From Candidatus Zixiibacteriota bacterium (GTDB taxonomy: Bacteria; Zixibacteria; MSB-5A5; GN15; FEB-12): a stretch of DNA of 64,000 bases. Shown piece after piece: positions 1-64,000 of the stretch. Where the stretch lies: positions 173,925 to 237,924 of the forward strand of contig JACZXB010000002.1 in NCBI GenBank assembly GCA_022571845.1, given 5' to 3'. Position 1 is the stretch's first letter. Each line of letters begins with the position of its first letter. Position numbers and translations under genes: made by a program. The notes beneath the pieces are model-generated. The model was not told the DNA's origin. It saw only the letters and a program-made list of their open reading frames with translations, and did not search any database.

Positions 1-455
1 ATCTGAGGTCCCAATAGAATATTCCCCTGTATGGAATAACCTGGTCCGGTGTGGTGGCCTTTCCACTCGATGCAGAGTTCACCGGTAAAGGCGGCCGAGG
101 CTCCTTGTCCGGCCAGAGTAACGGCGCCGTATTGTCTTCGAGTCGGGTCATTTTGAACGTCGTTGGCTTCAAGCCAACTCATAATTGAATCGGGCGTAAT
201 GCCGGCAATTAGCAGAGCATGAGCATTGGCTTGATTGCCCGGGAGATAAAAGGATTGGGTATTTATCGCCCCGATGCCCTCGACAACATCTTCAATTATA
301 TTTGACCCGGCAATACACGAGGCTCCGGCGCTGCCGACCTCGCCGGTAATCGTGTCAACGGCCACAATTGAAAAAGTAGCTTCTGCTTGCGGAGAAAGAA
401 GAAAGCAAACAGAAGCGGCAATCAGAAAGATTTGATAACATTTAGAAATTTTCAT
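1..455 (-). CDS. DUF1028-family (Ntn-hydrolase-like) exported protein, partial (runs off window start)
   Basis: Manual translation from ATG at 455: MKISKCYQIFLIAASVCFLLSPQAEA-TFSIVAVDTITGEVGSAGASC...RQYG...AAFTG...YSIQGNIL. Signal peptide followed by the TFSIVA start typical of DUF1028. Not in the ORF track. Confidence 0.8.
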   Translation of the reverse strand, partial: MKISKCYQIFLIAASVCFLLSPQAEATFSIVAVDTITGEVGSAGASCIAGSNIIEDVVEGIGAINTQSFYLPGNQANAHALLIAGITPDSIMSWLEANDVQNDPTRRQYGAVTLAGQGASAAFTGELCIEWKGHHTGPGYSIQGNILLGPQ

Positions 456-568
456 AGCAACACCTGTGGTATTTTCGGCCTCTTAAGAAAAACTTAGTAC
501 CACCCCGTTTGAGAGGCCGGCTTAGTTTATAGAATCAAATATAGGTTATTTTGACATTTTTGCAATGC

Positions 569-617
569 TTTACAAGCGTCCTAACCGGACATATATTCTT
601 GTTCACTAATTGTTAAC
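569..617 (+). promoter_or_regulatory. sigma70-like promoter with downstream candidate operator
   Basis: TTTACA(569-574)-17bp-TATATT(592-597), then CACTAATTGTTAAC (604-617), which recurs upstream of ilvE. Confidence 0.5.
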
Positions 618-646
618 AGACAAGAGCTTACGGAATAATTTGAGAT

Positions 647-2446
647 TTGAATAAGAAAATCAGAATAGGCAATGCCGGGGGTTACTGGGGAGATGACCTC
701 TCGGCATTGAAGCGGCAGCTTTCGGGCGGCCCGCTGGATTATATCACTATGGACTTTCTGGCCGAAATCACGATGTCCATTCTACAGCGTCAGAAACAGA
801 AAAATCCGGAACTCGGCTATGCCGGTGATTTTCTGGATCAGATTAGAGAATGTCTCTCGCTAATTGTTAAGAAAAAAGTCACAGTAATTTCAAGTGCCGG
901 AGGGATAAATCCGGTTGGTCTGGGACAGAAGATTATTGAGATTGCCAAAGAGCAGGGGATAAAAATCAAAGTCGGGGTGGTCCACGGCGACGACATCATG
1001 GACGATATCGACAGTCTGATGGCCAAAGGTGAAAAGTTCACCAATATGGATAATGGTGATAAATTTCCCAAAGTTCGCGACAAAGTAACCTCGGCCAATG
1101 TTTATCTTGGCGCCGAGCCGGTGGTCAAAGCTCTGCAAGAAGGCTGCCAGATAATCGTCACCGGACGTGTTACAGATACCGGTATAACTCTGGCGCCGAT
1201 GATTTATGAGTTTGGCTGGCAGGCTGACGACTGGAATAAGATTGCAGCGGGGATTGTTGCCGGGCATATCATAGAATGCGGCACGCAGTCGAGCGGCGGC
1301 AATATCAGTGACTGGACCGATGTCAAAACTTATGACAATATCGGCTACCCTATTATTGAAATGGAAAGCAGCGGTAAGTTTATTGTCACCAAGCACAAAA
1401 ACACAGGCGGTCTGGTATCTGAAAAGACTGTCAAAGAACAGCTTGTTTACGAAATGGGCGACCCCTCTAATTATATCACACCCGACGGCATTGCCCGCTT
1501 TGATTCGATTGAGCTAAAAGATGAAGGCCAGAACCGGGTGCTTATCTCCGGTATCAAAGGGGGGCCGCTGACTGATTTGTTTAAGATATCAATGTCATAC
1601 AACGATGGCTGGAAAGCCAGCGGCGGAATTTTGATTTCAGGACCCGACACTTACAAAAAAGCCAAAGTCGCGGCAGCTGTATTCTGGAAAAGACTTGGTC
1701 TAAAATATGAGCAAACTCGCACCGATATGATAGGCTCAGGCTCAATCTGGCCGAAATCTCTGGAGTCACCCGAAACAAATGAAATCATTTTACAATTTGG
1801 AGTGCGCGACCAAAATCGAAATAAAATCACTGAGTTCGGAAAATTATTATCATCGTTGATTCTTTCGGGACCTTCAGGAATGGCGGTAATAAGCGGACGT
1901 CCCCGGCCGTCGCAGGTAGTAGCCTACTGGCCGGCGCTGATGAAACGAGAAAACGCCAGTTGCGAAATTTTGACATTGGATACCGAAGATAATCAAAATT
2001 CATTCGGCATCTCATTTAGTTCAGAAAAACAACAGTCCAAACCGCCTGCACCCCTGATTAAAAAAGCCAAAGTAAAAAAAGCAGCGGGAAAGCTCAAAGC
2101 AGGAAAACTGCAAGACCTTTGCTACGCCCGTTCCGGAGATAAAGGCGACACCTGTAATATCGGAGTGCTGGCGCGTTCACCCCAAATTTATAATTGGATA
2201 GTCGGATTTTTGACTGCTGCCAAAGTTAAAGCCTTTTTCAAGGGAATTACACTGGGTAAGGTCGTCAGATTTGAACTTGATAATCTGGAAGGCTTGAATT
2301 TTCTTTTAGAAGAATCTCTGGGAGGCGGCGGCACGCGCTCGCTGATGGTCGACCCGCAAGGGAAAACATTGGCGCAAGCGTTGTTGCAGATGCCAATAAA
2401 GGCGCCGTCATCGCTGTGGAGTAAGACTAAGAAAGCCAAACGATAA
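647..2446 (+). CDS. AtuA-family (acyclic terpene utilisation, DUF1446) protein with fused C-terminal domain
   Basis: [34 protein letters not shown]; C-terminal [13 protein letters not shown]...LGGGG...DPQGK. Confidence 0.9.
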
Positions 2447-2447
2447 T

Positions 2448-4055
2448 ATGTTTAGAATAGAATCAAAAATAGACACTAAGTCGGCAGATTTCAAAGAAAA
2501 CGCGAAAAGTAACAAGTCGGCGCATGCTACTTTCAAAGAACGTCTGGAGCAGGTTAAGCTTGGCGGACCGGAAAAATCGCGTCAACGTCATTTAGACCGC
2601 GGTAAACTGCTGACCCGTGAGCGAGTCAAAAAACTGCTCGACAAGAATACACCATTTTTGGAATTAAGCTCACTTGCAGCCTGGGATATGTATGACAACA
2701 ATGCTCCCTCGGCCGGAATCATAACCGGGGTCGTAGTAGTGCACGGCCGAGAAGTTATGGTCATCGCCAATGACGCCACAGTCAAAGGCGGTACCTACTA
2801 CCCGATGACAATTCTAAAACATGCCCGGGCGCAGGAGGTAGCCGAGACCAATCACTTGCCCTGTGTTTATCTGGTAGATTCAGGCGGCATTTATCTGCCG
2901 CTGCAGTCGGGCACGTTTCCGGACAAGGACCACTTCGGCCGAATTTTCTATAACGAAGCCCGCATGTCGGCCAAAGGAATTGCCCAAATTTCTGTGGTGA
3001 TGGGCAGCTGTACAGCCGGCGGAGCCTATCTACCGGCCATGTCCGATGAATCTATCATTGTCAAAAATCAGGGAACTATCTTTATCGGTGGACCACCTCT
3101 GGTAAAAGCTGCTACCGGTGAAGAAGTAACAGCCGAAGAACTTGGCGGAGCCGAAGTTCACTGCCGGACTTCGGGTGTGACCGACCACTATGCCCAGAAT
3201 GATGAACATGCTTTACAGATTTGCCGCAACGTCATTGAAAACTTAAATCGCAAGAGACCAACTTCATTGAATTGTTCTGCGTCCGAAGATCCCTACTATG
3301 ATCCCGAAGAATTATACGGGGTGGTCAATTTTGATCTCCGTAAGCCGTACGACATTCGCGAAGTGATAGCGCGCATAGTCGATGGCTCCTATTTTCACGA
3401 ATTTAAGCAGCTCTATGGAGCTACTCTGGTAACTGGATTTGCCAATATCATGGGCTACCCGGTTGGTATAATCGGCAACAACGGAATTCTGTTTTCGGAG
3501 TCATCGCTTAAGGGCGCTCATTTTATAGAACTCTGCTGTGAAAGAAAAATTCCGTTAATCTTTTTGCAGAATATATCCGGCTTTATTGTCGGGCGTCAAT
3601 ATGAAGCAGGCGGCATAGCCCGCGATGGCGCCAAGCTTGTTCACGCCGTAGCCAATGCTAACGTCCCCAAATTCACACTGGTAGTAGGTGGCTCCTATGG
3701 CGCCGGCAACTACGCCATGTGCGGCCGCGGATATTTCCCGCGACTGATGTGGATGTGGCCAAACTCCCGTATTTGTGTTATGGGGGGAGAACAGGCGGCC
3801 GATGTTCTAGCTTCAGTTAAAATTAAGCAGTCTGAATCAAAGGGGCAGAAGCTCTCGCAAAAAGATATTGATGAAATCAGAAAGCCTATCATAGAAAAAT
3901 ACGATGAGGAATCAACACCGTACTTTTCGGGAGCGCGTCTCTGGGATGACGGCATTATCGGTATGACCGACACCCGGCAGGCGCTGGCGCTGGGAATTTC
4001 TATGTCATTAAATGCCCCGATAGCCGATGCCAAGTTTGGCATTTTCAGAATGTAA
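2448..4055 (+). CDS. liuB: methylcrotonyl-CoA carboxylase carboxyltransferase (beta) subunit
   Basis: [49 protein letters not shown]-terminal FGIFRM. Confidence 0.9.
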
Positions 4056-4061
4056 AACAAT

Positions 4062-4844
4062 ATGAGTTACACTACATTAATATATGAAAAGAGGGGACAG
4101 GTTGCCAATATCACTTTCAATCGTCCGGAAATTCACAATGCCTTTAACTCAACTGTCATTCGTGAAATGGCGGCAGTCTTAACAGAGATAGATAAAGATA
4201 ATGAACTTCGGGTGGTGGTTCTGACCGGTAAAGGCAAGTCGTTTTGTGCCGGCGCTGATGTGAACTGGATGAAAGATGTCGTCGAGCAGCCTTATGAAAA
4301 AAATCTGTCCGAGTCCAACGAACTCTCCGATTTGTTTGACCAGATATATTCTTTCAGGCTGCCGGTAATCGGCAGAATTAACGGCGCCGCCATAGGCGGC
4401 GGTACCGGTTTTGTGGCGGTCTGTGATATCGCTATTGCGGCGCGCTCTGCCATATTTTCATTTTCGGAAGTTAAAATCGGTCTGGTGCCCGCTTGTATCG
4501 GTCCCTATGTCATCAAGAAAATGGGGGAAGGCAAAGCCCGTGAGCTGTTTATTACAGGTGAAAGAATGCCGGCAGCAAGAGCCTGCGAAGTAGGCTTGAT
4601 AAATAAAGTCGTAGATGACGATCAGCTTGATAAGGCAGTAGATGAACTTGTCGAATCTTTACTATCATCCGGACCAAAGGCCGTATCAAACGCCAAGAAA
4701 CTTATCAGCGCCCTGCCGCTGATGTCCAAAGAAGAATATAAACCGTACACCGCCAGGCTGATTGCGGAACTTCGAAAATCAGACGAAGGTCAGGAAGGCA
4801 TGAATGCCTTCCTGGACAAGCGCAAACCGAAATGGTCTCCGTAA
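4062..4844 (+). CDS. liuC: enoyl-CoA hydratase, methylglutaconyl-CoA hydratase-like
   Basis: NRPEIHNAF, FCAGAD, GAAIGGG, FSEVKIGLVPA; lies between MCC subunit genes. Confidence 0.8.
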   Translation: MSYTTLIYEKRGQVANITFNRPEIHNAFNSTVIREMAAVLTEIDKDNELRVVVLTGKGKSFCAGADVNWMKDVVEQPYEKNLSESNELSDLFDQIYSFRLPVIGRINGAAIGGGTGFVAVCDIAIAARSAIFSFSEVKIGLVPACIGPYVIKKMGEGKARELFITGERMPAARACEVGLINKVVDDDQLDKAVDELVESLLSSGPKAVSNAKKLISALPLMSKEEYKPYTARLIAELRKSDEGQEGMNAFLDKRKPKWSP

Positions 4845-4875
4845 GTGACGCTGTCACCCTGTTTCTGAGGGTCGC

Positions 4876-6396
4876 ATGAGCCAGTTCCCCCAAAAAATAC
4901 TTATTGCGAATCGCTCAGAAATTGCTGTGCGAATTATTAATGGCTGCCAAGCGCTCGGTATTGCGACTGTTGCAGTCTATTCAGATGCAGATAAAAACAG
5001 CAAACATAAGCTCTTAGCTGATGAGTCGGTACATCTGGGCAACTCGCCGCCGCTTGAATCATATCTTAATTTTGATAAAATAATCAAAGCTGCCCAAGCT
5101 ACCGGCGCCGATGCTATTCATCCGGGCTACGGCTTTCTATCAGAGAACGCTTTATTTGCTGAGCGCTGCCAAAAAGAAAATATCAAATTCATAGGTCCCT
5201 CGCCTGAGGCCATACGCCTGATGGGTGATAAAATCGAATCCAGAAAAGTTGCAGCCAAAGCCGGAGTGCCGGTCACGCCCGGCATGGCAGGCTGTGCTGC
5301 GGATATAGACTCGTTTCGGACAGAAGCTGCCAGAGTCGGTTATCCGGTGCTGATAAAAGCCTCGGCCGGCGGAGGCGGTAAAGGTATGCGGGCAGTCGAA
5401 AACGAAAGCGAACTTGCAGCGGCTATCGAAGCCGCCCAAAGGGAAGCACAAAACGCCTTTGGTGATGATCGCGTTTATCTTGAAAAAATGATTGTCAATC
5501 CGCGTCATATAGAATTTCAGATTTTAGCTGACGAACATGGCAACTGCCTGCACCTCTTTGAAAGGGAATGCTCTATCCAGAGACGGCACCAAAAAATAAT
5601 CGAAGAGACACCCTCGGTTGCACTTAATGAAAACTTGCGCCAGAAAATGGGAGCAGACGCTGTCAAAGTCGCTAAAGCGGCTAACTACTCAAACGCCGGT
5701 ACAGTAGAGTTTCTATTAGACGAAAATGGCAGTTACTATTTTTTAGAAATGAACACGCGCCTGCAAGTTGAGCATCCTATTACAGAGATGGTAACCGGAA
5801 TTGATCTGGTGGCTGAGCAGATTAAAATAGCAGCAGGCGAAAAGCTGGGCAAGCATCTCAATAATATTTCACAAAATGGCCACGCCATAGAATGCCGTAT
5901 CTATGCCGAAGATGCTGACAACAATTTTATGCCGTCAATCGGCAAGCTGCTACTTTATCGGGAGCCAGTCGGCGACGGTGTCCGGGTAGATTCTGGTGTT
6001 GCCGTCGGGAGTGAAGTAACGATCGACTACGACCCCATAATGTCAAAACTGATTGTCCATGCCCCCGACCGCCAGACAGCCATCACTAACTTGATAGAAG
6101 CCTTAAAGCGTTATAAAATATTAGGCGTGAAGACATGCCGTTATTTTCTCACAGAAGTTTTGCAGCATAAAAACTTTGCCAATGGCCGGACATTCACCAA
6201 TTTCATTGAAACTAACATGACAAACATGCCGAACTCTTCAAACGGTATGGAATCTTACAACGAACTGGCCGCAGCAGCAGCCGCCATGCTATCGTCTAAA
6301 AGTTCGAGCTTACTGTACTCGGATATTGACGACCTGCCCCCCTCCCCCTGGCAACTGCTGGGAGACTGGTCGATTGGGAGTTCCATTAGTGGCTGA
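4876..6396 (+). CDS. biotin carboxylase subunit of acyl-CoA (methylcrotonyl-CoA) carboxylase
   Basis: KILIANRSEIA, IHPGYGFLSEN, GGGGKGMR, ERECSIQRRHQK, EMNTRLQVEHP. Confidence 0.92.
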   Translation: MSQFPQKILIANRSEIAVRIINGCQALGIATVAVYSDADKNSKHKLLADESVHLGNSPPLESYLNFDKIIKAAQATGADAIHPGYGFLSENALFAERCQKENIKFIGPSPEAIRLMGDKIESRKVAAKAGVPVTPGMAGCAADIDSFRTEAARVGYPVLIKASAGGGGKGMRAVENESELAAAIEAAQREAQNAFGDDRVYLEKMIVNPRHIEFQILADEHGNCLHLFERECSIQRRHQKIIEETPSVALNENLRQKMGADAVKVAKAANYSNAGTVEFLLDENGSYYFLEMNTRLQVEHPITEMVTGIDLVAEQIKIAAGEKLGKHLNNISQNGHAIECRIYAEDADNNFMPSIGKLLLYREPVGDGVRVDSGVAVGSEVTIDYDPIMSKLIVHAPDRQTAITNLIEALKRYKILGVKTCRYFLTEVLQHKNFANGRTFTNFIETNMTNMPNSSNGMESYNELAAAAAAMLSSKSSSLLYSDIDDLPPSPWQLLGDWSIGSSISG

Positions 6397-6886
6397 ATTT
6401 GAATTCATCATCGGTGACAGAACCTATCTTGCTGTGCTAAAACAGGCAGCTGAAACTACAGTTATAAAAGTCGGCGATTCTGAATTTTCTTTTAAAGAGT
6501 TATCTTCGGGACATTATGAAGCAACCAATAACGGCAAACAATTCAGCATAGCAGCTGTCAAGCATAGAGGCAAATTTCTGATTGATATCGATGCCAGGCT
6601 GTTTGAGGTTTCGGAATCCGGCCAGGAAGAATTTGGTGCCGTCTCTTCTTCTCATGCCGCTGAGAAAGACAAGGTTTATGCTCCGATGCCCGGCAAAATC
6701 GTAAAGCTCTTAGTTAAAGTTGGTGACAGTGTATCGGAGAAGCAGCCGCTGATGATAGTCGAAGCTATGAAAATGGAAAATCAGGTTAACAGTCCTGCTG
6801 CGGGTATTGTAAAAGCGGTCAATGCTTCTGTCGGTGAACAGGTTGACACCGTATCGGCTGTCATTGAACTGGACTTAGAGAATTAG
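6389..6886 (+). CDS. biotin carboxyl carrier protein (BT-like + biotinyl domain)
   Basis: EAMKM biotinylation motif and APMPGKI. Start placed at GTG 6389 behind GGGAG (6376-6380), overlapping the upstream stop. Confidence 0.85.
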   Translation: MAEFEFIIGDRTYLAVLKQAAETTVIKVGDSEFSFKELSSGHYEATNNGKQFSIAAVKHRGKFLIDIDARLFEVSESGQEEFGAVSSSHAAEKDKVYAPMPGKIVKLLVKVGDSVSEKQPLMIVEAMKMENQVNSPAAGIVKAVNASVGEQVDTVSAVIELDLEN

Positions 6887-6894
6887 CAGCCACT

Positions 6895-6930
6895 AAAAAA
6901 ACCGGCTCTGCAAAAAACAGAGCCGGTCTT
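6895..6930. terminator. intrinsic terminator between convergent genes
   Basis: ACCGGCTCTG(6901-10)/CAGAGCCGGT(6918-27) perfect 10-bp stem; the A-tract on the left gives a U-tail on the minus strand. Confidence 0.8.
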
Positions 6931-6959
6931 ATAAAGATCATTATTCTCTTGATAATATC

Positions 6960-7553
6960 TTAGAACAGTTTCAGACCTACAGAAATAGGCAGGAATGAAG
7001 TGGAACCGTCGTCCCCAGAAATACTGGCATAACGAGCTTGCACAAACAAGCTGGCATTCGGCGCAATTGAAAACTGAAGTCCGCCACCAATGCTGTAATA
7101 GAAGTTAGTGGACGATGCACCGCTGTTGGCAGTGTTCAAAGCAGCTACCAACGGGTCGGTTCCGGTAAAATCATCGAACGTCACGCTGGCCATTCCGATT
7201 CCGGCTGACACAAACGGTTGAATCGGGACCATCGGAGCGCCAAGAGAAAGATGGGCTTCGGGACCAAACATCCAGACTTTGTAGTTGCCGCCATTAATGT
7301 CGGCAAGACCAAAATCTGAACCAAAATTGTGACGCTCGATTTTCGCCACAACCTTTACTTTCGGTGCTACGTCAAAGCCGACTCCAACAAATCCATGATA
7401 ACCGGTCTTCCAGCTATCTGAAAAAGATGAAGGTGAGCTGGGCACTGATAAGGCGCCGCCACCATAAAAGCTTACCGGCGGGGTAGGAGCCTGCGCCATA
7501 GCTAGTGAACTAAAGACAAACAAAGCTGCAAATGTCAAAAGTGATTTCTTCAT
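6960..7553 (-). CDS. outer-membrane beta-barrel protein (OmpA-TM/PorT-like)
   Basis: Signal peptide MKKSLLTFAALFVFSSLAMA, alternating aromatic/Gly strands, C-terminal ISVGLKLF. Start at ATG 7553 with GGAG RBS. Confidence 0.75.
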   Translation of the reverse strand: MKKSLLTFAALFVFSSLAMAQAPTPPVSFYGGGALSVPSSPSSFSDSWKTGYHGFVGVGFDVAPKVKVVAKIERHNFGSDFGLADINGGNYKVWMFGPEAHLSLGAPMVPIQPFVSAGIGMASVTFDDFTGTDPLVAALNTANSGASSTNFYYSIGGGLQFSIAPNASLFVQARYASISGDDGSTSFLPISVGLKLF

Positions 7554-7694
7554 TTCGTTCTCCTTTTTTAGGTTTGTTTTCAACAGTTCAGGTTTATATT
7601 CGGCTTTATTCCCAATCACTTAACCATTTCTGTTCAATCTCTTAACAGTATCCTGGCTGTCAGAAAAGTCCATTCAAATGTCATTAGTATGCCA

Positions 7695-7741
7695 TTGTGA
7701 ATTGATTCACTTGATATTGGCCGGATTATTTGATATATATT
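7695..7741 (+). promoter_or_regulatory. CRP/FNR- or Rex-like palindrome abutting the -35 of the thiolase operon promoter
   Basis: TTGTGAA-TTGA-TTCACTT (7695-7712); TTGATA(7711-16)-17bp-TATATA(7734-39). Confidence 0.5.
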
Positions 7742-7777
7742 TGTCTGATTAAATAAAATTCGTTTAAGGAGTCTTAA

Positions 7778-8965
7778 ATGCCTGATAATAAAGCATATAT
7801 ACTATCTGCCTGCCGAACGGCAATCGGGGTTCTTCATGGCGGATTAGGCAGTAAAACAGCTCCGGAACTGGGAGCGCTGGCTATCAAAGAGGCGGTTTCT
7901 CGCTCAGGAATAAAAGCAGAAGATGTAAACGAGGTAATAATGGGGCATGTTCTTCAGGGAGGCTGCGGTCAGGCTCCGGCCAGACAGGCTGCCATTCATG
8001 CCGGTCTGTCGTACGAAATACCCGCTCTGACCATAAACAAAGTCTGCGGCTCAGGATTAAAAGCAGTCATGCTGGCGGCTCAGTCTATTAAGGCCGGTGA
8101 CAACGAGGTTGTTGTAGCCGGTGGGATGGAGTCGATGTCCAATGCGCCTATGATTCTGCATGGCGCCAAGACCGGCTTAAAATTTGGTCACAAGAAAATT
8201 CTCGATCTTATGATTACCGACGGTCTCTGGGACAGTTTTAATAATTTCCATATGGGCCTCGCTGCCGAACAGACTGCCAGCAAAGCCGGTGTTAGCAGAG
8301 AAGAGCAGGATCAATTTGCGTATGATTCACAGCAGAAAGCTGCCAAGGCTCAATCTGAGGGAAAGTTTGACGAAGAAATATTTCATGTAGAGATTCCTCA
8401 GCGCAAAGCTGACCCGATTATTTTTAACAAAGATGAAAACGTACGCGGCCAGGTTACTGTTGAAAAACTTGCTAAACTTCGACCAGTATTCGACAAAGAA
8501 GGAACAGTTACTGCCGGTAATGCTTCGAGTCTCAACGACGGCGCCTCGTGCACAGTTGTAGTATCAGAAAAATATCTTAAAGATAACAATCTGACGCCAA
8601 TGGCACGTATAGTCGACTATGCCGTATCGGGCACAAAACCGGAAGATCTTTTTTTCGCCCCGATTTTTGCCGTGCAAAAACTAATGGCTAAGATGAACGT
8701 CGAAATAAATCATTGGGACCTGTTCGAAGCCAATGAAGCATTTGCTTCACAGATGTTAGCTGACTCTAAAGAGCTAAAATGGGATAGCGCTAAAGTAAAC
8801 GTCAACGGCGGCGCCATAGCGCTGGGTCATCCTATCGGAGCATCAGGCGCACGGGTATTGACAACTTTGATATATGCCCTTAAAGATCGCAAATTGAAAA
8901 GAGGCTTAGCCACACTTTGTCTTGGTGGCGGTAACGCAGTAGCGATGGCAATAGAAAGAGAATAG
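7778..8965 (+). CDS. acetyl-CoA C-acetyltransferase (thiolase)
   Basis: INKVCGSG, NEAFA, GGAIALGHPIGASG, LCLGGG. Confidence 0.95.
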   Translation: MPDNKAYILSACRTAIGVLHGGLGSKTAPELGALAIKEAVSRSGIKAEDVNEVIMGHVLQGGCGQAPARQAAIHAGLSYEIPALTINKVCGSGLKAVMLAAQSIKAGDNEVVVAGGMESMSNAPMILHGAKTGLKFGHKKILDLMITDGLWDSFNNFHMGLAAEQTASKAGVSREEQDQFAYDSQQKAAKAQSEGKFDEEIFHVEIPQRKADPIIFNKDENVRGQVTVEKLAKLRPVFDKEGTVTAGNASSLNDGASCTVVVSEKYLKDNNLTPMARIVDYAVSGTKPEDLFFAPIFAVQKLMAKMNVEINHWDLFEANEAFASQMLADSKELKWDSAKVNVNGGAIALGHPIGASGARVLTTLIYALKDRKLKRGLATLCLGGGNAVAMAIERE

Positions 8966-8971
8966 TCTATT

Positions 8972-9835
<864 letters not shown>

Positions 9836-9847
9836 CATATAAAATTT

Positions 9848-10987
9848 ATGAATTTTCATCTGAGCGAAGACGAACTCGAACTTAAGCAGATGGCTCGGGA
9901 TTTTGCCGAGAAACGTCTCTATCCAAATGCTGAAAAGTTCGATGAGCAGGAAAAACTGCCCGATGATCTGATAAAAGAGGCAGCCGGGGTGGGCTATTTC
10001 GGCTTATCTGTACCTGAAAAGTTTGACGGACTTGGCGCCAGTTGCTCGGCCTGTATGGGAGCCATAGAAGAGTTAAGCGGAGGCTCGGCGGCTTTTGGTT
10101 TAATGCTATCAGCTCATTTGTCGCTTTGCTGTGAAGCCATCGCAAGATTTGGCAGCGGTTCTCTCAAAGAAAAGTATCTGCCGCAGCTGGCAGCCGGTGA
10201 AAGAATAGGCGCCTGTTCTATAACAGAGCCGAACGCAGGAACAGACATTTCTGCAATTGAAACTACGGCTCTGCTGAAAAATGATAATTATATTGTCAAC
10301 GGGACCAAAGCCTATGTAACCAACGGCAGCATCGCTGATGTCATAGTTGTCCTGGCCAAAACAGGGCAGCAGCTTAGTTGTTTTGTGATCGATAAAACAG
10401 CCGAAGGCATAACAGCCGGCGAATCAGAAATTAAGTGTGGTGTCAAAGCGGCCGATATCTGCAGCCTCACTTTCAAAGATGTCAAAGTTCCCCGAGAGAA
10501 TTTGCTTGGACAAGAAAATCATGGCGAAAAAATTACAGCGGCGCTGCTGGATTCAGGCCGTATAGCGGTTGCCTTTCAGGCGATTGGCATCGCTCAGGCG
10601 GCGTTTGTCGACGCTACAAAATATTCTAAAGTGCGCGTACAGTTTAACCAGCCGATTGCGAATTTTCAGGCGATTCAGTTTAAGCTCTCAGAAATGTCTA
10701 CCCGTATAGACGCCGGCAGGCTGCTGGCCTATCGAGCTGCGCAAATGATAGACGAAAACAAATCATGCGCGAGCGAAATATCAATGGCAAAACTGTTCTG
10801 CTCAGAAACTGCCAACTATGTCTGTGACCAGGCAGTTCAAATCCATGGCGGTTACGGTTACATAAAAGACTACGCGGTAGAACGATATTTCCGGGACGCT
10901 CGCGCCACCGAAGTAAACAGCGGCACCTCGGAAGCCCAGAGAATGCAAATTGCCTCTGATATTTTAAAGGATGACAAAAGTGCTTGA
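9848..10987 (+). CDS. acyl-CoA dehydrogenase family protein lacking the catalytic Glu
   Basis: ITEPNAGTD, RVQF and QIHGGYGY present, but VNSGTSE in place of IYEGTSE. Confidence 0.85.
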   Translation: MNFHLSEDELELKQMARDFAEKRLYPNAEKFDEQEKLPDDLIKEAAGVGYFGLSVPEKFDGLGASCSACMGAIEELSGGSAAFGLMLSAHLSLCCEAIARFGSGSLKEKYLPQLAAGERIGACSITEPNAGTDISAIETTALLKNDNYIVNGTKAYVTNGSIADVIVVLAKTGQQLSCFVIDKTAEGITAGESEIKCGVKAADICSLTFKDVKVPRENLLGQENHGEKITAALLDSGRIAVAFQAIGIAQAAFVDATKYSKVRVQFNQPIANFQAIQFKLSEMSTRIDAGRLLAYRAAQMIDENKSCASEISMAKLFCSETANYVCDQAVQIHGGYGYIKDYAVERYFRDARATEVNSGTSEAQRMQIASDILKDDKSA

Positions 10988-12125
10988 GAAAAAGCATCTG
11001 GAATTCCGGGACAAAGCTCGCTCGTTTGCGTTAGAGCAGATTGAACCAAAGGCAGCAGAGCTGGACCTGGCTCAAAGATTCCCGGACGAACACCTGCAGC
11101 CGCTAACCCGCATGGGCTATCTGGGCATGCTCATTCCTGAAAAATACGGCGGCAGTAAAGTTGACACGCTCTGCTATAGCATTGCAGTCGAAGAATTGTC
11201 GCGTGTCTGTGGCTCAACGGGAATAATAGTAGCGGCTCATAATTCGCTGGGCGTAGGACCAATCTTAAATTTCGGCACTGAAGAGCAAAAAGAAAAATTT
11301 CTGCCACGTGCAGCCAAAGGGGAACTGGTCGCTTTCGGTCTTAGTGAACCGGATGCCGGCTCCGACGCCGGCGGCACCCGCACTATCGCTATCAAAAAAG
11401 ATGACCACTGGCTGGTCAATGGCAGTAAATGCTGGATTACCTCGGCGCCGCAGGCGTTCGCTTCAATAGCTACCGCCAAAACTTCAGATGACATGAGTGA
11501 CAGACGGATAACGACCTTTGTGTTTGAGCGTGATTGTGAGGGTTACTCTGTCGGCAAAAAAGAAAACAAACTGGGACTGCGCGGCTCCGACACCTCCTTT
11601 TTGCATTTTGATGATATGAAAGTGCCGCTGGAAAACCAGCTGGGTGAAATCGGGGATGGCTTCAAACAGATGCTGATCACACTCAATGGCGGGCGCATTT
11701 CTATTGCCGCCATGGCGCTCGGGATGGGGCAGGGTGCCTTAGATGTTGCACTCAGATATTCGGCCGACCGCAAGCAATTCGGTAAGCCAATCTCGAGCAA
11801 TCAAGCCATTCAGCACAAACTTGCCAACATGGCCACCGAACTTCAGGCGGCTCGTTTGATGATATACGAAGCGTCGCTGATGAAAGATGCCGGCGTGGAT
11901 TTCGTCGAACAGTCGGCTATGTGCAAACTGTTCGCTTCCGAGATTGCCACCCGTGCCGCCACCACCGCCATGTCAATCCTTGGCGCGGTTGGCTACATGA
12001 CGAGGCCATATCCGGTGGAACGCATCTGGCGCGACGTTAAACTTTGCGAAATAGGTGAGGGAACTTCGGAAATACAGCGTCTGGTTATAGCCCGCAGCCT
12101 CTTAAAAAAACTTGAAGACGTTTAA
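10971..12125 (+). CDS. acyl-CoA dehydrogenase (short/branched chain)
   Basis: FGLSEPDAGSD, NGSKCWIT, KLGLRGS, IGEGTSEIQR with catalytic Glu; overlaps the upstream gene by 17 bp. Confidence 0.9.
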   Translation: MTKVLEKKHLEFRDKARSFALEQIEPKAAELDLAQRFPDEHLQPLTRMGYLGMLIPEKYGGSKVDTLCYSIAVEELSRVCGSTGIIVAAHNSLGVGPILNFGTEEQKEKFLPRAAKGELVAFGLSEPDAGSDAGGTRTIAIKKDDHWLVNGSKCWITSAPQAFASIATAKTSDDMSDRRITTFVFERDCEGYSVGKKENKLGLRGSDTSFLHFDDMKVPLENQLGEIGDGFKQMLITLNGGRISIAAMALGMGQGALDVALRYSADRKQFGKPISSNQAIQHKLANMATELQAARLMIYEASLMKDAGVDFVEQSAMCKLFASEIATRAATTAMSILGAVGYMTRPYPVERIWRDVKLCEIGEGTSEIQRLVIARSLLKKLEDV

Positions 12126-12172
12126 ATTTTATCGTAACATTAGTAAATGTTCAAAATCTTTAAATTAGGGAT

Positions 12173-12291
12173 TGTTGAAAAAGGTCCATATCAGTCATTG
12201 CGAGCGCAGCGCGGCAATCTTAGCCGTTGAGGCACAAGGAGATTGCTTCGTCACTTCGCTCCTCGCAATGACGTAACGAGGTTTTTCAACA
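12173..12291. repeat. nested palindromic MITE/REP-like element
   Basis: TGTTGAAAAA(12173-82)/TTTTTCAACA(12282-91) enclosing GTCATTGCGAG(12194-204)/CTCGCAATGAC(12262-72) and GCAATCT/AGATTGC. Confidence 0.8.
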
Positions 12292-12325
12292 GGCGCATTA
12301 GCATTGGAAAGACAGGATAGCTCGC

Positions 12326-12913
12326 ATGATAGAAAGTAAAATGACAGGAAATAACAGTTCGACCGCCTACGCACTTATCAAACCGGACAGCATTTTCAGA
12401 GAAGCGCCGCTTTTGATCGGTTTCAATCTGATTTTGGTACTTTGCTCATACATTTCAATCAACCTGCCATTTTCGCCGGTTCCGATAACAGGGCAGACCT
12501 TTGGTGTTCTGATTATCGCCATGGTACTTGGTAAAACCCGTTCGGTGGCAGTTGTCACAGCTTATCTTCTGGAAGGTCTGGCGGGCTTGCCGGTATTTGC
12601 CGGGGGCACGGCCGGATTCGGCGTTTTGATGGGACCAACCGGCGGCTATCTGCTCGGATTTTTGGCTGCGGCCTATTTTGTCGGAACGCTGGCCGATAAA
12701 GGCTGGGACAAGAACTATCTAAAAAGCATCATCGCTATGACGATCGGCACCGCGATTATTTTCATATTCGGCCTGTCCTGGCTGATCAGATTCGTTCCTT
12801 TGGAAACAGTTTCCACTATCGGTTTTTACCCCTTTATTCCGGGCGCAATTCTAAAACTCGCCGTTGCCGGGCTGATTCTGCCGTCACTTTGGAGTTTCTT
12901 AGACAGGAAGTAA
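12326..12913 (+). CDS. bioY: biotin transporter BioY
   Basis: PFSPVPITGQT, GLPVFAGG, GPTGGYLLGF; multiple TM helices. Confidence 0.93.
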   Translation: MIESKMTGNNSSTAYALIKPDSIFREAPLLIGFNLILVLCSYISINLPFSPVPITGQTFGVLIIAMVLGKTRSVAVVTAYLLEGLAGLPVFAGGTAGFGVLMGPTGGYLLGFLAAAYFVGTLADKGWDKNYLKSIIAMTIGTAIIFIFGLSWLIRFVPLETVSTIGFYPFIPGAILKLAVAGLILPSLWSFLDRK

Positions 12914-13029
12914 AGTATCAACGCTTTGGCAGTAATTATTTGTTTGTCAAACGCTTAAGGCGCACAGTTAAACTATTGAGTTATAAAAAAACACTGTTGG
13001 CTATGCCCTAAGGGGCGATTTTATTTTGA

Positions 13030-13076
13030 TTGAAATAAGTTCTGCTTTTTTGTATAATAGAGCACTAATAGTTAAC
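13030..13076 (+). promoter_or_regulatory. sigma70 promoter of ilvE with candidate operator
   Basis: TTGAAA(13030-35)-17bp-TATAAT(13053-58), then CACTAATAGTTAAC (13063-76). Confidence 0.65.
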
Positions 13077-13100
13077 TAATTCTTTAATTTGGGGTAATAC

Positions 13101-14045
13101 ATGTCACTTCCAAAGTCAGATTACATATGGATGAACGGCCAGCTGGTCAAATGGGATGATGCCAAGATCCACGTACTGTCGCATGTTATCCACTACGGTT
13201 CTGCGGTATTTGAGGGAATGCGCGTTTACAAATCGAACGACGGTCCTAAATGCTTCCGCCTGCGTGAACATACCGAGCGCCTGTTCAACTCCGCCAAAAT
13301 CTACCAGATGGAAATTCCCTTTACGATTGATGAAATTGATGACGCTATCTTAAATCTTGTCAGCACCAACAATCTGGAAGAGTGCTATGTTCGGCCGATC
13401 GTTTATCGCGGCTATGGAACGTTGGGCGTTGACCCGACCGGCATACCGATTGATGTCGCTATCGGCGTCTGGCCCTGGGGCAAATATCTGGGCGAGGGCG
13501 CCCTGGAAAAAGGAGTCGATGTGGGCGTTTCTTCATGGAACAGAATTGCCCCCAACACTATGCCCGCTATGGCCAAATGCGCTGCCAACTATATGAACAG
13601 CCAGTTGATTAAACTTGAAGCCCTCAGACACGGCTACGCCGAGGGAATCGCGCTCGATGTTGCCGGTCATGTTTCCGAAGGCTCCGGCGAAAATATATTT
13701 ATGGTCCGCCGCGGTGCGCTGGTTACGCCAACATTCACAGCTTCTATCTTACCTGGAATCACCCGCCGCACAGTTATCCAGCTTGCCACTGATATGGGAC
13801 TGAAAGTGATCGAGCAGAATATTCCGCGAGAGGCGCTCTATCTGGCAGACGAGGTTTTCTTCACCGGCTCGGCGGCAGAGATTACTCCGATATCAAGTAT
13901 CGACGGTATCAAAGTCGGCAGCGGCCGCTGCGGTGAAATCACCAAGAGAATTCAGGATGCTTTCTTTGACGTTATACGCGGCAAAGTCGAAGACCGTTAC
14001 GGCTGGATGACGCCGATACCAAAAAAATCACAAGTAACGGTTTAG
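13101..14045 (+). CDS. ilvE: branched-chain amino acid aminotransferase
   Basis: HYGSAVFEGMR, AKCAANY (PLP Lys), EGSGENIF, ILPGITR, EVFFTGSAAE. Confidence 0.95.
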   Translation: MSLPKSDYIWMNGQLVKWDDAKIHVLSHVIHYGSAVFEGMRVYKSNDGPKCFRLREHTERLFNSAKIYQMEIPFTIDEIDDAILNLVSTNNLEECYVRPIVYRGYGTLGVDPTGIPIDVAIGVWPWGKYLGEGALEKGVDVGVSSWNRIAPNTMPAMAKCAANYMNSQLIKLEALRHGYAEGIALDVAGHVSEGSGENIFMVRRGALVTPTFTASILPGITRRTVIQLATDMGLKVIEQNIPREALYLADEVFFTGSAAEITPISSIDGIKVGSGRCGEITKRIQDAFFDVIRGKVEDRYGWMTPIPKKSQVTV

Positions 14046-14102
14046 TAATATGAAAAATGCGTTAACGTTGAAAATTGCAAAAGCGGCCGACAACCTAATT
14101 CT

Positions 14103-14156
14103 GTCTTTCCAGTTCGTAATCCCGAGCGTAGCCTCGGGGCGCAGGCTGGAATCCAT
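14103..14156. repeat. short palindromic REP-like element
   Basis: TTCCAG(14107-12)/CTGGAA(14146-51) enclosing CCCGAG/CTCGGG; ends resemble GTCATTCC...GGAATCCA repeats. Confidence 0.5.
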
Positions 14157-14177
14157 CTTTCTTTTAGGAACTACCAA

Positions 14178-14618
14178 ATGAAAATCGCTATCGCCGCCGA
14201 CCACGCCGGTTTTGAATTCAAAGAAAAAATCAAACAAATCCTGATTAAACTCGGGCACGAGTACATAGACCTGGGTACCGACTCCAAGGAATCAGTCGAC
14301 TATCCGGATTTCGGCTTAGCGGCCGCCCGCAAGGTTGCCGGCGGTGAGGCAGACTACGGCATTACTGTCTGCTGGACCGGCAACGGTATGAATATGGTGG
14401 CTAATAAAGTTAATGGTATTCGCGCGGGGACGGCGATTAACGTTGAGATGGCAAAACTGACCAGACAACACAACGACGCCAACATGCTGACACTATCGCA
14501 GAAATTTACACCTGAGGACGACCTCAAAAAGATTGTCAAAGCGTTCCTTGAGACCGATTTCGAGGGCGGCCGCCACGTCAAACGGATCAAAAAAATCCAC
14601 GCTGCCGAAAAGGCGTAG
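14178..14618 (+). CDS. rpiB: ribose-5-phosphate isomerase B
   Basis: IAADHAG, SVDYPD, CWTGNG, ANKVNGIRA, HNDAN, FEGGRH. Confidence 0.95.
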   Translation: MKIAIAADHAGFEFKEKIKQILIKLGHEYIDLGTDSKESVDYPDFGLAAARKVAGGEADYGITVCWTGNGMNMVANKVNGIRAGTAINVEMAKLTRQHNDANMLTLSQKFTPEDDLKKIVKAFLETDFEGGRHVKRIKKIHAAEKA

Positions 14619-14742
14619 GGGGAAAGCTAATTAAATAATGAAGGCAGGCGGGGAAATTTGCCGTCTCCGAAATGATTGTATTATTGAAATAGTAGTAGTG
14701 ATTAAGTGGTTTTAGGATTCAAATTTTAACAAAGGGGGAATA

Positions 14743-15045
14743 ATGGCTCGTAACCCTAACACAGATAGCGGCGGTGGGCATTTTGATGCCTTTACCATAG
14801 AAGCTGTGTGGAAAAAAGGAAAACCTGAAGAAAAGTATGTTGGGTTCAGAAAGGATGTATGTGGCGCAAGTATGAAGAGGGTACTTTATGGTAAGACAGA
14901 GAAGTGGGGCTGGGAGATTGATCATATCAAGCCTGTTTCTGCTGGTGGATCAGATGATTTGAATAATCTGCAACCTTTACAGTGGGAGAATAATCGTCAT
15001 AAAGGGGACGATTATGCAGACTGGTCATGCAAAGTCAAACAGTGA
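14743..15045 (+). CDS. small stand-alone HNH endonuclease
   Basis: WEIDHIKPVSAGGSDDLNNLQPLQWENNRHK. Confidence 0.88.
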   Translation: MARNPNTDSGGGHFDAFTIEAVWKKGKPEEKYVGFRKDVCGASMKRVLYGKTEKWGWEIDHIKPVSAGGSDDLNNLQPLQWENNRHKGDDYADWSCKVKQ

Positions 15046-15132
15046 ATAGTACTGCTAATCAGACTCGTTGGCGGAAGGTGTCCAAGTCTGACCAGTGTTC
15101 GAGTTATTTGTTATTGTAAGGTAATATAGATT

Positions 15133-15492
15133 ATGGAAGAGCTATTGAGGGAAGTCATAATTGAGCCACTCAATTCGCCAACTATACTTTGGCTAACTAT
15201 TGCATACTTGATTTGCGAGTCCATTACAACATACAGCACAAGGCTGATACAATTTCATACCAGGGATTTTCACAGTGGGGTGGCTTTGGATGCGCAGGGG
15301 CGCATGCTTCCGGACTGGGTAGGCTTTTTTGTATTTTTGGGTTGGGGGTTGCTTATTTCAATTGTTGTGCTGAATTGGAAGTATGCTATTGCACTATTTG
15401 TAATCAAGTTTATTCTAAAAGTAATACCTGTGTTAGAGAATATTGGTGCCGCAATTATGAGCCCTTTCCTTAAGGATGAACCTAGATACTGA
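15133..15492 (+). CDS. hypothetical membrane protein (2-3 TM)
   Basis: 119-aa ORF with hydrophobic stretches (ILWLTIAYLI; WVGFFVFLGWGLLISIVVL); no family recognised. Confidence 0.65.
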   Translation: MEELLREVIIEPLNSPTILWLTIAYLICESITTYSTRLIQFHTRDFHSGVALDAQGRMLPDWVGFFVFLGWGLLISIVVLNWKYAIALFVIKFILKVIPVLENIGAAIMSPFLKDEPRY

Positions 15493-15534
15493 AATCAGTT
15501 ATGAACTGATTCTATCTCTTATAACGGGCATTCA

Positions 15535-16332
15535 ATGTTCAGAGAGAACAAATTATATATTTACTGTGATGGTTCCTGCTTATCTAGTCCGCGACGAGGT
15601 GGCGTTGGAGTTAGATACATACAAGTTGATAGAGAAGGGATAGAACATAGATATGACCACCAAGACTTTGGCTACAAAGGGTGCACAAATCAGGAAATGG
15701 AGCTACATGCCTGCATAGAAGGACTACGGCATTCTCAAAAGTACAAATTCGATGTAGAATACGATTCAATTGAAATAAGAACTGACTCAAGATATGTCGT
15801 TGAGTTCAAGAACCATGCCATATTTAAATGGCCCAAACAAGGCTGGTTGAATAAGGATCGCAGGCCGATTGAAAACGTTCAACAATGGAAAGATCTTGTG
15901 AGGTGGATCAAGAAAATTAAACTCAAAGTAGATATTGAGTGGGTACAAGGACATTCTACAGATATGGATAATAGGGCGGTCGATAGAATGGCAAAAGAAG
16001 CAGCTCAGTATGCTTTCAATCCTCCGTTAAAAATTTCGACTCCCAGAAGAAAGCTGACTAATGAATCAGTCCAGATTGGATCAATAAAAAATGTTGGACA
16101 AAGGATATCAATCAAAATCATTACGAGTTATCCACTCAATGAGCAGAAGTTGGCGAAATACAGATGCGAGGTAATATCTAAGAGAAGTAAATATTATGGC
16201 AATGTAGATTTTATTTATGCAGATGAAACAATAGATATAAGAGCATATCATTCCTACGTTGTTACGTTGAACAAAGAAGTTGGCAATCCAAGGATCGTCA
16301 GGGTGATAAAAGAGATTGAGAAAAATAAATAA
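15535..16332 (+). CDS. RNase HI-family protein with ~100-aa C-terminal extension
   Basis: YCDGS, TNQEMEL, TDSRYV, W..GW, WVQGH, NRAVD: full acidic active site plus His. Confidence 0.88.
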   Translation: MFRENKLYIYCDGSCLSSPRRGGVGVRYIQVDREGIEHRYDHQDFGYKGCTNQEMELHACIEGLRHSQKYKFDVEYDSIEIRTDSRYVVEFKNHAIFKWPKQGWLNKDRRPIENVQQWKDLVRWIKKIKLKVDIEWVQGHSTDMDNRAVDRMAKEAAQYAFNPPLKISTPRRKLTNESVQIGSIKNVGQRISIKIITSYPLNEQKLAKYRCEVISKRSKYYGNVDFIYADETIDIRAYHSYVVTLNKEVGNPRIVRVIKEIEKNK

Positions 16333-16379
16333 GCAACAGATGTGCATAACCGTAGACGGCGAAGAAGTATGAGGCTGCT

Positions 16380-16670
16380 ATGATCCTACGTATAATGATA
16401 GCGCTTGCAATGACAGCATTTTGTGCGTGGCAAGGACTAGAAGTTTCTTCAGTGCCAACTGAGGCAGGTAGAAACTACTTTCCATTCATATATTTCACAG
16501 TACCATTTCTTCTTTGGGGTGGCCTGAACCCGATGGGTATGATAACTTGGCCACTTGCCACAATTTTGCTGCTTGTTCAAGGGCATTGGATAGTAGGATG
16601 GATACCTGTTGCGCTGGTACTATTCAACGTTGTTATGAATGAACAATTGAAAAAACGAGTGACAGATTAG
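16380..16670 (+). CDS. hypothetical membrane protein
   Basis: 96-aa, largely hydrophobic ORF; GAGG RBS. Confidence 0.6.
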   Translation: MILRIMIALAMTAFCAWQGLEVSSVPTEAGRNYFPFIYFTVPFLLWGGLNPMGMITWPLATILLLVQGHWIVGWIPVALVLFNVVMNEQLKKRVTD

Positions 16671-16675
16671 CCCGG

Positions 16676-16780
16676 GGCCGGGGTGGCCCACCCTTCGGCT
16701 CTCGAGACTCCTACGGGACTTCGTACGCTTCGGGACTTTGTGCGCTCGGGACTATGCCATGAATGGCGGCCTACCCGGCC
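16676..16780. repeat. GC-rich palindromic element with internal short tandem units
   Basis: GGCCGGG(16676-82)/CCCGGCC(16774-80); CGGGACT at 16714, 16731, 16747 and CGAGACT at 16703. Confidence 0.6.
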
Positions 16781-16851
16781 ACACCGAAAATAACTATCAC
16801 CCAAACTGAACCTAAATTCGGGGGCAGGTCAGTTCAATAAACAGGATTGTT

Positions 16852-17514
16852 CTATTTTAGAAGTAGCATCCTTTTTGACTCAACAAAATCCCCAGCCTGT
16901 AAGCGGTAGAAATAGACACCGGATGATACGACCTTGCCTGCTTTGTCGGCGCCGTCCCAGTAGACGGTATGGCTGCCGGCACTTTTGGATCCTTCAACGA
17001 TGGTATTGACCTTTTGACCCATGACGTTGTAGATGGAAATTGTTACTTGTGACCTGGCTGGGAGGGTATATCTAATGGTGGTCGATAAATTGAACGGATT
17101 GGGATAGTTCTGACTTATAGAATAACTATCTGGTAACTCTTGCGGGAGGTCATCATTGATATCTGTTGCAACCGTCATGAAGATGGTATCAACCATATCG
17201 AGAGGATGTACCAGGCAGCTATATGGAAACGGTCCGGCACCATCTGCAGAAGTAAACTGGAGTACAAATTCGAATCCAGTTGAGCTCGAGGTTCCAGAAT
17301 TCCATTGTTTGGGCGACGATGGGTCGGCAGCAATAGTATGAGGGACTCCACCTAATTCCCATGTCCAGCGGACAGAATCCCCCGCCATGACGGTTGTACC
17401 GAGTGGCGACAAAGAATTGTTTAAGACTGAGATATCGTGAATGGTGGCGTGGGCGGGGACGCTACATATAAAAAGCAGGCCTACCCATAACTGAAACTTT
17501 AACTGTTTACTCAT
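16852..17514 (-). CDS. secreted cupredoxin (type-1 Cu ligands) with FlgD-Ig/secretion-tail C-terminal domain
   Basis: Signal peptide; GDSVRW...PHT...FPYSCLVHPLDM; C-terminal QNYPNPFN...IYNVMGQKV...WDG...SSGVYFYRL...RMLLLK. Confidence 0.8.
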   Translation of the reverse strand: MSKQLKFQLWVGLLFICSVPAHATIHDISVLNNSLSPLGTTVMAGDSVRWTWELGGVPHTIAADPSSPKQWNSGTSSSTGFEFVLQFTSADGAGPFPYSCLVHPLDMVDTIFMTVATDINDDLPQELPDSYSISQNYPNPFNLSTTIRYTLPARSQVTISIYNVMGQKVNTIVEGSKSAGSHTVYWDGADKAGKVVSSGVYFYRLQAGDFVESKRMLLLK

Positions 17515-17921
17515 AGGATTTTACTCCCTTCCTAAAAATTACTACATTTTATTATTCAAATCCGTTTAGGACACTTACAGCAGATGTTTATAGCTATGAT
17601 GATTGCAGAGAAAATTAGGTGTTGGCATCTTTACAGCTCCGAATTATTTACAGACGAAAAAAGGTCTACGCTAGCCACAAACATCTATTAAAAATAAATT
17701 ATAATAGTAGTCATTGACTGTCAATTAAAATTTTTGATAGGTCAATAGTTACTTGAAGTTAAAGTGAGTAAGTTCAAGTTAAATGAATTTCGATGTTAGA
17801 ACTTTTTTAGAAGAGCGACCGTCAAGTAACTGATAGAAATACACTTAAGGTTCACTTTATTAAAGTGTTTTTAAACGGCTATTACTACCGCCGGGGTGGC
17901 GGCTTCCTAGAATTCCTCTCC

Positions 17922-17950
17922 TTGACCGCGCACAGCCTAACCGGTAATTT
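17922..17950 (+). promoter_or_regulatory. sigma70 promoter, probably leaderless transcript
   Basis: TTGACC(17922-27)-17bp-TAATTT(17945-50); ATG 7 nt downstream with no SD. Confidence 0.5.
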
Positions 17951-17956
17951 GCCACA

Positions 17957-18433
17957 ATGCTGCTACTTTTTCTGACTCTGCTGCTAATAGGACCTTATCT
18001 GATTTTGACAGTTGTTCAAAAGATTAATCCGAATATTCAAATCTCTGACGCCACGAAATTCAGAATAGGGGTTTCGCTTTTATTTTTTGTTGGAGCGATG
18101 GGACATTTTACCAAGACCGCCGAAATGGCGCGGATAATTCCGCCGATATTTCCGAACCCGGAGCAAATGGTTATTCTCACTGCCTTTCCGGAATTGTTCG
18201 GTGTCATAGGATTATGGATTCCAAAACTCCGAAAATTGACGGGTGTATTGCTAATAGCATGGCTCATAGGAATATTACCTTTCAACATATATGCAGCAAT
18301 TGAGCGCATCGATGTCGGCGGGCATGGAGCCGGTCCGGTCTATTTGCTAATCAGAGTGCCGCTTCAGTTTCTGGCAATGTGGTGTACTTATGTGGCGGCG
18401 GAGTTAAATTGGTTTAAGCCTCAACCTAAATAG
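17957..18433 (+). CDS. DoxX-like membrane protein
   Basis: GAMGHF...IIPP.FP...E...G...P.NIY...RVPLQ pattern with 4 TM segments. Confidence 0.75.
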   Translation: MLLLFLTLLLIGPYLILTVVQKINPNIQISDATKFRIGVSLLFFVGAMGHFTKTAEMARIIPPIFPNPEQMVILTAFPELFGVIGLWIPKLRKLTGVLLIAWLIGILPFNIYAAIERIDVGGHGAGPVYLLIRVPLQFLAMWCTYVAAELNWFKPQPK

Positions 18434-18450
18434 CTCCCAAATCCCTTTTG

Positions 18451-18479
18451 TTGACCCTGCCTTTTGTTTTCTGTATAAT
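18451..18479 (+). promoter_or_regulatory. sigma70 promoter of glyA
   Basis: TTGACC(18451-56)-17bp-TATAAT(18474-79). Confidence 0.7.
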
Positions 18480-18487
18480 TCTTATAT

Positions 18488-18566
18488 GGGGCAGACGTGG
18501 ACTCGCCGGGGCAGACTGTCCACGATAATTGTCAGGACTACGCCAAGGAGGCGAGTCCTGACCTAC
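18488..18566. repeat. REP-like hairpin pair in the glyA leader
   Basis: CGTGGAC/GTCCACG hairpin; GTCAGGACT/AGTCCTGAC hairpin followed by CTAC (GTAG on the minus strand). Confidence 0.6.
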
Positions 18567-18580
18567 AAGAGAAGAAAGCT

Positions 18581-19837
18581 ATGTCATACTTAAAAGAATC
18601 AGACCCCGAAATATATCAGGCCATATTAGATGAAACCGGGCGGCAGGCTAACCAGCTGGAACTGATAGCCTCGGAGAATTTCGTTTCCGAAGCGGTCATG
18701 GAAGCAGTCGGTTCTGTCATGACCAACAAATACGCCGAGGGTTACCCGGGCAGGCGCTACTACGGCGGCTGTGAGTTTGTTGACAATGCCGAAAACCTGG
18801 CGCGTGACCGTTTAAAGGAATTGTTTGGCTGTGAGCATGCTAATGTACAGCCGCATTCCGGCTCGCAGGCCAATATGGCGGTTTATTTTGCAGCGCTAAA
18901 ACCGGGCGACAAAGTGATGGGGCTCGACCTCTCCCACGGCGGGCATCTGACCCACGGCCATCCCATAAATTTTTCGGGCTTTCTATACGACTTTACCGCC
19001 TATCAGGTTGAAATGGTTTCTGAAGTAATCGACTACGACAAACTGATAGAAACCGCCAAGAAAGAAAAACCAAAAATGATAATGGTCGGCGCTTCGGCCT
19101 ATCCGCGCATTTTAGATTTCGCCAAATTCCGTGAAGCCTGCGACGCCTGCGGCGCCTTGATGGTGGTTGATATCGCCCACATAGCGGGACTGGTCGCGGC
19201 CGGGATTCATCCCTCGCCGGTACCCTACGCCGATTTTGTAACTTCGACAACGCATAAGACTTTGCGCGGCCCTCGCGGCGGAATAATAATGTGCAAAGAA
19301 AAATATGCCGCCGATCTCGATAGAATGGTCATGCCGGGCATACAGGGCGGACCGCTGATGCATGTCATAGCAGGCAAGGCGGTAGCATTCCGCGAAGCAT
19401 TATCCGAAGAGTTCAAAAGTTATCAAAGAAAGATAGTCGACAACGCCCGCCGTTTGGCGCAAGCTCTCAAAGACCGCACTTACAAAATAGTGTCCGGCGG
19501 CACCGACACCCATCTGTTGTTAGTTTCGTTTTTGCTTGTCGACAAGCTGACCGGGAAAATAGCGGAGAAGGCTCTGGACAAAGCCGGTCTGACGGTGAAC
19601 AAAAACACGGTGCCATTTGATACCGAAAAGCCGTTTGTAACTTCGGGCATCAGAATCGGCACTCCGGCGGTCACCACCCGGGGGATGGGCAGCGACGAGA
19701 TGATTAAGATAGCGGGTTTTATCGACCGGGCTGTCAAAAACCGCAAAAATGACGAAGTACTGGCAGAGATAAAAGCCGAGGTGGCCGAATTATGTCGGAA
19801 ATTCCCGCTTTATCAAAAAAGATTACAGGAAGCATAA
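18581..19837 (+). CDS. glyA: serine hydroxymethyltransferase
   Basis: [37 protein letters not shown]. Start reset to ATG 18581 ([10 protein letters not shown]). Confidence 0.97.
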
Positions 19838-19840
19838 ATC

Positions 19841-20149
19841 ATGATATTTCAACTGACTATATTCCCGACAGATAAGGGCAAATCCGGCGTTTCAGCCGAT
19901 ATTGCCCGGGTTATTGATATTATCGACCGCTCAGGGCTGCCCTACAAAATCAACGCTATGTCCACTATTATTGAGGGGGACTGGGGCGAGGTTATGGCGG
20001 TTATTAATAAAGCCAGGCTTAAACTAAAAGAGACCTGCAGCCGACTATATATAGTAATCTCGGTTGATGATAGAGAGGGCGCCGGAAACAGACTCGAGGG
20101 CAAGGTTGGGTCACTTGAAACTGAATTAGGCAGAAAGGTCAAGAAATAA
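19841..20149 (+). CDS. MTH1187/YqgV thiamine-binding-like protein
   Basis: IFP...SGLPY...MSTIIEG...DDR...KV.S pattern. Confidence 0.8.
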   Translation: MIFQLTIFPTDKGKSGVSADIARVIDIIDRSGLPYKINAMSTIIEGDWGEVMAVINKARLKLKETCSRLYIVISVDDREGAGNRLEGKVGSLETELGRKVKK

Positions 20150-20481
20150 TGGAAAATATGAGAGTAGTATTCGTGACTGTCCCCATGGACATAGCCGATA
20201 AAATGGCCAAAGCGATTGTCGAAAAACGCCTGGCTGCCTGCACCTCTGTTATCTCTACTGTAAAATCATATTATTACTGGGAAGGTCAGCTAAAAGACGA
20301 CCATGAAAGCCTATTGATACTAAAGACCACTATGTCAAAAATAGACGATCTGATTACTTTTATCAAATCTGAACACCCTTACGATGTCCCTGAAATCATT
20401 GCTGTGCCTGTTGCTGAGGGGTTGCCGGATTATGTCAACTGGGTCATTGAAGAAACGGGCAAAACTGCCGAGACCGCCTAA
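20149..20481 (+). CDS. cutA: divalent-cation tolerance protein CutA
   Basis: RLAAC, SYYYWEG, HPYDVPEII. Confidence 0.93.
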   Translation: MENMRVVFVTVPMDIADKMAKAIVEKRLAACTSVISTVKSYYYWEGQLKDDHESLLILKTTMSKIDDLITFIKSEHPYDVPEIIAVPVAEGLPDYVNWVIEETGKTAETA

Positions 20482-20544
20482 TCAGCGGTTGATTTTCCAG
20501 CTATAGTCCGATATTTTCTGCAAGTGCTCCGGTAGCGCTTGACT

Positions 20545-21276
20545 ATGACTGACACCAAAAAAAATAACTATTCAGTGCCTTTCCTGGATCATCTGGAAGA
20601 TCTCAGGTGGCGTTTACTTAAAGCTGTTATTTCTCTAATAGTTGCTGCCGGCGGTTGCTTTTATTTCGCTGATTATATCGTAGCTTTTATTATCAAACCA
20701 TTGGGGGATACCAAGCTTTACGTGACCGAGGTTACCGGCTCTTTTTATGCCTATCTGAAAATTTCTCTTATTGCCGGCGTGATGGCCGCCTTGCCGGTTA
20801 TTTTTTATCAGCTTTGGTCGTTTGTTTCACCGGGACTATACCGGAGCGAGAAGATTCTGGTGCTGCCGCTGGTGGCAGTTTCAACTCTGCTTTTTTTAAG
20901 CGGGGCAGCTTTTTGCTATTATTTGGTGCTGCCTATTGCCTTGAGTTTCTTGATAGGGTTTTCAGGAGATTTGCTCAGCCCGATTATTACTGTTGGCAGC
21001 TATATTTCATTTATCGGAATGCTTCTGTTGGCTTTTGGCTTTGGTTTCGAAATTCCGGTCGTTGCTTACTTTTTGGGGAAAATCGGCATAATCTCTACTA
21101 AGACACTCAAAAAAGGCCGTCGCTACGCCATTGTATTAATTCTGGTATTTGCTGCTTTTTTGACGCCAACCCCCGATGTTGCCACTCAGCTGATGCTGGC
21201 TGTGCCGCTTTATATTCTTTATGAAATTTCAATTGTAATAGTTCACTTTACTGGCTATAAGCCTCAAAAAGAATGA
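20545..21276 (+). CDS. tatC: twin-arginine translocase subunit TatC
   Basis: FLDHLEDLRWRL, YQLWSFVSPGLY, FEIP, RRYA, TPTPD, LYE. Confidence 0.95.
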   Translation: MTDTKKNNYSVPFLDHLEDLRWRLLKAVISLIVAAGGCFYFADYIVAFIIKPLGDTKLYVTEVTGSFYAYLKISLIAGVMAALPVIFYQLWSFVSPGLYRSEKILVLPLVAVSTLLFLSGAAFCYYLVLPIALSFLIGFSGDLLSPIITVGSYISFIGMLLLAFGFGFEIPVVAYFLGKIGIISTKTLKKGRRYAIVLILVFAAFLTPTPDVATQLMLAVPLYILYEISIVIVHFTGYKPQKE

Positions 21277-21340
21277 TTAATTCTTAGCCTTGACAAAGAT
21301 GAGTTAAGGGATAAATTAGACCTGTTTGGTACCAAGGCCG

Positions 21341-21412
21341 GCGGGTGTAATTCAGCGGTAGAATGCAAGCTTCCCAAGCTTGACGTCGTGGGTTCGACTC
21401 CCATCACCCGCT
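21341..21412 (+). tRNA. tRNA-Gly(CCC), CCA not encoded
   Basis: GCGGGTG/CACCCGC acceptor stem, CAAGC-TTCCCAA-GCTTG anticodon arm, GGTTCGACTCC T arm. Confidence 0.95.
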
Positions 21413-21434
21413 ATTAGATTATGAAAGAGAGAAG

Positions 21435-22718
21435 ATGCAGATAGCAAATGTAGACCCGGATTCACCGCTGTTTGGATATGTCCGTCCCGGTTATAAGGTC
21501 GTATCTATAAACGGGGAAGCGGTTTTAGACGAAATAGATTTCCGGTACAAGACTACCGATGAGCAAATAGACATTCTGTTTGCGGATAAAGACGGGAAAG
21601 AGCTAAGCTTTCAGTTCGAGGAATACCTGCCGGGTGATCTGGGGCTGACATTTGTAAGCGACAAAATCCGCACCTGTAAAAACGACTGCATTTTCTGCTT
21701 CATCGTCCAGCAGCCGCAGGGGATGAGGCGCTCTCTATATGTCAAAGACGAGGATTATCGTCTTTCTTTTACTCACGGCAATTTCATAACTCTGTCAAAT
21801 ACTAACGATGAAGATATCGACCGGATAATTGAACAGCGACTGTCGCCGCTGTATGTCTCGGTGCACGCCACCGATGACAAACTTCGGCGCTGTATGCTAA
21901 AGAATGAAAAACTGGCGCCGATTGTGCCCTCGCTGAAAAAACTGGGTGATAACGGCATTATCGTGCATACTCAAGTAGTTCTCTGTCCGGGTATCAACGA
22001 CGGTGACCAGTTAGACAGAACTATCAACGAATTAGTGGAGCTGTATCCGAGCGTGGAGACATTAGCGGTGGTACCGGTAGGCTTGACAAAATACCGCGAC
22101 AACTTGCCCAACTTGCGCACCTATAATAAAGATGAAGCGCGCCAGATTATTAAGCTGGTTGAACAAATGCAGAAGAAACTCTTAAAAAAGATTGGCACCA
22201 GGTTTGTCTGGCCGGCCGATGAGTTTTTCGTTGTCGCCGAAAAGAAATTCCCTGCTTTATCTTACTACGAAGAAATGAATCAGTTTGAAAACGGTATTGG
22301 CATGGTTCGTGAATTTATGACGATGTTTAACCGCCGCCGTTCTCGCTTAAAAAAGATAAAATCCGGAAAGCGGGCTTTGTTTCTGACAGGAGCCTCGGCC
22401 TTTCCGTTTTTCAATAAAGAGATTCTGCCGTATATAACCGGTGAACTTGGGCTAAGAGTTGAAATAGATCTGGTCAAAAACCGTTTCTGGGGGGAGGGTG
22501 TTACAATCTCCGGCCTTTTGACCGGTCAGGATTTGCTCCGTCACGCCAGAAAAAATATCGAACGCTTTGACTGTCTGGTACTGCCGCCCAATTGTCTCAA
22601 TATGGACAATCTCTTCCTGGACAATCTTTCGTTAGAACAATTTCAATCGGTTCTGCAACAACCAGTTTATATTGGTCAGTATGATCTGGCCGCCACCTTA
22701 AAAGATTTATATCAATGA
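21435..22718 (+). CDS. PDZ / radical-SAM-like DUF512 Fe-S protein
   Basis: CKNDCIFCF, SLYVKDEDYRLSF, VPVGLT, QFENGIG, GLLTGQD; usual neighbour of der. Confidence 0.88.
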   Translation: MQIANVDPDSPLFGYVRPGYKVVSINGEAVLDEIDFRYKTTDEQIDILFADKDGKELSFQFEEYLPGDLGLTFVSDKIRTCKNDCIFCFIVQQPQGMRRSLYVKDEDYRLSFTHGNFITLSNTNDEDIDRIIEQRLSPLYVSVHATDDKLRRCMLKNEKLAPIVPSLKKLGDNGIIVHTQVVLCPGINDGDQLDRTINELVELYPSVETLAVVPVGLTKYRDNLPNLRTYNKDEARQIIKLVEQMQKKLLKKIGTRFVWPADEFFVVAEKKFPALSYYEEMNQFENGIGMVREFMTMFNRRRSRLKKIKSGKRALFLTGASAFPFFNKEILPYITGELGLRVEIDLVKNRFWGEGVTISGLLTGQDLLRHARKNIERFDCLVLPPNCLNMDNLFLDNLSLEQFQSVLQQPVYIGQYDLAATLKDLYQ

Positions 22719-24028
22719 GTCTGCCGATAGTTGCGATTATTGGGCGACCCAATGTCGGCAAGTCATCTCTTTTTAATCGGTTCCTTAAAAGAAAAATAGC
22801 GGTGGTTGATAAAACTCCCGGTGTTACCAGAGACAGAAACTATGCGGTTTGCGACTGGTCAGGAATTCATTTCAGGCTGGTTGATACGGGAGGGCTTGAT
22901 CTTGGCGAGACTGACGAATTCAAAAAACATATACACGACCAGGCCACATTTGCTATAAACGAAGCCGATCTGATATTGTTTTTGGTAGACGCCCGCACCG
23001 GTCCGACTGATCTTGATGTCACCATCGCCAAAAGTCTGAAAAAAACTATATCAAAAACGATTCTGGTAGCCAACAAGTGTGACGATGAAAAGCTGACAGA
23101 AGAACTTTACGAATTTATGGGTTTGGGCATCGGCGAACCTCAGCCGGTCTCGGCGACTCTGGGTCTTTATGTGGGGGACCTGCTGGACAAGCTGGTCGAT
23201 AAGCTTCCAAAAGAGAAAATCGAAAAAGATGATAATGAGGATGTAACCAGAATTGCTATAGTCGGACGCCCCAATGTTGGCAAGTCATCATTTATAAACA
23301 AGCTTATAGGCGAGGAAAGGCTGATTGTTACGCCCATAGCGGGTACGACCAGAGATGCGGTTGATACTCCCTTTGAATTTGAAGGTAAGAGCTATGTTCT
23401 GGTTGATACTGCTGGTCTGCGCCGACAATATAAAGTTCACGATGACATCGAATTCTACACCAGTATCAGAACCACCCGGGCAATTGAAAACTGCCACGTG
23501 GCTATTGTGCTAATTGATGCTGTAGAAGGCGTGACAACTCAGGATTTGAGAATTCTCGACCAGGTCCTCACTAACCGGCGCTCGGTTGTTATTGCCGTCA
23601 ATAAGTGGGATTTGATAGAAAAAGATTCCAAAACTGCTGATGAATTTACGGTAAAAATTAAAGACGTTCTGGCTAATCATGCCTATGCTCCTTTAATTTA
23701 TATTTCAGCTTTGACAGGACAGAGGCTGGAAAAAGTAATTAAGATCGCAACCGAAGTATACCGGAACTCATGCCAGAGAGTGGCGACTTCACAACTAAAC
23801 GAATTCTTAGAAGATGTAGTCAGGCGAAAACATCCGCCTGCCAGACACGGCAAGTACATAAAGCTCCTTTACGCTACCCAGACCGAATCTCAGCCGCCAA
23901 CTTTTGTCTTTTTCTCAAATCTGCCAAAGTTGATAGACAAATCTTACATCAGCTATATTTCTAATCAGCTGCGCCAGAAATTCAGTTTTGAAGGTGTACC
24001 CATACGCCTCAAGTTTAGAAAAAAATAA
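22715..24028 (+). CDS. der: ribosome biogenesis GTPase Der
   Basis: Two GRPNVGKSS P-loops, PGVTRD/GTTRD, NKCD/NKWD. Confidence 0.97.
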   Translation: MSLPIVAIIGRPNVGKSSLFNRFLKRKIAVVDKTPGVTRDRNYAVCDWSGIHFRLVDTGGLDLGETDEFKKHIHDQATFAINEADLILFLVDARTGPTDLDVTIAKSLKKTISKTILVANKCDDEKLTEELYEFMGLGIGEPQPVSATLGLYVGDLLDKLVDKLPKEKIEKDDNEDVTRIAIVGRPNVGKSSFINKLIGEERLIVTPIAGTTRDAVDTPFEFEGKSYVLVDTAGLRRQYKVHDDIEFYTSIRTTRAIENCHVAIVLIDAVEGVTTQDLRILDQVLTNRRSVVIAVNKWDLIEKDSKTADEFTVKIKDVLANHAYAPLIYISALTGQRLEKVIKIATEVYRNSCQRVATSQLNEFLEDVVRRKHPPARHGKYIKLLYATQTESQPPTFVFFSNLPKLIDKSYISYISNQLRQKFSFEGVPIRLKFRKK

Positions 24029-24055
24029 CCGTTCCTTTCTCAAAGAGCCAATTAC

Positions 24056-24082
24056 TAACAATTCCCAGTATCAAACCGATAA
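24056..24082 (+). promoter_or_regulatory. sigma28-like promoter upstream of the partner-switching genes
   Basis: TAAC(24056-59)-15bp-ACCGATAA(24075-82). Confidence 0.45.
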
Positions 24083-24093
24083 TCAGGACAGTT

Positions 24094-25386
24094 ATGCCTG
24101 TAACAGTTACAAGTCTCAGTCAGATAGAAAGTCTCGAAAAAAAGCTGGAATCCCAAAAAGCCGAACTTCGTGACCTGGCCACCATGGGCACAGTTATCAC
24201 TTCGATTCATGACATCGATGCAATCCTGTCAGTTGTAATGGATATGGCTGTTGGGCTGGTCAGCGGCGAAGTCGGAATGATTATGCTGGAGGAAAACTCC
24301 GAGCTGGTTGCCCGCATTTCATGGGGAATAGACGAAAAATTTGTGAGAGCGCTGGTTTATAAGGACGACGTTGATCTGGCCACTTACTGTTTCAAGAACC
24401 AAAAAACAGCCATCTTAAATGAGCTCTGTTTGATAAGCGACCGCCGACTGCGGGTTGAATCGGTCATTTGCGTGCCCATCAAAACCTCATCGAAATGTTA
24501 CGGGGTTAATGTCATCATTAACAAACAGGAAGGCGGTAGTTTTGAGCAGGAAGATATCGAAATTCTGCAAATGCTTATGAATTTTGTGGCCGTGTCTATT
24601 GACAATTCTACCTTGCTGCAAGAGAAGCTTGAAAAGCAAAAGATGGAGCAGGAGATTGCCATTGCTCGCCAGGTACAAAAAACTATTTTGCCGGAAAACA
24701 TTGATGACATAAAGGGAGTAGAAATAGGAGCCGAATATATACCGGCCAAAGATGTCGGCGGTGATTTCTATGATGTCATCAGGGCGAATAATGACAAGTT
24801 TGTAGTTGTTCTGGGAGATGTATCGAACAAGGGCATACCGGCAGCTTTAGTTATGTCCGCGGCCAGCGGCATAATTAAATCTGTTTTGGAATTTGAGCCA
24901 GATGTTGAACTGTCTTTGTTGGCTGAAAAGGTGAATAAGATCTTGTCCAAGGGAATTATTAAAGACCGGGAGACTTTTGTGACCCTGTTTTTTGCCAGAT
25001 TTGACTTAAAGGCAAAAGAGCTCAGCTATTGTAATGCCGGTCATTTGCCCGGGCTGTTTGCAACTTCTGCCGGCAAAGAAATCATAAAGCTGTCAATAGG
25101 CGGAACTCTCATCGGTCAATTTCCAGAGACGAAATACACTATCGGTAAAGTGCCGCTGGCAGCCGGCAGCAGACTTTTCCTTTTCACAGATGGCCTGACC
25201 GAGTCAGTCGATGCAAATATGAATCTGTTCGGAATAGACAGAACTGAAAAATTATTCAAGAAGGAATTAAAATTAAAGCCACAGCAATTCTGCCGGAAAG
25301 TCAAAAAGACAATAGATGAGTATTCTATTGGCTCAAAGATAGAGAGTACGGATGATTTTACAGTGCTTCAAATAAAGGTAAACTAA
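24094..25386 (+). CDS. GAF + PP2C (SpoIIE/RsbU-like) phosphatase
   Basis: N-terminal GAF (CVPI...NK...F...D), AR.VQ..ILP, VGGDFYD, GDVSNKG, NAGH, FTDGLTE, DDFT. Confidence 0.92.
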   Translation: MPVTVTSLSQIESLEKKLESQKAELRDLATMGTVITSIHDIDAILSVVMDMAVGLVSGEVGMIMLEENSELVARISWGIDEKFVRALVYKDDVDLATYCFKNQKTAILNELCLISDRRLRVESVICVPIKTSSKCYGVNVIINKQEGGSFEQEDIEILQMLMNFVAVSIDNSTLLQEKLEKQKMEQEIAIARQVQKTILPENIDDIKGVEIGAEYIPAKDVGGDFYDVIRANNDKFVVVLGDVSNKGIPAALVMSAASGIIKSVLEFEPDVELSLLAEKVNKILSKGIIKDRETFVTLFFARFDLKAKELSYCNAGHLPGLFATSAGKEIIKLSIGGTLIGQFPETKYTIGKVPLAAGSRLFLFTDGLTESVDANMNLFGIDRTEKLFKKELKLKPQQFCRKVKKTIDEYSIGSKIESTDDFTVLQIKVN

Positions 25387-25808
25387 TGTCTTTTAACAGG
25401 ACTTTCAAATATCTCTCAAATCCAGAGTCAGGCGAGCAGATGCTTGATGACTTAAACGACCTCTTAGATATCAGGGAGATTTCTCCTCAGCAGAAATACT
25501 CGTTTCTGTTGGCCATCTCAGAGGCATTTACTAACGCCATAATACACGGGAACCAGTGTAATCCGGAAAAAACAGTAAAATTAACGGTTATAGTAAATGA
25601 AAATGAGTTGTCTGCCGATATTGAAGACGAAGGTCAAGGTGGTCTGAAAAACATAGATAATAGGCAGCCATCGCAGCCGTTTGATGAAGGCGGCCGGGGC
25701 ATCGACCTGATTGAGCATTATGCTACAGCAGTGTGTTACTCAGAATCGCCGGCAGGAGGCTTGAAAGTAAGCATAAAGATACTTCGCCAAAAAGGAGTGC
25801 TAAAATAA
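25386..25808 (+). CDS. anti-sigma factor Ser kinase (RsbW-like HATPase)
   Basis: SEAFTNAIIHGN, DEGQG, GGRGI. Confidence 0.88.
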   Translation: MSFNRTFKYLSNPESGEQMLDDLNDLLDIREISPQQKYSFLLAISEAFTNAIIHGNQCNPEKTVKLTVIVNENELSADIEDEGQGGLKNIDNRQPSQPFDEGGRGIDLIEHYATAVCYSESPAGGLKVSIKILRQKGVLK

Positions 25809-25829
25809 GAACCGGGGCCGGAGGGAAAT

Positions 25830-26186
25830 ATGAATCTAAAGGTGAGAGAAGAAAGCGGTGCCAGAATAATTGCTCTGAACGGACGACTTGAGTTGACAAC
25901 CGGAAAAGAACTCAAGGAAAAAATAAAAGTGTTTTGCGATTCGGGAACAACCAGAATCCATCTCAATATGGAACAGGTAGAATTCATAAACAGCTCCGGG
26001 CTGGGAGCCTTAATCTCTGCCATGAAAGAAGTACGTCTTGTAAAGGGGAGGCTGACTTTGTCTAACCTGGCACCGTATGTCAGGGAGATTTTTGACATTA
26101 CTCAATTAGCACACATTTTTGAAATTCATGAAACAGAACAAGCCGCATTTGCCTCTTCGGAGTCTGTAACGGTCAGCCAAAGATAG
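25830..26186 (+). CDS. anti-anti-sigma factor (STAS, RsbV-like)
   Basis: LNGRL, FINSSGLG (phospho-Ser motif), IFDIT.L...F.I. Confidence 0.9.
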   Translation: MNLKVREESGARIIALNGRLELTTGKELKEKIKVFCDSGTTRIHLNMEQVEFINSSGLGALISAMKEVRLVKGRLTLSNLAPYVREIFDITQLAHIFEIHETEQAAFASSESVTVSQR

Positions 26187-26195
26187 CCAGCAGCT

Positions 26196-26600
26196 GTGAC
26201 AATAAATCAAACGGAGCAGCCATCAATCCTTGTAGTAGATGACGAATTATTGATTCGTGACCTGTTGTATGATTTTTTTAAGCAGCAGGGATGGACTATA
26301 GCCGTTGCGGAAAACGGTGAAAAAGCTCTCGAGATATTGAGAGCAAGAAAAATTGACCTGGTCTTGACTGACATAAAAATGCCCCAGATAGATGGTCTTA
26401 CTTTGACCTCGCAGGTCCGGGCCAAGTATCCAGATATGCCGGTTGTTCTTATGACCGGTTATCCATCGGTTGAGACCGCCGTTGAAGGGATCAGGGCCAA
26501 AGTTTCTGATTACATAATCAAGCCATTCAATATCAACAAGCTGTTTAAAACGTTAAAATCGCAGCTTGACGACAGCAATCCTTCATCAGACGAAGTATAA
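26196..26600 (+). CDS. single-domain response regulator
   Basis: VVDDE, TDIKMP, MTG, KPF. Confidence 0.9.
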   Translation: MTINQTEQPSILVVDDELLIRDLLYDFFKQQGWTIAVAENGEKALEILRARKIDLVLTDIKMPQIDGLTLTSQVRAKYPDMPVVLMTGYPSVETAVEGIRAKVSDYIIKPFNINKLFKTLKSQLDDSNPSSDEV

Positions 26601-26693
26601 AGCCAGTCTAAAGCAGTTAGTATCTCCAAAAAAAGTTTTAGTTGAAAAGCTTTGCCTGCCGGTCTACAATCAGCAGACTGGTAGCAAAGTTAT

Positions 26694-28049
26694 ATGGAAG
26701 AGAGGACAACCACAGCAATCAAGAAGATGACCGGGCAAACTGGTTCAACAGATGTCTCGAAATTTGCAGAATCCTATGCCTCTTTTAACCGCATAGTAAA
26801 TAGCCTTCAGCGCCAGTATATCGAACTTAAAGAAGAATTTACTGCTCAGAATTTAGAAGTGGCCAGAACCAACCTTAAGTTAGTCAGACTTACCAAGAGC
26901 AATTTGGCAGCCACAGAATTTTTGAATGGAGTGCTGAACTCTATCCCTATAGGAGTTATAACTGTAAACCAAAATTCTATGATCACACACTGTAATCCGA
27001 CTGCTATGGCGATTTTTGGCATAGCAGAGAAAAGCGTAATCGGCCGAAAATATTCAGAAGTAATTAAAACCGGGCACGGCCAATCAGCCGTTTCAGCGGT
27101 CAAGACATTTACGACAGGAGAAGAGTTTTCGGCTACTGAGCAAAAAATAACGTTGGCTGATAACAGAGAGCTGAATTTGTCAATCTCTACGGCAAAACTT
27201 GAAGATGAAAGCGGCAAATTTGTAGGCGCCGTAGAGGTAATTCAGGATATGACAAAGGTGCGGCGGTTAGAGCAGGAAATAGCCAGACTGAACACTCTGG
27301 CAGCGCTGGGGGAGATGGCAGCGGTCATTGCTCATGAAGTTCGCAATCCTTTGTCGGGCATAAGCGGTTTTGCATCGCTATTGGAAAGAGACTTAGAAGA
27401 TGACGACCCCAAAATGAAGCTGGTTCTTAAAATCAAGCGCGGAGCAGAAATTCTTAACGAGACAGTTACCAAGCTTCTAAACTATACTCGATTCAGCGAA
27501 TTAAACAGAACAGACAGTTCTTATCTGAAATATCTTGAATCAATCATCGAGGATTTCAACACACAATTAGCGGAAGCAGGCAAGCAGACCAAAGTTGATT
27601 TCAACTTTCCTGAATATCTGGCCAGAAGAAACGTAATTATTTCGCTGGACCAAATACTGTTTCGTCAGGCGCTCTACAATATTTTGACAAACGCGGTGGA
27701 AGCAATGGACGATAGCGGCAAATTAACAGTTGAAATAATGACTTATGAAGCAAACGACACTCCGGAGTTATTTAAAAACAAGCTGCCGCTGGAATTTGGA
27801 GAGCAGCTTTCGGTAACAACGATTAGTGACAACGGACCCGGAATAGAAGCTGAGCCTCGTGAAAAGATATTTGCGCCCTTTTTTACAACAAAAAAAGACG
27901 GTAGCGGCCTGGGCTTGGCTGTCGCCTGGAAATTGGTAAAGGCACATGGAGGAGAAATTCTTCTTGCAGAAAAGCAGCAGGAAGGAACAACTTTCCACAT
28001 TTTACTGCCGGCTAAAATTGACGCCGCACAATCGGAGAATCAACAATGA
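26694..28049 (+). CDS. cytoplasmic PAS histidine kinase (FleS/FlrB/FlgS-like)
   Basis: N-terminal coiled coil (ASFNRIVNSLQRQY), PAS, AHEVRNPL, NAVEAM, DNGPG, PFFTTK, GLGL; no TM. Confidence 0.88.
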   Translation: MEERTTTAIKKMTGQTGSTDVSKFAESYASFNRIVNSLQRQYIELKEEFTAQNLEVARTNLKLVRLTKSNLAATEFLNGVLNSIPIGVITVNQNSMITHCNPTAMAIFGIAEKSVIGRKYSEVIKTGHGQSAVSAVKTFTTGEEFSATEQKITLADNRELNLSISTAKLEDESGKFVGAVEVIQDMTKVRRLEQEIARLNTLAALGEMAAVIAHEVRNPLSGISGFASLLERDLEDDDPKMKLVLKIKRGAEILNETVTKLLNYTRFSELNRTDSSYLKYLESIIEDFNTQLAEAGKQTKVDFNFPEYLARRNVIISLDQILFRQALYNILTNAVEAMDDSGKLTVEIMTYEANDTPELFKNKLPLEFGEQLSVTTISDNGPGIEAEPREKIFAPFFTTKKDGSGLGLAVAWKLVKAHGGEILLAEKQQEGTTFHILLPAKIDAAQSENQQ

Positions 28050-29401
28050 AGTTTATTGTTTTAGTGGTCGACGATGACAAACTTGTCAATGATTTTGTAG
28101 TAGAGTCATTGAACAGGGCAGGATATAGCTGTCAGACTGTAATGTCGGGGGAAGAGGCTATAATCGAAATAGAAGAGGCGCCGTTTGATGTCGTCCTGCT
28201 TGATTTGAAAATGAAAGGCATGGACGGCATTGAGACGTTAAAGCAGATAAAAAAACTCAGACCAGACACACATGTGGTAATGATGACGGCCTTCGGAACT
28301 GTGGAAACGGCAGTCAGGGCAATGAAATTTGGCGCCGCAGATTTTCTGCTCAAGCCGGTTTCACCAGAAACTCTGGAATTCAAATTGTCTCAACTCACCG
28401 AACTGATACAGTTAAAAGCAGACAACGAACAGATGCGGCTGGAACTTTTCAGCAAATTCCATAACATGATTGGCAAATCAAAAGTAATGCAGAATGTATT
28501 TGATCTGATTAATTCAATAGCCAACGCCCGCTCGACTGTGATGATAACAGGACCATCGGGAACCGGTAAGGAACTGGTTGCGCGCTCAATCCACTTACTT
28601 TCACAGAGAAGAAATAAGCCGTTTATTAAGCTAAACTGTGCTGCCCTACCTGAGAATCTGGTTGAAGCAGAGCTCTTTGGCTATGAAAAAGGCGCCTTTA
28701 CAGATGCCAAGAAAACTTCACGCGGCAGATTTGAACTGGCCGATGGAGGCAGCCTGCTGCTTGATGAAATCTCTGAAATGCCTTTGAATCTGCAGTCCAA
28801 GCTTTTGAGAGTAATTCAGGAAAGAGAATTTGAACGGGTCGGTTCAAGCGAGACAATATCAGTTGATGTCCGCCTGATTGCGACTTCCAATAGAAACTTA
28901 AAAGAATGCATCGCTCAGGGCATATTCCGGGAGGATCTCTATTTTCGCCTGAACGTCATTCCTGTAGTTTTACCTCCGCTTAGTGATCGGCTTGAAGATA
29001 TTCCACTTTTGGTTAAACATTTTTTTGAAAAATACAATGCAGAAAACAACAAGACTGTCAAATCAATAGATCAAGACGCTATGAGACTCCTGGTAAACTA
29101 TCACTGGCCTGGAAATATCCGGGAACTTGAAAATCTGATAGAAAGAGCGATCGTCACCTCTACCCGGGAAAATCTGACAGAGGATGATTTCCCTTCGGAA
29201 CTCTCTTTAGGTGTTCTTGCAGATGAAATGCCCAGTATTAAAATTCCTATGACTCTGGAAGAAGGCAACAAATTTTTGATTTTAAGAACTCTGGAAAAAT
29301 TTGGTGGTAATAAGACCAAAGCTGCTGAGGCTTTGGGCTGTACCGCCAGAACTATCAGGAATAAGCTGGCCGAATACCGGGTAGGCCAGAATATCAATTA
29401 G
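28046..29401 (+). CDS. sigma54-dependent response regulator (FleR/FlrC/FlgR-like)
   Basis: REC, GPSGTGKE, GAFTDA, LLLDEI, WPGNIREL, Fis-type HTH. Confidence 0.92.
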   Translation: MKFIVLVVDDDKLVNDFVVESLNRAGYSCQTVMSGEEAIIEIEEAPFDVVLLDLKMKGMDGIETLKQIKKLRPDTHVVMMTAFGTVETAVRAMKFGAADFLLKPVSPETLEFKLSQLTELIQLKADNEQMRLELFSKFHNMIGKSKVMQNVFDLINSIANARSTVMITGPSGTGKELVARSIHLLSQRRNKPFIKLNCAALPENLVEAELFGYEKGAFTDAKKTSRGRFELADGGSLLLDEISEMPLNLQSKLLRVIQEREFERVGSSETISVDVRLIATSNRNLKECIAQGIFREDLYFRLNVIPVVLPPLSDRLEDIPLLVKHFFEKYNAENNKTVKSIDQDAMRLLVNYHWPGNIRELENLIERAIVTSTRENLTEDDFPSELSLGVLADEMPSIKIPMTLEEGNKFLILRTLEKFGGNKTKAAEALGCTARTIRNKLAEYRVGQNIN

Positions 29402-29438
29402 CCTCTTTATCCCGGCGTTAAAATCCACTCTTGCGGGC

Positions 29439-29465
29439 TTGAAAGAGCCGGCTTTCTGCCGATAT
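29439..29465 (+). promoter_or_regulatory. sigma28-like promoter of motAB
   Basis: GCCGATAT (29458-65) with TTGA/TGAA 14-15 bp upstream. Confidence 0.55.
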
Positions 29466-29528
29466 ACAAGCAGACGGAAATTGTCGGCATTTTGATCAAT
29501 TAAACCACAGCTTTGGAACGACAAACAG

Positions 29529-30287
29529 ATGGATTTTGCAACAATTCTGGGCCTTATTATAGCCGTGGGGGCAATCCTGGGGGCGTTTACGCTTGAAGGT
29601 GGAAATATAAATGCCATTTTCATGGCTGGCCCGATTCTGATTGTCGTAGGCGGGACATTCGGCGCTACCATGATTACTACTTCCATGAAAACAGTTTTCA
29701 GTCTGCCCGCGTATCTGCGACTTGCCTTCACATCAATGTCACTGTCTACGCATTTAACCATTGAGCTAATTGTAAAGCTGGCTGAAAAGGCCAGACGCGA
29801 GGGTATTTTGGGCCTTGAATCGGACATGATGAAAGTAAAAGATAGATTCTTGAAAAAAGCAATGCAGTTGGTTATTGACGGCACCGAAGTATCCACTCTT
29901 AAAGAAATTCTCGACAGTGAAATGACATATCTTGAAGAGCGTCACAAAAAGGGGATAGACTTTTTCCAGAAAGCCGGCGGTTTCGCACCGACTATGGGGA
30001 TTTTGGGCACTGTTTTAGGTCTGGTGCATACTCTTGGTAACACAGATGATGCCGGCAAGATGGCGGCCGCAATTGCGGCAGCTTTCATTGCAACTCTCTG
30101 GGGTGTCGCACTGGCAAATGTCTTTTTGCTGCCAATCGCTGATAAATTGAGATTAAGGCATGAAGAAGAAATGTCACACTGGGAGCTTATCGCCGAAGGG
30201 GTTGTGGCTATTCAATCAGGAGATAACCCGCGTAATATTAAAACAAGACTGCACTGTTTTATTCCTCCTCACACCCGCGATGAATAG
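29529..30287 (+). CDS. motA: flagellar stator MotA
   Basis: ARREGILGLE, APTMGILGTVLGL, AFIATLWG. Confidence 0.95.
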   Translation: MDFATILGLIIAVGAILGAFTLEGGNINAIFMAGPILIVVGGTFGATMITTSMKTVFSLPAYLRLAFTSMSLSTHLTIELIVKLAEKARREGILGLESDMMKVKDRFLKKAMQLVIDGTEVSTLKEILDSEMTYLEERHKKGIDFFQKAGGFAPTMGILGTVLGLVHTLGNTDDAGKMAAAIAAAFIATLWGVALANVFLLPIADKLRLRHEEEMSHWELIAEGVVAIQSGDNPRNIKTRLHCFIPPHTRDE

Positions 30288-30292
30288 ATAAA

Positions 30293-31033
30293 ATGCCGCG
30301 TAAGAAAAGAAAAACATTTCATCACGATAACACCGATCGATGGCTGCTGACCTACGCTGATCTGATAACACTGCTGCTGGCGTTTTTTATCGTGATGTAT
30401 TCTATGTCGCGCCTTGATGCCAAAAAGTTTGGCGAAGTCACACAAGAGCTGCAGGCTGTACTAAAAGGCGGCAACAACGCTATCCTGAGATTTAAGGACA
30501 AACAATCATCAAAAGGGCAGGGGGTTCTCAAGCTGGGAAAATTAAAAATGCTGCAGCAGCTGATCGATAAAAAGTTTGAACAAATTGATAAACAGAAAAA
30601 AATTAAAACTGAAATAACCGAGCGAGGTCTGGTTGTTCATATTATGGAGACTGCTTTATTTAATGAAGGCTCGGAAAGGCTGCGCAATGCCGCTCTGGAT
30701 GTTCTTGATCTGATATATGAAGAGATAAAAAATACTAAAAATCATATCCGTATTGAAGGGCATACCGATGACCGGCCAATTAAGAATATTAACTTTACTT
30801 CAAACTGGGAGCTTTCGGTAGCCAGGGCTACTTCGGTTGTACAATACTTTGTCGAAAGTCACAACTTTCCTGCCGAGAGGATATCTGCTCTCGGTTACGG
30901 CGAATTTCGACCAATGGTGCCGAATACATCAATAGAAAATCGCGCCCAGAACCGCCGGGTAGATGTTGTCATTCTTACAGATCAACTTTCTATAAAAGAG
31001 CCTTCATCGTCACTTTATGATTTTAATGGCTAG
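30293..31033 (+). CDS. motB: flagellar stator MotB
   Basis: WLLTYADLITLLLAFFIVMY, EGHTD, NWELS.ARA, NRRV. Confidence 0.95.
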   Translation: MPRKKRKTFHHDNTDRWLLTYADLITLLLAFFIVMYSMSRLDAKKFGEVTQELQAVLKGGNNAILRFKDKQSSKGQGVLKLGKLKMLQQLIDKKFEQIDKQKKIKTEITERGLVVHIMETALFNEGSERLRNAALDVLDLIYEEIKNTKNHIRIEGHTDDRPIKNINFTSNWELSVARATSVVQYFVESHNFPAERISALGYGEFRPMVPNTSIENRAQNRRVDVVILTDQLSIKEPSSSLYDFNG

Positions 31034-31119
31034 GTAAGATTTTACCCCCTGCTCAGAAATTATTTCCATTACAGTCTCAAAATTCTATTCAATCACGCCT
31101 GGCCCTTTAGCGTAATTCC

Positions 31120-31260
31120 ATGGATGACAACACGTTAATGCGGCAACTCTGTTTTGGCACAATCGTTGCAATACTTCGAACTGAGAAACGATGGAGGACA
31201 ACACGCTAATGCAACTACTCTGTATTGCACAATCGTCGCAATACATCGAACTGATAAACT
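31120..31260 (+). repeat. ~70-bp imperfect tandem duplication
   Basis: Copy 1 at 31120-31190, copy 2 at 31191-31260 (ATGGAnGACAACACG...CACAATCGTnGCAATACnTCGAACTGAnAAAC). Confidence 0.9.
31155..31170 (+). promoter_or_regulatory. sigma54 promoter of the flgB operon
   Basis: TGGCAC-AATCG-TTGCA, an exact -24/-12 consensus. Confidence 0.85.
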
Positions 31261-31276
31261 TTGGATTCTATAAATT

Positions 31277-31690
31277 ATGATTAATAAGTTACAAAATTTT
31301 CTGTTTATAAAGAGCGGTGTTCCCAGGCTGGAGAACTATCTGAATCTGACCGCACTGCGCCATAAGCTAAAAGCAGGCAATGTGGCCAATGTCGCCACTC
31401 CGGGTTACAAGAGCCGCGATATTAGTTTCGAAGAAGAATTCAAAAAGCTAAACGGTTCAACTCAAGGACTCAAAGGAGAGTTGACCAACCCGGCTCATAT
31501 AGCATTGGGGCAGCACAAAAGCCGTCCTCCCAAAGTAGAAGAGACAGAGGTCGTCAAGGATGAGTTTAATTCGGTAGATATTGATATAGAGATTTCAGAA
31601 ATGGCCCAAAACGAACTTCTCTTTACGATTGGAGCCAGGCTCCTGCAAAGTAAATTTGATGGCATCAGAAAGGCTATAACCAGCAGGTAG
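31277..31690 (+). CDS. flgB: flagellar basal-body rod protein FlgB
   Basis: NVANVATPGYK..D..F; NSVDID.E. Confidence 0.9.
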   Translation: MINKLQNFLFIKSGVPRLENYLNLTALRHKLKAGNVANVATPGYKSRDISFEEEFKKLNGSTQGLKGELTNPAHIALGQHKSRPPKVEETEVVKDEFNSVDIDIEISEMAQNELLFTIGARLLQSKFDGIRKAITSR

Positions 31691-31698
31691 GATTAGAT

Positions 31699-32193
31699 AT
31701 GGCAGGAATTCTTAATGCAATAAAGGTTTCAGCGGCCGGGTTATCGGTACAACGTGCAAAAATGAATGCTGTTGCAGAAAACATCGCCAATGCTGAAACA
31801 ACCAAGACCAAAGCAGGCGGTCCGTACCGCCGTCAGTCTGTAGTTGTCAGTGAGAACCGCGAAAAACTAAGATTCAGTACGTTGATGCAAAAAGCAGGCA
31901 GCAAACTTCATCGCACAAATTCAAAGCATATGACAGGTGTCGGCCAAACAGCCAGCGGATCAATGGAAATCTCGAAGGCTCAATGGAAAACAGAACGAGC
32001 TGGCAATGATGCTTTTAAATTGATTTATGAGCCCAATCATCCGCACGCCGATGAAGACGGGTATGTCAAAATGCCTGATGTAGAAATTATTACTGAAATG
32101 GTAGATATGATGGCTGCTTCCAGAGCATACGAAGCAAACACAGTAGCTATCTCAGCTGCTAAGAATATGGCCAGCGAGGCGCTGGACATATAA
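31699..32193 (+). CDS. flgC: flagellar basal-body rod protein FlgC
   Basis: ENIANAETT, GPYRR, HPHAD..GYV..P, ASRAYEAN. Confidence 0.95.
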   Translation: MAGILNAIKVSAAGLSVQRAKMNAVAENIANAETTKTKAGGPYRRQSVVVSENREKLRFSTLMQKAGSKLHRTNSKHMTGVGQTASGSMEISKAQWKTERAGNDAFKLIYEPNHPHADEDGYVKMPDVEIITEMVDMMAASRAYEANTVAISAAKNMASEALDI

Positions 32194-32210
32194 ACTTTTA
32201 GAGGACAAAG

Positions 32211-32540
32211 ATGAAGATTAGCCCAATAGGAATTAGCGCTTATCAACACGTTCAAAACATAAATAACTTAGATGGCGCCAACAAGCAGCAGGAGGTGACG
32301 GATAAGGTCAGTTCAAAACTGACAATCAGCCCTCAGCAGGAGAACGCAATTTCTGCAGTATCAATCAAGCCGTCTACGGTTATTGCCGAAAACGTCCTGA
32401 ACGGTTCTGAAAAGGCAGCCCTGGACCAGCTGATAAAAGTCATAAGTGAAAACAGCGTCTCGAAACTCGGCTATTCCAGAAATGATAGAAATATAGAATC
32501 GCCCGAAGCAGTCGGGAAGATTATTGACGTTAAGGTATAA
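32211..32540 (+). CDS. hypothetical flagellar-operon protein
   Basis: 109-aa ORF with GAGGA RBS between flgC and fliE; ends GKIIDVKV. Confidence 0.7.
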   Translation: MKISPIGISAYQHVQNINNLDGANKQQEVTDKVSSKLTISPQQENAISAVSIKPSTVIAENVLNGSEKAALDQLIKVISENSVSKLGYSRNDRNIESPEAVGKIIDVKV

Positions 32541-32543
32541 AAA

Positions 32544-32864
32544 ATGTCTGAAGGTTCAATAAATAGCATAAAATTGATTCCCGGTTTAGCTGACCAGATA
32601 ATGGTTGTAAAGCCCGGCATTGAAGCCGTCAGCCCGGAGTCAAAAGCAGAGTTTGGAGAACTCTTAACAGATTTGATAAATTCGGTCAACCAGTTGCATA
32701 CTGAATCCGGCCAGGCGCAGGAGGCGCTGATGAATGGTGACCCGGTGGAACTCCATCAGGTCATGATAAAGGCCGAAGAGGCCGGACTGGCCACCGATTT
32801 GTTACTGGAAATCAGAAACAGACTGATTAGTGCCTATAATGAACTGATTAGAATGCCAATCTAA
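32544..32864 (+). CDS. fliE: flagellar hook-basal body protein FliE
   Basis: LHQVMI, EIRNRLISAYNELIRMPI. Confidence 0.93.
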   Translation: MSEGSINSIKLIPGLADQIMVVKPGIEAVSPESKAEFGELLTDLINSVNQLHTESGQAQEALMNGDPVELHQVMIKAEEAGLATDLLLEIRNRLISAYNELIRMPI

Positions 32865-32931
32865 ATAGGATTTTTGGATAGGCTGATGTGACAATAGGAT
32901 GTCGCATCAATACATATAGATAGGAACTTAA

Positions 32932-34491
32932 ATGGAACAGCTTAAGGCGTTCTGGGAAAATTTGATGGCCTACGTTGGCCAGATGACTGCCAGCCAGGTG
33001 ATGCTGCTGTTTGGTATTACAGCAGGATCTATCGTTGGTATAGTCTTTATGGTCGGCTGGCTCAGCAGTGTTACATACTCACGTCTATATTCTAATCTCA
33101 GCGAAGAAGCATCGGGCGAGATAATTACTTATCTTAACGATAACAAAATTCCTTTCACAATCTCTCAAAGAGGCCGCGCTATAGATGTGCCTTCTGATAA
33201 AGTCTACCAGACCAGAATAAGTCTGGCCTCAGAAGGACTGCCCAACGCAGGGTATTTGGGGTATTCTATCTTTGACCAGAATCAACTTGGTATGACGGAT
33301 TTTCTACAAAATCTGAATTTCCGCCGCGCCCTTGAGGGAGAGCTGACTCGTACCATCATTCAGTTGGAAGAAGTCTCTGCTGCCAGAGTTCACCTGGTTA
33401 TGCCCAAAGATAGACTGTTTAAGAAAGACCAAAACCAAACCACAGCTTCGGTTGTTCTCAAACTAAAAGGACAGAGCGGCCTGTCGGGTATGCAGATTAA
33501 CGGTATAACTCATCTGGTTGCTTCGTCTGTTGAAGGCTTAACTCCTGATAAGATTACAATCGTTGACTACAATGGCAATCTGTTATCATCCGGACAGCAA
33601 CATGACCCTCTGGCGGGATTGTCGTCATCACAGCTTCAGGTTCGTAAGAATGTAGAACAATACCTTGAAGAGAAGGCAGAATCTATGCTGGCCACCGTGC
33701 TGGGTGTCGGCAAAGCGGTTGTTCGTATAACTGTTGACCTTAATTTTCAGCAGGTTGAACGGACCGCGGAGACATATGATCCCAATACGCCTTCTATACG
33801 AAGCGAAGAAAAAACACGCGCCACAAATAGTTCAATAGATAAACAGGAAGAATCTGCTGAAAACGAGGAAGAGTCGTCAACAGAAACGACCATTACAAAC
33901 TATGAACTTAACAAAACCGTTGAGCACATCGTCAACGCGGTTGGTACAGTTGACCGGCTATCTATCGCAGTAATGATTGATGGCATTTACGTTCCAGCTG
34001 ACGAAGAGGGCGGCGAACCCGTATATCAGCCTCGTAGTCAGGAAGAACTCGATAGACTTTCTTCGATAGTCAGAAATGCAGTAGGCTTTGACCAGCAGAG
34101 AAGCGACCAGATAGAAATGTTTAACATTTCCTTTGACCGCCAATCGTTAGAAGTCGACCAGACAGCTCTGGACTCAATGTACATGAGAGAATTCATCCTG
34201 GAGATCGCTCAAAAGGTTGGAACTGTGCTCTTGTTCGTATTCTTGTTCTTCTTTGTAAAGAAACGAGTTAAAAAGTTCTTTGAAGTGTTGGGCAAATTTA
34301 CAATTCCTTCTCAACCGGTAAGAGTTGCCAGCACTGGAGCGACACAAGTTGCGCCTATAAAGCAAGCGCCGGAGGTTCAGCCGATTGTAGCAGAAAAGCG
34401 CGAACCAACTCTGATTGACCAAATGCAGGAAACCGCCAAAGGTGAACCGGAAGAAATAGCAAAAGTAATTAAAACAATAATGGTTGACTAA
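32932..34491 (+). CDS. fliF: flagellar MS-ring protein FliF
   Basis: RALEGELTRTI, ARVHLV, ASVVL, LVASSVEGL, two TMs. Confidence 0.95.
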   Translation: MEQLKAFWENLMAYVGQMTASQVMLLFGITAGSIVGIVFMVGWLSSVTYSRLYSNLSEEASGEIITYLNDNKIPFTISQRGRAIDVPSDKVYQTRISLASEGLPNAGYLGYSIFDQNQLGMTDFLQNLNFRRALEGELTRTIIQLEEVSAARVHLVMPKDRLFKKDQNQTTASVVLKLKGQSGLSGMQINGITHLVASSVEGLTPDKITIVDYNGNLLSSGQQHDPLAGLSSSQLQVRKNVEQYLEEKAESMLATVLGVGKAVVRITVDLNFQQVERTAETYDPNTPSIRSEEKTRATNSSIDKQEESAENEEESSTETTITNYELNKTVEHIVNAVGTVDRLSIAVMIDGIYVPADEEGGEPVYQPRSQEELDRLSSIVRNAVGFDQQRSDQIEMFNISFDRQSLEVDQTALDSMYMREFILEIAQKVGTVLLFVFLFFFVKKRVKKFFEVLGKFTIPSQPVRVASTGATQVAPIKQAPEVQPIVAEKREPTLIDQMQETAKGEPEEIAKVIKTIMVD

Positions 34492-34493
34492 TT

Positions 34494-35513
34494 ATGCCCG
34501 AAATGGAATATGAAAAATTAAGTTCGATGCAGAAAGCGGCAGTGGCTCTAATCGCATTTGGGGCAGAAGTCTCAGCCTTGGTTCTCAAGGGAATGAATGA
34601 AAAGGACCTTGAACGTATTACGATAGAAATTGCGAACATGCGTGACGTGCCGGCTGATATAGAAAAAAGGGTCATTGAAGATTGCCACGATATCTTTATA
34701 GCCAGGCAATACATTTCTCAGGGAGGTGTGGATTTCGCCAAAACTATTTTGGAAAAGGCAGTAGGTCCAACCAGGGCCAAAGAAATACTTAGCAGACTGG
34801 AATCATCGCTTTATTCAAAAGGCTTTTCGTTGCTGAAAGATATTGACCCCAAGCAACTTTCCCAATTCCTGCAAAGTGAACATCCGCAGACAATCTCATT
34901 GATTCTAACTCAGCTGGCGCCGGCACATTCTGCTTCCGTACTGAGTGAATTTGCCGGAGAGCTTCAGGCCGAAGTTGCTTTGCGAATTGCGACAATGGAA
35001 AAAATTGCGCCGGAAATTCTCGGTGAGATTGAGCAAACACTTGAAGGTCACTTCGAAAAGGGAGGTTCATCCAGCATGTCAGCGACTGGCGGAGCCAAAG
35101 CTATGGCAGAACTGTTGAATCTGATGGATACAACTGCGGAAAAAAATATCATGCTCTCGCTGGAGGCTGATGATGCCGATTTGGCTGCGGAAATCAAGAA
35201 TATGATGTTTGTCTTTGATGATATCGTACTGCTTGATGACCGTTCCGTTCAGAAAGTTCTCAAAGAAGTTGAAACAAAAGACCTTTCGATTGCTCTTAAA
35301 GCCACCAGTGATGAAGTTAAAAATAAAATCTTTAGCAATGTTTCAGAGCGCGTATCTAAGATGGTCGCAGAAGAGATGGAATACATGGGGCCTACCAGAC
35401 TCAGCGATGTGGAAACAGCACAATCCCGCATTGTGGAAGTTATCAGAAGACTCGAAGATGAAGGTCAGATATTTATTTCCGGCCGCGGTGGCAAAGAGGA
35501 TATCATTGTCTAA
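34494..35513 (+). CDS. fliG: flagellar motor switch protein FliG
   Basis: QKAA, GG, EHPQT, MFVFDD, MGPTRLSDVE. Confidence 0.96.
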   Translation: MPEMEYEKLSSMQKAAVALIAFGAEVSALVLKGMNEKDLERITIEIANMRDVPADIEKRVIEDCHDIFIARQYISQGGVDFAKTILEKAVGPTRAKEILSRLESSLYSKGFSLLKDIDPKQLSQFLQSEHPQTISLILTQLAPAHSASVLSEFAGELQAEVALRIATMEKIAPEILGEIEQTLEGHFEKGGSSSMSATGGAKAMAELLNLMDTTAEKNIMLSLEADDADLAAEIKNMMFVFDDIVLLDDRSVQKVLKEVETKDLSIALKATSDEVKNKIFSNVSERVSKMVAEEMEYMGPTRLSDVETAQSRIVEVIRRLEDEGQIFISGRGGKEDIIV

Positions 35514-36198
35514 AGTTGTCAGGATCACACAAGAAGCTCCTGTGGTTTACATCGGTGACAAGAGACTTGACATTGAAAAAGATGCCGAATCTGTGTCGAT
35601 TCTCAGGCACGTTTTTCCTGAGGTTCGTGTTGAAACTGCTGCCGACGGTATCAAATTGATACCTGCCCGCGAAATACTCAAAATAAACCAGGTACTGACG
35701 CATGAAAAAGAGCTTTCTGAAAAATCAGGCCGAGAGCAAGGTTACCAACAAGGGCTAAAAGAAGGACTTGCAGAGGCAGAAAGAGTGCTGCATGATTTTG
35801 AAAGTGCGATTTCTACTGCCATAAACGAAAGACAGCGGCTTTTCGAAGATGCCAAATCTAACATTCTCTCACTGGTGATGCAAATCAGCCGCAAAGTTAC
35901 CTTTGACGCTATCTCGGTTGACCCGGAAGCGACTCTACACATTATTAGCAAAGTAGTTGATAGTCTGGTAGACAAAAGTTTTATTAAAATTAAAGTCAAT
36001 CCGAACCATCTACCCATTGTCGAGCAAAACATTGACAAATTTTTAAAGAATAATTCTACAATTAAAGAAATCAAAATAGAACCTGACAGCAGAGTAGATT
36101 TCGGGGGCTGTCTGATAGAAACGCCTACCGGAGATATCGACGCCAGGATTGATTCTCAGCTTAATTCAATTGAACAGACACTAATTTCAGAGGAATAA
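35506..36198 (+). CDS. fliH: flagellar assembly protein FliH
   Basis: G-xxx-G repeats (GREQGYQQGLKEG), VNP, GGCLIET..G.IDA. Start reset to TTG 35506 behind AGAGGA. Confidence 0.88.
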   Translation: MSKVVRITQEAPVVYIGDKRLDIEKDAESVSILRHVFPEVRVETAADGIKLIPAREILKINQVLTHEKELSEKSGREQGYQQGLKEGLAEAERVLHDFESAISTAINERQRLFEDAKSNILSLVMQISRKVTFDAISVDPEATLHIISKVVDSLVDKSFIKIKVNPNHLPIVEQNIDKFLKNNSTIKEIKIEPDSRVDFGGCLIETPTGDIDARIDSQLNSIEQTLISEE

Positions 36199-36203
36199 AA
36201 CTC

Positions 36204-37547
36204 TTGGCGCAAATTGCCTATCAGATGTATGCCGAAAGAATTGACCAGCTTAATCCTATAAAGCATTACGGCAAAGTTACCAAAGTGATCGGACTGGTCG
36301 TAGAATCAGCAGGGCCGGCGGTATCGATCGGCAGACTCTGTACAATAGAGAGCAAAGAGAACGGCACCAGAATAAAAGCCGAAGTAGTAGGATTCAGAGA
36401 CGACCGCATCGTACTCATGCCGCTCGGACCTATTACCGGAATAACTCCCGGTTCTATTGTGACTTCAAATTATGAGGAGCTCAGGGTTCCTGTCGGTAAA
36501 GAATTGATCGGTCGTGTACTGGGAGGACTGGGACAGCCTATAGACGACCTCGGCCCGATTGAAAGTTCAACGACGGTAGCTGTCAACAATAAGCCGATTC
36601 CTGCACTAAGACGGCGCAAAATCACCAATAGACTACTAACCGGAATTAAATCAATTGATTTAACTATGAGCGTAGCTCAGGGTCAGCGCTTAGGAATTTT
36701 TGCAGGCTCCGGCATTGGAAAATCGATAATGCTGGGCATGATGGCCAGAGGAACATCGGCAGACATTAATGTAATTGCTTTAATAGGGGAACGTGGTCGA
36801 GAAGTGCGAGAGTTTATCGAAAATGACCTGGGTCCGGAGGGAATGAAAAACTCTATAGTAGTGGCGGTTACCTCAGATGAACCGCCTCTGATTAGAATCA
36901 AGGGTGCCATGGTGGCGACAGCCATAGCAGAATATTTCAGAGACCAGGGCAAAAATGTTTTACTGTTGTTTGATTCCTTGACCAGAGTTTCAATGGCGCA
37001 GCGAGAAATAGGCATAGCAGCAGGTGAGCCGCCGACAACAAAAGGATACACGCCTTCGGTCTTTGCCATGCTTCCGGCTTTGCTTGAGCGGGCCGGGCTA
37101 TCGCAAAAAGGCTCAATAACAGGATTTTATGCGGTCCTGGTCGAAGGTGATGACTTCAATGAACCAATCGCAGACGCAGTGCGCTCTATTTTGGATGGCC
37201 ACGTAACACTCTCGCGTAAAATGGCCTCACTCAATCAATATCCGGCTATTGATATTCTGGATTCAGTCAGTCGCTTGATGAAAAATGTTTCAACAGATGA
37301 AGAGATGGAAATTGCAGCTCAGACCAGAAAGGTCATAGCCATCTATCGTGAAGCAGAAGACCTGATAAATATAGGAGCTTATGTTAAGGGTTCGAATCCT
37401 GAAATTGATGATGCCATCATAAAGAACAGAAAGCTTCTGGATTTTTTCCGCCAGGGAATCAACGAAATAGATGACTACGAAACGTCATATCAATACCTCA
37501 AAGAAATATTTAAACCTGCAGAAACAGGGACCAATGAAAAAGTTTAA
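36204..37547 (+). CDS. fliI: flagellar export ATPase FliI
   Basis: GIFAGSGIGKS, IGERGREV, DSLTR, GEPP, YPAID. Confidence 0.95.
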   Translation: MAQIAYQMYAERIDQLNPIKHYGKVTKVIGLVVESAGPAVSIGRLCTIESKENGTRIKAEVVGFRDDRIVLMPLGPITGITPGSIVTSNYEELRVPVGKELIGRVLGGLGQPIDDLGPIESSTTVAVNNKPIPALRRRKITNRLLTGIKSIDLTMSVAQGQRLGIFAGSGIGKSIMLGMMARGTSADINVIALIGERGREVREFIENDLGPEGMKNSIVVAVTSDEPPLIRIKGAMVATAIAEYFRDQGKNVLLLFDSLTRVSMAQREIGIAAGEPPTTKGYTPSVFAMLPALLERAGLSQKGSITGFYAVLVEGDDFNEPIADAVRSILDGHVTLSRKMASLNQYPAIDILDSVSRLMKNVSTDEEMEIAAQTRKVIAIYREAEDLINIGAYVKGSNPEIDDAIIKNRKLLDFFRQGINEIDDYETSYQYLKEIFKPAETGTNEKV

Positions 37548-37989
37548 GTATCGTTTTGAGCCTCTTCTGAAAGTCAAATCTGAAAGAGAAAAGCAAAAAC
37601 AAAAAGAATTTGCCCTGATGAAACAAAAAGTAAATTGTCAAACTCAGAAAATTCAGCAGGTAGACAAAGATTTTAATATTTCTCTAAACAAACAAAGGCA
37701 AGAGCAGGTAAATAAAATATCCGTTGCAGAAATGCTTGTTTACGGACGCTATTATGTTAAGCTGAAAAAAGAGAACATAACTAACATCGAAATGTTAAGA
37801 GCTCTCAAAGTAGGGCTTGAAAAAAAGCGTAAATCTCTGGTTGAGTCTACAACAGAAAAGAAAAAATATGAAAAGCTTAAAGAAAATTTATTAATCAGAT
37901 ATAAAAGTGACTCTGCCAAAGCAGAAACGAAAGATAACGACGAGATAGCTTCTAATAATTATAGCTTCAAAAACAGCAGCCTAAAATAA
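37534..37989 (+). CDS. fliJ: flagellar export chaperone FliJ
   Basis: MKKFKYRFEPLL, coiled coil, YEKLKE...DE; follows fliI. Confidence 0.85.
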   Translation: MKKFKYRFEPLLKVKSEREKQKQKEFALMKQKVNCQTQKIQQVDKDFNISLNKQRQEQVNKISVAEMLVYGRYYVKLKKENITNIEMLRALKVGLEKKRKSLVESTTEKKKYEKLKENLLIRYKSDSAKAETKDNDEIASNNYSFKNSSLK

Positions 37990-37997
37990 GCAGACCT

Positions 37998-38771
37998 CTA
38001 ATACGGGCAATCCGGCGGCGGCTGACCCCCGCGGAAAATGAAATCAACCAGATAAACAAGATCGACGACATTGACATTGCCGTCCGGGTCCTGATCGAAA
38101 TCGCCCTCTTCGGGACAAAACAATTCCGGTCCGCCGCGAAAGATTCTGTCAACCAAATAGGTTAAGTCAAGAATATTGGCGTCAACTCCATCATAGTTGA
38201 CGTCGCCTACCTGGTCAATACAGCAAAGTTCCCTGTTAATATACAGGTAACCAAATTCAAATTGGGGTGCAAACTGGTTTGCCAAAGAATCTGAAAAAGA
38301 AGTACTCCAATGTATCAGTAGATTCTGAACGTTTACAGAATCAATTTTTACCAGGATCGAATCCAGGGAGTCGGGATAGGAGAAGTGTAAATGTCCCAAT
38401 AGTCCGCTTCCTGAAGGTATCAAGGGTTCACTCAGAGGAAAACCCCATATAGATATGGCAGAGTCCAAATAGTGTCGGGTCATACCTTTGGTAGGAATAT
38501 AGTCAACCCGGCTTCCGACGAACGAAAAAGAATCCAGAAATATCAAGGCGGGGTCATAGTCATATTTTAAGGTGATCTCGAAACCTGCCAGAGGTTGATC
38601 ATTTACAAAGCTGATAGCAACTGCCCACTCCGACAGGGGAGACTGAGTAGAATCAATATAGACAGTATCAGGTAAATTGGGGTCCTGGGCAAAGGCAGAG
38701 CTTTTTGCCGAAAATGCCGCCAAAAGCAGCAATGCAATTATAATCGACAGTATTTTTATTCTAAAACGCAT
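37998..38771 (-). CDS. secreted cohesin-like + dockerin domain protein
   Basis: Signal peptide; DTV.ID...ND..LAG..I.L.Y...SFVGSR...GSGLL..L.F cohesin-like domain; CC..GDVNYDG..DLTYLVD.IFRGG duplicated dockerin repeat. Confidence 0.78.
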   Translation of the reverse strand: MRFRIKILSIIIALLLLAAFSAKSSAFAQDPNLPDTVYIDSTQSPLSEWAVAISFVNDQPLAGFEITLKYDYDPALIFLDSFSFVGSRVDYIPTKGMTRHYLDSAISIWGFPLSEPLIPSGSGLLGHLHFSYPDSLDSILVKIDSVNVQNLLIHWSTSFSDSLANQFAPQFEFGYLYINRELCCIDQVGDVNYDGVDANILDLTYLVDRIFRGGPELFCPEEGDFDQDPDGNVNVVDLVYLVDFIFRGGQPPPDCPY

Positions 38772-39056
38772 AGATAGACATTGCCTTTCATTCAAGATTT
38801 CAGCAAAACTTGTGCTCGTTACAATCTCAAAATTAACAAGTCTGGGTCGAAATTTAATTGCCTTTCAAAACGGTGTAAGTAGTTGTAATCACGGCAGATT
38901 GCTTTCCGCTGAAAATATAATAGTTATCCACAAAAACCGCAATAGAAATCTGCAGATTCCTGGGTATGCAACCGTTTGAACATTATAGGGAAGAGCTGGC
39001 AATATTGACCAAAAATTGAGGATTTCCAGCAGCTTTTTAGAGAATTTTGGAAACCC

Positions 39057-39091
39057 GAAAATTATTCCTGCCGGCTCAAGAAAATTATTCC
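39057..39091 (+). promoter_or_regulatory. candidate sigma54-activator enhancer (direct repeat)
   Basis: GAAAATTATTCC at 39057-68 and 39080-91, ~100-120 bp upstream of a sigma54 promoter. Confidence 0.55.
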
Positions 39092-39179
39092 AAAAGCTCC
39101 ATCAAAAATCAACAACCCGGCCCCTTTCAAGTCGTGCAATCCCGTGAAAGACAGTCACTTGATACCTCTGCTATAGATT

Positions 39180-39195
39180 TGGCACAGCTGCTGCT
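39180..39195 (+). promoter_or_regulatory. sigma54 promoter of the flgF operon
   Basis: TGGCAC-AGCTG-CTGCT. Confidence 0.75.
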
Positions 39196-39216
39196 TAACA
39201 GTTGGCGGAGGAGAAT

Positions 39217-39945
39217 GTGATTAAAGGAATTTATATATCAGCCTCGGGAATGCTCCCGCAGGTCAAAAAGCAGGAAATAACCGCCAATAACGTGGCTAAC
39301 GCAGCAACTACCGGTTTTAAGAAAGATCGCCTCTTCACCAAAGAGCTTACTGAAGCTGAGAAGAAAGGCTTTAAGACTAATGCTGACTGGATCAATCCAA
39401 TGGTTTCAAAAGTCTTTGTAGACCATTCACCGGGTATTTTTGAAAGAACCGGTAATCCTCTCAATCTGGCTATCAACGGTGACGGTTTTTTTACTATTCA
39501 GCTTTCTGGCGAGCAAACTGCCTTGACCAGGGCTGGTGCCTTTGAAGTTAATGCCGACGGTGTAATTGGCTTTCCCGGAGGAGCGGTCTTGCTGGGAGAC
39601 GGCGGACCAATTCAAGTAGGCATAGGCAAAGTTACCATAACGGCCACCGGCGAAGTTTCAGTCAATGACTTTCCGGTAGCTAAAATTACCCCGGTAACAG
39701 TAGATGACTTAATCCAGCTTAAGAAACTTGGTAATTCTTTATTTTTGTTATCCGAAAACACGCAAGTAAAACCCGTAAGAACTTCAACGATAATGCAGGG
39801 CTATCTGGAAGCCTCGAATGTTGATGTCGTCCATGAAATGGTAGAGATGATAATTTCATATAGAAATTACGAGGCCAATGCCAATTCACTCCGCAGCCAG
39901 GACGAAACTCTCGATAAGCTATTTAGTCGAGTTGGTTCGCGGTAA
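39217..39945 (+). CDS. flgF: flagellar rod protein FlgF
   Basis: ANNVANAATTGFK, TGNPL, LEASNV; GTG start behind GGAGGA. Confidence 0.88.
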   Translation: MIKGIYISASGMLPQVKKQEITANNVANAATTGFKKDRLFTKELTEAEKKGFKTNADWINPMVSKVFVDHSPGIFERTGNPLNLAINGDGFFTIQLSGEQTALTRAGAFEVNADGVIGFPGGAVLLGDGGPIQVGIGKVTITATGEVSVNDFPVAKITPVTVDDLIQLKKLGNSLFLLSENTQVKPVRTSTIMQGYLEASNVDVVHEMVEMIISYRNYEANANSLRSQDETLDKLFSRVGSR

Positions 39946-39969
39946 TAATTGGATTTTTAGGAGGAACTG

Positions 39970-40758
39970 ATGATTAAAGCAATGAGAACAGCGGCATCTG
40001 GAATGTCAGCACAGCAGATGAACGTAGATACTATTGCTAATAACTTAGCAAACGTAAACACAACCGGCTTTAAGCGTACAAAAGTGGAATTTCAGGATGT
40101 GCTTTATCAAAATATCAAGACTGCCGGTTCGGCTACGGCCGTAGGAACAGAGCGCCCGGTTGGTCTTTCAGTCGGTTACGGTACCAGAGCCTCGGCCACA
40201 CACCGGCATTTTACAAACGGTGACCTGACACTTACCAATAACCCGCTTGATATGGCCATATCCGGTGACGGTTTTTTTCAAATTCAGTATCCCGATGGAA
40301 CTACCGTTTATACACGTGATGGCGCTTTCAAAATTTCAGGCGAGGGACGCCTGGTAAACTCCGACGGCTTTTTCTTACTGCCGGAAATTACTATCCCCAC
40401 TGACGCCATGTCTATTTCCGTAGGCTCAGACGGAATTATCGAAATAGCACAGTTTGGTCAGGACGAACCTGTTCAGATTGGACAGCTGGAATTGGCGCGA
40501 TTCGTAAACCCTTCCGGTTTGAATGCTCTGGGAAGTAATTTATATCAGAGGACCACTGCCTCAGGTGATGCGCTGATTGACGTTCCCACCCAGGGTGGGC
40601 TGGGGCAGATAGACCAGGGTTATCTGGAGGGCTCCAATGTCAAAGTCGTTGATGAAATGGTCAATATGATAATCGCCCAGCGTGCTTATGAAATGAATGC
40701 CAAAGCTATCCAGACAGCAGATGATATGTATTCAATCGCTAACAGCCTCAAGAGATAA
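39970..40758 (+). CDS. flgG: flagellar distal rod protein FlgG
   Basis: ANNLANVNTTGFK, FQDVLYQ, YTRDG, LEGSNV, AQRAYE. Confidence 0.96.
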   Translation: MIKAMRTAASGMSAQQMNVDTIANNLANVNTTGFKRTKVEFQDVLYQNIKTAGSATAVGTERPVGLSVGYGTRASATHRHFTNGDLTLTNNPLDMAISGDGFFQIQYPDGTTVYTRDGAFKISGEGRLVNSDGFFLLPEITIPTDAMSISVGSDGIIEIAQFGQDEPVQIGQLELARFVNPSGLNALGSNLYQRTTASGDALIDVPTQGGLGQIDQGYLEGSNVKVVDEMVNMIIAQRAYEMNAKAIQTADDMYSIANSLKR

Positions 40759-40760
40759 AT

Positions 40761-41453
40761 ATGAAACAGTTTTTTAAAATGCTTCTGCTCATTGGTCTGT
40801 TATTGCTTTCGTTTGGGTCGGCAGTACTTGCTGAATCAACTCGTGATATTATTGTCAATAAGGTTTATGAATCTTTCAAGCTCGACAAAAGCACGTATAC
40901 AATCGAAATTTTAACAGACGAAATCAAATCAAAGAATATTTCTTACTCACAAATTTCAATCAAACCTCTCTACCAGACCACACCGATCGGACGATTTGCA
41001 ATAATACTGAAAGTAATTCGACCTGAGGCTAAAGTTGAAAAAGAAACGATCAGGCTATATATCCGTAAATTCGCAGATGTGGTGGTAGTGGGAGAGAGAA
41101 TCAAGAGATTTGATAACCTCAGTCTGGCTTTAGTCTCAATTGAACGCAAAGATATCACAACCCTTCGCCAGGACCCGCTGGTCTCGCTTAAATCAGTTAC
41201 GAATATGCGCGCCCGTCGCAATATCGCCAAAAATCAGATACTGACAAAAGCTGATATAGAACCTAAGCCGGTGGTAAAATCATATAGCGATGTCCACATC
41301 ATATATGTCAGCGGTCTCTGCCGGATAACCGCCGAAGGTAAAGCTCTTCAGGATGGACAAACGGGAGATTTAATCAGAGTAAAAAATAAATCTTCTGGCA
41401 AGATTGTATTTGCCAGAGTAGTTGACAAAAATTTGGTACAAGTTGACCCGTAA
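40761..41453 (+). CDS. flgA: P-ring chaperone FlgA
   Basis: Signal peptide; GKALQDG..GD.IRVKN..S.K. Confidence 0.88.
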   Translation: MKQFFKMLLLIGLLLLSFGSAVLAESTRDIIVNKVYESFKLDKSTYTIEILTDEIKSKNISYSQISIKPLYQTTPIGRFAIILKVIRPEAKVEKETIRLYIRKFADVVVVGERIKRFDNLSLALVSIERKDITTLRQDPLVSLKSVTNMRARRNIAKNQILTKADIEPKPVVKSYSDVHIIYVSGLCRITAEGKALQDGQTGDLIRVKNKSSGKIVFARVVDKNLVQVDP

Positions 41454-41474
41454 AAATAGGACACAGGTGTCAAA

Positions 41475-42062
41475 ATGAAAATGAGAAGAATTTTAATCTA
41501 TCTGGGTTTGATGTTGCTTTTGCCTTTTGCTCTCAAAGTAAAAGGAGGCGATTTTGGCCAGAGTCAGTCGTTGTTTACCGACATCAAAGCCAACCGGGTT
41601 GGTGATATTCTTACGGTTATAATAAGCGAGCAGAGCCGGGGCAGTAACCAGATTCAAACGAAGACAACCAAGAGTTCAAAGCAAGATGTTCGAGGTGGTC
41701 CGGGATTGGGAACGTTGAATTTTCTGCCGCTTTTTGGCGTCGAGGGCGAATCAAAGAGTACCCATGACGGCAAAGGACAAAATATTCGCAACAGAAGTCT
41801 TAGTGCGAAAATGTCTGTGACGGTAGTTGCCATAAGAGATAACGGCGACCTGGTAATAGAAGGGACCCGTATTGTTGTCATTTCGGGCGACAAGGAAACG
41901 TTAAGTTTATCCGGAGTAGTGCGTCAGCGCGATGTCTCGCCCGGCAACACTATTGATTCGTATCTGATAGCAGATGCGGAAATAAGTTACACCGGCAAGG
42001 GAGCAGCCAGCGCAGGCGCCAGACCCGGGTTTATTACAAGATTTTTCAACTGGCTTTTTTAG
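41475..42062 (+). CDS. flgH: L-ring protein FlgH
   Basis: SLFTDIKA..VGDILTV, NGDLVIEG, GVVR..D, IADA.I.Y.G.G. Confidence 0.92.
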   Translation: MKMRRILIYLGLMLLLPFALKVKGGDFGQSQSLFTDIKANRVGDILTVIISEQSRGSNQIQTKTTKSSKQDVRGGPGLGTLNFLPLFGVEGESKSTHDGKGQNIRNRSLSAKMSVTVVAIRDNGDLVIEGTRIVVISGDKETLSLSGVVRQRDVSPGNTIDSYLIADAEISYTGKGAASAGARPGFITRFFNWLF

Positions 42063-42071
42063 GAGGAAGTA

Positions 42072-43208
42072 ATGCTGAATTTAAGTTATAGCAATTTCCT
42101 GATACCGATTGGTATGTCGTTCATAATTTCACTTATGAGCGCTTTATATAGTCCAGCCGAAGCAGTCTCAGTCAGAGTCAAAGACATCTGTACTTTTCAG
42201 AACGAACAGGAAGAAGACCTGATAGGCTATGGTCTGGTAATAGGACTTGATGGTAGCGGCGATGGCAACAATACCCGTTTCACCGTACAGTCACTGGCAA
42301 ATATGATGGAGAGGCTCGGTATAACTATTGATCCGAAACGTGTCAAAGTTAAAAATGTTGCTGCTGTCATGGTAACTGCCAAACTAAGCAGCAATCAGCC
42401 GGAAGGTTCTCATATAGACGTAACAGTTTCATCGCTGGGCGATGCCTCCTCCCTTCAGGGAGGTACTCTTCTGCTTACTCCACTGGCAAATTTTAAAGGT
42501 ACAGTCAGAGCTACTGCTCAGGGGCCGGTTTCAATCGGCGGTTTTAACGTACAGGTCGATGAGGGAAACAGGATTTTTAACAACTATACGCTGGTGGGAA
42601 GAATTCCCAACGGGGCAAGAATTACCAGAGCCGTAGAAAAGGGGCGCAGCGCAAACAAAGAAATAATTTTGTCGCTTCATAACCCGGACAACACCACCGC
42701 TCACCGCATTGCTCAAAAGATTAATATTAAATACGGTCTGACAGCAGTCGCTACCGACGGCGGAACTGTCAAAGTTTATGTGCCGGATTCTCTGGCGTAT
42801 CAGCAGACCAGAATGAAATTCATTTCTGACATCGGTCAACTGAGAATTGTTCCTGACCATGTAGCCAGGGTTGTCATAAATGAAAAAACCGGTACTATCG
42901 TGGCCGGACAGCACGTTACTATCGAACCTGTTATAATCGCCCATGGTACTATAACAGTTGATATTCAGTCAACGCCAATTATCTCACAGCCGGCGCCGTA
43001 TAGTCTGGGACAGACGGTACAAACCAGTGAGTCAAATATCTCTATTCAGGACGAACCGATTCGGGTAGTACATCTTGAGCGATCGGTGAGCCTGGCTGAT
43101 ATAGCCAAAGCCTTAAACAGAATCGGCGCCACACCGCGCGATGTCATAGCGATTTTCCAGGCGCTCAAGCAAGCCGGTGCACTCAGAGCGGAACTGGTTA
43201 TTCTCTAA
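42072..43208 (+). CDS. flgI: P-ring protein FlgI
   Basis: GYGLVIGLDGSGD, NVAAVMVTA, SLQGG.LL, VINEKTGTIV, GALRAEL. Confidence 0.96.
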   Translation: MLNLSYSNFLIPIGMSFIISLMSALYSPAEAVSVRVKDICTFQNEQEEDLIGYGLVIGLDGSGDGNNTRFTVQSLANMMERLGITIDPKRVKVKNVAAVMVTAKLSSNQPEGSHIDVTVSSLGDASSLQGGTLLLTPLANFKGTVRATAQGPVSIGGFNVQVDEGNRIFNNYTLVGRIPNGARITRAVEKGRSANKEIILSLHNPDNTTAHRIAQKINIKYGLTAVATDGGTVKVYVPDSLAYQQTRMKFISDIGQLRIVPDHVARVVINEKTGTIVAGQHVTIEPVIIAHGTITVDIQSTPIISQPAPYSLGQTVQTSESNISIQDEPIRVVHLERSVSLADIAKALNRIGATPRDVIAIFQALKQAGALRAELVIL

Positions 43209-43762
43209 TGAATGAAATGGCCATAAATAGTCTCACTGCAAATATTCAAGCCAAAACTATAGGCGGTAATGAAGGCAGTAAACCGGCGACTGTCGAGGGA
43301 GAAAAAACGCGACTAAGAAAAGCTGCCAAAGATTTTGAAGCATTCTTTATGTATCAGATGCTTAAGACCATGAGAGAAACTGTTCCGGAAAACCCGCTGG
43401 TCAAAGATTCGCCGTTTTCGAATGGTCATGGCAAAGATATCTTTACACAGATTTTTGATATGGAAATCTCAAAAAAGATGGTTGGCAACGGTAAAGAGTC
43501 GATATCAGAAGTTCTTTACAGGTCCCTCGAAAAAGTTATAGAAGCCCAATTCAAAGGCAATAATAGAGAAGAACAGATTGAACTCAAACCGCTGAAGACT
43601 GAAGATACCAGTTTTAAACCGCTCTTACAGGAAAAACTGGAGTTAAAAGAGAACCAGCTGTTTCAGATTAAGAGAAAAGATGCCGGAAATTTGTTCCCTG
43701 TGGTGAGCAAATTTCAGACAGAGAATGCTCAAAATTTGAGCAAAAACCCTAAGGCACGGTAA
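43208..43762 (+). CDS. flgJ: FlgJ-like rod-binding protein without a muramidase domain
   Basis: LRKAAKDFEAFFMYQMLKTMRETV...FD.E. Confidence 0.8.
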   Translation: MNEMAINSLTANIQAKTIGGNEGSKPATVEGEKTRLRKAAKDFEAFFMYQMLKTMRETVPENPLVKDSPFSNGHGKDIFTQIFDMEISKKMVGNGKESISEVLYRSLEKVIEAQFKGNNREEQIELKPLKTEDTSFKPLLQEKLELKENQLFQIKRKDAGNLFPVVSKFQTENAQNLSKNPKAR

Positions 43763-43776
43763 GTTAGTACCGATAA
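43750..43776 (+). promoter_or_regulatory. sigma28-like promoter of flgN-flgK
   Basis: TAAG(43750-53)-15bp-ACCGATAA(43769-76). Confidence 0.6.
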
Positions 43777-43785
43777 GGAAAACAC

Positions 43786-44295
43786 GTGACAACCATGAGT
43801 TTGTCAGAGATGGTCGAAAAGCTAATCGAAACGCTTAGTTCTGAGGCTGTCGTATTTGAAGAATTTCTAAAACTGCTTTCACAGCAACAGGAGATGCTGG
43901 TGAATAATGACATTGACGGTCTTAATAGAGTAACCGGGCTTCAGCGCGAGAAAGTTGCACAGAGTCAGCTTCTAAATCAGCGCCGGGATAAACTGGTTGC
44001 TGAGATTAAATCTGCTAATACAATCGAAGGTGACTTAAATGTCTCAATGCTGCTTGAGCATGTCGACGAGCATCAGGGTGGACGTCTTATTCAGTTGAGA
44101 GAAGTCATCCAGAGCTTTACTCAAAAGATTGGCGAAGTTCGAAATCAAAACGCTATGCTTTTGAACAGGTCGAAAGAATACATTTTGCGGACAATGGAAC
44201 TGCTTTCTAAAATTAACAATCCGGATTCAGGATATGCTGCCAACGGAGAGACTGTAGAAAACAGCTCCTTTGTGGCAGTTAACAGGAGAGCTTAG
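43786..44295 (+). CDS. flgN: flagellar chaperone FlgN
   Basis: Helical protein, N..N..LL, precedes flgK. Confidence 0.8.
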   Translation: MTTMSLSEMVEKLIETLSSEAVVFEEFLKLLSQQQEMLVNNDIDGLNRVTGLQREKVAQSQLLNQRRDKLVAEIKSANTIEGDLNVSMLLEHVDEHQGGRLIQLREVIQSFTQKIGEVRNQNAMLLNRSKEYILRTMELLSKINNPDSGYAANGETVENSSFVAVNRRA

Positions 44296-45689
44296 TGGCC
44301 GGCTTAATGCAATCTATAGAAATCGGGCGCCGTGCTCTTTTGACTCATCAGGCAGCTCTGCAGACAATTGGCCATAATATCGCCAATGTCAATACTCCCG
44401 GCTATACCCGCCAGAGAGTCAACATCACCTCAACTTTCCCGGAAGACAGCCGCTTTGGGAGAATAGGTTCCGGCGTAACGGTTGCTGATATTCGCCATAT
44501 CAGAGATCTGTTTTTGGGTGAGCAATATCGTCAGGAAAGCAAAAATCTCGGACAATGGACATACAAAGAAAAAATCATGATTCAGATTGAATCAGTATTT
44601 TCTGAACCGGGCGAAAACGGCCTGTCAGATTTACTTAACCGTTTTTGGGACGCCTGGGGCGAACTGTCAACCAATCCTAATTCTGTCAGTAATCGCGTAG
44701 CCATCTTAGAAGAAGCCAAGCTTATGACCAACGCTTTTCAGCAGCTGGCCAACCAGTTGAACGAACTGAGTGAGTCTATCGACAAAGAGATTGTGAACAC
44801 AACCGATGAAATAAACACTCTGACTTTTTCTATTGCCCGCTTAAACGATAAAATAAAAGTCCAGGAAGCCGGCGGAGACAATGCCAATGATTTGCGCGAC
44901 CGCAGAGACCTGCTGATAGACAGACTGGCTACAATCATTGATGTCAACACCATCGCCAGAGAAGATGGTACTACCACAGTTTATATAGGCGCTATGACGA
45001 TTGTTGACGGTGCCGACAGCCTGAAAATCCAATCCAAACAGCTCAACGTAGATGGTACGTTAAAGCACGAACTTTTTTGGGAAAATACCAGCCTTCAGGT
45101 AAAAAATCTAAATGGTCGGCTTGCTTCTATGTACGAAACTCGTGATAGAATCATCCCCAAGTACAGGCAACGGCTCGACCAACTTGCCGGCTCGATGATA
45201 GATCAGGTCAACCAACTTCATTCAGCAGCATACGGCCTGAATGGCTCTACCGGGTTCAACTTTTTCAATTCTGTTTTTACAGATGCCGCAAATATTTCAG
45301 TAAACAACGAATTGATTATTGACCCCACCAAAGTAGCGGCTTCAGCTTCCGGCGAGCAGGGGGACAATGTAGTTGCCCTGGATATTCAGGATCTAAGAAA
45401 TGTTAAGGTTCTTGACAATAATACCAGATCATTAAACGATTTCTATAATGGCATAGTAGGTGAATTGGGTATCGAAACGAATACAGCTATTTCATTTACC
45501 AATAATTTTGAACTTCTGGTTCATCAGATAGAAAATGCCAAAGAATCTGTGCAGGGTGTGTCTCTGGATGAGGAGATGATAAATTTGATCAGGTATCAGC
45601 ATGCCTACGATGCCGCCGCCAGGGTGATAACAGCCATGGACCAGGCTCTGGATACGGTTATTAACAAGATGGGCATGGTTGGCAGATAA
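44295..45689 (+). CDS. flgK: hook-associated protein FlgK
   Basis: GHNIANVNTPGYTRQ, NDLRDRRD, GVSLDEE, YQHAY.AAAR. Confidence 0.95.
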   Translation: MAGLMQSIEIGRRALLTHQAALQTIGHNIANVNTPGYTRQRVNITSTFPEDSRFGRIGSGVTVADIRHIRDLFLGEQYRQESKNLGQWTYKEKIMIQIESVFSEPGENGLSDLLNRFWDAWGELSTNPNSVSNRVAILEEAKLMTNAFQQLANQLNELSESIDKEIVNTTDEINTLTFSIARLNDKIKVQEAGGDNANDLRDRRDLLIDRLATIIDVNTIAREDGTTTVYIGAMTIVDGADSLKIQSKQLNVDGTLKHELFWENTSLQVKNLNGRLASMYETRDRIIPKYRQRLDQLAGSMIDQVNQLHSAAYGLNGSTGFNFFNSVFTDAANISVNNELIIDPTKVAASASGEQGDNVVALDIQDLRNVKVLDNNTRSLNDFYNGIVGELGIETNTAISFTNNFELLVHQIENAKESVQGVSLDEEMINLIRYQHAYDAAARVITAMDQALDTVINKMGMVGR

Positions 45690-45733
45690 GAAAATTATGA
45701 TGTTACAGGGAACGTAAGTTTTAGGGGAACAAT

Positions 45734-46069
45734 TTGCTGATACTAACAAGGAAGTTAGGCGAGTCGATAGCGATCGGCGACAACATAAAAATATGCGTAC
45801 TTGGAATCCACGGACGACAGGTACGTATCGGCATAGATGCTCCGCCGGATGTTATAGTACATCGCGAAGAGATTTACCTGAAAGTTCAGGAAGAGAATCG
45901 TAAGGCATCGAAGTCGATAAAGGATGATTTGATGAGTGTAGTCAAGTTGTTGAAAGGGAAATTTAAGGGAAAAGCATCTTTAGATAAAAAACCGTTTATT
46001 AGTTACAAAGAGAACAGGCCCAAAAAGAAACGAAACAATTTTAATCCTAAACCGAGAAATAACAGGTAG
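45734..46069 (+). CDS. csrA: carbon storage regulator CsrA with long basic tail
   Basis: [29 protein letters not shown]. Confidence 0.93.
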
Positions 46070-46087
46070 CCCGAAGACAAATCAAAA

Positions 46088-48007
46088 ATGCGAGTAACTA
46101 ACAGTGTCATAGCCGCAAATGTTTCTTTTAATACCCAGAGGGCGATTGCCAGATTTTTGGAGTTACAGCAACAGATGTCATCCGGCCGCAGGATCAACAA
46201 ACCGTCCGATGACCCAATAGGTACTATCCGGGATCTGGACTACCGCAAAGAACTCTCAAAAATTCAGCAATATCGCGGCGCCATAGCACAGGCGCAAAAC
46301 TGGATGGGCATTTATGATAACGACCTGGCCGACGTCAACACAATGTTGTCATCCGCCCGCGAATTGGCTGTGGCCATGGCAAATGAAACTTTTGATGAAG
46401 ATGCCAGACTGGCTTCGGCTAATGAAGTCAGCTCTATGCTCGACAGAATAATTCAGATTGCTAATGATGAGCTTGAAGGCAAGTCAATCTTTGCCGGATT
46501 CAGGACAAATATCAAACCGATAATAATGTCTGCAACTGGCGCCCGCTACGTTGGCGATACGGGGAACATTCAATTTCAGATTGATTCTTCTTCGAGACTT
46601 GACGTAAACTTAATTGGCAGCAACGTGTTCTTAAAGCAGGTCACCATACTGGGACAGACATCAGATTACAATACCTCCGTTACCGCCACAACGTTGCTGG
46701 CAGACTTAAAAGGCGGCACAGGCATAACCATGCCGCCGGGCACCATTACAATCTCAGATTATAATCTGGGTATTAATTCGATCATTAACCTTGGAGCCGC
46801 GATTGATATTAATGACGTGATTAATGTCATAAATACCAGCCTGACAGCTGACGGAATAACTAACCTGACTGCTGAACTCGGTGATGAAGGCAATAATATC
46901 AAATTTGTAACAACCCAGAACGGATTAATTTCAAACCAGACTTCACTTAGTGTCTTAAATAACGGTACCGGCGTAAGTATGATTCCCGGCAGGTTTAGAG
47001 TGACAGATGGCGGCGCGATTGATTTTGAAGTAGATATATCAGGAGATTCAACGATTGCCGATGTAATCAACAGCTTTAACAGCCAGGTCGCGGCAGCAGG
47101 TATAATTAATGTTACAATGCAAGTAAACGCTGCCGGCACAGGACTCGAAATAAATGATACAAATGGTGTGCCGCTGGGGCTTATTATTGGCGAAATTGGC
47201 ACAGAATCAACAACGGCGGCTAATCTTGGCATCGTCGGTTCAGTAGGTGCGCAGCTTATAGGACAGGATCTGAATCCATCTGTAAATTTTGAAATCTTCG
47301 ATACCGTCGGAACTACTGCTGAGGAAATGGGAATTCTTAGAAAATTTACCAGTGACCTGATTGGTGACGATTTAAATCCGATACTATTGGCCACTGCCAG
47401 CGTAACCGAATTCAATAACGGTTTTGGCTTCTCTCTCGGTGAAATAATAATAAAACAAGGTGAAATGAGCCGGGTCATTGATTTAGGTGATTCCTTAATC
47501 GTAACTGTTCAAGACATGCTTGACGCTATAAATAATTCGGGTCTAAATGTCACCGCTGCAATCAATGCGGCAGGATCAGGGATAGAGATAATCAATAATG
47601 ACCCGACCCGCTCATTGGCTATAGAAGAAGTATCAGGTGGCAGAACCGCAAAAAAACTGGGGCTGTTTGGTGCCAGCGACCTGATAGGTACTATGATGGT
47701 ACTCCAAAACGCCCTGGAAAATAATGACCAGGAAGGCACCGGGATGCTTCTGGAACACATAGACAATGCCTTGCAGCACTTGCTGAATCAAAGAGCTACA
47801 GTCGGAGCCAGAGGCGTGCGGCTGGAATCTACTGACATGCGCTTGATCAGCAGAGATTTGGGCTTTATAAAACTGTTATCTGACGTAGAAGACGCCGATC
47901 TGGCAAAACTGGTAACACAACTGGCAACTTTTGAAAATAATTATCAGGCTGCACTGATGGCTTCGGCAAGAATTATTCAACCTACATTGCTGCAATTTTT
48001 GAGATAG
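46088..48007 (+). CDS. flgL: hook-associated protein FlgL, enlarged
   Basis: MRVT, SSG.RI.KPSDDP, EDAD, YQAAL...IIQPTLLQFLR; large central insertion. Confidence 0.92.
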   Translation: MRVTNSVIAANVSFNTQRAIARFLELQQQMSSGRRINKPSDDPIGTIRDLDYRKELSKIQQYRGAIAQAQNWMGIYDNDLADVNTMLSSARELAVAMANETFDEDARLASANEVSSMLDRIIQIANDELEGKSIFAGFRTNIKPIIMSATGARYVGDTGNIQFQIDSSSRLDVNLIGSNVFLKQVTILGQTSDYNTSVTATTLLADLKGGTGITMPPGTITISDYNLGINSIINLGAAIDINDVINVINTSLTADGITNLTAELGDEGNNIKFVTTQNGLISNQTSLSVLNNGTGVSMIPGRFRVTDGGAIDFEVDISGDSTIADVINSFNSQVAAAGIINVTMQVNAAGTGLEINDTNGVPLGLIIGEIGTESTTAANLGIVGSVGAQLIGQDLNPSVNFEIFDTVGTTAEEMGILRKFTSDLIGDDLNPILLATASVTEFNNGFGFSLGEIIIKQGEMSRVIDLGDSLIVTVQDMLDAINNSGLNVTAAINAAGSGIEIINNDPTRSLAIEEVSGGRTAKKLGLFGASDLIGTMMVLQNALENNDQEGTGMLLEHIDNALQHLLNQRATVGARGVRLESTDMRLISRDLGFIKLLSDVEDADLAKLVTQLATFENNYQAALMASARIIQPTLLQFLR

Positions 48008-48029
48008 ATATTAGAAGAAAGCATAAAGA

Positions 48030-48521
48030 ATGTTAATAAACACGTTGAAATTCGGACCGCTTGAGATTCCGGAAAACAAAATTATTACCATGGCCAAGCC
48101 GGTACTTGGATTCGAAGAGTTGACCAAATACTGCTTGGTTGAACTTGAAGAATTTAAGCCGTTCATGTGGCTGCAATCGGTCAATGACCCGGCAGTGGCT
48201 TTTATTGTAGTTAACCCGGCAATCTTTTACAACGGCTATAGAATTGATATCAATCCAAATGAAATCGCTGAAATAGAGGCCAAAGATCCAGCCCATATTG
48301 AAACCTACGTTATAGCCTCTGTCCCCAACGAGTGGGCCGATATGACAATCAACTTGCAGGGACCAATCCTGATTAATACAGAAAACAACAAGGCTAAACA
48401 GCTGGTGCTGGTCAATTCAGGCTACCGGATTAAACATCGGGTATTTGATGAAGAAGAAAAAGCTGCCATGACTACCGAAGAACGGTTAGAAGAAGTTCTG
48501 GAAGAACCGGTAGGAGTTTAG
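48030..48521 (+). CDS. fliW: flagellar assembly factor FliW
   Basis: LGFE, WLQS, F.VVNP, T.NL.GPI.IN, Q.VL. Confidence 0.93.
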   Translation: MLINTLKFGPLEIPENKIITMAKPVLGFEELTKYCLVELEEFKPFMWLQSVNDPAVAFIVVNPAIFYNGYRIDINPNEIAEIEAKDPAHIETYVIASVPNEWADMTINLQGPILINTENNKAKQLVLVNSGYRIKHRVFDEEEKAAMTTEERLEEVLEEPVGV

Positions 48522-48593
48522 ACTGCTGGCAGCAGCAAGGATCGTTCGGCAGATGAAGACATTCGAATAATAGAAGAGCCCGGAGCAACGACA

Positions 48594-50225
48594 TTGGAAA
48601 AGCATGAAAAAGCGCCAGGAAGGCAGCTTGAGACAGACAACAAGTCCCACGAGAAATTCATAAAAAACCTCAATAATTTACTTGAGAATAATCAACTGGC
48701 TGAAGCCTTACCGATTTTACATACCCTGGCCGATCAAAGCCCCGATGATCCTCAGCTTCGGGTAACTGCCGGATTGGTTGCCTTGAGTCTGGACAAACAG
48801 GATGAGGCCCGCCGCTCGTTTGAACTGGCGCTAAAAGCAGACCCTAAGAATATAGACGCTCTCTATAATAGTGCACTTCTGGCGATGTCCCGCGGAATGA
48901 CGGACAGGGCAATTGAACTTTTTGAAAAGATTGCCTCTGTCAATCCGGAAGACGCCGATGTTTACAACGACCTGGCCGTAATCTGGATAAACAAAAGCAA
49001 CATAGACAAAGTAAAAGAATGTTTCTCCAGGGCGATCGAGCTTAATCCAAATTACACTCAGGCTAGAAAAAATGCAATGGAGTTCGCTACTGAGCATAAG
49101 CAGCAAGAATGGGGCAGGAAATTGCTTGATCAAAATAGAGCCTTACCCGGACTTTCAGAAGAAACTGTAATGGATATAGAATCATGGGAAAACAAAATCA
49201 CTCCTGAATATTCTGACAATCCCACCGTAACAATTAGATCTGGCAAAGCGGTTTTAAGCGACCGCATTACCGCTAAGAAAATTGCAATATTTGCTAATCA
49301 CAAAGCGTTTGTAATAGATATCATCAAACGCCTTGAAGATGACCATAACCAGATTACGGAGTACTCGGCAGACTCCGGACAGAGCATGAGCGAACTGCTT
49401 AGCTCTGTAGACTTAGCCTGGTTTGAATGGTGCGATAATCTTGTTATAGAAGCTTCCAGACTTTCCAAAACCTGTCCGATAATCTGCCGCTTGCACAGCT
49501 ATGAAGCTTTCACGGAGTTGCCGTCGCAGGTTAACTGGAAAAATGTCGACCATTTAATATTTGTAAATAAATCGGTCATGGAACTGGTTGGCGAAACTAT
49601 TGCCGGCATAGTACCCAAGACCGTAATACACAATGGAGTGGACCTTGACCGCTTTACGATTCCGGAGAACAAGACCTATGGCAAAAAAATAGCCTCGGTA
49701 GGTTACATCAATTACAAGAAGAACCCAGCTCTGCTTCTTTATTGTTTCAAGAAGATTTATGAATACGACCCGGAATTTACATTTCATATTGCAGGTCTGC
49801 ATCAGGACCCGCGCATAAAGTTATACTTTGATAATTTTCTGGAAGAAAGTCCCCTGCCTATAGAATTCTGTGGCTGGGTAAAAGATATGCCGGAATGGTA
49901 CAAAGATAAGGATTATGTAATCTCTACTTCTCTGTTTGAATCGTTTCATTATTCTATCGCCGAAGGCATGGCCAGCGGCCTCATGCCGCTTATTCATAAC
50001 TGGTATGGCGCCAAACATTTATACCCCGAAGAGCACTTGTTTACCGACCCGGACGCCTGCCTTGAACTCGTCAAGGAGTTCGAAATAAACGATAGCTCTA
50101 AACAGGCTCAGATAAATCGTAAGTTCATAAGTAACAGATACAATCTTGATGACAAGTTCAGCCAGATATCTCGCTTAATGAACAAAGTCGTCTGTGCAGA
50201 CAGCAGAAAAATTGTCAGTGTTTAG
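48594..50225 (+). CDS. TPR + GT4 glycosyltransferase
   Basis: N-terminal TPRs; IHNGVD, KKNP, ESFHYSIAEGMASG (EX7E). Confidence 0.85.
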   Translation: MEKHEKAPGRQLETDNKSHEKFIKNLNNLLENNQLAEALPILHTLADQSPDDPQLRVTAGLVALSLDKQDEARRSFELALKADPKNIDALYNSALLAMSRGMTDRAIELFEKIASVNPEDADVYNDLAVIWINKSNIDKVKECFSRAIELNPNYTQARKNAMEFATEHKQQEWGRKLLDQNRALPGLSEETVMDIESWENKITPEYSDNPTVTIRSGKAVLSDRITAKKIAIFANHKAFVIDIIKRLEDDHNQITEYSADSGQSMSELLSSVDLAWFEWCDNLVIEASRLSKTCPIICRLHSYEAFTELPSQVNWKNVDHLIFVNKSVMELVGETIAGIVPKTVIHNGVDLDRFTIPENKTYGKKIASVGYINYKKNPALLLYCFKKIYEYDPEFTFHIAGLHQDPRIKLYFDNFLEESPLPIEFCGWVKDMPEWYKDKDYVISTSLFESFHYSIAEGMASGLMPLIHNWYGAKHLYPEEHLFTDPDACLELVKEFEINDSSKQAQINRKFISNRYNLDDKFSQISRLMNKVVCADSRKIVSV

Positions 50226-50233
50226 GATGAGCA

Positions 50234-52786
50234 ATGTCTAAGAAGAAATCAGAAAAAAAGAAAAAGAGTCCAAAAAAAGGCAACTATCCCTCTCAGCACT
50301 TTGCCCAAAAAGCAGCTGTTTCAATTAATCCAAAAAAGCTCGAAAATGCGCTGCTCGACAATCCCAATGACTTGATTGCCGCTCTTTCACTTGCGGAGCA
50401 CTATTATAATGTGAATCAAGAAACACGCATTCCGGCCGTTCTGAAGTCTATCGCAGTCAAGGATATAAAACCTCAAACAAACGAAAGGCTTAATTACTTC
50501 GTCTTATTGTCAATCGGCTATTCAAATAGCGGAGAGTTGCTGGAAGCTGAAAGAATAATAGAAAGGGGATTGGAAGAATTCCCGGATTCAATTGATTTCC
50601 ACTATATGCTTAGTTTTGTCAAGTTGTCATTGAGGGAATATGACAAGTCAATCGAAGCCGGCCACAGATTTCTATCTCTTTTATCAACGCAGCCAAAGTA
50701 TCCGCCTTATTGCGGTATGACATCGCATCTGTCTCAATTGCACAATATAATGGGCAGCGCCTTTTTTGAGAAAAAAGAATTTGATAATGCCATAGAACAG
50801 TTTAAAAAAGCAATCAAGGTAGATCATGGCAACCATCTGCCATATCTGAATCTGGCTAAGCTGCATTATCACAGGAAAGAAAACGAAGCGGCAATCGCAG
50901 CAATTAAAGAAGGTCTCACCTTCTGCCGCCAGATAGATGAACTCAAAATGCTAAAGCAAACGGTCGAAAATTACCGCACTGTCTCTGCCTGCATGATTGT
51001 CAAGAACGAGGAAGAACTGCTGGAGGATTGCCTTAAATCTATCCGCAGCTGGGTTGATGAAATTATCATAGTAGATACCGGTTCCACCGATAAGACAATT
51101 GAAATTGCCGAATCATACGGAGCAAAAATCTTTCATCAGGAATGGGAAGGAAACTTCTCTAAGCATAGAAACTATTCCATGGAACAGGCCACATCGGACT
51201 GGATTTTTGTCATTGATGCCGATGAACGCCTGTGCGAAGAAGACATACCCAAACTTCAAGCGTTGATAAACTCAGACAATCATTCGATTGTTTCAATCAA
51301 TGTTTACTCTGTCTACGGTGACAATCAGGAAATGACAACATTTTTGCCGTCGATCAGGTTGTTCAAAAGAGATATGGAACTTCGCTACCAGGGCATCGTG
51401 CACAATCGTTTAGAATTTTCAGAGGACGCCTCAATCGTGCGCGCCGACGTTAAGCTTAATCATCTCGGCTATGATTTGAGCCCAAAGCGGATGAAAGCCA
51501 AATTTGAAAGATCCAAGACGCTGCTTGAAAAACAGCTCGAAGAAGACCCTGGCAATGCCTTTGCCTTATATAATCTGGCTCAGCTTTATCGCGGGCGCTC
51601 TAAAGACGATCCAGCCAAATTTAGCGATGAGATTATAGAATTCGCCCAGAGAGCAATAGAAATTATCGATCCTGATGACTTACACACCCGAAATCTTCAC
51701 CTGATGAGTCTGGACCAATTAGCCTGGGCATATTTTTATAAGAAAGATTACAAAGCAGCGCTGAAATTTGCCGAGAAAGCGCTGAGCCATAAGAAAGACT
51801 ACCTGGACCCGTTGTTATTGCTCGGCCATATATACACTCATACTCAGGAAATTGATAAAGCTATAGATTCATATAAAACATATCTGGACAGACAGGCCAA
51901 ATACATCCCGACTTCAGAAACTGACAATATCATTCTTATCAACCCGGACAGCCGGGCAGCGGCATTCTACGGACTGGCGCTGATTTATGAATTAACTGAT
52001 AATTTTAGCACTGCTCTGGAGTATTATCGTAAAACCGCAGACGTCAACAGCAGCCATCTTGATGTTCAAACTAGAATCGAAACGATGAAAGAGTCGCTAA
52101 GTGCAGAGCCGTCTGAGAGTCAAAAAGAGATTCTTGACGAACTATCTGAACTCATAAACGGCAATCAAATCGAAAGCGCTGTTAAGCTGGTGGAGGATGC
52201 TGCCGGTCGCTCAGACTCACCAAAAGAGATTCTTGCATCAGCGGCACAGCTCTTTATGACAGCTAATAAGCAAACGCAGGCGATTGACTGCTACAAAAGA
52301 GCAATAGAAATAGATAATAGTGACCCCGCCATCTTAAATGACCTGGCCAACTGCTATTTCAAAATGAAACAGTATGAAGAAGCCAAAGGATATTATCTCC
52401 AAGCAGCAAATCTTAAGAACACCCCGGATATCGTATACAGAAATCTTGGACTAACTCTCATCGGAACCGGGGAGCGCTCAGATTCATTAAAATATTTCGA
52501 TAAGTATCTCGAGACAAACCGACAGGACCAGCAGATTGCTCGCATGGCAGCAAATCTTCACGCCAACGATGGTCAATATTCCTCGGCAGTGTCTCATTAT
52601 GAAACAGTTCTCGCATCAGACCCCTCAGATCATGAATCACTTTACAATTTGTCCGAATGCTACCTGCAAATGGGGCATATAGACTCGGCCAGGCTTGGTT
52701 TTGAACGCGTTCTGAGACTTGCTCCAGACTTCGCACAGGCCCAAAAACGGCTGTTTGAAATCACTGAAGTTGTGACTGAGGTTTAG
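50234..52786 (+). CDS. TPR + GT2 glycosyltransferase (flagellin-glycosylation type)
   Basis: SACMIVKNEE, VDTGSTD, RN, IDADE, H.GY flanked by TPRs; adjacent to flagellin. Confidence 0.88.
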   Translation: MSKKKSEKKKKSPKKGNYPSQHFAQKAAVSINPKKLENALLDNPNDLIAALSLAEHYYNVNQETRIPAVLKSIAVKDIKPQTNERLNYFVLLSIGYSNSGELLEAERIIERGLEEFPDSIDFHYMLSFVKLSLREYDKSIEAGHRFLSLLSTQPKYPPYCGMTSHLSQLHNIMGSAFFEKKEFDNAIEQFKKAIKVDHGNHLPYLNLAKLHYHRKENEAAIAAIKEGLTFCRQIDELKMLKQTVENYRTVSACMIVKNEEELLEDCLKSIRSWVDEIIIVDTGSTDKTIEIAESYGAKIFHQEWEGNFSKHRNYSMEQATSDWIFVIDADERLCEEDIPKLQALINSDNHSIVSINVYSVYGDNQEMTTFLPSIRLFKRDMELRYQGIVHNRLEFSEDASIVRADVKLNHLGYDLSPKRMKAKFERSKTLLEKQLEEDPGNAFALYNLAQLYRGRSKDDPAKFSDEIIEFAQRAIEIIDPDDLHTRNLHLMSLDQLAWAYFYKKDYKAALKFAEKALSHKKDYLDPLLLLGHIYTHTQEIDKAIDSYKTYLDRQAKYIPTSETDNIILINPDSRAAAFYGLALIYELTDNFSTALEYYRKTADVNSSHLDVQTRIETMKESLSAEPSESQKEILDELSELINGNQIESAVKLVEDAAGRSDSPKEILASAAQLFMTANKQTQAIDCYKRAIEIDNSDPAILNDLANCYFKMKQYEEAKGYYLQAANLKNTPDIVYRNLGLTLIGTGERSDSLKYFDKYLETNRQDQQIARMAANLHANDGQYSSAVSHYETVLASDPSDHESLYNLSECYLQMGHIDSARLGFERVLRLAPDFAQAQKRLFEITEVVTEV

Positions 52787-52828
52787 CAAGTTTTCTACAA
52801 ATTATTCTCAGTTTTTTAGCTAAATTTA

Positions 52829-52855
52829 TTAAGATACTGGCGCTTTTGCCGATTA
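52829..52855 (+). promoter_or_regulatory. sigma28 promoter of flagellin
   Basis: TTAA(52829-32)-15bp-GCCGATTA(52848-55). Confidence 0.7.
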
Positions 52856-52899
52856 AATTCTTTGTAAAAGCAAAAAGTCTCTCAAGTTAGACTTCACAC

Positions 52900-53050
52900 A
52901 ATAGGAGGGGCAAACAGCTCACAGGGGTTTAAAGGAGTTTTAACTCTGACAGGATAGTCATCAACATTGGAAGTGACATATACTAGCAAGCAACTAAACA
53001 ACATTGAACGGACGGGATAAGGTAATCCCGCAAATCTCCAAGGAGGAGAA
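52900..53050 (+). promoter_or_regulatory. flagellin leader with GGA-loop hairpins (CsrA sites)
   Basis: TGAC-AGGATA-GTCA (52947-60); TCTCC-AAGGA-GGAGA over the SD (53035-49); further GGA motifs. Confidence 0.6.
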
Positions 53051-53052
53051 GA

Positions 53053-55218
53053 ATGTCACTAGCAATTAACCACAACATTGCGGCTCTGAATGCGCATCGA
53101 AATTTGTTGAACACAACAAATTCGCTGCAGCAGTCTATGCAAAGACTGTCGTCCGGTTTTCGGATCAACAAGGCATCCGATGATCCTGCCGGTTTGGTGA
53201 TTTCAGAACAGTTCCGTGCTCAGATTGCCGGTCTTAACCGTGCCATCCAGAACTCGGAGGGTTCTATCAGCATGATCCAGACCGCTGAAGGCGCCCTGAC
53301 CGAAATCAGCAGTCTGTTGATTTCGATGAGAGAACTGGCCATTCACGCGGCCAACGAAGGTTTCAACTCAGCCGACCAGCTTGCTGCTGACCAGGCGGAA
53401 ATTGACAATGCTGTCAAGACAATCGATCGTATCGCTGCCAATACGCAGTTCGGTTCGAAGAAATTGATTGATGGTTCAAATGCCAATACCGCTACTATCA
53501 CCAGCTCAAACAGCTCCGGCATCACCATCAAAGAATCTTTCCTGAGTGACGGTCAGCATTCCATCACCGCCACCAAGACAGCAAGCTCAACCGCTTCGCT
53601 GAACACTACCTCACTCGGACTCAGCCTGCTCAATACGACAGGTGATCCGGTCAACCTGACTGAAGAAATCCACAACGTTGACGTTGTGCAGGCTTCAGAC
53701 GTAGCCAGCAAGCGTTCGGGAACCGTTACTCTGGCCGACGCCTTCGGCAACAACCTGACACTCGCCGCCGCCGCTACCGTAGGCATGATTTCTTCAGGTG
53801 CAGTCGCCACAGCTACTGCCTCTCATGCCGGTAATTACACAATCACCATTAATTATCAGGAAAATGGTGAATCACCAAGCGGTAACCAGACCTTTATAGT
53901 CGCGGTTGTCTCAGGTGATACGACTTCTACAATTGCAGCTAAACTCCAGACAGAAATCAACCTCAACACTGCCTTAGCAGGTAAAGTTGTGGTAACCGGT
54001 ACTACTGCCGGCGCTTTGAGAATCAAATCTGCCAGCCTTGGCGCCCAGTTCTCTGTTCAGACACAGGCTTCAAGCACTACCGCTTCAGTGAGCCTGTTCT
54101 CGTTTAGCGCTCAATCATCCCGTGGTTCTTCAGCTAACGTATTGAACTATACCGTAACATCAGCTACACAGTCCAATACTACCGCTGACATTATAGTTGC
54201 TGCAGCTACATATACCTCAATGACATCTCTGGCCACAGCGATTGATACCGCAATGGACACGGCTTTTGGTAAAGTTGCCGGTGATGCTGCAGTATCTGAC
54301 TTTGATGTTGTTGTATACAATAACAATCAGCTGGAATTCCGTTCAAACGACGAAGGTTCAGCATACTCAATCAAGCTGAACGCTGGTCTTGCAGGATCAG
54401 GTAACTTACGTAATGCTCTAAATATGACCGAAGATCCGATTGCCAGTACTGGTCTTGATGCTTTGGTTTCATTCGATAACTTTACCAATACCATTACCAA
54501 AGTTAACTATGGCACAACCGGTATCGTTACTTTGAAGAATAAAGCAGACGGTGATGTCGGACAGGGTACTGTTGACATGATTGTCAGCACCGCTCTTAAT
54601 GGTATCAACTTAGGTAACTTGCTGCTTGATGTTAAAGCTGCCAAGTTTGACGTTCGTCTAAACGGTGGTCCGGCTACTTCTGTAACTGCCGGTAAAGAAT
54701 TCACAATCTTTAACGCCGACCGCTCTGAGTCGCTGAAGGTTGTCTATTCTCTTACTTCACAGGGTGGAACAGAGACAATCAACAATTTCGATCGTTCGCT
54801 GGTCTTCCAGATCGGCGCCAACGTTGGCCAGACAGCCAGCATTGGTATGAGAAATATGTCTGCTTCCACACTCGGTACAGGTCTGCAGGGTAATTCATTC
54901 TCGTCTCTGTCATCGATTGATGTGACCACAGCAGATGGCGCTCAGGACTCCCAGTCTGTTATCGATGCAGCCATTAACGAAGTATCTACTGCACGTGGTA
55001 CTCTGGGTAGTTTCCAGAAGAATACTCTGGAATCCAACTTGAGAAACCTGAGAGTTGCGGCTCAGAACCTGACTGCCGCCGAGTCTCAGATTCGTGATAC
55101 TGATATGGCTAAAGAAATGTCAGAATTCACCAAGCACCAGATTCTGCTTCAGGCCGGCGTTGCTATGCTGGCTCAGGCTAATCAGGTGCCGCAGGTTATT
55201 CTGTCGCTCTTTGGTTAA
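53053..55218 (+). CDS. fliC: flagellin (721 aa)
   Basis: INHNIAAL, RLSSGFRINKASDDPAGL, QTAEGAL; FQIGAN, AESQIRDTDMA, LAQANQ.PQ. Confidence 0.97.
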   Translation: MSLAINHNIAALNAHRNLLNTTNSLQQSMQRLSSGFRINKASDDPAGLVISEQFRAQIAGLNRAIQNSEGSISMIQTAEGALTEISSLLISMRELAIHAANEGFNSADQLAADQAEIDNAVKTIDRIAANTQFGSKKLIDGSNANTATITSSNSSGITIKESFLSDGQHSITATKTASSTASLNTTSLGLSLLNTTGDPVNLTEEIHNVDVVQASDVASKRSGTVTLADAFGNNLTLAAAATVGMISSGAVATATASHAGNYTITINYQENGESPSGNQTFIVAVVSGDTTSTIAAKLQTEINLNTALAGKVVVTGTTAGALRIKSASLGAQFSVQTQASSTTASVSLFSFSAQSSRGSSANVLNYTVTSATQSNTTADIIVAAATYTSMTSLATAIDTAMDTAFGKVAGDAAVSDFDVVVYNNNQLEFRSNDEGSAYSIKLNAGLAGSGNLRNALNMTEDPIASTGLDALVSFDNFTNTITKVNYGTTGIVTLKNKADGDVGQGTVDMIVSTALNGINLGNLLLDVKAAKFDVRLNGGPATSVTAGKEFTIFNADRSESLKVVYSLTSQGGTETINNFDRSLVFQIGANVGQTASIGMRNMSASTLGTGLQGNSFSSLSSIDVTTADGAQDSQSVIDAAINEVSTARGTLGSFQKNTLESNLRNLRVAAQNLTAAESQIRDTDMAKEMSEFTKHQILLQAGVAMLAQANQVPQVILSLFG

Positions 55219-55235
55219 TAGATATAATGAGAAAT

Positions 55236-55266
55236 CCGGAGGAGGAGCAATCCTCCTCCGGTATTC
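55236..55266 (+). terminator. hairpin after flagellin (terminator or mRNA stabiliser)
   Basis: CCGGAGGAGGA-GCAA-TCCTCCTCCGG perfect 11-bp stem with a weak U-tail. Confidence 0.7.
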
Positions 55267-55315
55267 TATCAACAACGATGACAGACATTGAAGTCATAGG
55301 ATTACAGGAGTTAAA

Positions 55316-57661
55316 ATGAGTCACGTCGTAGGTTCCATAGACGGTATAGTTTCAGGCCTCAACACCACCGAACTTATCGATTCAATTATCCAGTCCCAGC
55401 GTAGTAACGCTTTTCTGCTGGAATTTCAAGTTGAAAATAAAACTAACGAAGTTTCTACACTCAAAGCGCTGCAGGCAAAATTCTTAGCCTTAAGCACTCA
55501 AATAGCGAATCTAAAGAGAGTCAGCACGTTTGAAGCTTCATCGGTAAAAGTATCCGATGACACTATATTATCGGCGACGTCTACCGGAAGACTTGGCAGC
55601 GGCTCTTACAGCCTTCAGGTCTTGGAACTGGCCCGTAATCATCAGCTGGCCAGCCAGGGAATTTCCGATGATTCGGTGGCCTCGCTTGGAACCGGCACAA
55701 TTTCAATACAGGTCGGCGACGGTACTTCTGCAACAGTAACAATCGATTCTACCAACAACTCTTTAACAGGAATAAAAAGTGCCATTAACGACGCCGGACT
55801 CGGAGTTACTGCCTCTATTATAAACGACGGTTCATCTGAAAATCCGTACAGATTGTTGCTCACCTCTAACAAAACCGGCCTTCAAAGCAAAGTCACTATT
55901 TCGTCAACATTAACAGGCGGCACTAACCTGGACTTTGCAAATTCCTCGTTTGACGTACCGGAAACCATTTCATTTGCCAGTGGCTCTGATTCAATCGTAA
56001 CTCTGGGAGCTACCGCTTCATATTCCGGAAGCGAAAATAAAATTTATACTTTTACAGTTCAGGGCACAGGCGAGCAGACAGTCGGTACGGATACGATTAA
56101 TATTGACTGGAGCGATGGTACAAATTCCGGAACTATCACAGTCTCTACTGCTGCTACTGAAATTACTCTTACAGGAACCGGCTCAGACGGGCTGAAACTA
56201 AGTTTTTCCGCCGGAAAACTCAATGCCGGTGATACTTTTCAGGTACAAACGTTTGCACCGCTTCTGCAGGAAGGTTCTGATGCAAAAATCGCCTTAGGTT
56301 CTACAGGAGGCAGCGGTTCTGCCATAACTGTTACCTCAAGTAACAATACTTTTAAAGATGTTTTAGCCGGACTGGAGTTTACTGTTTTAGAAAAGACAGA
56401 TCCCGGAAAGAGCGTTACCATAACTACATCCATCAACACCTCGGCGATTCGCAATAGCATTAATGAATTCATAAGAACATATAATGATATTAACGAGTTT
56501 ATCGATGACCAGAATAGTTTCAACCAGGATACCGGCGTATCCGGAACACTCTTTGGTGATTTGACTGTCCAGACAGTTCAAAACACACTCAGGCGGACTC
56601 TCGGAGCCAGAATCAAAGGCATTGATACTAATTTCAATCAACTGTTTTCTATAGGAATTCGTACTCTGGGCGCGGGAGTTTTAGCAATTGCAGATTCCAG
56701 CAGACTTAATGATGCCCTCGAAAATAATCTTGATGATGTCATTACTCTCTTTACAGATGGCGCTTCGTCGAGTTCCTCATTTGTGACATTCTTTTCGGCT
56801 CAGCCTGAAACTGTTACAAGTGAATCATTTGAAGTGGATATAACCCAGGCTGCCACCCACGGCCGCTTTCAGGGAGCAGTCATTACCGACCCGGCCTCTA
56901 CTCCGATTGTCATCGACAGCAGCAATAGCCGCCTTAAAATCAAAGTTAATAAACTTGAATCAAATGAGATTATCCTGACCCAAGCCACCTATGATACCAC
57001 TGCGGAATTGATTAATGAAATCAATGAAAAGATACAGGCCGACGCGAAAATCGGGAAGCAAGGCATTGAAGTTGAATGGGTCTCTACTGGTGGCAGTACC
57101 GGTTATGTCCAATTCACAAGCAGCACCTATGGAACGAATTCCAAAATTGAAATCGTAGCTTCGCAGTCTAACTCAGCCCACGCTATATTGGGTCTGACCG
57201 GCGGTACTGCCTATGCCGGAGTTGATGTCGAGGGGACTATCAATGGTGAAAAGGCCGAAGGTTCGGGGCAGTTTCTTACCGGCCAAGAAGGCAATCTCAA
57301 GACAGACGGGCTGAAGCTCTTAATTGACCTGGACTCTACGCAGCTAATAGCCGGTGCCGAAGCAACTGTTACAGTTACCCGCGGCATCGCTTCACAGCTT
57401 GATGAATTCGTCGATTCAGTTATCGCGGTTGGCGAAGGTACCTTTGACCGCAGAATCAAGGCAACGGAAAACCAGATTTTAGATCTTAACAAAAGAATTG
57501 GTGAGATAGACGAAAGACTGGAGCTCAGGAGGCATTCCTTGATAGAGCAATTCATTGAACTGGAAACTTCACTGGGACGTCTCCAGGGCATTGGCCAATT
57601 TCTTACTACCCAACTTGCTTCACTGAACACAAACTGGGTTCTTGGCAGAAACAGAAATTAG
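55316..57661 (+). CDS. fliD: filament cap FliD, enlarged
   Basis: G..SGLNT..LI, V..LA..H, AIN.A..GVTASI, F...YN, QF..LE. Confidence 0.92.
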   Translation: MSHVVGSIDGIVSGLNTTELIDSIIQSQRSNAFLLEFQVENKTNEVSTLKALQAKFLALSTQIANLKRVSTFEASSVKVSDDTILSATSTGRLGSGSYSLQVLELARNHQLASQGISDDSVASLGTGTISIQVGDGTSATVTIDSTNNSLTGIKSAINDAGLGVTASIINDGSSENPYRLLLTSNKTGLQSKVTISSTLTGGTNLDFANSSFDVPETISFASGSDSIVTLGATASYSGSENKIYTFTVQGTGEQTVGTDTINIDWSDGTNSGTITVSTAATEITLTGTGSDGLKLSFSAGKLNAGDTFQVQTFAPLLQEGSDAKIALGSTGGSGSAITVTSSNNTFKDVLAGLEFTVLEKTDPGKSVTITTSINTSAIRNSINEFIRTYNDINEFIDDQNSFNQDTGVSGTLFGDLTVQTVQNTLRRTLGARIKGIDTNFNQLFSIGIRTLGAGVLAIADSSRLNDALENNLDDVITLFTDGASSSSSFVTFFSAQPETVTSESFEVDITQAATHGRFQGAVITDPASTPIVIDSSNSRLKIKVNKLESNEIILTQATYDTTAELINEINEKIQADAKIGKQGIEVEWVSTGGSTGYVQFTSSTYGTNSKIEIVASQSNSAHAILGLTGGTAYAGVDVEGTINGEKAEGSGQFLTGQEGNLKTDGLKLLIDLDSTQLIAGAEATVTVTRGIASQLDEFVDSVIAVGEGTFDRRIKATENQILDLNKRIGEIDERLELRRHSLIEQFIELETSLGRLQGIGQFLTTQLASLNTNWVLGRNRN

Positions 57662-57673
57662 AATCTTCAGCCT

Positions 57674-58111
57674 ATGAATAATAACTTAAAAGCCTATGAG
57701 TCTACCAGCACCCTGGGATTATCACAGGTAGATTTAATATTAAAAGTATATGATGGAGCAATCGGAGCTTTCACAGAGGCCGCCGAATTTTACAGCAATA
57801 ACGACTTAAACGCCGGCTACGAAAAGATGGAAAGAGCTAAGAAATTTGTGACCCATCTTTATACCACTTTGGACCCCGATAATGGCGGCGAAATTGCCGA
57901 GAGATTAGGCAAGATTTATGCATTCATGCTGAATCAGACTGATATTGCTCAAGCTACAAAAGATTTGAAAATTATTGACGATAATATAAGTGTGCTGAAG
58001 AATGTCAGGGAGGGCTGGCAGGGGCTGAAAGATCAGCAAAATAACGGCGCCGGAAGCAAGGCAGAAACAGGCAATAACGGTGCAAAACCAAAATTCGTAA
58101 CGTCGGCTTGA
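57674..58111 (+). CDS. fliS: flagellin chaperone FliS
   Basis: AY, LI...YDGAI, LD...GGEIA..L..IY, REGW. Confidence 0.92.
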   Translation: MNNNLKAYESTSTLGLSQVDLILKVYDGAIGAFTEAAEFYSNNDLNAGYEKMERAKKFVTHLYTTLDPDNGGEIAERLGKIYAFMLNQTDIAQATKDLKIIDDNISVLKNVREGWQGLKDQQNNGAGSKAETGNNGAKPKFVTSA

Positions 58112-58578
58112 ATTTTATGGGATCAATGGACTACAAGGTGCTCAATCAATTAGAACAGGAACTTTTGACCGTTTTAAAGAAAGAATATACGTTTTATCAG
58201 TCGCTCTACATTATGCTCGATAAACAAAGAGATCAGATAAAATTTAACAAAGATGACCGCTTACTTGACCTGTTTGCTGAGATTCAAAGGTTTCACGCCC
58301 GAATCAAGCAATCAGATGAAAAGGTAGCGCTCCTAAAAGCCCGCAACCAGGAAATCTTTGAGATGGCCTCAACTTTGCCGGAAGTAAAAAAGCTGAGCAA
58401 TAGTATTGCCACTCTGATTAAAAGGAGCATCGGTATTGTCAGCGACTGTGAAGAATATCTGCAGGGACGATACGACAGAATCAGGGAGGAGCTAAACAAG
58501 CTCAAAAATAGCCATAAAATCATAAACTATATGGGTGAGCCAGACAGCTCTCCATATTTTGTGGATGGAAATAATTGA
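58108..58578 (+). CDS. FlgN/FliT-like helical chaperone
   Basis: All-helical 156-aa ORF after fliS, ending Y...F.D like FlgN/FliT chaperones. Confidence 0.6.
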   Translation: MNFMGSMDYKVLNQLEQELLTVLKKEYTFYQSLYIMLDKQRDQIKFNKDDRLLDLFAEIQRFHARIKQSDEKVALLKARNQEIFEMASTLPEVKKLSNSIATLIKRSIGIVSDCEEYLQGRYDRIREELNKLKNSHKIINYMGEPDSSPYFVDGNN

Positions 58579-58643
58579 CCGGGTAAAAGGTAAGACGAAT
58601 AAAAGCGGGAAGCACTGCCGCATGGGAAGAAGGAGGTGCAGAT

Positions 58644-58832
58644 ATGCTTATGGGAAGCCAACAGCAGCATGAAAATCCGAAGAAAACGAGTAGAAGGAAT
58701 AAGTTAACTCAAAGCAAAGGTTCGGATAGAAGTGAAAAGATTGAGATGCTCAAAAGGCGGGTTCAGTCAGGCTTTTACAAAAGTGATGATGTCATTGAGA
58801 AAGTTGTCAAGAGGCTGACCGGGGAGATATAG
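58644..58832 (+). CDS. short FlgM-like anti-sigma28 protein
   Basis: RSEKIEMLKRRVQSGFY resembles the FlgM C-terminal R.EKV..LK..I..G.Y; AGGAGG RBS. Confidence 0.6.
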   Translation: MLMGSQQQHENPKKTSRRNKLTQSKGSDRSEKIEMLKRRVQSGFYKSDDVIEKVVKRLTGEI

Positions 58833-58862
58833 ACTCTCTTCGCATAAACAGATGGTAAATAT

Positions 58863-59744
58863 ATGGAAGCAGTAGCTATAGACAACAAAGTCAAACAAGT
58901 TATTTCAAATATTAATAACCTGCCGACTCCTCCGATCGTTTTTCAACAGATTCAAAAAGCTTTAAGCGAAGATGATGCCAGCGCGGCACAGGTAGCGGCA
59001 ATTCTTCAGGAAGACCCGGCCATCTCGGCCAAAGTGCTCAGACTTACCAACTCTGCTTTCTACGGTTTACCTCGTGAAATTGAGACTGTTAAACAAGCCG
59101 TAGTGATTATTGGTATGGAAGCGGTGCGTAATCTTGTTTTGTCTGCTTCGGTCCTCGACATGTTCCATGGTGATTCGCTCGACCGCCAGTACCAGGACCT
59201 TTTTTGGCGGCACTCGCTGGCTGTGGCTTCTGCCAGCCGACTGGTTGCCGCTAAGTCCAATACAAATGAACCGATTGATATTGACTCTTCATTCTCAGCA
59301 GGTCTTCTTCACGACATAGGTAAAATTGTAATTGCCTGTTATCTGCCTGACGAATTTAGTCAATTGGTTGAACGCCGACAAACCGATACCACAACTTCGG
59401 ATTACGATCTCGAAGAAATGGTGTTCGGTTATAATCATGCCCAGATTGGCGGGTTTTTGGGCAGTCAATGGAAACTGCCCACAAAACTTCAGCATGCCAT
59501 TGTCTTTCACCACGAACCCAGCAAATGCCCGGTTGAACTGCTGTCCCCATACGTAGTTCACGTCGGAAACTTCATCGCCAAGAAGTCTTTCTTTGACGAT
59601 GCTGAAGAACTGTTTAACGATAAGCTTGAAGACGGAGCTTTGGAAAGGCTCGGAATCTCCGAAGATATGATACCGGACCTGTGTGAAAGGCTCAAGGAAG
59701 AGTACCTGAAAGCTGAAACATTTGTTCAGATAGCCGGTGTCTAA
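58863..59744 (+). CDS. HDOD domain protein
   Basis: LPT.P, DPA.SAKVLRL.NSAFYG, FWRHS, GLLHDIG, HA..G......W.LP. Confidence 0.92.
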   Translation: MEAVAIDNKVKQVISNINNLPTPPIVFQQIQKALSEDDASAAQVAAILQEDPAISAKVLRLTNSAFYGLPREIETVKQAVVIIGMEAVRNLVLSASVLDMFHGDSLDRQYQDLFWRHSLAVASASRLVAAKSNTNEPIDIDSSFSAGLLHDIGKIVIACYLPDEFSQLVERRQTDTTTSDYDLEEMVFGYNHAQIGGFLGSQWKLPTKLQHAIVFHHEPSKCPVELLSPYVVHVGNFIAKKSFFDDAEELFNDKLEDGALERLGISEDMIPDLCERLKEEYLKAETFVQIAGV

Positions 59745-59959
59745 AGCTCTCGGCCCATATGTCCACGGAGCATGCCTTATCCGATGAGCCGCAGGTCATG
59801 AATCCTATTGAGAACCATCCAGGAATCAGAAAATCTCCCTAACTTTGGTCATATCTTTATCTTAGGCTAAACTTAGCCTTGACATTATCGATATAAGCTT
59901 ATATGAATTAGCCTTAGCGGCCATAGGCCGTTTGTTAGTTTCGATTATAAACAGCATAT

Positions 59960-60036
59960 GGGCGATTAGCTCAGTTGGTTAGAGTACTTGCTTGACATGC
60001 AAGGGGTCAGTGGTTCAAATCCACTATCGCCCACCA
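59960..60036 (+). tRNA. tRNA-Val(GAC)
   Basis: GGGCGAT/ATCGCCC stem, CTTGC-TTGACAT-GCAAG anticodon arm, GGTTCAAATCC, encoded CCA. Confidence 0.96.
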
Positions 60037-60117
60037 TTATGTTGGTATGTTGTTGCGGAAATCGTAGGTGAAAAGAACTTTGAGTTCTTGCTTTTCTGTT
60101 TTAGGAACTGAAAAGAA

Positions 60118-62052
60118 ATGTCAAATGTGCAAATAAAATTTCCGGACGGCTCAGTAAGAGATTTCGAATCCGGCGTTACCGGTTTCGATGTGGCCAAGTC
60201 AATTTCGCCCCGACTGGCCAAAGAAGCCGTGGCTATAAAAGTTGACGGCAAAGTTACTGACTTAAGCCGGCCGGTTGCAGACAGCGCACCGGTGCAAATA
60301 CTTACTTTTAATGATCCCGAAGGCCGCCAGGTGTTCTGGCATTCCAGTTCCCACATTATGGCACAGGCGGTACAGGAACTTTTTCCAAAGGTTAAGCTGG
60401 CCATAGGCCCGCCGATTGATACCGGCTGGTACTACGATTTCGAGGTCGATAAGCCCTTTACTCCTGAAGACCTGCAGCGTATTGAAAAGCGGATGAAAGA
60501 AATCGTCACCGAAAAGGCCGCATTCAGCTGTCAGGAAAAAACCCGCCAGGAAGCCATAGACTATTTCAAAGCGAAAGATGCCAATTATAAAGTAGAAATA
60601 TTAGAAGACCTGGATGTTGAAAAAGTCACTTTCTACTACCAGTCAAGATTTGAAGACCTCTGCCGCGGCCCGCATATTCCCAGCACCGGTATCGTCAAAG
60701 CATTTAAGCTGACTTCAACTTCCGGTGCTTACTGGCGCGGAGATGAAAAAAGACAAATGCTCCAGAGAATTTACGGAGTATCTTTTCCCAAGAAATCACT
60801 TTTAGATGAACATCTTCAACTTTTAGAAGAAGCCAAAAAGCGCGACCATCGACTGCTCGGCAAACAGCTGGAACTGTTTCTTTTTTCCGAGGAAGTTGGC
60901 GCCGGTTTGGTTTTATGGTTGCCCAAAGGCGCTCGTATTCGAAATGAAATAGAAAACTTCTGGCGGCAGGAACACCTGAAATATGGCTATGAGCTGCTCT
61001 ATTCTCCCCATATAGCCCATCGTTCTTTGTGGGAGCGGAGCGGCCATACTGATTTCTACAATGAGAGTATGTTTGGTCCGATGGAAGTCGACCAGCACCT
61101 GTATCAACTCAAGCCAATGAACTGTCCATTTCATATTATTATGTATAAGTCCCGTCTCTGGTCATATCGTGATTTGCCGCTGCGCTGGGCGGAGCTTGGT
61201 ACTGTCTATCGTTACGAACGCCCCGGAGTTCTGCACGGTCTGCTTAGAGTACGCGGCTTTACCCAGGACGATGCCCACCACTTTGTGGCACAAGACAAGA
61301 TGGAAGAAGAATTAAGCTGGACGCTTGATTTTTGCACTCACATTCTTGCCGCGTTTGGCTTCAAAAACTACGATATAAGACTTTCCACCAGACCGGAAAA
61401 AGCGATAGGCGACCCGGCCGACTGGCTGCGGGCCGAAGCCGGGCTCAAAATGGCTCTCGATAAAGCCGGCTTAAAATATGAAATTGACGAAGGCGGCGGT
61501 GCTTTCTATGGCCCCAAGATTGATATTTTGATTAAAGATTGCCTGAACCGCTCCTGGCAATGCTCTACGATACAGTTCGATTTCTCTCTGCCGGAACGAT
61601 TTGACATGAATTACATCGATTCCGACGGCAAACAAAAGCGCCCTTATATGATTCACCGGGCTTTGCTGGGCTCAATCGAAAGGTTTTTCGGGGTGCTGCT
61701 GGAGCATTATGGCGGTAATTTCCCGCTCTGGCTGGCGCCGGTTCAGGTCAAGATTCTGCCGATAACAGATAATTACATAGAGTTTGCTAAAGAAATTCGG
61801 GAAAAACTCCAATCTGCTGATATCAGAGCAGAAGTAGACGATCGCTCCGAAAAAATTGGGGCAAAAATTCGCGTTGCGGAGTTGATGAAAGTGCCATATA
61901 TGTTTATAGTGGGGGGCAAGGAAGTAGAGTCCAAAACGGTATCGGTCAGAAAACATGGCCAGGGTGACCAGGGACCTATGGCGATTGATGGAGTAATCGA
62001 AATGCTTGCCACCGAAATAGCTGGAAAAGGCTTGCAAGAAAACATTGACTAG
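60118..62052 (+). CDS. thrS: threonine--tRNA ligase
   Basis: TGS domain, DLCRGPH, RDHR, KPMNCP, RVRGFTQDDAH, FYGPK, IHRA..GS.ERF. Confidence 0.98.
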   Translation: MSNVQIKFPDGSVRDFESGVTGFDVAKSISPRLAKEAVAIKVDGKVTDLSRPVADSAPVQILTFNDPEGRQVFWHSSSHIMAQAVQELFPKVKLAIGPPIDTGWYYDFEVDKPFTPEDLQRIEKRMKEIVTEKAAFSCQEKTRQEAIDYFKAKDANYKVEILEDLDVEKVTFYYQSRFEDLCRGPHIPSTGIVKAFKLTSTSGAYWRGDEKRQMLQRIYGVSFPKKSLLDEHLQLLEEAKKRDHRLLGKQLELFLFSEEVGAGLVLWLPKGARIRNEIENFWRQEHLKYGYELLYSPHIAHRSLWERSGHTDFYNESMFGPMEVDQHLYQLKPMNCPFHIIMYKSRLWSYRDLPLRWAELGTVYRYERPGVLHGLLRVRGFTQDDAHHFVAQDKMEEELSWTLDFCTHILAAFGFKNYDIRLSTRPEKAIGDPADWLRAEAGLKMALDKAGLKYEIDEGGGAFYGPKIDILIKDCLNRSWQCSTIQFDFSLPERFDMNYIDSDGKQKRPYMIHRALLGSIERFFGVLLEHYGGNFPLWLAPVQVKILPITDNYIEFAKEIREKLQSADIRAEVDDRSEKIGAKIRVAELMKVPYMFIVGGKEVESKTVSVRKHGQGDQGPMAIDGVIEMLATEIAGKGLQENID

Positions 62053-62061
62053 GAGGAACTT

Positions 62062-62679
62062 ATAACAAGCAAAAAGAAGCTGCGCGTAAACGAAACTATT
62101 AGAATCTCTCCCATAAGGCTTATAGGAATGGAAGGAGAGCAGGTAGGTATAATTCCAACCAATGAGGCCATACAAAGAGCCAGGGATGCCGGACTTGATT
62201 TAGTCGAAGTTGCGCCAACCAGCCGCCCTCCTGTCTGCCGGATTCTCGATTATGGAAAATACAAGTACGAGCAATCCAAAAAAGAGCGCATATCCAAAAA
62301 GAAACAGCACTCTTTCCAGATGAAAGAGATGCGCTATCGGCCAAAAATCGACGAGCATGATTATCAGTTTAAAACTAAACATGTCAAAGAGTTTCTAAGC
62401 TCAGGCAGTAAAGTTCGGGCTTTTGTCATGTTTCGCGGCCGTGAAATGGCTTATACCGAAATGGGCAGAAAACTTCTGCAAAGGCTTGTTGAGGATGTAT
62501 CAGAAATTGCCGATGTTGAGTCAGCACCCAAGATGGAAGGCCGGACAATGAGCATGGTTGTGTCCCCTAACTCTCAGATAATGAAAGAGTTAAAGAAAGC
62601 TTACAGCGATAAGTCAGAAGACAAAAAGACTGAACCAGCTGATGAAGAAAAAGTTGAAAAAACAGCAAGCGAAGAGTAG
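62062..62679 (+). CDS. infC: translation initiation factor IF-3, non-canonical ATA start
   Basis: AGGAGG(62051-56), then in-frame ATA-ACA-AGC...LRVNETIR..IRLI; DLVEVAP, PPVC, DYGKYKY, FRGRE. Confidence 0.92.
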   Translation: MTSKKKLRVNETIRISPIRLIGMEGEQVGIIPTNEAIQRARDAGLDLVEVAPTSRPPVCRILDYGKYKYEQSKKERISKKKQHSFQMKEMRYRPKIDEHDYQFKTKHVKEFLSSGSKVRAFVMFRGREMAYTEMGRKLLQRLVEDVSEIADVESAPKMEGRTMSMVVSPNSQIMKELKKAYSDKSEDKKTEPADEEKVEKTASEE

Positions 62680-62721
62680 AAAAATTTACTATATTAGTCA
62701 GCTAGGAAGGAAATTTTAGAT

Positions 62722-62913
62722 ATGCCAAAGATGAAAACACGCCGCGCGGCCGCCAAAAGATTTAAGAAAACGGCCTCCGGTAAGATAAAAAGAAATCGTG
62801 CCTACAAGGGGCACATACTGACCAAGAAATCACCAAAGCGCAAACGCAAGCTGCGTAAGTCAACTCTGGTGTCCAAAGCTGATTTTAAGAGAGTAAATAG
62901 ATTAATTCAATAG
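62722..62913 (+). CDS. rpmI: 50S ribosomal protein L35
   Basis: [19 protein letters not shown]. Confidence 0.97.
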
Positions 62914-62944
62914 CTTGTTGGAATTGATTTAGGAGTAAAATTTA

Positions 62945-63295
62945 ATGCCAAGATCCAGAAATACAGTTGCCGGCCATAAGAGACACAAAAAAGTCCTCAA
63001 ACGTGCCCGGGGCAACTATGGCGCCCGCAGCCGCCTGTATAGAACAGCTGTTGAAACAGTCAACAAAGGCTTAAAATACGCCTACCGTGACAGAAGAAAT
63101 AAAAAACGAGAATTCCGTTCTTTATGGATAACTCGTATCTCAGCAGCAGCCAAAATTTGTGGTACAAATTATTCTACTCTTATGTTTGGACTAAAACAAT
63201 CCGGCGTAAACTTAAACCGAAAGATGCTGGCAGATATAGCCGCCCGTGATATGGCTACTTTCAAAAATCTGGCAGAGATGGCTGCAGTCAAATAA
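62945..63295 (+). CDS. rplT: 50S ribosomal protein L20
   Basis: YAYRDRR.KKR.FR.LWI.RI, LNRKMLA. Confidence 0.97.
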   Translation: MPRSRNTVAGHKRHKKVLKRARGNYGARSRLYRTAVETVNKGLKYAYRDRRNKKREFRSLWITRISAAAKICGTNYSTLMFGLKQSGVNLNRKMLADIAARDMATFKNLAEMAAVK

Positions 63296-63315
63296 ATTAA
63301 AATTCGAATATATAA

Positions 63316-64000
63316 ATGCCGCTTCTTGAACAGATTATTCAGTTAGAAAAAGAAGCTCTTGAGCGAATCGGAAACTCCGATTCGCTCGATTCGCTTAATG
63401 CCATTCAGGTTGAATATCTGGGACGAAAAGGAAAAGTTACTGCTGTTCTTAAACAGCTAAAAGACGTCCCCCCCCAAAAACGCCAGCAGATAGGTGCTGC
63501 TGCTAACAAACTTAGAGTAAAGCTCGAAAACTTACTTAAAGAAAAGCAGGCTGCCTTTGCCGTTTCAGGCACCAAGACAGTCTTCGACCCGACCCTGCCC
63601 GGCACAGCCCCCAGGGTGGGCGCTCCCCATATTATCAATCAGGTCATGGGGGAGATCTGCCAGATCTTTTATGGTATGGGTTTTGAAATTGCCCACGGAC
63701 CCCATATTGAAACCGATTATTTCAATTTTGAAGCGCTGAATTTTCCGCGCGACCATCCGGCCCGAGATATGCAGGACACTTTTTTTGTCGAAGGCGGACG
63801 GCTTCTTCGTACTCATACCACACCGGTACAGTCAAGAATACTGGCCAGCAGAAAACCACCCATAAAAATAATAACTCCCGGACTCTGTTTCCGCTATGAA
63901 ACAATAACCACCCGCTCCCATGTTGCCTTTTATCAGGTAGATGGTTTCATGGTCGACGAAGGAGTGACAATGGCTGACCTAAAAGGCGCTCTGGTGGCTT
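63316..64000 (+). CDS. pheS: phenylalanine--tRNA ligase alpha subunit, partial (runs off window end)
   Basis: Manual translation: YLGRKG, D.TLPG, NFEALNFPRDHPARDMQDTF, LLRTHTTPVQ, SH..F.Q. Not in the ORF track. Confidence 0.95.
   Translation, partial: MPLLEQIIQLEKEALERIGNSDSLDSLNAIQVEYLGRKGKVTAVLKQLKDVPPQKRQQIGAAANKLRVKLENLLKEKQAAFAVSGTKTVFDPTLPGTAPRVGAPHIINQVMGEICQIFYGMGFEIAHGPHIETDYFNFEALNFPRDHPARDMQDTFFVEGGRLLRTHTTPVQSRILASRKPPIKIITPGLCFRYETITTRSHVAFYQVDGFMVDEGVTMADLKGALVA

Follow-up and report, generated by a model that had tools for sequence, protein, structure and literature searches.

A gene set of the partner-switch type at the head of a flagellar cluster in Candidatus Zixiibacteriota probably forms a late-class flagellar operon that tunes late flagellar and chemotaxis behaviour. 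Within the window (the whole stretch of 64,000 nucleotides that was analysed), positions 24094-29401 encode a GAF-PP2C phosphatase, an RsbW/SpoIIAB-type kinase, a STAS protein, a stand-alone REC protein, a PAS histidine kinase, and an NtrC-type sigma54 activator. All these genes and the downstream genes from motA to fliG lie on the + strand, and the original observation that six co-oriented genes run into motAB/flgB is borne out by the Pfam domains: the activator gene is followed by those for MotA (29529) and MotB (30293), a gene in the flgB position (31277; no Pfam match), FlgC (31699), and then FliE, FliF, and FliG. The same locus had been said to hold FliW and CsrA, and both genes are found there (48030 and 45734).

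Partner-switch proteins and sigma factors

The four genes of the proposed operon are the following:
24094..25386, + strand: GAF-PP2C (SpoIIE/RsbU-type) serine phosphatase, 430 aa; Pfam SpoIIE 1.8e-38 (132.9 bits), GAF 2.5e-09 (38.2 bits)
25386..25808, + strand: RsbW/SpoIIAB-type serine kinase, possible anti-sigma factor, 140 aa; Pfam HATPase_c_2 9.3e-17 (61.7 bits)
25830..26186, + strand: STAS anti-sigma-antagonist-type protein, 118 aa; Pfam STAS 2.1e-19 (69.7 bits)
26196..26600, + strand: stand-alone REC protein, 134 aa, GTG start, 9 nt after STAS; Pfam Response_reg 1.7e-31

The catalytic and phospho-acceptor motifs of the partner switch are intact. In the phosphatase, GGD224, GD242VSNKG, NAGH, TD366G, and DD420/421 are invariant among 17 orthologues; in the kinase, whose start overlaps the phosphatase stop, 19 orthologues all share the N-box SEAFTNAxxHGN, D81xG83, and G103-R-G105. 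Across 21 STAS orthologues, F-I-N-S-S-G-L-G, including N54, S55, S56, and G57, does not vary, and the REC protein retains D15, D16, D59, T87, and K109, with the stretch VDDELLIRDLLYDFF invariant in 21 orthologues; its best matches are NtrC-type receivers, not CheY. The solved chains closest to the kinase profile are SpoIIAB (1til/1l0o, E 7e-13) and RsbW (6m36), and the profile also matches the Rv1364c chain 3ke6_A (E 6e-05), while STAS is closest to TM1442, SpoIIAA, and RsbV. STAS exceeds the cut-off of NCBIfam TIGR00377 (77.4 bits vs. 53.45), and both proteins fall below the equivalog models, the kinase below spIIAB (46.2 bits vs. 135 needed) and STAS below spore_II_AA (59.6 bits vs. 114.75). 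Mean column identity is lowest in the kinase (43%, vs. 69% for STAS, 62% for REC, and 74% for FliA). A single frame encodes PP2C plus kinase in 6/95 loci and kinase plus STAS in 13/98 (9 of 100 loci in these counts being duplicates); such Rosetta-stone fusions among relatives tie the three proteins together.

The switch had been described as lacking a sigma factor, and indeed a full phosphatase/kinase/STAS set is present with no sigma gene in the window or on the contig that holds it (C14). The 12 sigma70-family matches of the whole genome sit on contigs C1, C2, C4, C5, C8, C11, and C16. FliA (C11) is the sole sigma of the SigB/F/FliA group, the remaining ones being one RpoD/RpoS-like protein and ten ECF sigmas; rpoN is present on C17. 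The genome has three kinase/STAS/PP2C sets, of which the other two share the contig of the window, and no SigB-type sigma, so that two or more of the sets probably have outputs other than a sigma.

Candidate promoter at the start of the PP2C gene

The first gene is preceded by a motif of the sigma28 type:
24056..24082, + strand: sigma28-type promoter candidate; -35 TAAC (24056-24059), 15-nt spacer, -10 ACCGATAA (24075-24082)

This motif had been likened to the flgN promoter, and the two do agree in form (TAAG-N15-ACCGATAA, 43750-43776), with TAAC vs. TAAG at -35. A scoring matrix was made from 26 flagellin promoters of relatives, whose flagellin genes carry T(A/T)AAG-N14-GCCGAT(T/G)(A/T) in 26 of 30 cases. 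By this matrix, the window site scores 2.7, which places it 132nd among the 39,948 positions of 20 kb (some 0.33 such sites would be expected per 100 nt) and 28th among the + strand intergenic sigma28 candidates; its weak points are TAAC as the -35 element and an A opening the -10 element. Taken alone, the site is not beyond chance.

It is phylogenetic footprinting that backs a sigma28-like promoter at the head of the block, despite the weakness of the window's own site. Of 65 related loci, 52 have an octamer [GAT][CT]CGA[TA]NN whose end lies 5-13 nt upstream of the PP2C start, as compared with 664 of 13,000 random positions (5.1%), and most of the 13 loci without it show one-mismatch forms at the equivalent place. 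The PP2C start is ATG in 51 of the 52 octamer loci, with TCAA, TTAA, or TAAA as the -35 element at N15. The closeness of the -10 element to the ATG (11 nt between ACCGATAA and position 24094), earlier raised as a caveat, turns out to be a conserved feature, the distance being mostly 7-9 nt in relatives (7 nt in 18 loci, 8 in 16, 9 in 10). Because this position is conserved so near the ATG, the pattern predicts a sigma28-type promoter from which FliA would produce a late-class transcript with no leader or only a few bases of it.

Conservation and distribution in Zixibacteria

Flagellated Candidatus Zixiibacteriota share the block. The module and the flagellar genes are colinear in 20/20 loci of the order, in 80/80 loci found by a STAS profile, and in 5/5 loci of the more distant families f5 and f16-f19. 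STAS orthologues, called at E below 1e-25, occur together with FliG in nearly all genomes of families f1-f5, f9, f10, f12, f16, f18, and f19; in families f6, f7, f8, f13, f14, and f15, none of 42 genomes yielded the STAS orthologue and one of the 42 yielded FliG, as a weak match, while paralogous partner-switch sets remain. Synteny and family-level co-occurrence thus uphold the proposed tie between the module and flagella. The expected absence from non-flagellated relatives holds for these FliG-less families and is qualified by family f20, also non-flagellated, which has a divergent STAS-REC-REC-HK-EBP cassette without PP2C, RsbW, or flagellar genes. Three f20 genomes (G276, G273, and G271), all 99-100% complete, have neither FliG nor FlhA nor the PP2C orthologue; the f20 STAS places outside the canonical clade.

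All loci seen carry a REC gene after STAS. The operon of most relatives continues into HEAT-REC(-REC)-cheR-cheY-cheY-cheZ-cheA-cheB with gaps below 70 nt, a content typical of late-class genes. A HEAT-repeat gene follows STAS in 65/99 loci, and a che block of about 6 kb lies between REC and the histidine kinase in 50/84; both are present in 50 loci, neither in 30, and HEAT alone in 4. The genome of the window has no HEAT orthologue (the only match has E 1.9e-6) and lacks this che block, CheA being found only as a 38% paralogue on another contig. The description of the switch as fused to the sigma54 system is weakened, since the adjacency in the window is a derived short form: STAS-REC-HK-EBP is contiguous in 30 short-form loci, and the che block intervenes in the 50.

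Kinase-activator pair and downstream promoter candidates

The remaining features of the block and those of the adjoining region are as follows:
26634..26670, + strand: conserved promoter box before the PAS kinase; AGTTTTAGTTGA (26634-26645), -35 TTGAAA (26642-26647), 17 nt, -10 TACAAT (26665-26670)
26694..28049, + strand: cytoplasmic PAS histidine kinase, 451 aa; Pfam PAS, HisKA, HATPase_c
28046..29401, + strand: NtrC-type sigma54 activator (REC-Sigma54_activat-HTH_8), 451 aa; Pfam Sigma54_activat 1.6e-70
29457..29465, + strand: sigma28-like -10 TGCCGATAT, 63 nt before motA; matrix score 8.9
29529..31033, + strand: motA and motB; Pfam MotA_ExbB, MotA_N, MotB_plug, OmpA
31155..31170, + strand: sigma54 promoter candidate TGGCACAATCGTTGCA before the flgB-position gene

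The N-terminus of the PAS kinase is hydrophilic, with no membrane-like stretch, and its best NCBIfam match is AtoS (253 bits, below the cut-off of 646); the matches of the activator are all sub-cut-off as well (AtoC 461.6, FlbD 345.8, FlgR 328.7 bits). The pair has its own conserved sigma70-like promoter candidate, which agrees with the sigma70 consensus at 10 of 12 positions and is the sole copy in the window; the box AAAGTTTT(T/A)GTTGAA occurs in 71 of 75 distinct loci vs. 0.7% of random positions. This makes the suggested late sigma28 feedback onto early regulators doubtful, though there may be read-through from the upstream operon into the pair. Among the + strand intergenic sigma28 candidates listed for the window, the TGCCGATAT site is the fourth, and no stretch of the window other than TGGCACAATCGTTGCA fits TGGYAYN5TTGCW without a mismatch.

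Relation to known systems

The closest known system is HptB-HsbR-HsbA of Pseudomonas (PA3345-PA3347; hsbAR-hptB in P. putida). Judged by domain set, both comprise REC, PP2C, a GHKL kinase, and STAS with a phospho-serine, and both are partner switches without a sigma gene of their own, located in or beside a flagellar/chemotaxis cluster. In Pseudomonas, HsbR is REC-PP2C-kinase and HsbA is STAS, whereas in Zixibacteria the same domains are separate chains, fused only in a minority. The Zixibacteria module, from another phylum (FCB group), further differs in its added GAF sensor, in the order phosphatase-kinase-STAS-REC, in its predicted leaderless mRNA, and in that no Hpt protein was found among the window ORFs. 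In P. aeruginosa, unphosphorylated HsbA is reported to bind FlgM (PMC6482189) and the output to be on FlgM/FliA (PMC6482189, PMC8256260), which is one of the outputs proposed here. Work on P. putida places the operon hsbAR-hptB-fliK...flhB in the flagellar cluster under a weakly or modestly FliA-dependent promoter, and describes HsbA as acting on a diguanylate cyclase and leaving FliA-dependent transcription unchanged (10.1101/2024.11.25.625174), the latter counting against a FliA target.

With the Firmicutes switches RsbU-RsbV-RsbW and SpoIIE-SpoIIAA-SpoIIAB, the module shares all three protein families, the catalytic motifs, the nearest solved structures, and an operon that an alternative sigma from the same group apparently transcribes, but it has no sigma gene in the operon or window, misses the equivalog cut-offs, and has a flagellar context. 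The RsbU-RsbW-RsbV fusion Rv1364c of Mycobacterium tuberculosis resembles it in the match to 3ke6_A and in the PP2C-kinase or kinase-STAS fusions of relatives; the full three-domain fusion is absent, and the sensor is GAF, in a flagellar context. The sensor of Rv1364c is PAS. As for the kinase-activator pair, like FlgS-FlgR (Campylobacter, Helicobacter) and FleS-FleR/FlrB-FlrC it combines a soluble PAS kinase with an NtrC-type activator next to motAB/rod genes, with a sigma54 promoter candidate before the flgB-position gene. Unlike in those systems, the upstream box AAAGTTTT(T/A)GTTGAA is specific to the Zixibacteria lineage, and the activator is below curated cut-offs (FlgR 328.7 vs. 750, FlbD 345.8 vs. 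750), with AtoC as the best match; its flagellar role is suggested by context.

Possible targets of the switch

The FlgM/FliA axis is ranked first among the targets, as a tentative choice. Either STAS might bind the FlgM-like protein, in the manner of HsbA, or FliA might be held by the kinase; the candidate partner is a short ORF:
58644..58832, + strand: FlgM-like ORF, 62 aa; Pfam FlgM E 0.0011, 19.5 bits, below the cut-off of 25

The second-ranked target, possible but somewhat unlikely, is the chemotaxis/motor side, reached via REC and HEAT: STAS, HEAT, and a CheY-like REC would adjust chemosensory signalling or the motor, not transcription. Dependence on sigma28 is typical of che and mot genes, the REC protein is a canonical single-domain receiver, and in most relatives the module heads the closely spaced HEAT-che series, with HEAT and che block present or absent largely together. 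However, REC is closer to NtrC-type receivers than to CheY, and the window genome retains PP2C-kinase-STAS-REC despite the loss of the HEAT orthologue and che block.

The neighbouring sigma54 kinase-activator pair, ranked third, is an unlikely target. If STAS and REC altered how the PAS kinase passes phosphate to the activator, the two-component system would be the output, and a metabolic signal would gate the sigma54-dependent rod and hook genes. The invariable STAS-REC order, the contiguous short-form loci, and the sigma54 promoter candidate fit this proposal, and the f20 cassette, which persists although PP2C, kinase, and flagella are missing, favours the two-component system over FliA. Yet the f20 STAS is only a possible orthologue, outside the canonical clade, the che genes separate REC from the kinase in 50/84 loci, and the pair has its own promoter box; moreover, no case in which STAS acts on an NtrC-type system is known to us, and none was met in the literature searched.

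Less probable still is a role of the RsbW-type kinase as a second anti-sigma28 factor, one that responds to a signal and holds FliA until unphosphorylated STAS frees it. The operon would then be autoregulated by the sigma under its control, as are the rsbV-rsbW-sigB and spoIIAA-AB-AC operons. The kinase profile aligns with SpoIIAB along its entire length, the SpoIIAB-sigmaF entry 1l0o among the matches; the genome encodes no sigma of that group besides FliA, and the operon has the conserved sigma28-type promoter. The fused PP2C-kinase proteins CrsR and HsbR are reported as RpoS anti-sigma factors (PMC6482189). On the other hand, there are three such kinases for one FliA, a FlgM-like ORF is already there, and the kinase is the least conserved component and is fused to STAS in 13/98 loci. 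Finally, a general stress or housekeeping switch merely beside flagellar genes is highly improbable: radical SAM and Der GTPase genes lie immediately upstream in all loci and two more sets share the contig, but the gene order is kept in 20/20, 80/80, and 5/5 loci, the STAS orthologue is missing from FliG-less families (0/42) where paralogous sets persist, and the conserved promoter belongs to the flagellar sigma type.

Against the preferred reading, that of a late-class flagellar partner switch, are the weak sigma28 site of the window (2.7), the sub-threshold score of the FlgM-like ORF, and the low conservation of the kinase. According to this reading, PP2C, RsbW-type kinase, STAS, and REC would make up a four-gene operon read from the sigma28 (FliA)-type promoter; the kinase would phosphorylate the invariant serine of STAS (FINSSGLG), GAF-PP2C would remove the phosphate on a ligand sensed by GAF, and the stand-alone REC would probably add phosphorelay input. 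If the kinase holds FliA, the loop would be closed on the module's own promoter. The operon is a lineage-specific variant of a switch type already known inside Pseudomonas flagellar clusters, whose output in Zixibacteria would be the phosphorylation state of STAS, tuning late flagellar and chemotaxis behaviour.

Gene Content of the Regulatory Block

The regulatory genes that precede the flagellar genes represent a variant of partner switching associated with flagella that is specific to this lineage. The window spans positions 173925-237924 of contig C14 in a genome (G000) of 2.75 Mb that is 98.8% complete, and a Pfam scan of its 66 ORFs gave the following gene order.

Genes of the regulatory block and its surroundings (window positions)
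22715-24028, Der GTPase, the last of the housekeeping genes 5′ of the regulatory block (Pfam)
24094-25386, GAF-PP2C phosphatase, first of the six co-oriented regulatory genes (Pfam SpoIIE, 132.9 bits)
25386-25808, RsbW/SpoIIAB-type HATPase_c_2 kinase, co-oriented (Pfam HATPase_c_2, 61.7 bits)
25830-26186, STAS protein, co-oriented (TIGR00377, 77.4 bits vs a cut-off of 53.45)
26196-26600, stand-alone receiver (REC), co-oriented (Pfam)
26694-28049, PAS histidine kinase (HK), co-oriented (Pfam)
28046-29401, NtrC-type sigma54 activator (EBP), co-oriented (Pfam)
3′ of the activator, in order: motAB, rod, MS-ring, switch and export genes, flgFGAHIJ, flgN-flgK, csrA, flgL, fliW
3′ of fliW: two TPR-glycosyltransferases, a 721-aa flagellin, fliD, fliS, an FlgN-like gene, a 62-aa FlgM-like ORF, an HDOD protein

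The original prediction held that the block carries no sigma factor gene, and this is borne out by a sigma70-family search of the genome, which found none in the window or on C14. All 12 sigma70-family genes lie off this contig, comprising one RpoD/RpoS-like gene (284 aa), one FliA, and 10 ECF. FliA, encoded on C11, scores above the TIGR02479 cut-off, and rpoN is located on C17. Searches with sigma-family and NCBIfam models revealed no SigB-type sigma in the genome. The sole RpoD-like sigma found by PF04542 (G000:C4:82886-83740) matches the C-terminal part of RpoD models only, and no primary sigma longer than 284 aa was seen in the 98.8%-complete genome.

For four ORFs among the flagellar genes (31277-31690, 32211-32540, 37998-38795 on the minus strand, and 38677-38979), the Pfam scan gave no match; one of them occupies the flgB position, and another, of 265 aa, is on the opposite strand. 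Yet another of the four, of 109 aa and located between flgC and fliE, has counterparts of 27-33% identity in several relatives. The TPR-glycosyltransferase pair (48594-52786; 543 aa of the GT1 type and 850 aa of the GT2 type) lies between fliW and the 721-aa flagellin gene, which suggests flagellin glycosylation. Contig C13 carries a further flagellin-like gene, which is short (C13:5086-5526), and a further REC-sigma54 activator (C13:19032-20450).

Components of the Switch

The phosphatase, GHKL kinase, and STAS components of a switch of the RsbU/V/W or SpoIIE/AA/AB type are all present, and a phosphorylation cycle among them is predicted. In the PP2C protein, the metal-binding aspartates (GGD224, GD242, TD366G, and DD420/421) are invariant among 17 aligned orthologues. 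The kinase has intact N, G1, and G2 boxes, with E46, N50, H54, D81, G83, and G103-R-G105 invariant in the orthologue alignment, and the solved chains nearest to its profile are SpoIIAB, RsbW, and Rv1364c. In 21 STAS orthologues, where the mean column identity reaches 69%, the F-I-N-S-S-G-L-G motif, including N54-S55-S56-G57, is invariant and contains the candidate phospho-acceptor serine; the nearest solved chains here are TM1442, SpoIIAA, and RsbV. The receiver is canonical (D15, D16, D59, T87, and K109), and a 15-residue stretch after its acidic pair does not vary. Its 34% identity over 100 residues to the receiver of the activator is uninformative as to a shared kinase.

The phosphatase and the kinase are encoded in one frame in 6 of 95 loci, as are the kinase and STAS in 13 of 98, which provides Rosetta-stone support for the three proteins acting together. 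REC is always a separate protein in the related loci. The four-gene core (GAF-PP2C, kinase, STAS, and REC) would be a late-class phospho-serine switch, in which the state of STAS would be set by the kinase and a ligand-controlled phosphatase, with REC as the likely phosphorelay input.

A switch of the RsbU/V/W type has a cognate sigma that is encoded in its operon or demonstrably binds the kinase; here the operon contains no sigma gene, FliA being encoded on C11. An uncontrolled complex prediction for two copies of the kinase with residues 40-293 of FliA scored 0.01 vs a mark of 0.32 and gives no evidence either way. Outside Firmicutes, sigma-less partner switches are common, and few of their outputs are known.

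Two further phosphatase/kinase/STAS sets are found on C14. One, at C14:~50155-53238 (minus strand), consists of SpoIIE (750 aa), HATPase_c_2, and STAS; the other, at C14:250968-253352 (plus strand), combines a fused HATPase_c_2-SpoIIE protein (686 aa) with STAS. The genome also bears a lone STAS gene on C16 and three additional SpoIIE phosphatases.

Conservation and Architecture of the Module

A PP2C orthologue (E <= 1e-100) is encoded in 38 of the 41 genomes of the order, G000 counted; in one more it is split across two contigs, and it is absent from two incomplete genomes. The original prediction proposed synteny with flagellar genes as a check, and the order is indeed conserved. All 20 loci fetched around PP2C share the arrangement radical-SAM - Der - PP2C - kinase - STAS - ... 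- REC - ... - HK - EBP - MotA - MotB - FlgB - FlgC - FliE - FliF. A STAS-profile scan with one genome per species yielded 219 relatives, and the 80 loci kept are all colinear as far as their contigs extend. The module is also retained in five loci of remoter families (f5 and f16-f19).

In the phylum (285 genomes), the best STAS E-values have a bimodal distribution. Nearly all genomes of the flagellated families have both a STAS orthologue and FliG, while in six other families (f6, f7, f8, f13, f14, and f15) the STAS orthologue is found in 0 of 42 genomes and FliG, weakly, in 1 of 42. Mismatches between STAS and FliG in single genomes mostly concern fragmented assemblies. Since the module and the flagellar genes are linked, weight is given only to this family-level pattern; in G006 (85% complete) and G037 (68% complete), for instance, the PP2C orthologue and FliG, being linked, are missing together. 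A co-occurrence test within the order was discarded because it offers no contrast, all 41 genomes having a flagellar marker (FliG in 37, flagellin in 40). The context is unusually clear: the module has one fixed place in the flagellar/chemotaxis block of an uncultured phylum and is missing from its non-flagellated families.

The loci come in two main forms. In 65 of 99, a gene for a 635-aa HEAT-repeat protein is inserted between STAS and REC, and in 50 of 84 a che block (second REC, cheR, two cheY, cheZ-like, cheA, and cheB) separates REC from the histidine kinase. Both insertions are present in 50 loci (the long form), neither in 30 (the short form), and HEAT only in 4; 9 of the 100 loci used for architecture are duplicates. 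The genus of the window has the short form, its genome having no HEAT orthologue and, for CheA, only a 38% paralogue elsewhere. Hence the originally described fusion between the partner switch and the sigma54 pair is real as an adjacency in the window but is not general, because the HEAT gene and the che block intervene in many relatives.

Promoters and Leaders

Sites discussed below (window positions)
24056-82, TAAC-N15-ACCGATAA before the PP2C gene
26634-26645, HK box upstream of the histidine kinase gene, found likewise in L043-L142 (fetched loci of relatives), 28-94 nt before the kinase start
31155-31170, perfect sigma54 site TGGCACAATCGTTGCA 5′ of the gene in the flgB position
43750-43795, flgN region with a sigma28-like -10 (ACCGATAA)
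52830-53052, sigma28 promoter (52830-52855) and leader of the flagellin gene

The sigma28 (FliA) consensus is TAAA-N15-GCCGATAA. A matrix for the lineage was derived from the relatives' flagellin promoters, T(A/T)AAG-N14-GCCGAT(T/G)(A/T), which in 26 of 30 genomes were found 188-231 nt 5′ of the ATG. With this matrix, the window sites score 24.7 (flagellin), 11.2 (flgN), 8.9 (motA), and 2.7 (PP2C). The sigma28-like site that the original prediction placed before PP2C is present, although its score is not significant alone. Among relatives, the orthologous PP2C sites reach scores as high as 22.8 and take first place within 20 kb. In 52 of 65 loci, vs 5.1% of random positions, the end of a -10-like octamer is 5-13 nt (mostly 7-9) 5′ of the PP2C start, and 51 of these 52 genes start with ATG. 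TCAA, TTAA, or TAAA stands 15 nt 5′ of the -10 in the relatives, and the remaining spacer is unconserved.

Transcription by sigma28 begins a few bases past the -10 element. Given the distance between the octamer and the ATG, the start of the PP2C transcript is expected to coincide with the ATG or to fall just before it, leaving no space for a ribosome-binding site; the conserved promoter motif of the flagellar sigma type thus predicts a leaderless PP2C mRNA. The motif is placed farther away, 20-40 nt 5′ of the start, in family f3 and in some distant families, where a leader is present. Four sequencing runs cover parts of the window; they consist of contigs assembled from 'RNA?' whole-genome-amplified libraries, with a similarity of mostly 90-95%, and cannot show starts.

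The flgN -10 is followed by a GTG after 9 nt and by an in-frame ATG after 18 nt, and the flgN leader may therefore be very short, as for the PP2C gene. The REC-sigma54 activator gene on C13 is preceded by a sigma28-matrix site (score 17.0). A genome-wide scan with the matrix was rejected as a definition of the regulon: flagellin came first (24.7), and the other top sites lay before or inside unrelated ORFs, the ORF calling being crude. The flagellin gene has a leader of ~200 nt 3′ of its sigma28 promoter, with TGCCGATTA at 52847-52855. Across six displayed relatives, the conserved leader stretches are CATTGGAAGTGACAT and, just before the ATG, AAGGAGGA; these could be CsrA sites, fitting the presence of csrA and fliW at the locus.

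The spacer between REC and HK bears an element, AAAGTTTT(T/A)GTTGAA, with TAnnnT 16-19 nt 3′ of its TTGAAx. This HK box occurs in 71 of 75 distinct loci vs 0.7% of random positions (both parts in 45 of 75) and is common to the short and long forms, so the kinase-activator pair has its own predicted sigma70-like promoter. An UP element or the site of a regulator may be present in the part 5′ of the -35. The motif recurs at six further positions of the genome, with no evident link.

Non-Flagellated Relatives with a Divergent Cassette

The original prediction was also open to challenge from non-flagellated relatives. The canonical STAS is absent from six families of this kind (0 of 42 genomes), but a divergent STAS cassette without PP2C persists in family f20. 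Three of its genomes (G276, G273, and G271), 99-100% complete, have neither FliG nor FlhA nor the PP2C orthologue and keep a STAS - REC - REC - short HK - EBP cassette among unrelated genes. The cassette (L205:7904-11634 in G276, and L206-L208) is flanked on one side by an AI-2E transporter gene and on the other by genes for a small FlgD_ig-domain protein and a Na/H exchanger, and by haem genes. A flagellated genome of this genus, G274, also carries it, away from motAB. The cassette STAS shows 34-44% identity and retains the motif. In the STAS tree, the bootstrap of which had not converged, the canonical clade is supported by 100/100; the f20 proteins fall outside it and are unseparated from paralogues.

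Because the cassette survives without phosphatase, kinase, and flagellar genes, it might be supposed that STAS and its ever-adjacent receiver directly modulate the NtrC-type sigma54 two-component system; in a variant of this idea, the kinase would be an FlgM-independent anti-sigma28 factor. Such a reading appears rather unlikely. Modulation of the sigma54 system by STAS would give partner switching an output of a new class, and in the flagellated lineages a late, sigma28-driven leaderless phosphatase-kinase pair would then feed back to the early sigma54 tier.

Comparison with Known Systems

The closest counterpart of the core is the Pseudomonas HptB-HsbR-HsbA switch, whose STAS protein HsbA is reported to bind FlgM when unphosphorylated in P. 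aeruginosa (PMC6482189). The domain content of HsbR plus HsbA is matched by the Zixibacteria core, which has a GAF sensor in addition. HsbR carries REC, PP2C, and kinase on one polypeptide, whereas these are separate genes in the window, and PP2C and kinase are fused only in the above 6 of 95 related loci. No Hpt domain was found among the 66 ORFs scanned, and in long-form relatives only CheA carries an Hpt domain. Location within a flagellar cluster is common to both systems; FliA dependence of the module promoter is predicted from the conserved motif. The hsbAR-hptB genes are described inside Pseudomonas flagellar clusters, in an operon with fliK...flhB and with a promoter weakly dependent on FliA, and FliA-dependent transcription in P. 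putida is reported as unaffected by HsbA (10.1101/2024.11.25.625174). Some STAS-only proteins, with unidentified targets, are reported to sit in motility or chemotaxis operons (PMC8256260).

As in the FlgSR, FleSR, and FlrBC systems, an NtrC-type activator and its kinase lie beside flagellar genes, a sigma54 site precedes the gene in the flgB position, and rpoN is present. However, scores with the curated models stay below the cut-offs (FlgR 328.7 vs 750 and FlbD 345.8 vs 750 bits), the best curated match of the activator being AtoC (461.6 vs 714 bits).

In titles and abstracts of the Zixibacteria literature on flagella or anti-sigma factors, the module is undescribed. Searches on partner switching with FlgM/STAS, RsbW with sigma28/FliA, and chemotaxis with STAS yielded no comparable system beyond the Pseudomonas and STAS-only papers.

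Biological Meaning

What the original prediction had observed is confirmed, and its interpretation as a flagellar checkpoint is supported in part. New features are the split genes with a GAF sensor, the fixed place heading the che/flagellar block, the conserved promoter from which a leaderless mRNA is predicted, and the retention of STAS-REC-HK-EBP, so far without explanation, in relatives that have no flagella. The set of candidate partners is small and defined (the FlgM-like protein, FliA, REC, the PAS kinase, and the activator), and a series of fused and split versions occurs naturally among the relatives. Whichever the target, the finding extends what is known from Pseudomonas and brings no new principle. 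If the target is chemotaxis, the module would be a further auxiliary input for a che operon; if it is FliA or the sigma54 system, a signal-responsive checkpoint would be added to a hierarchy that combines sigma54, sigma28, and FliW-CsrA.
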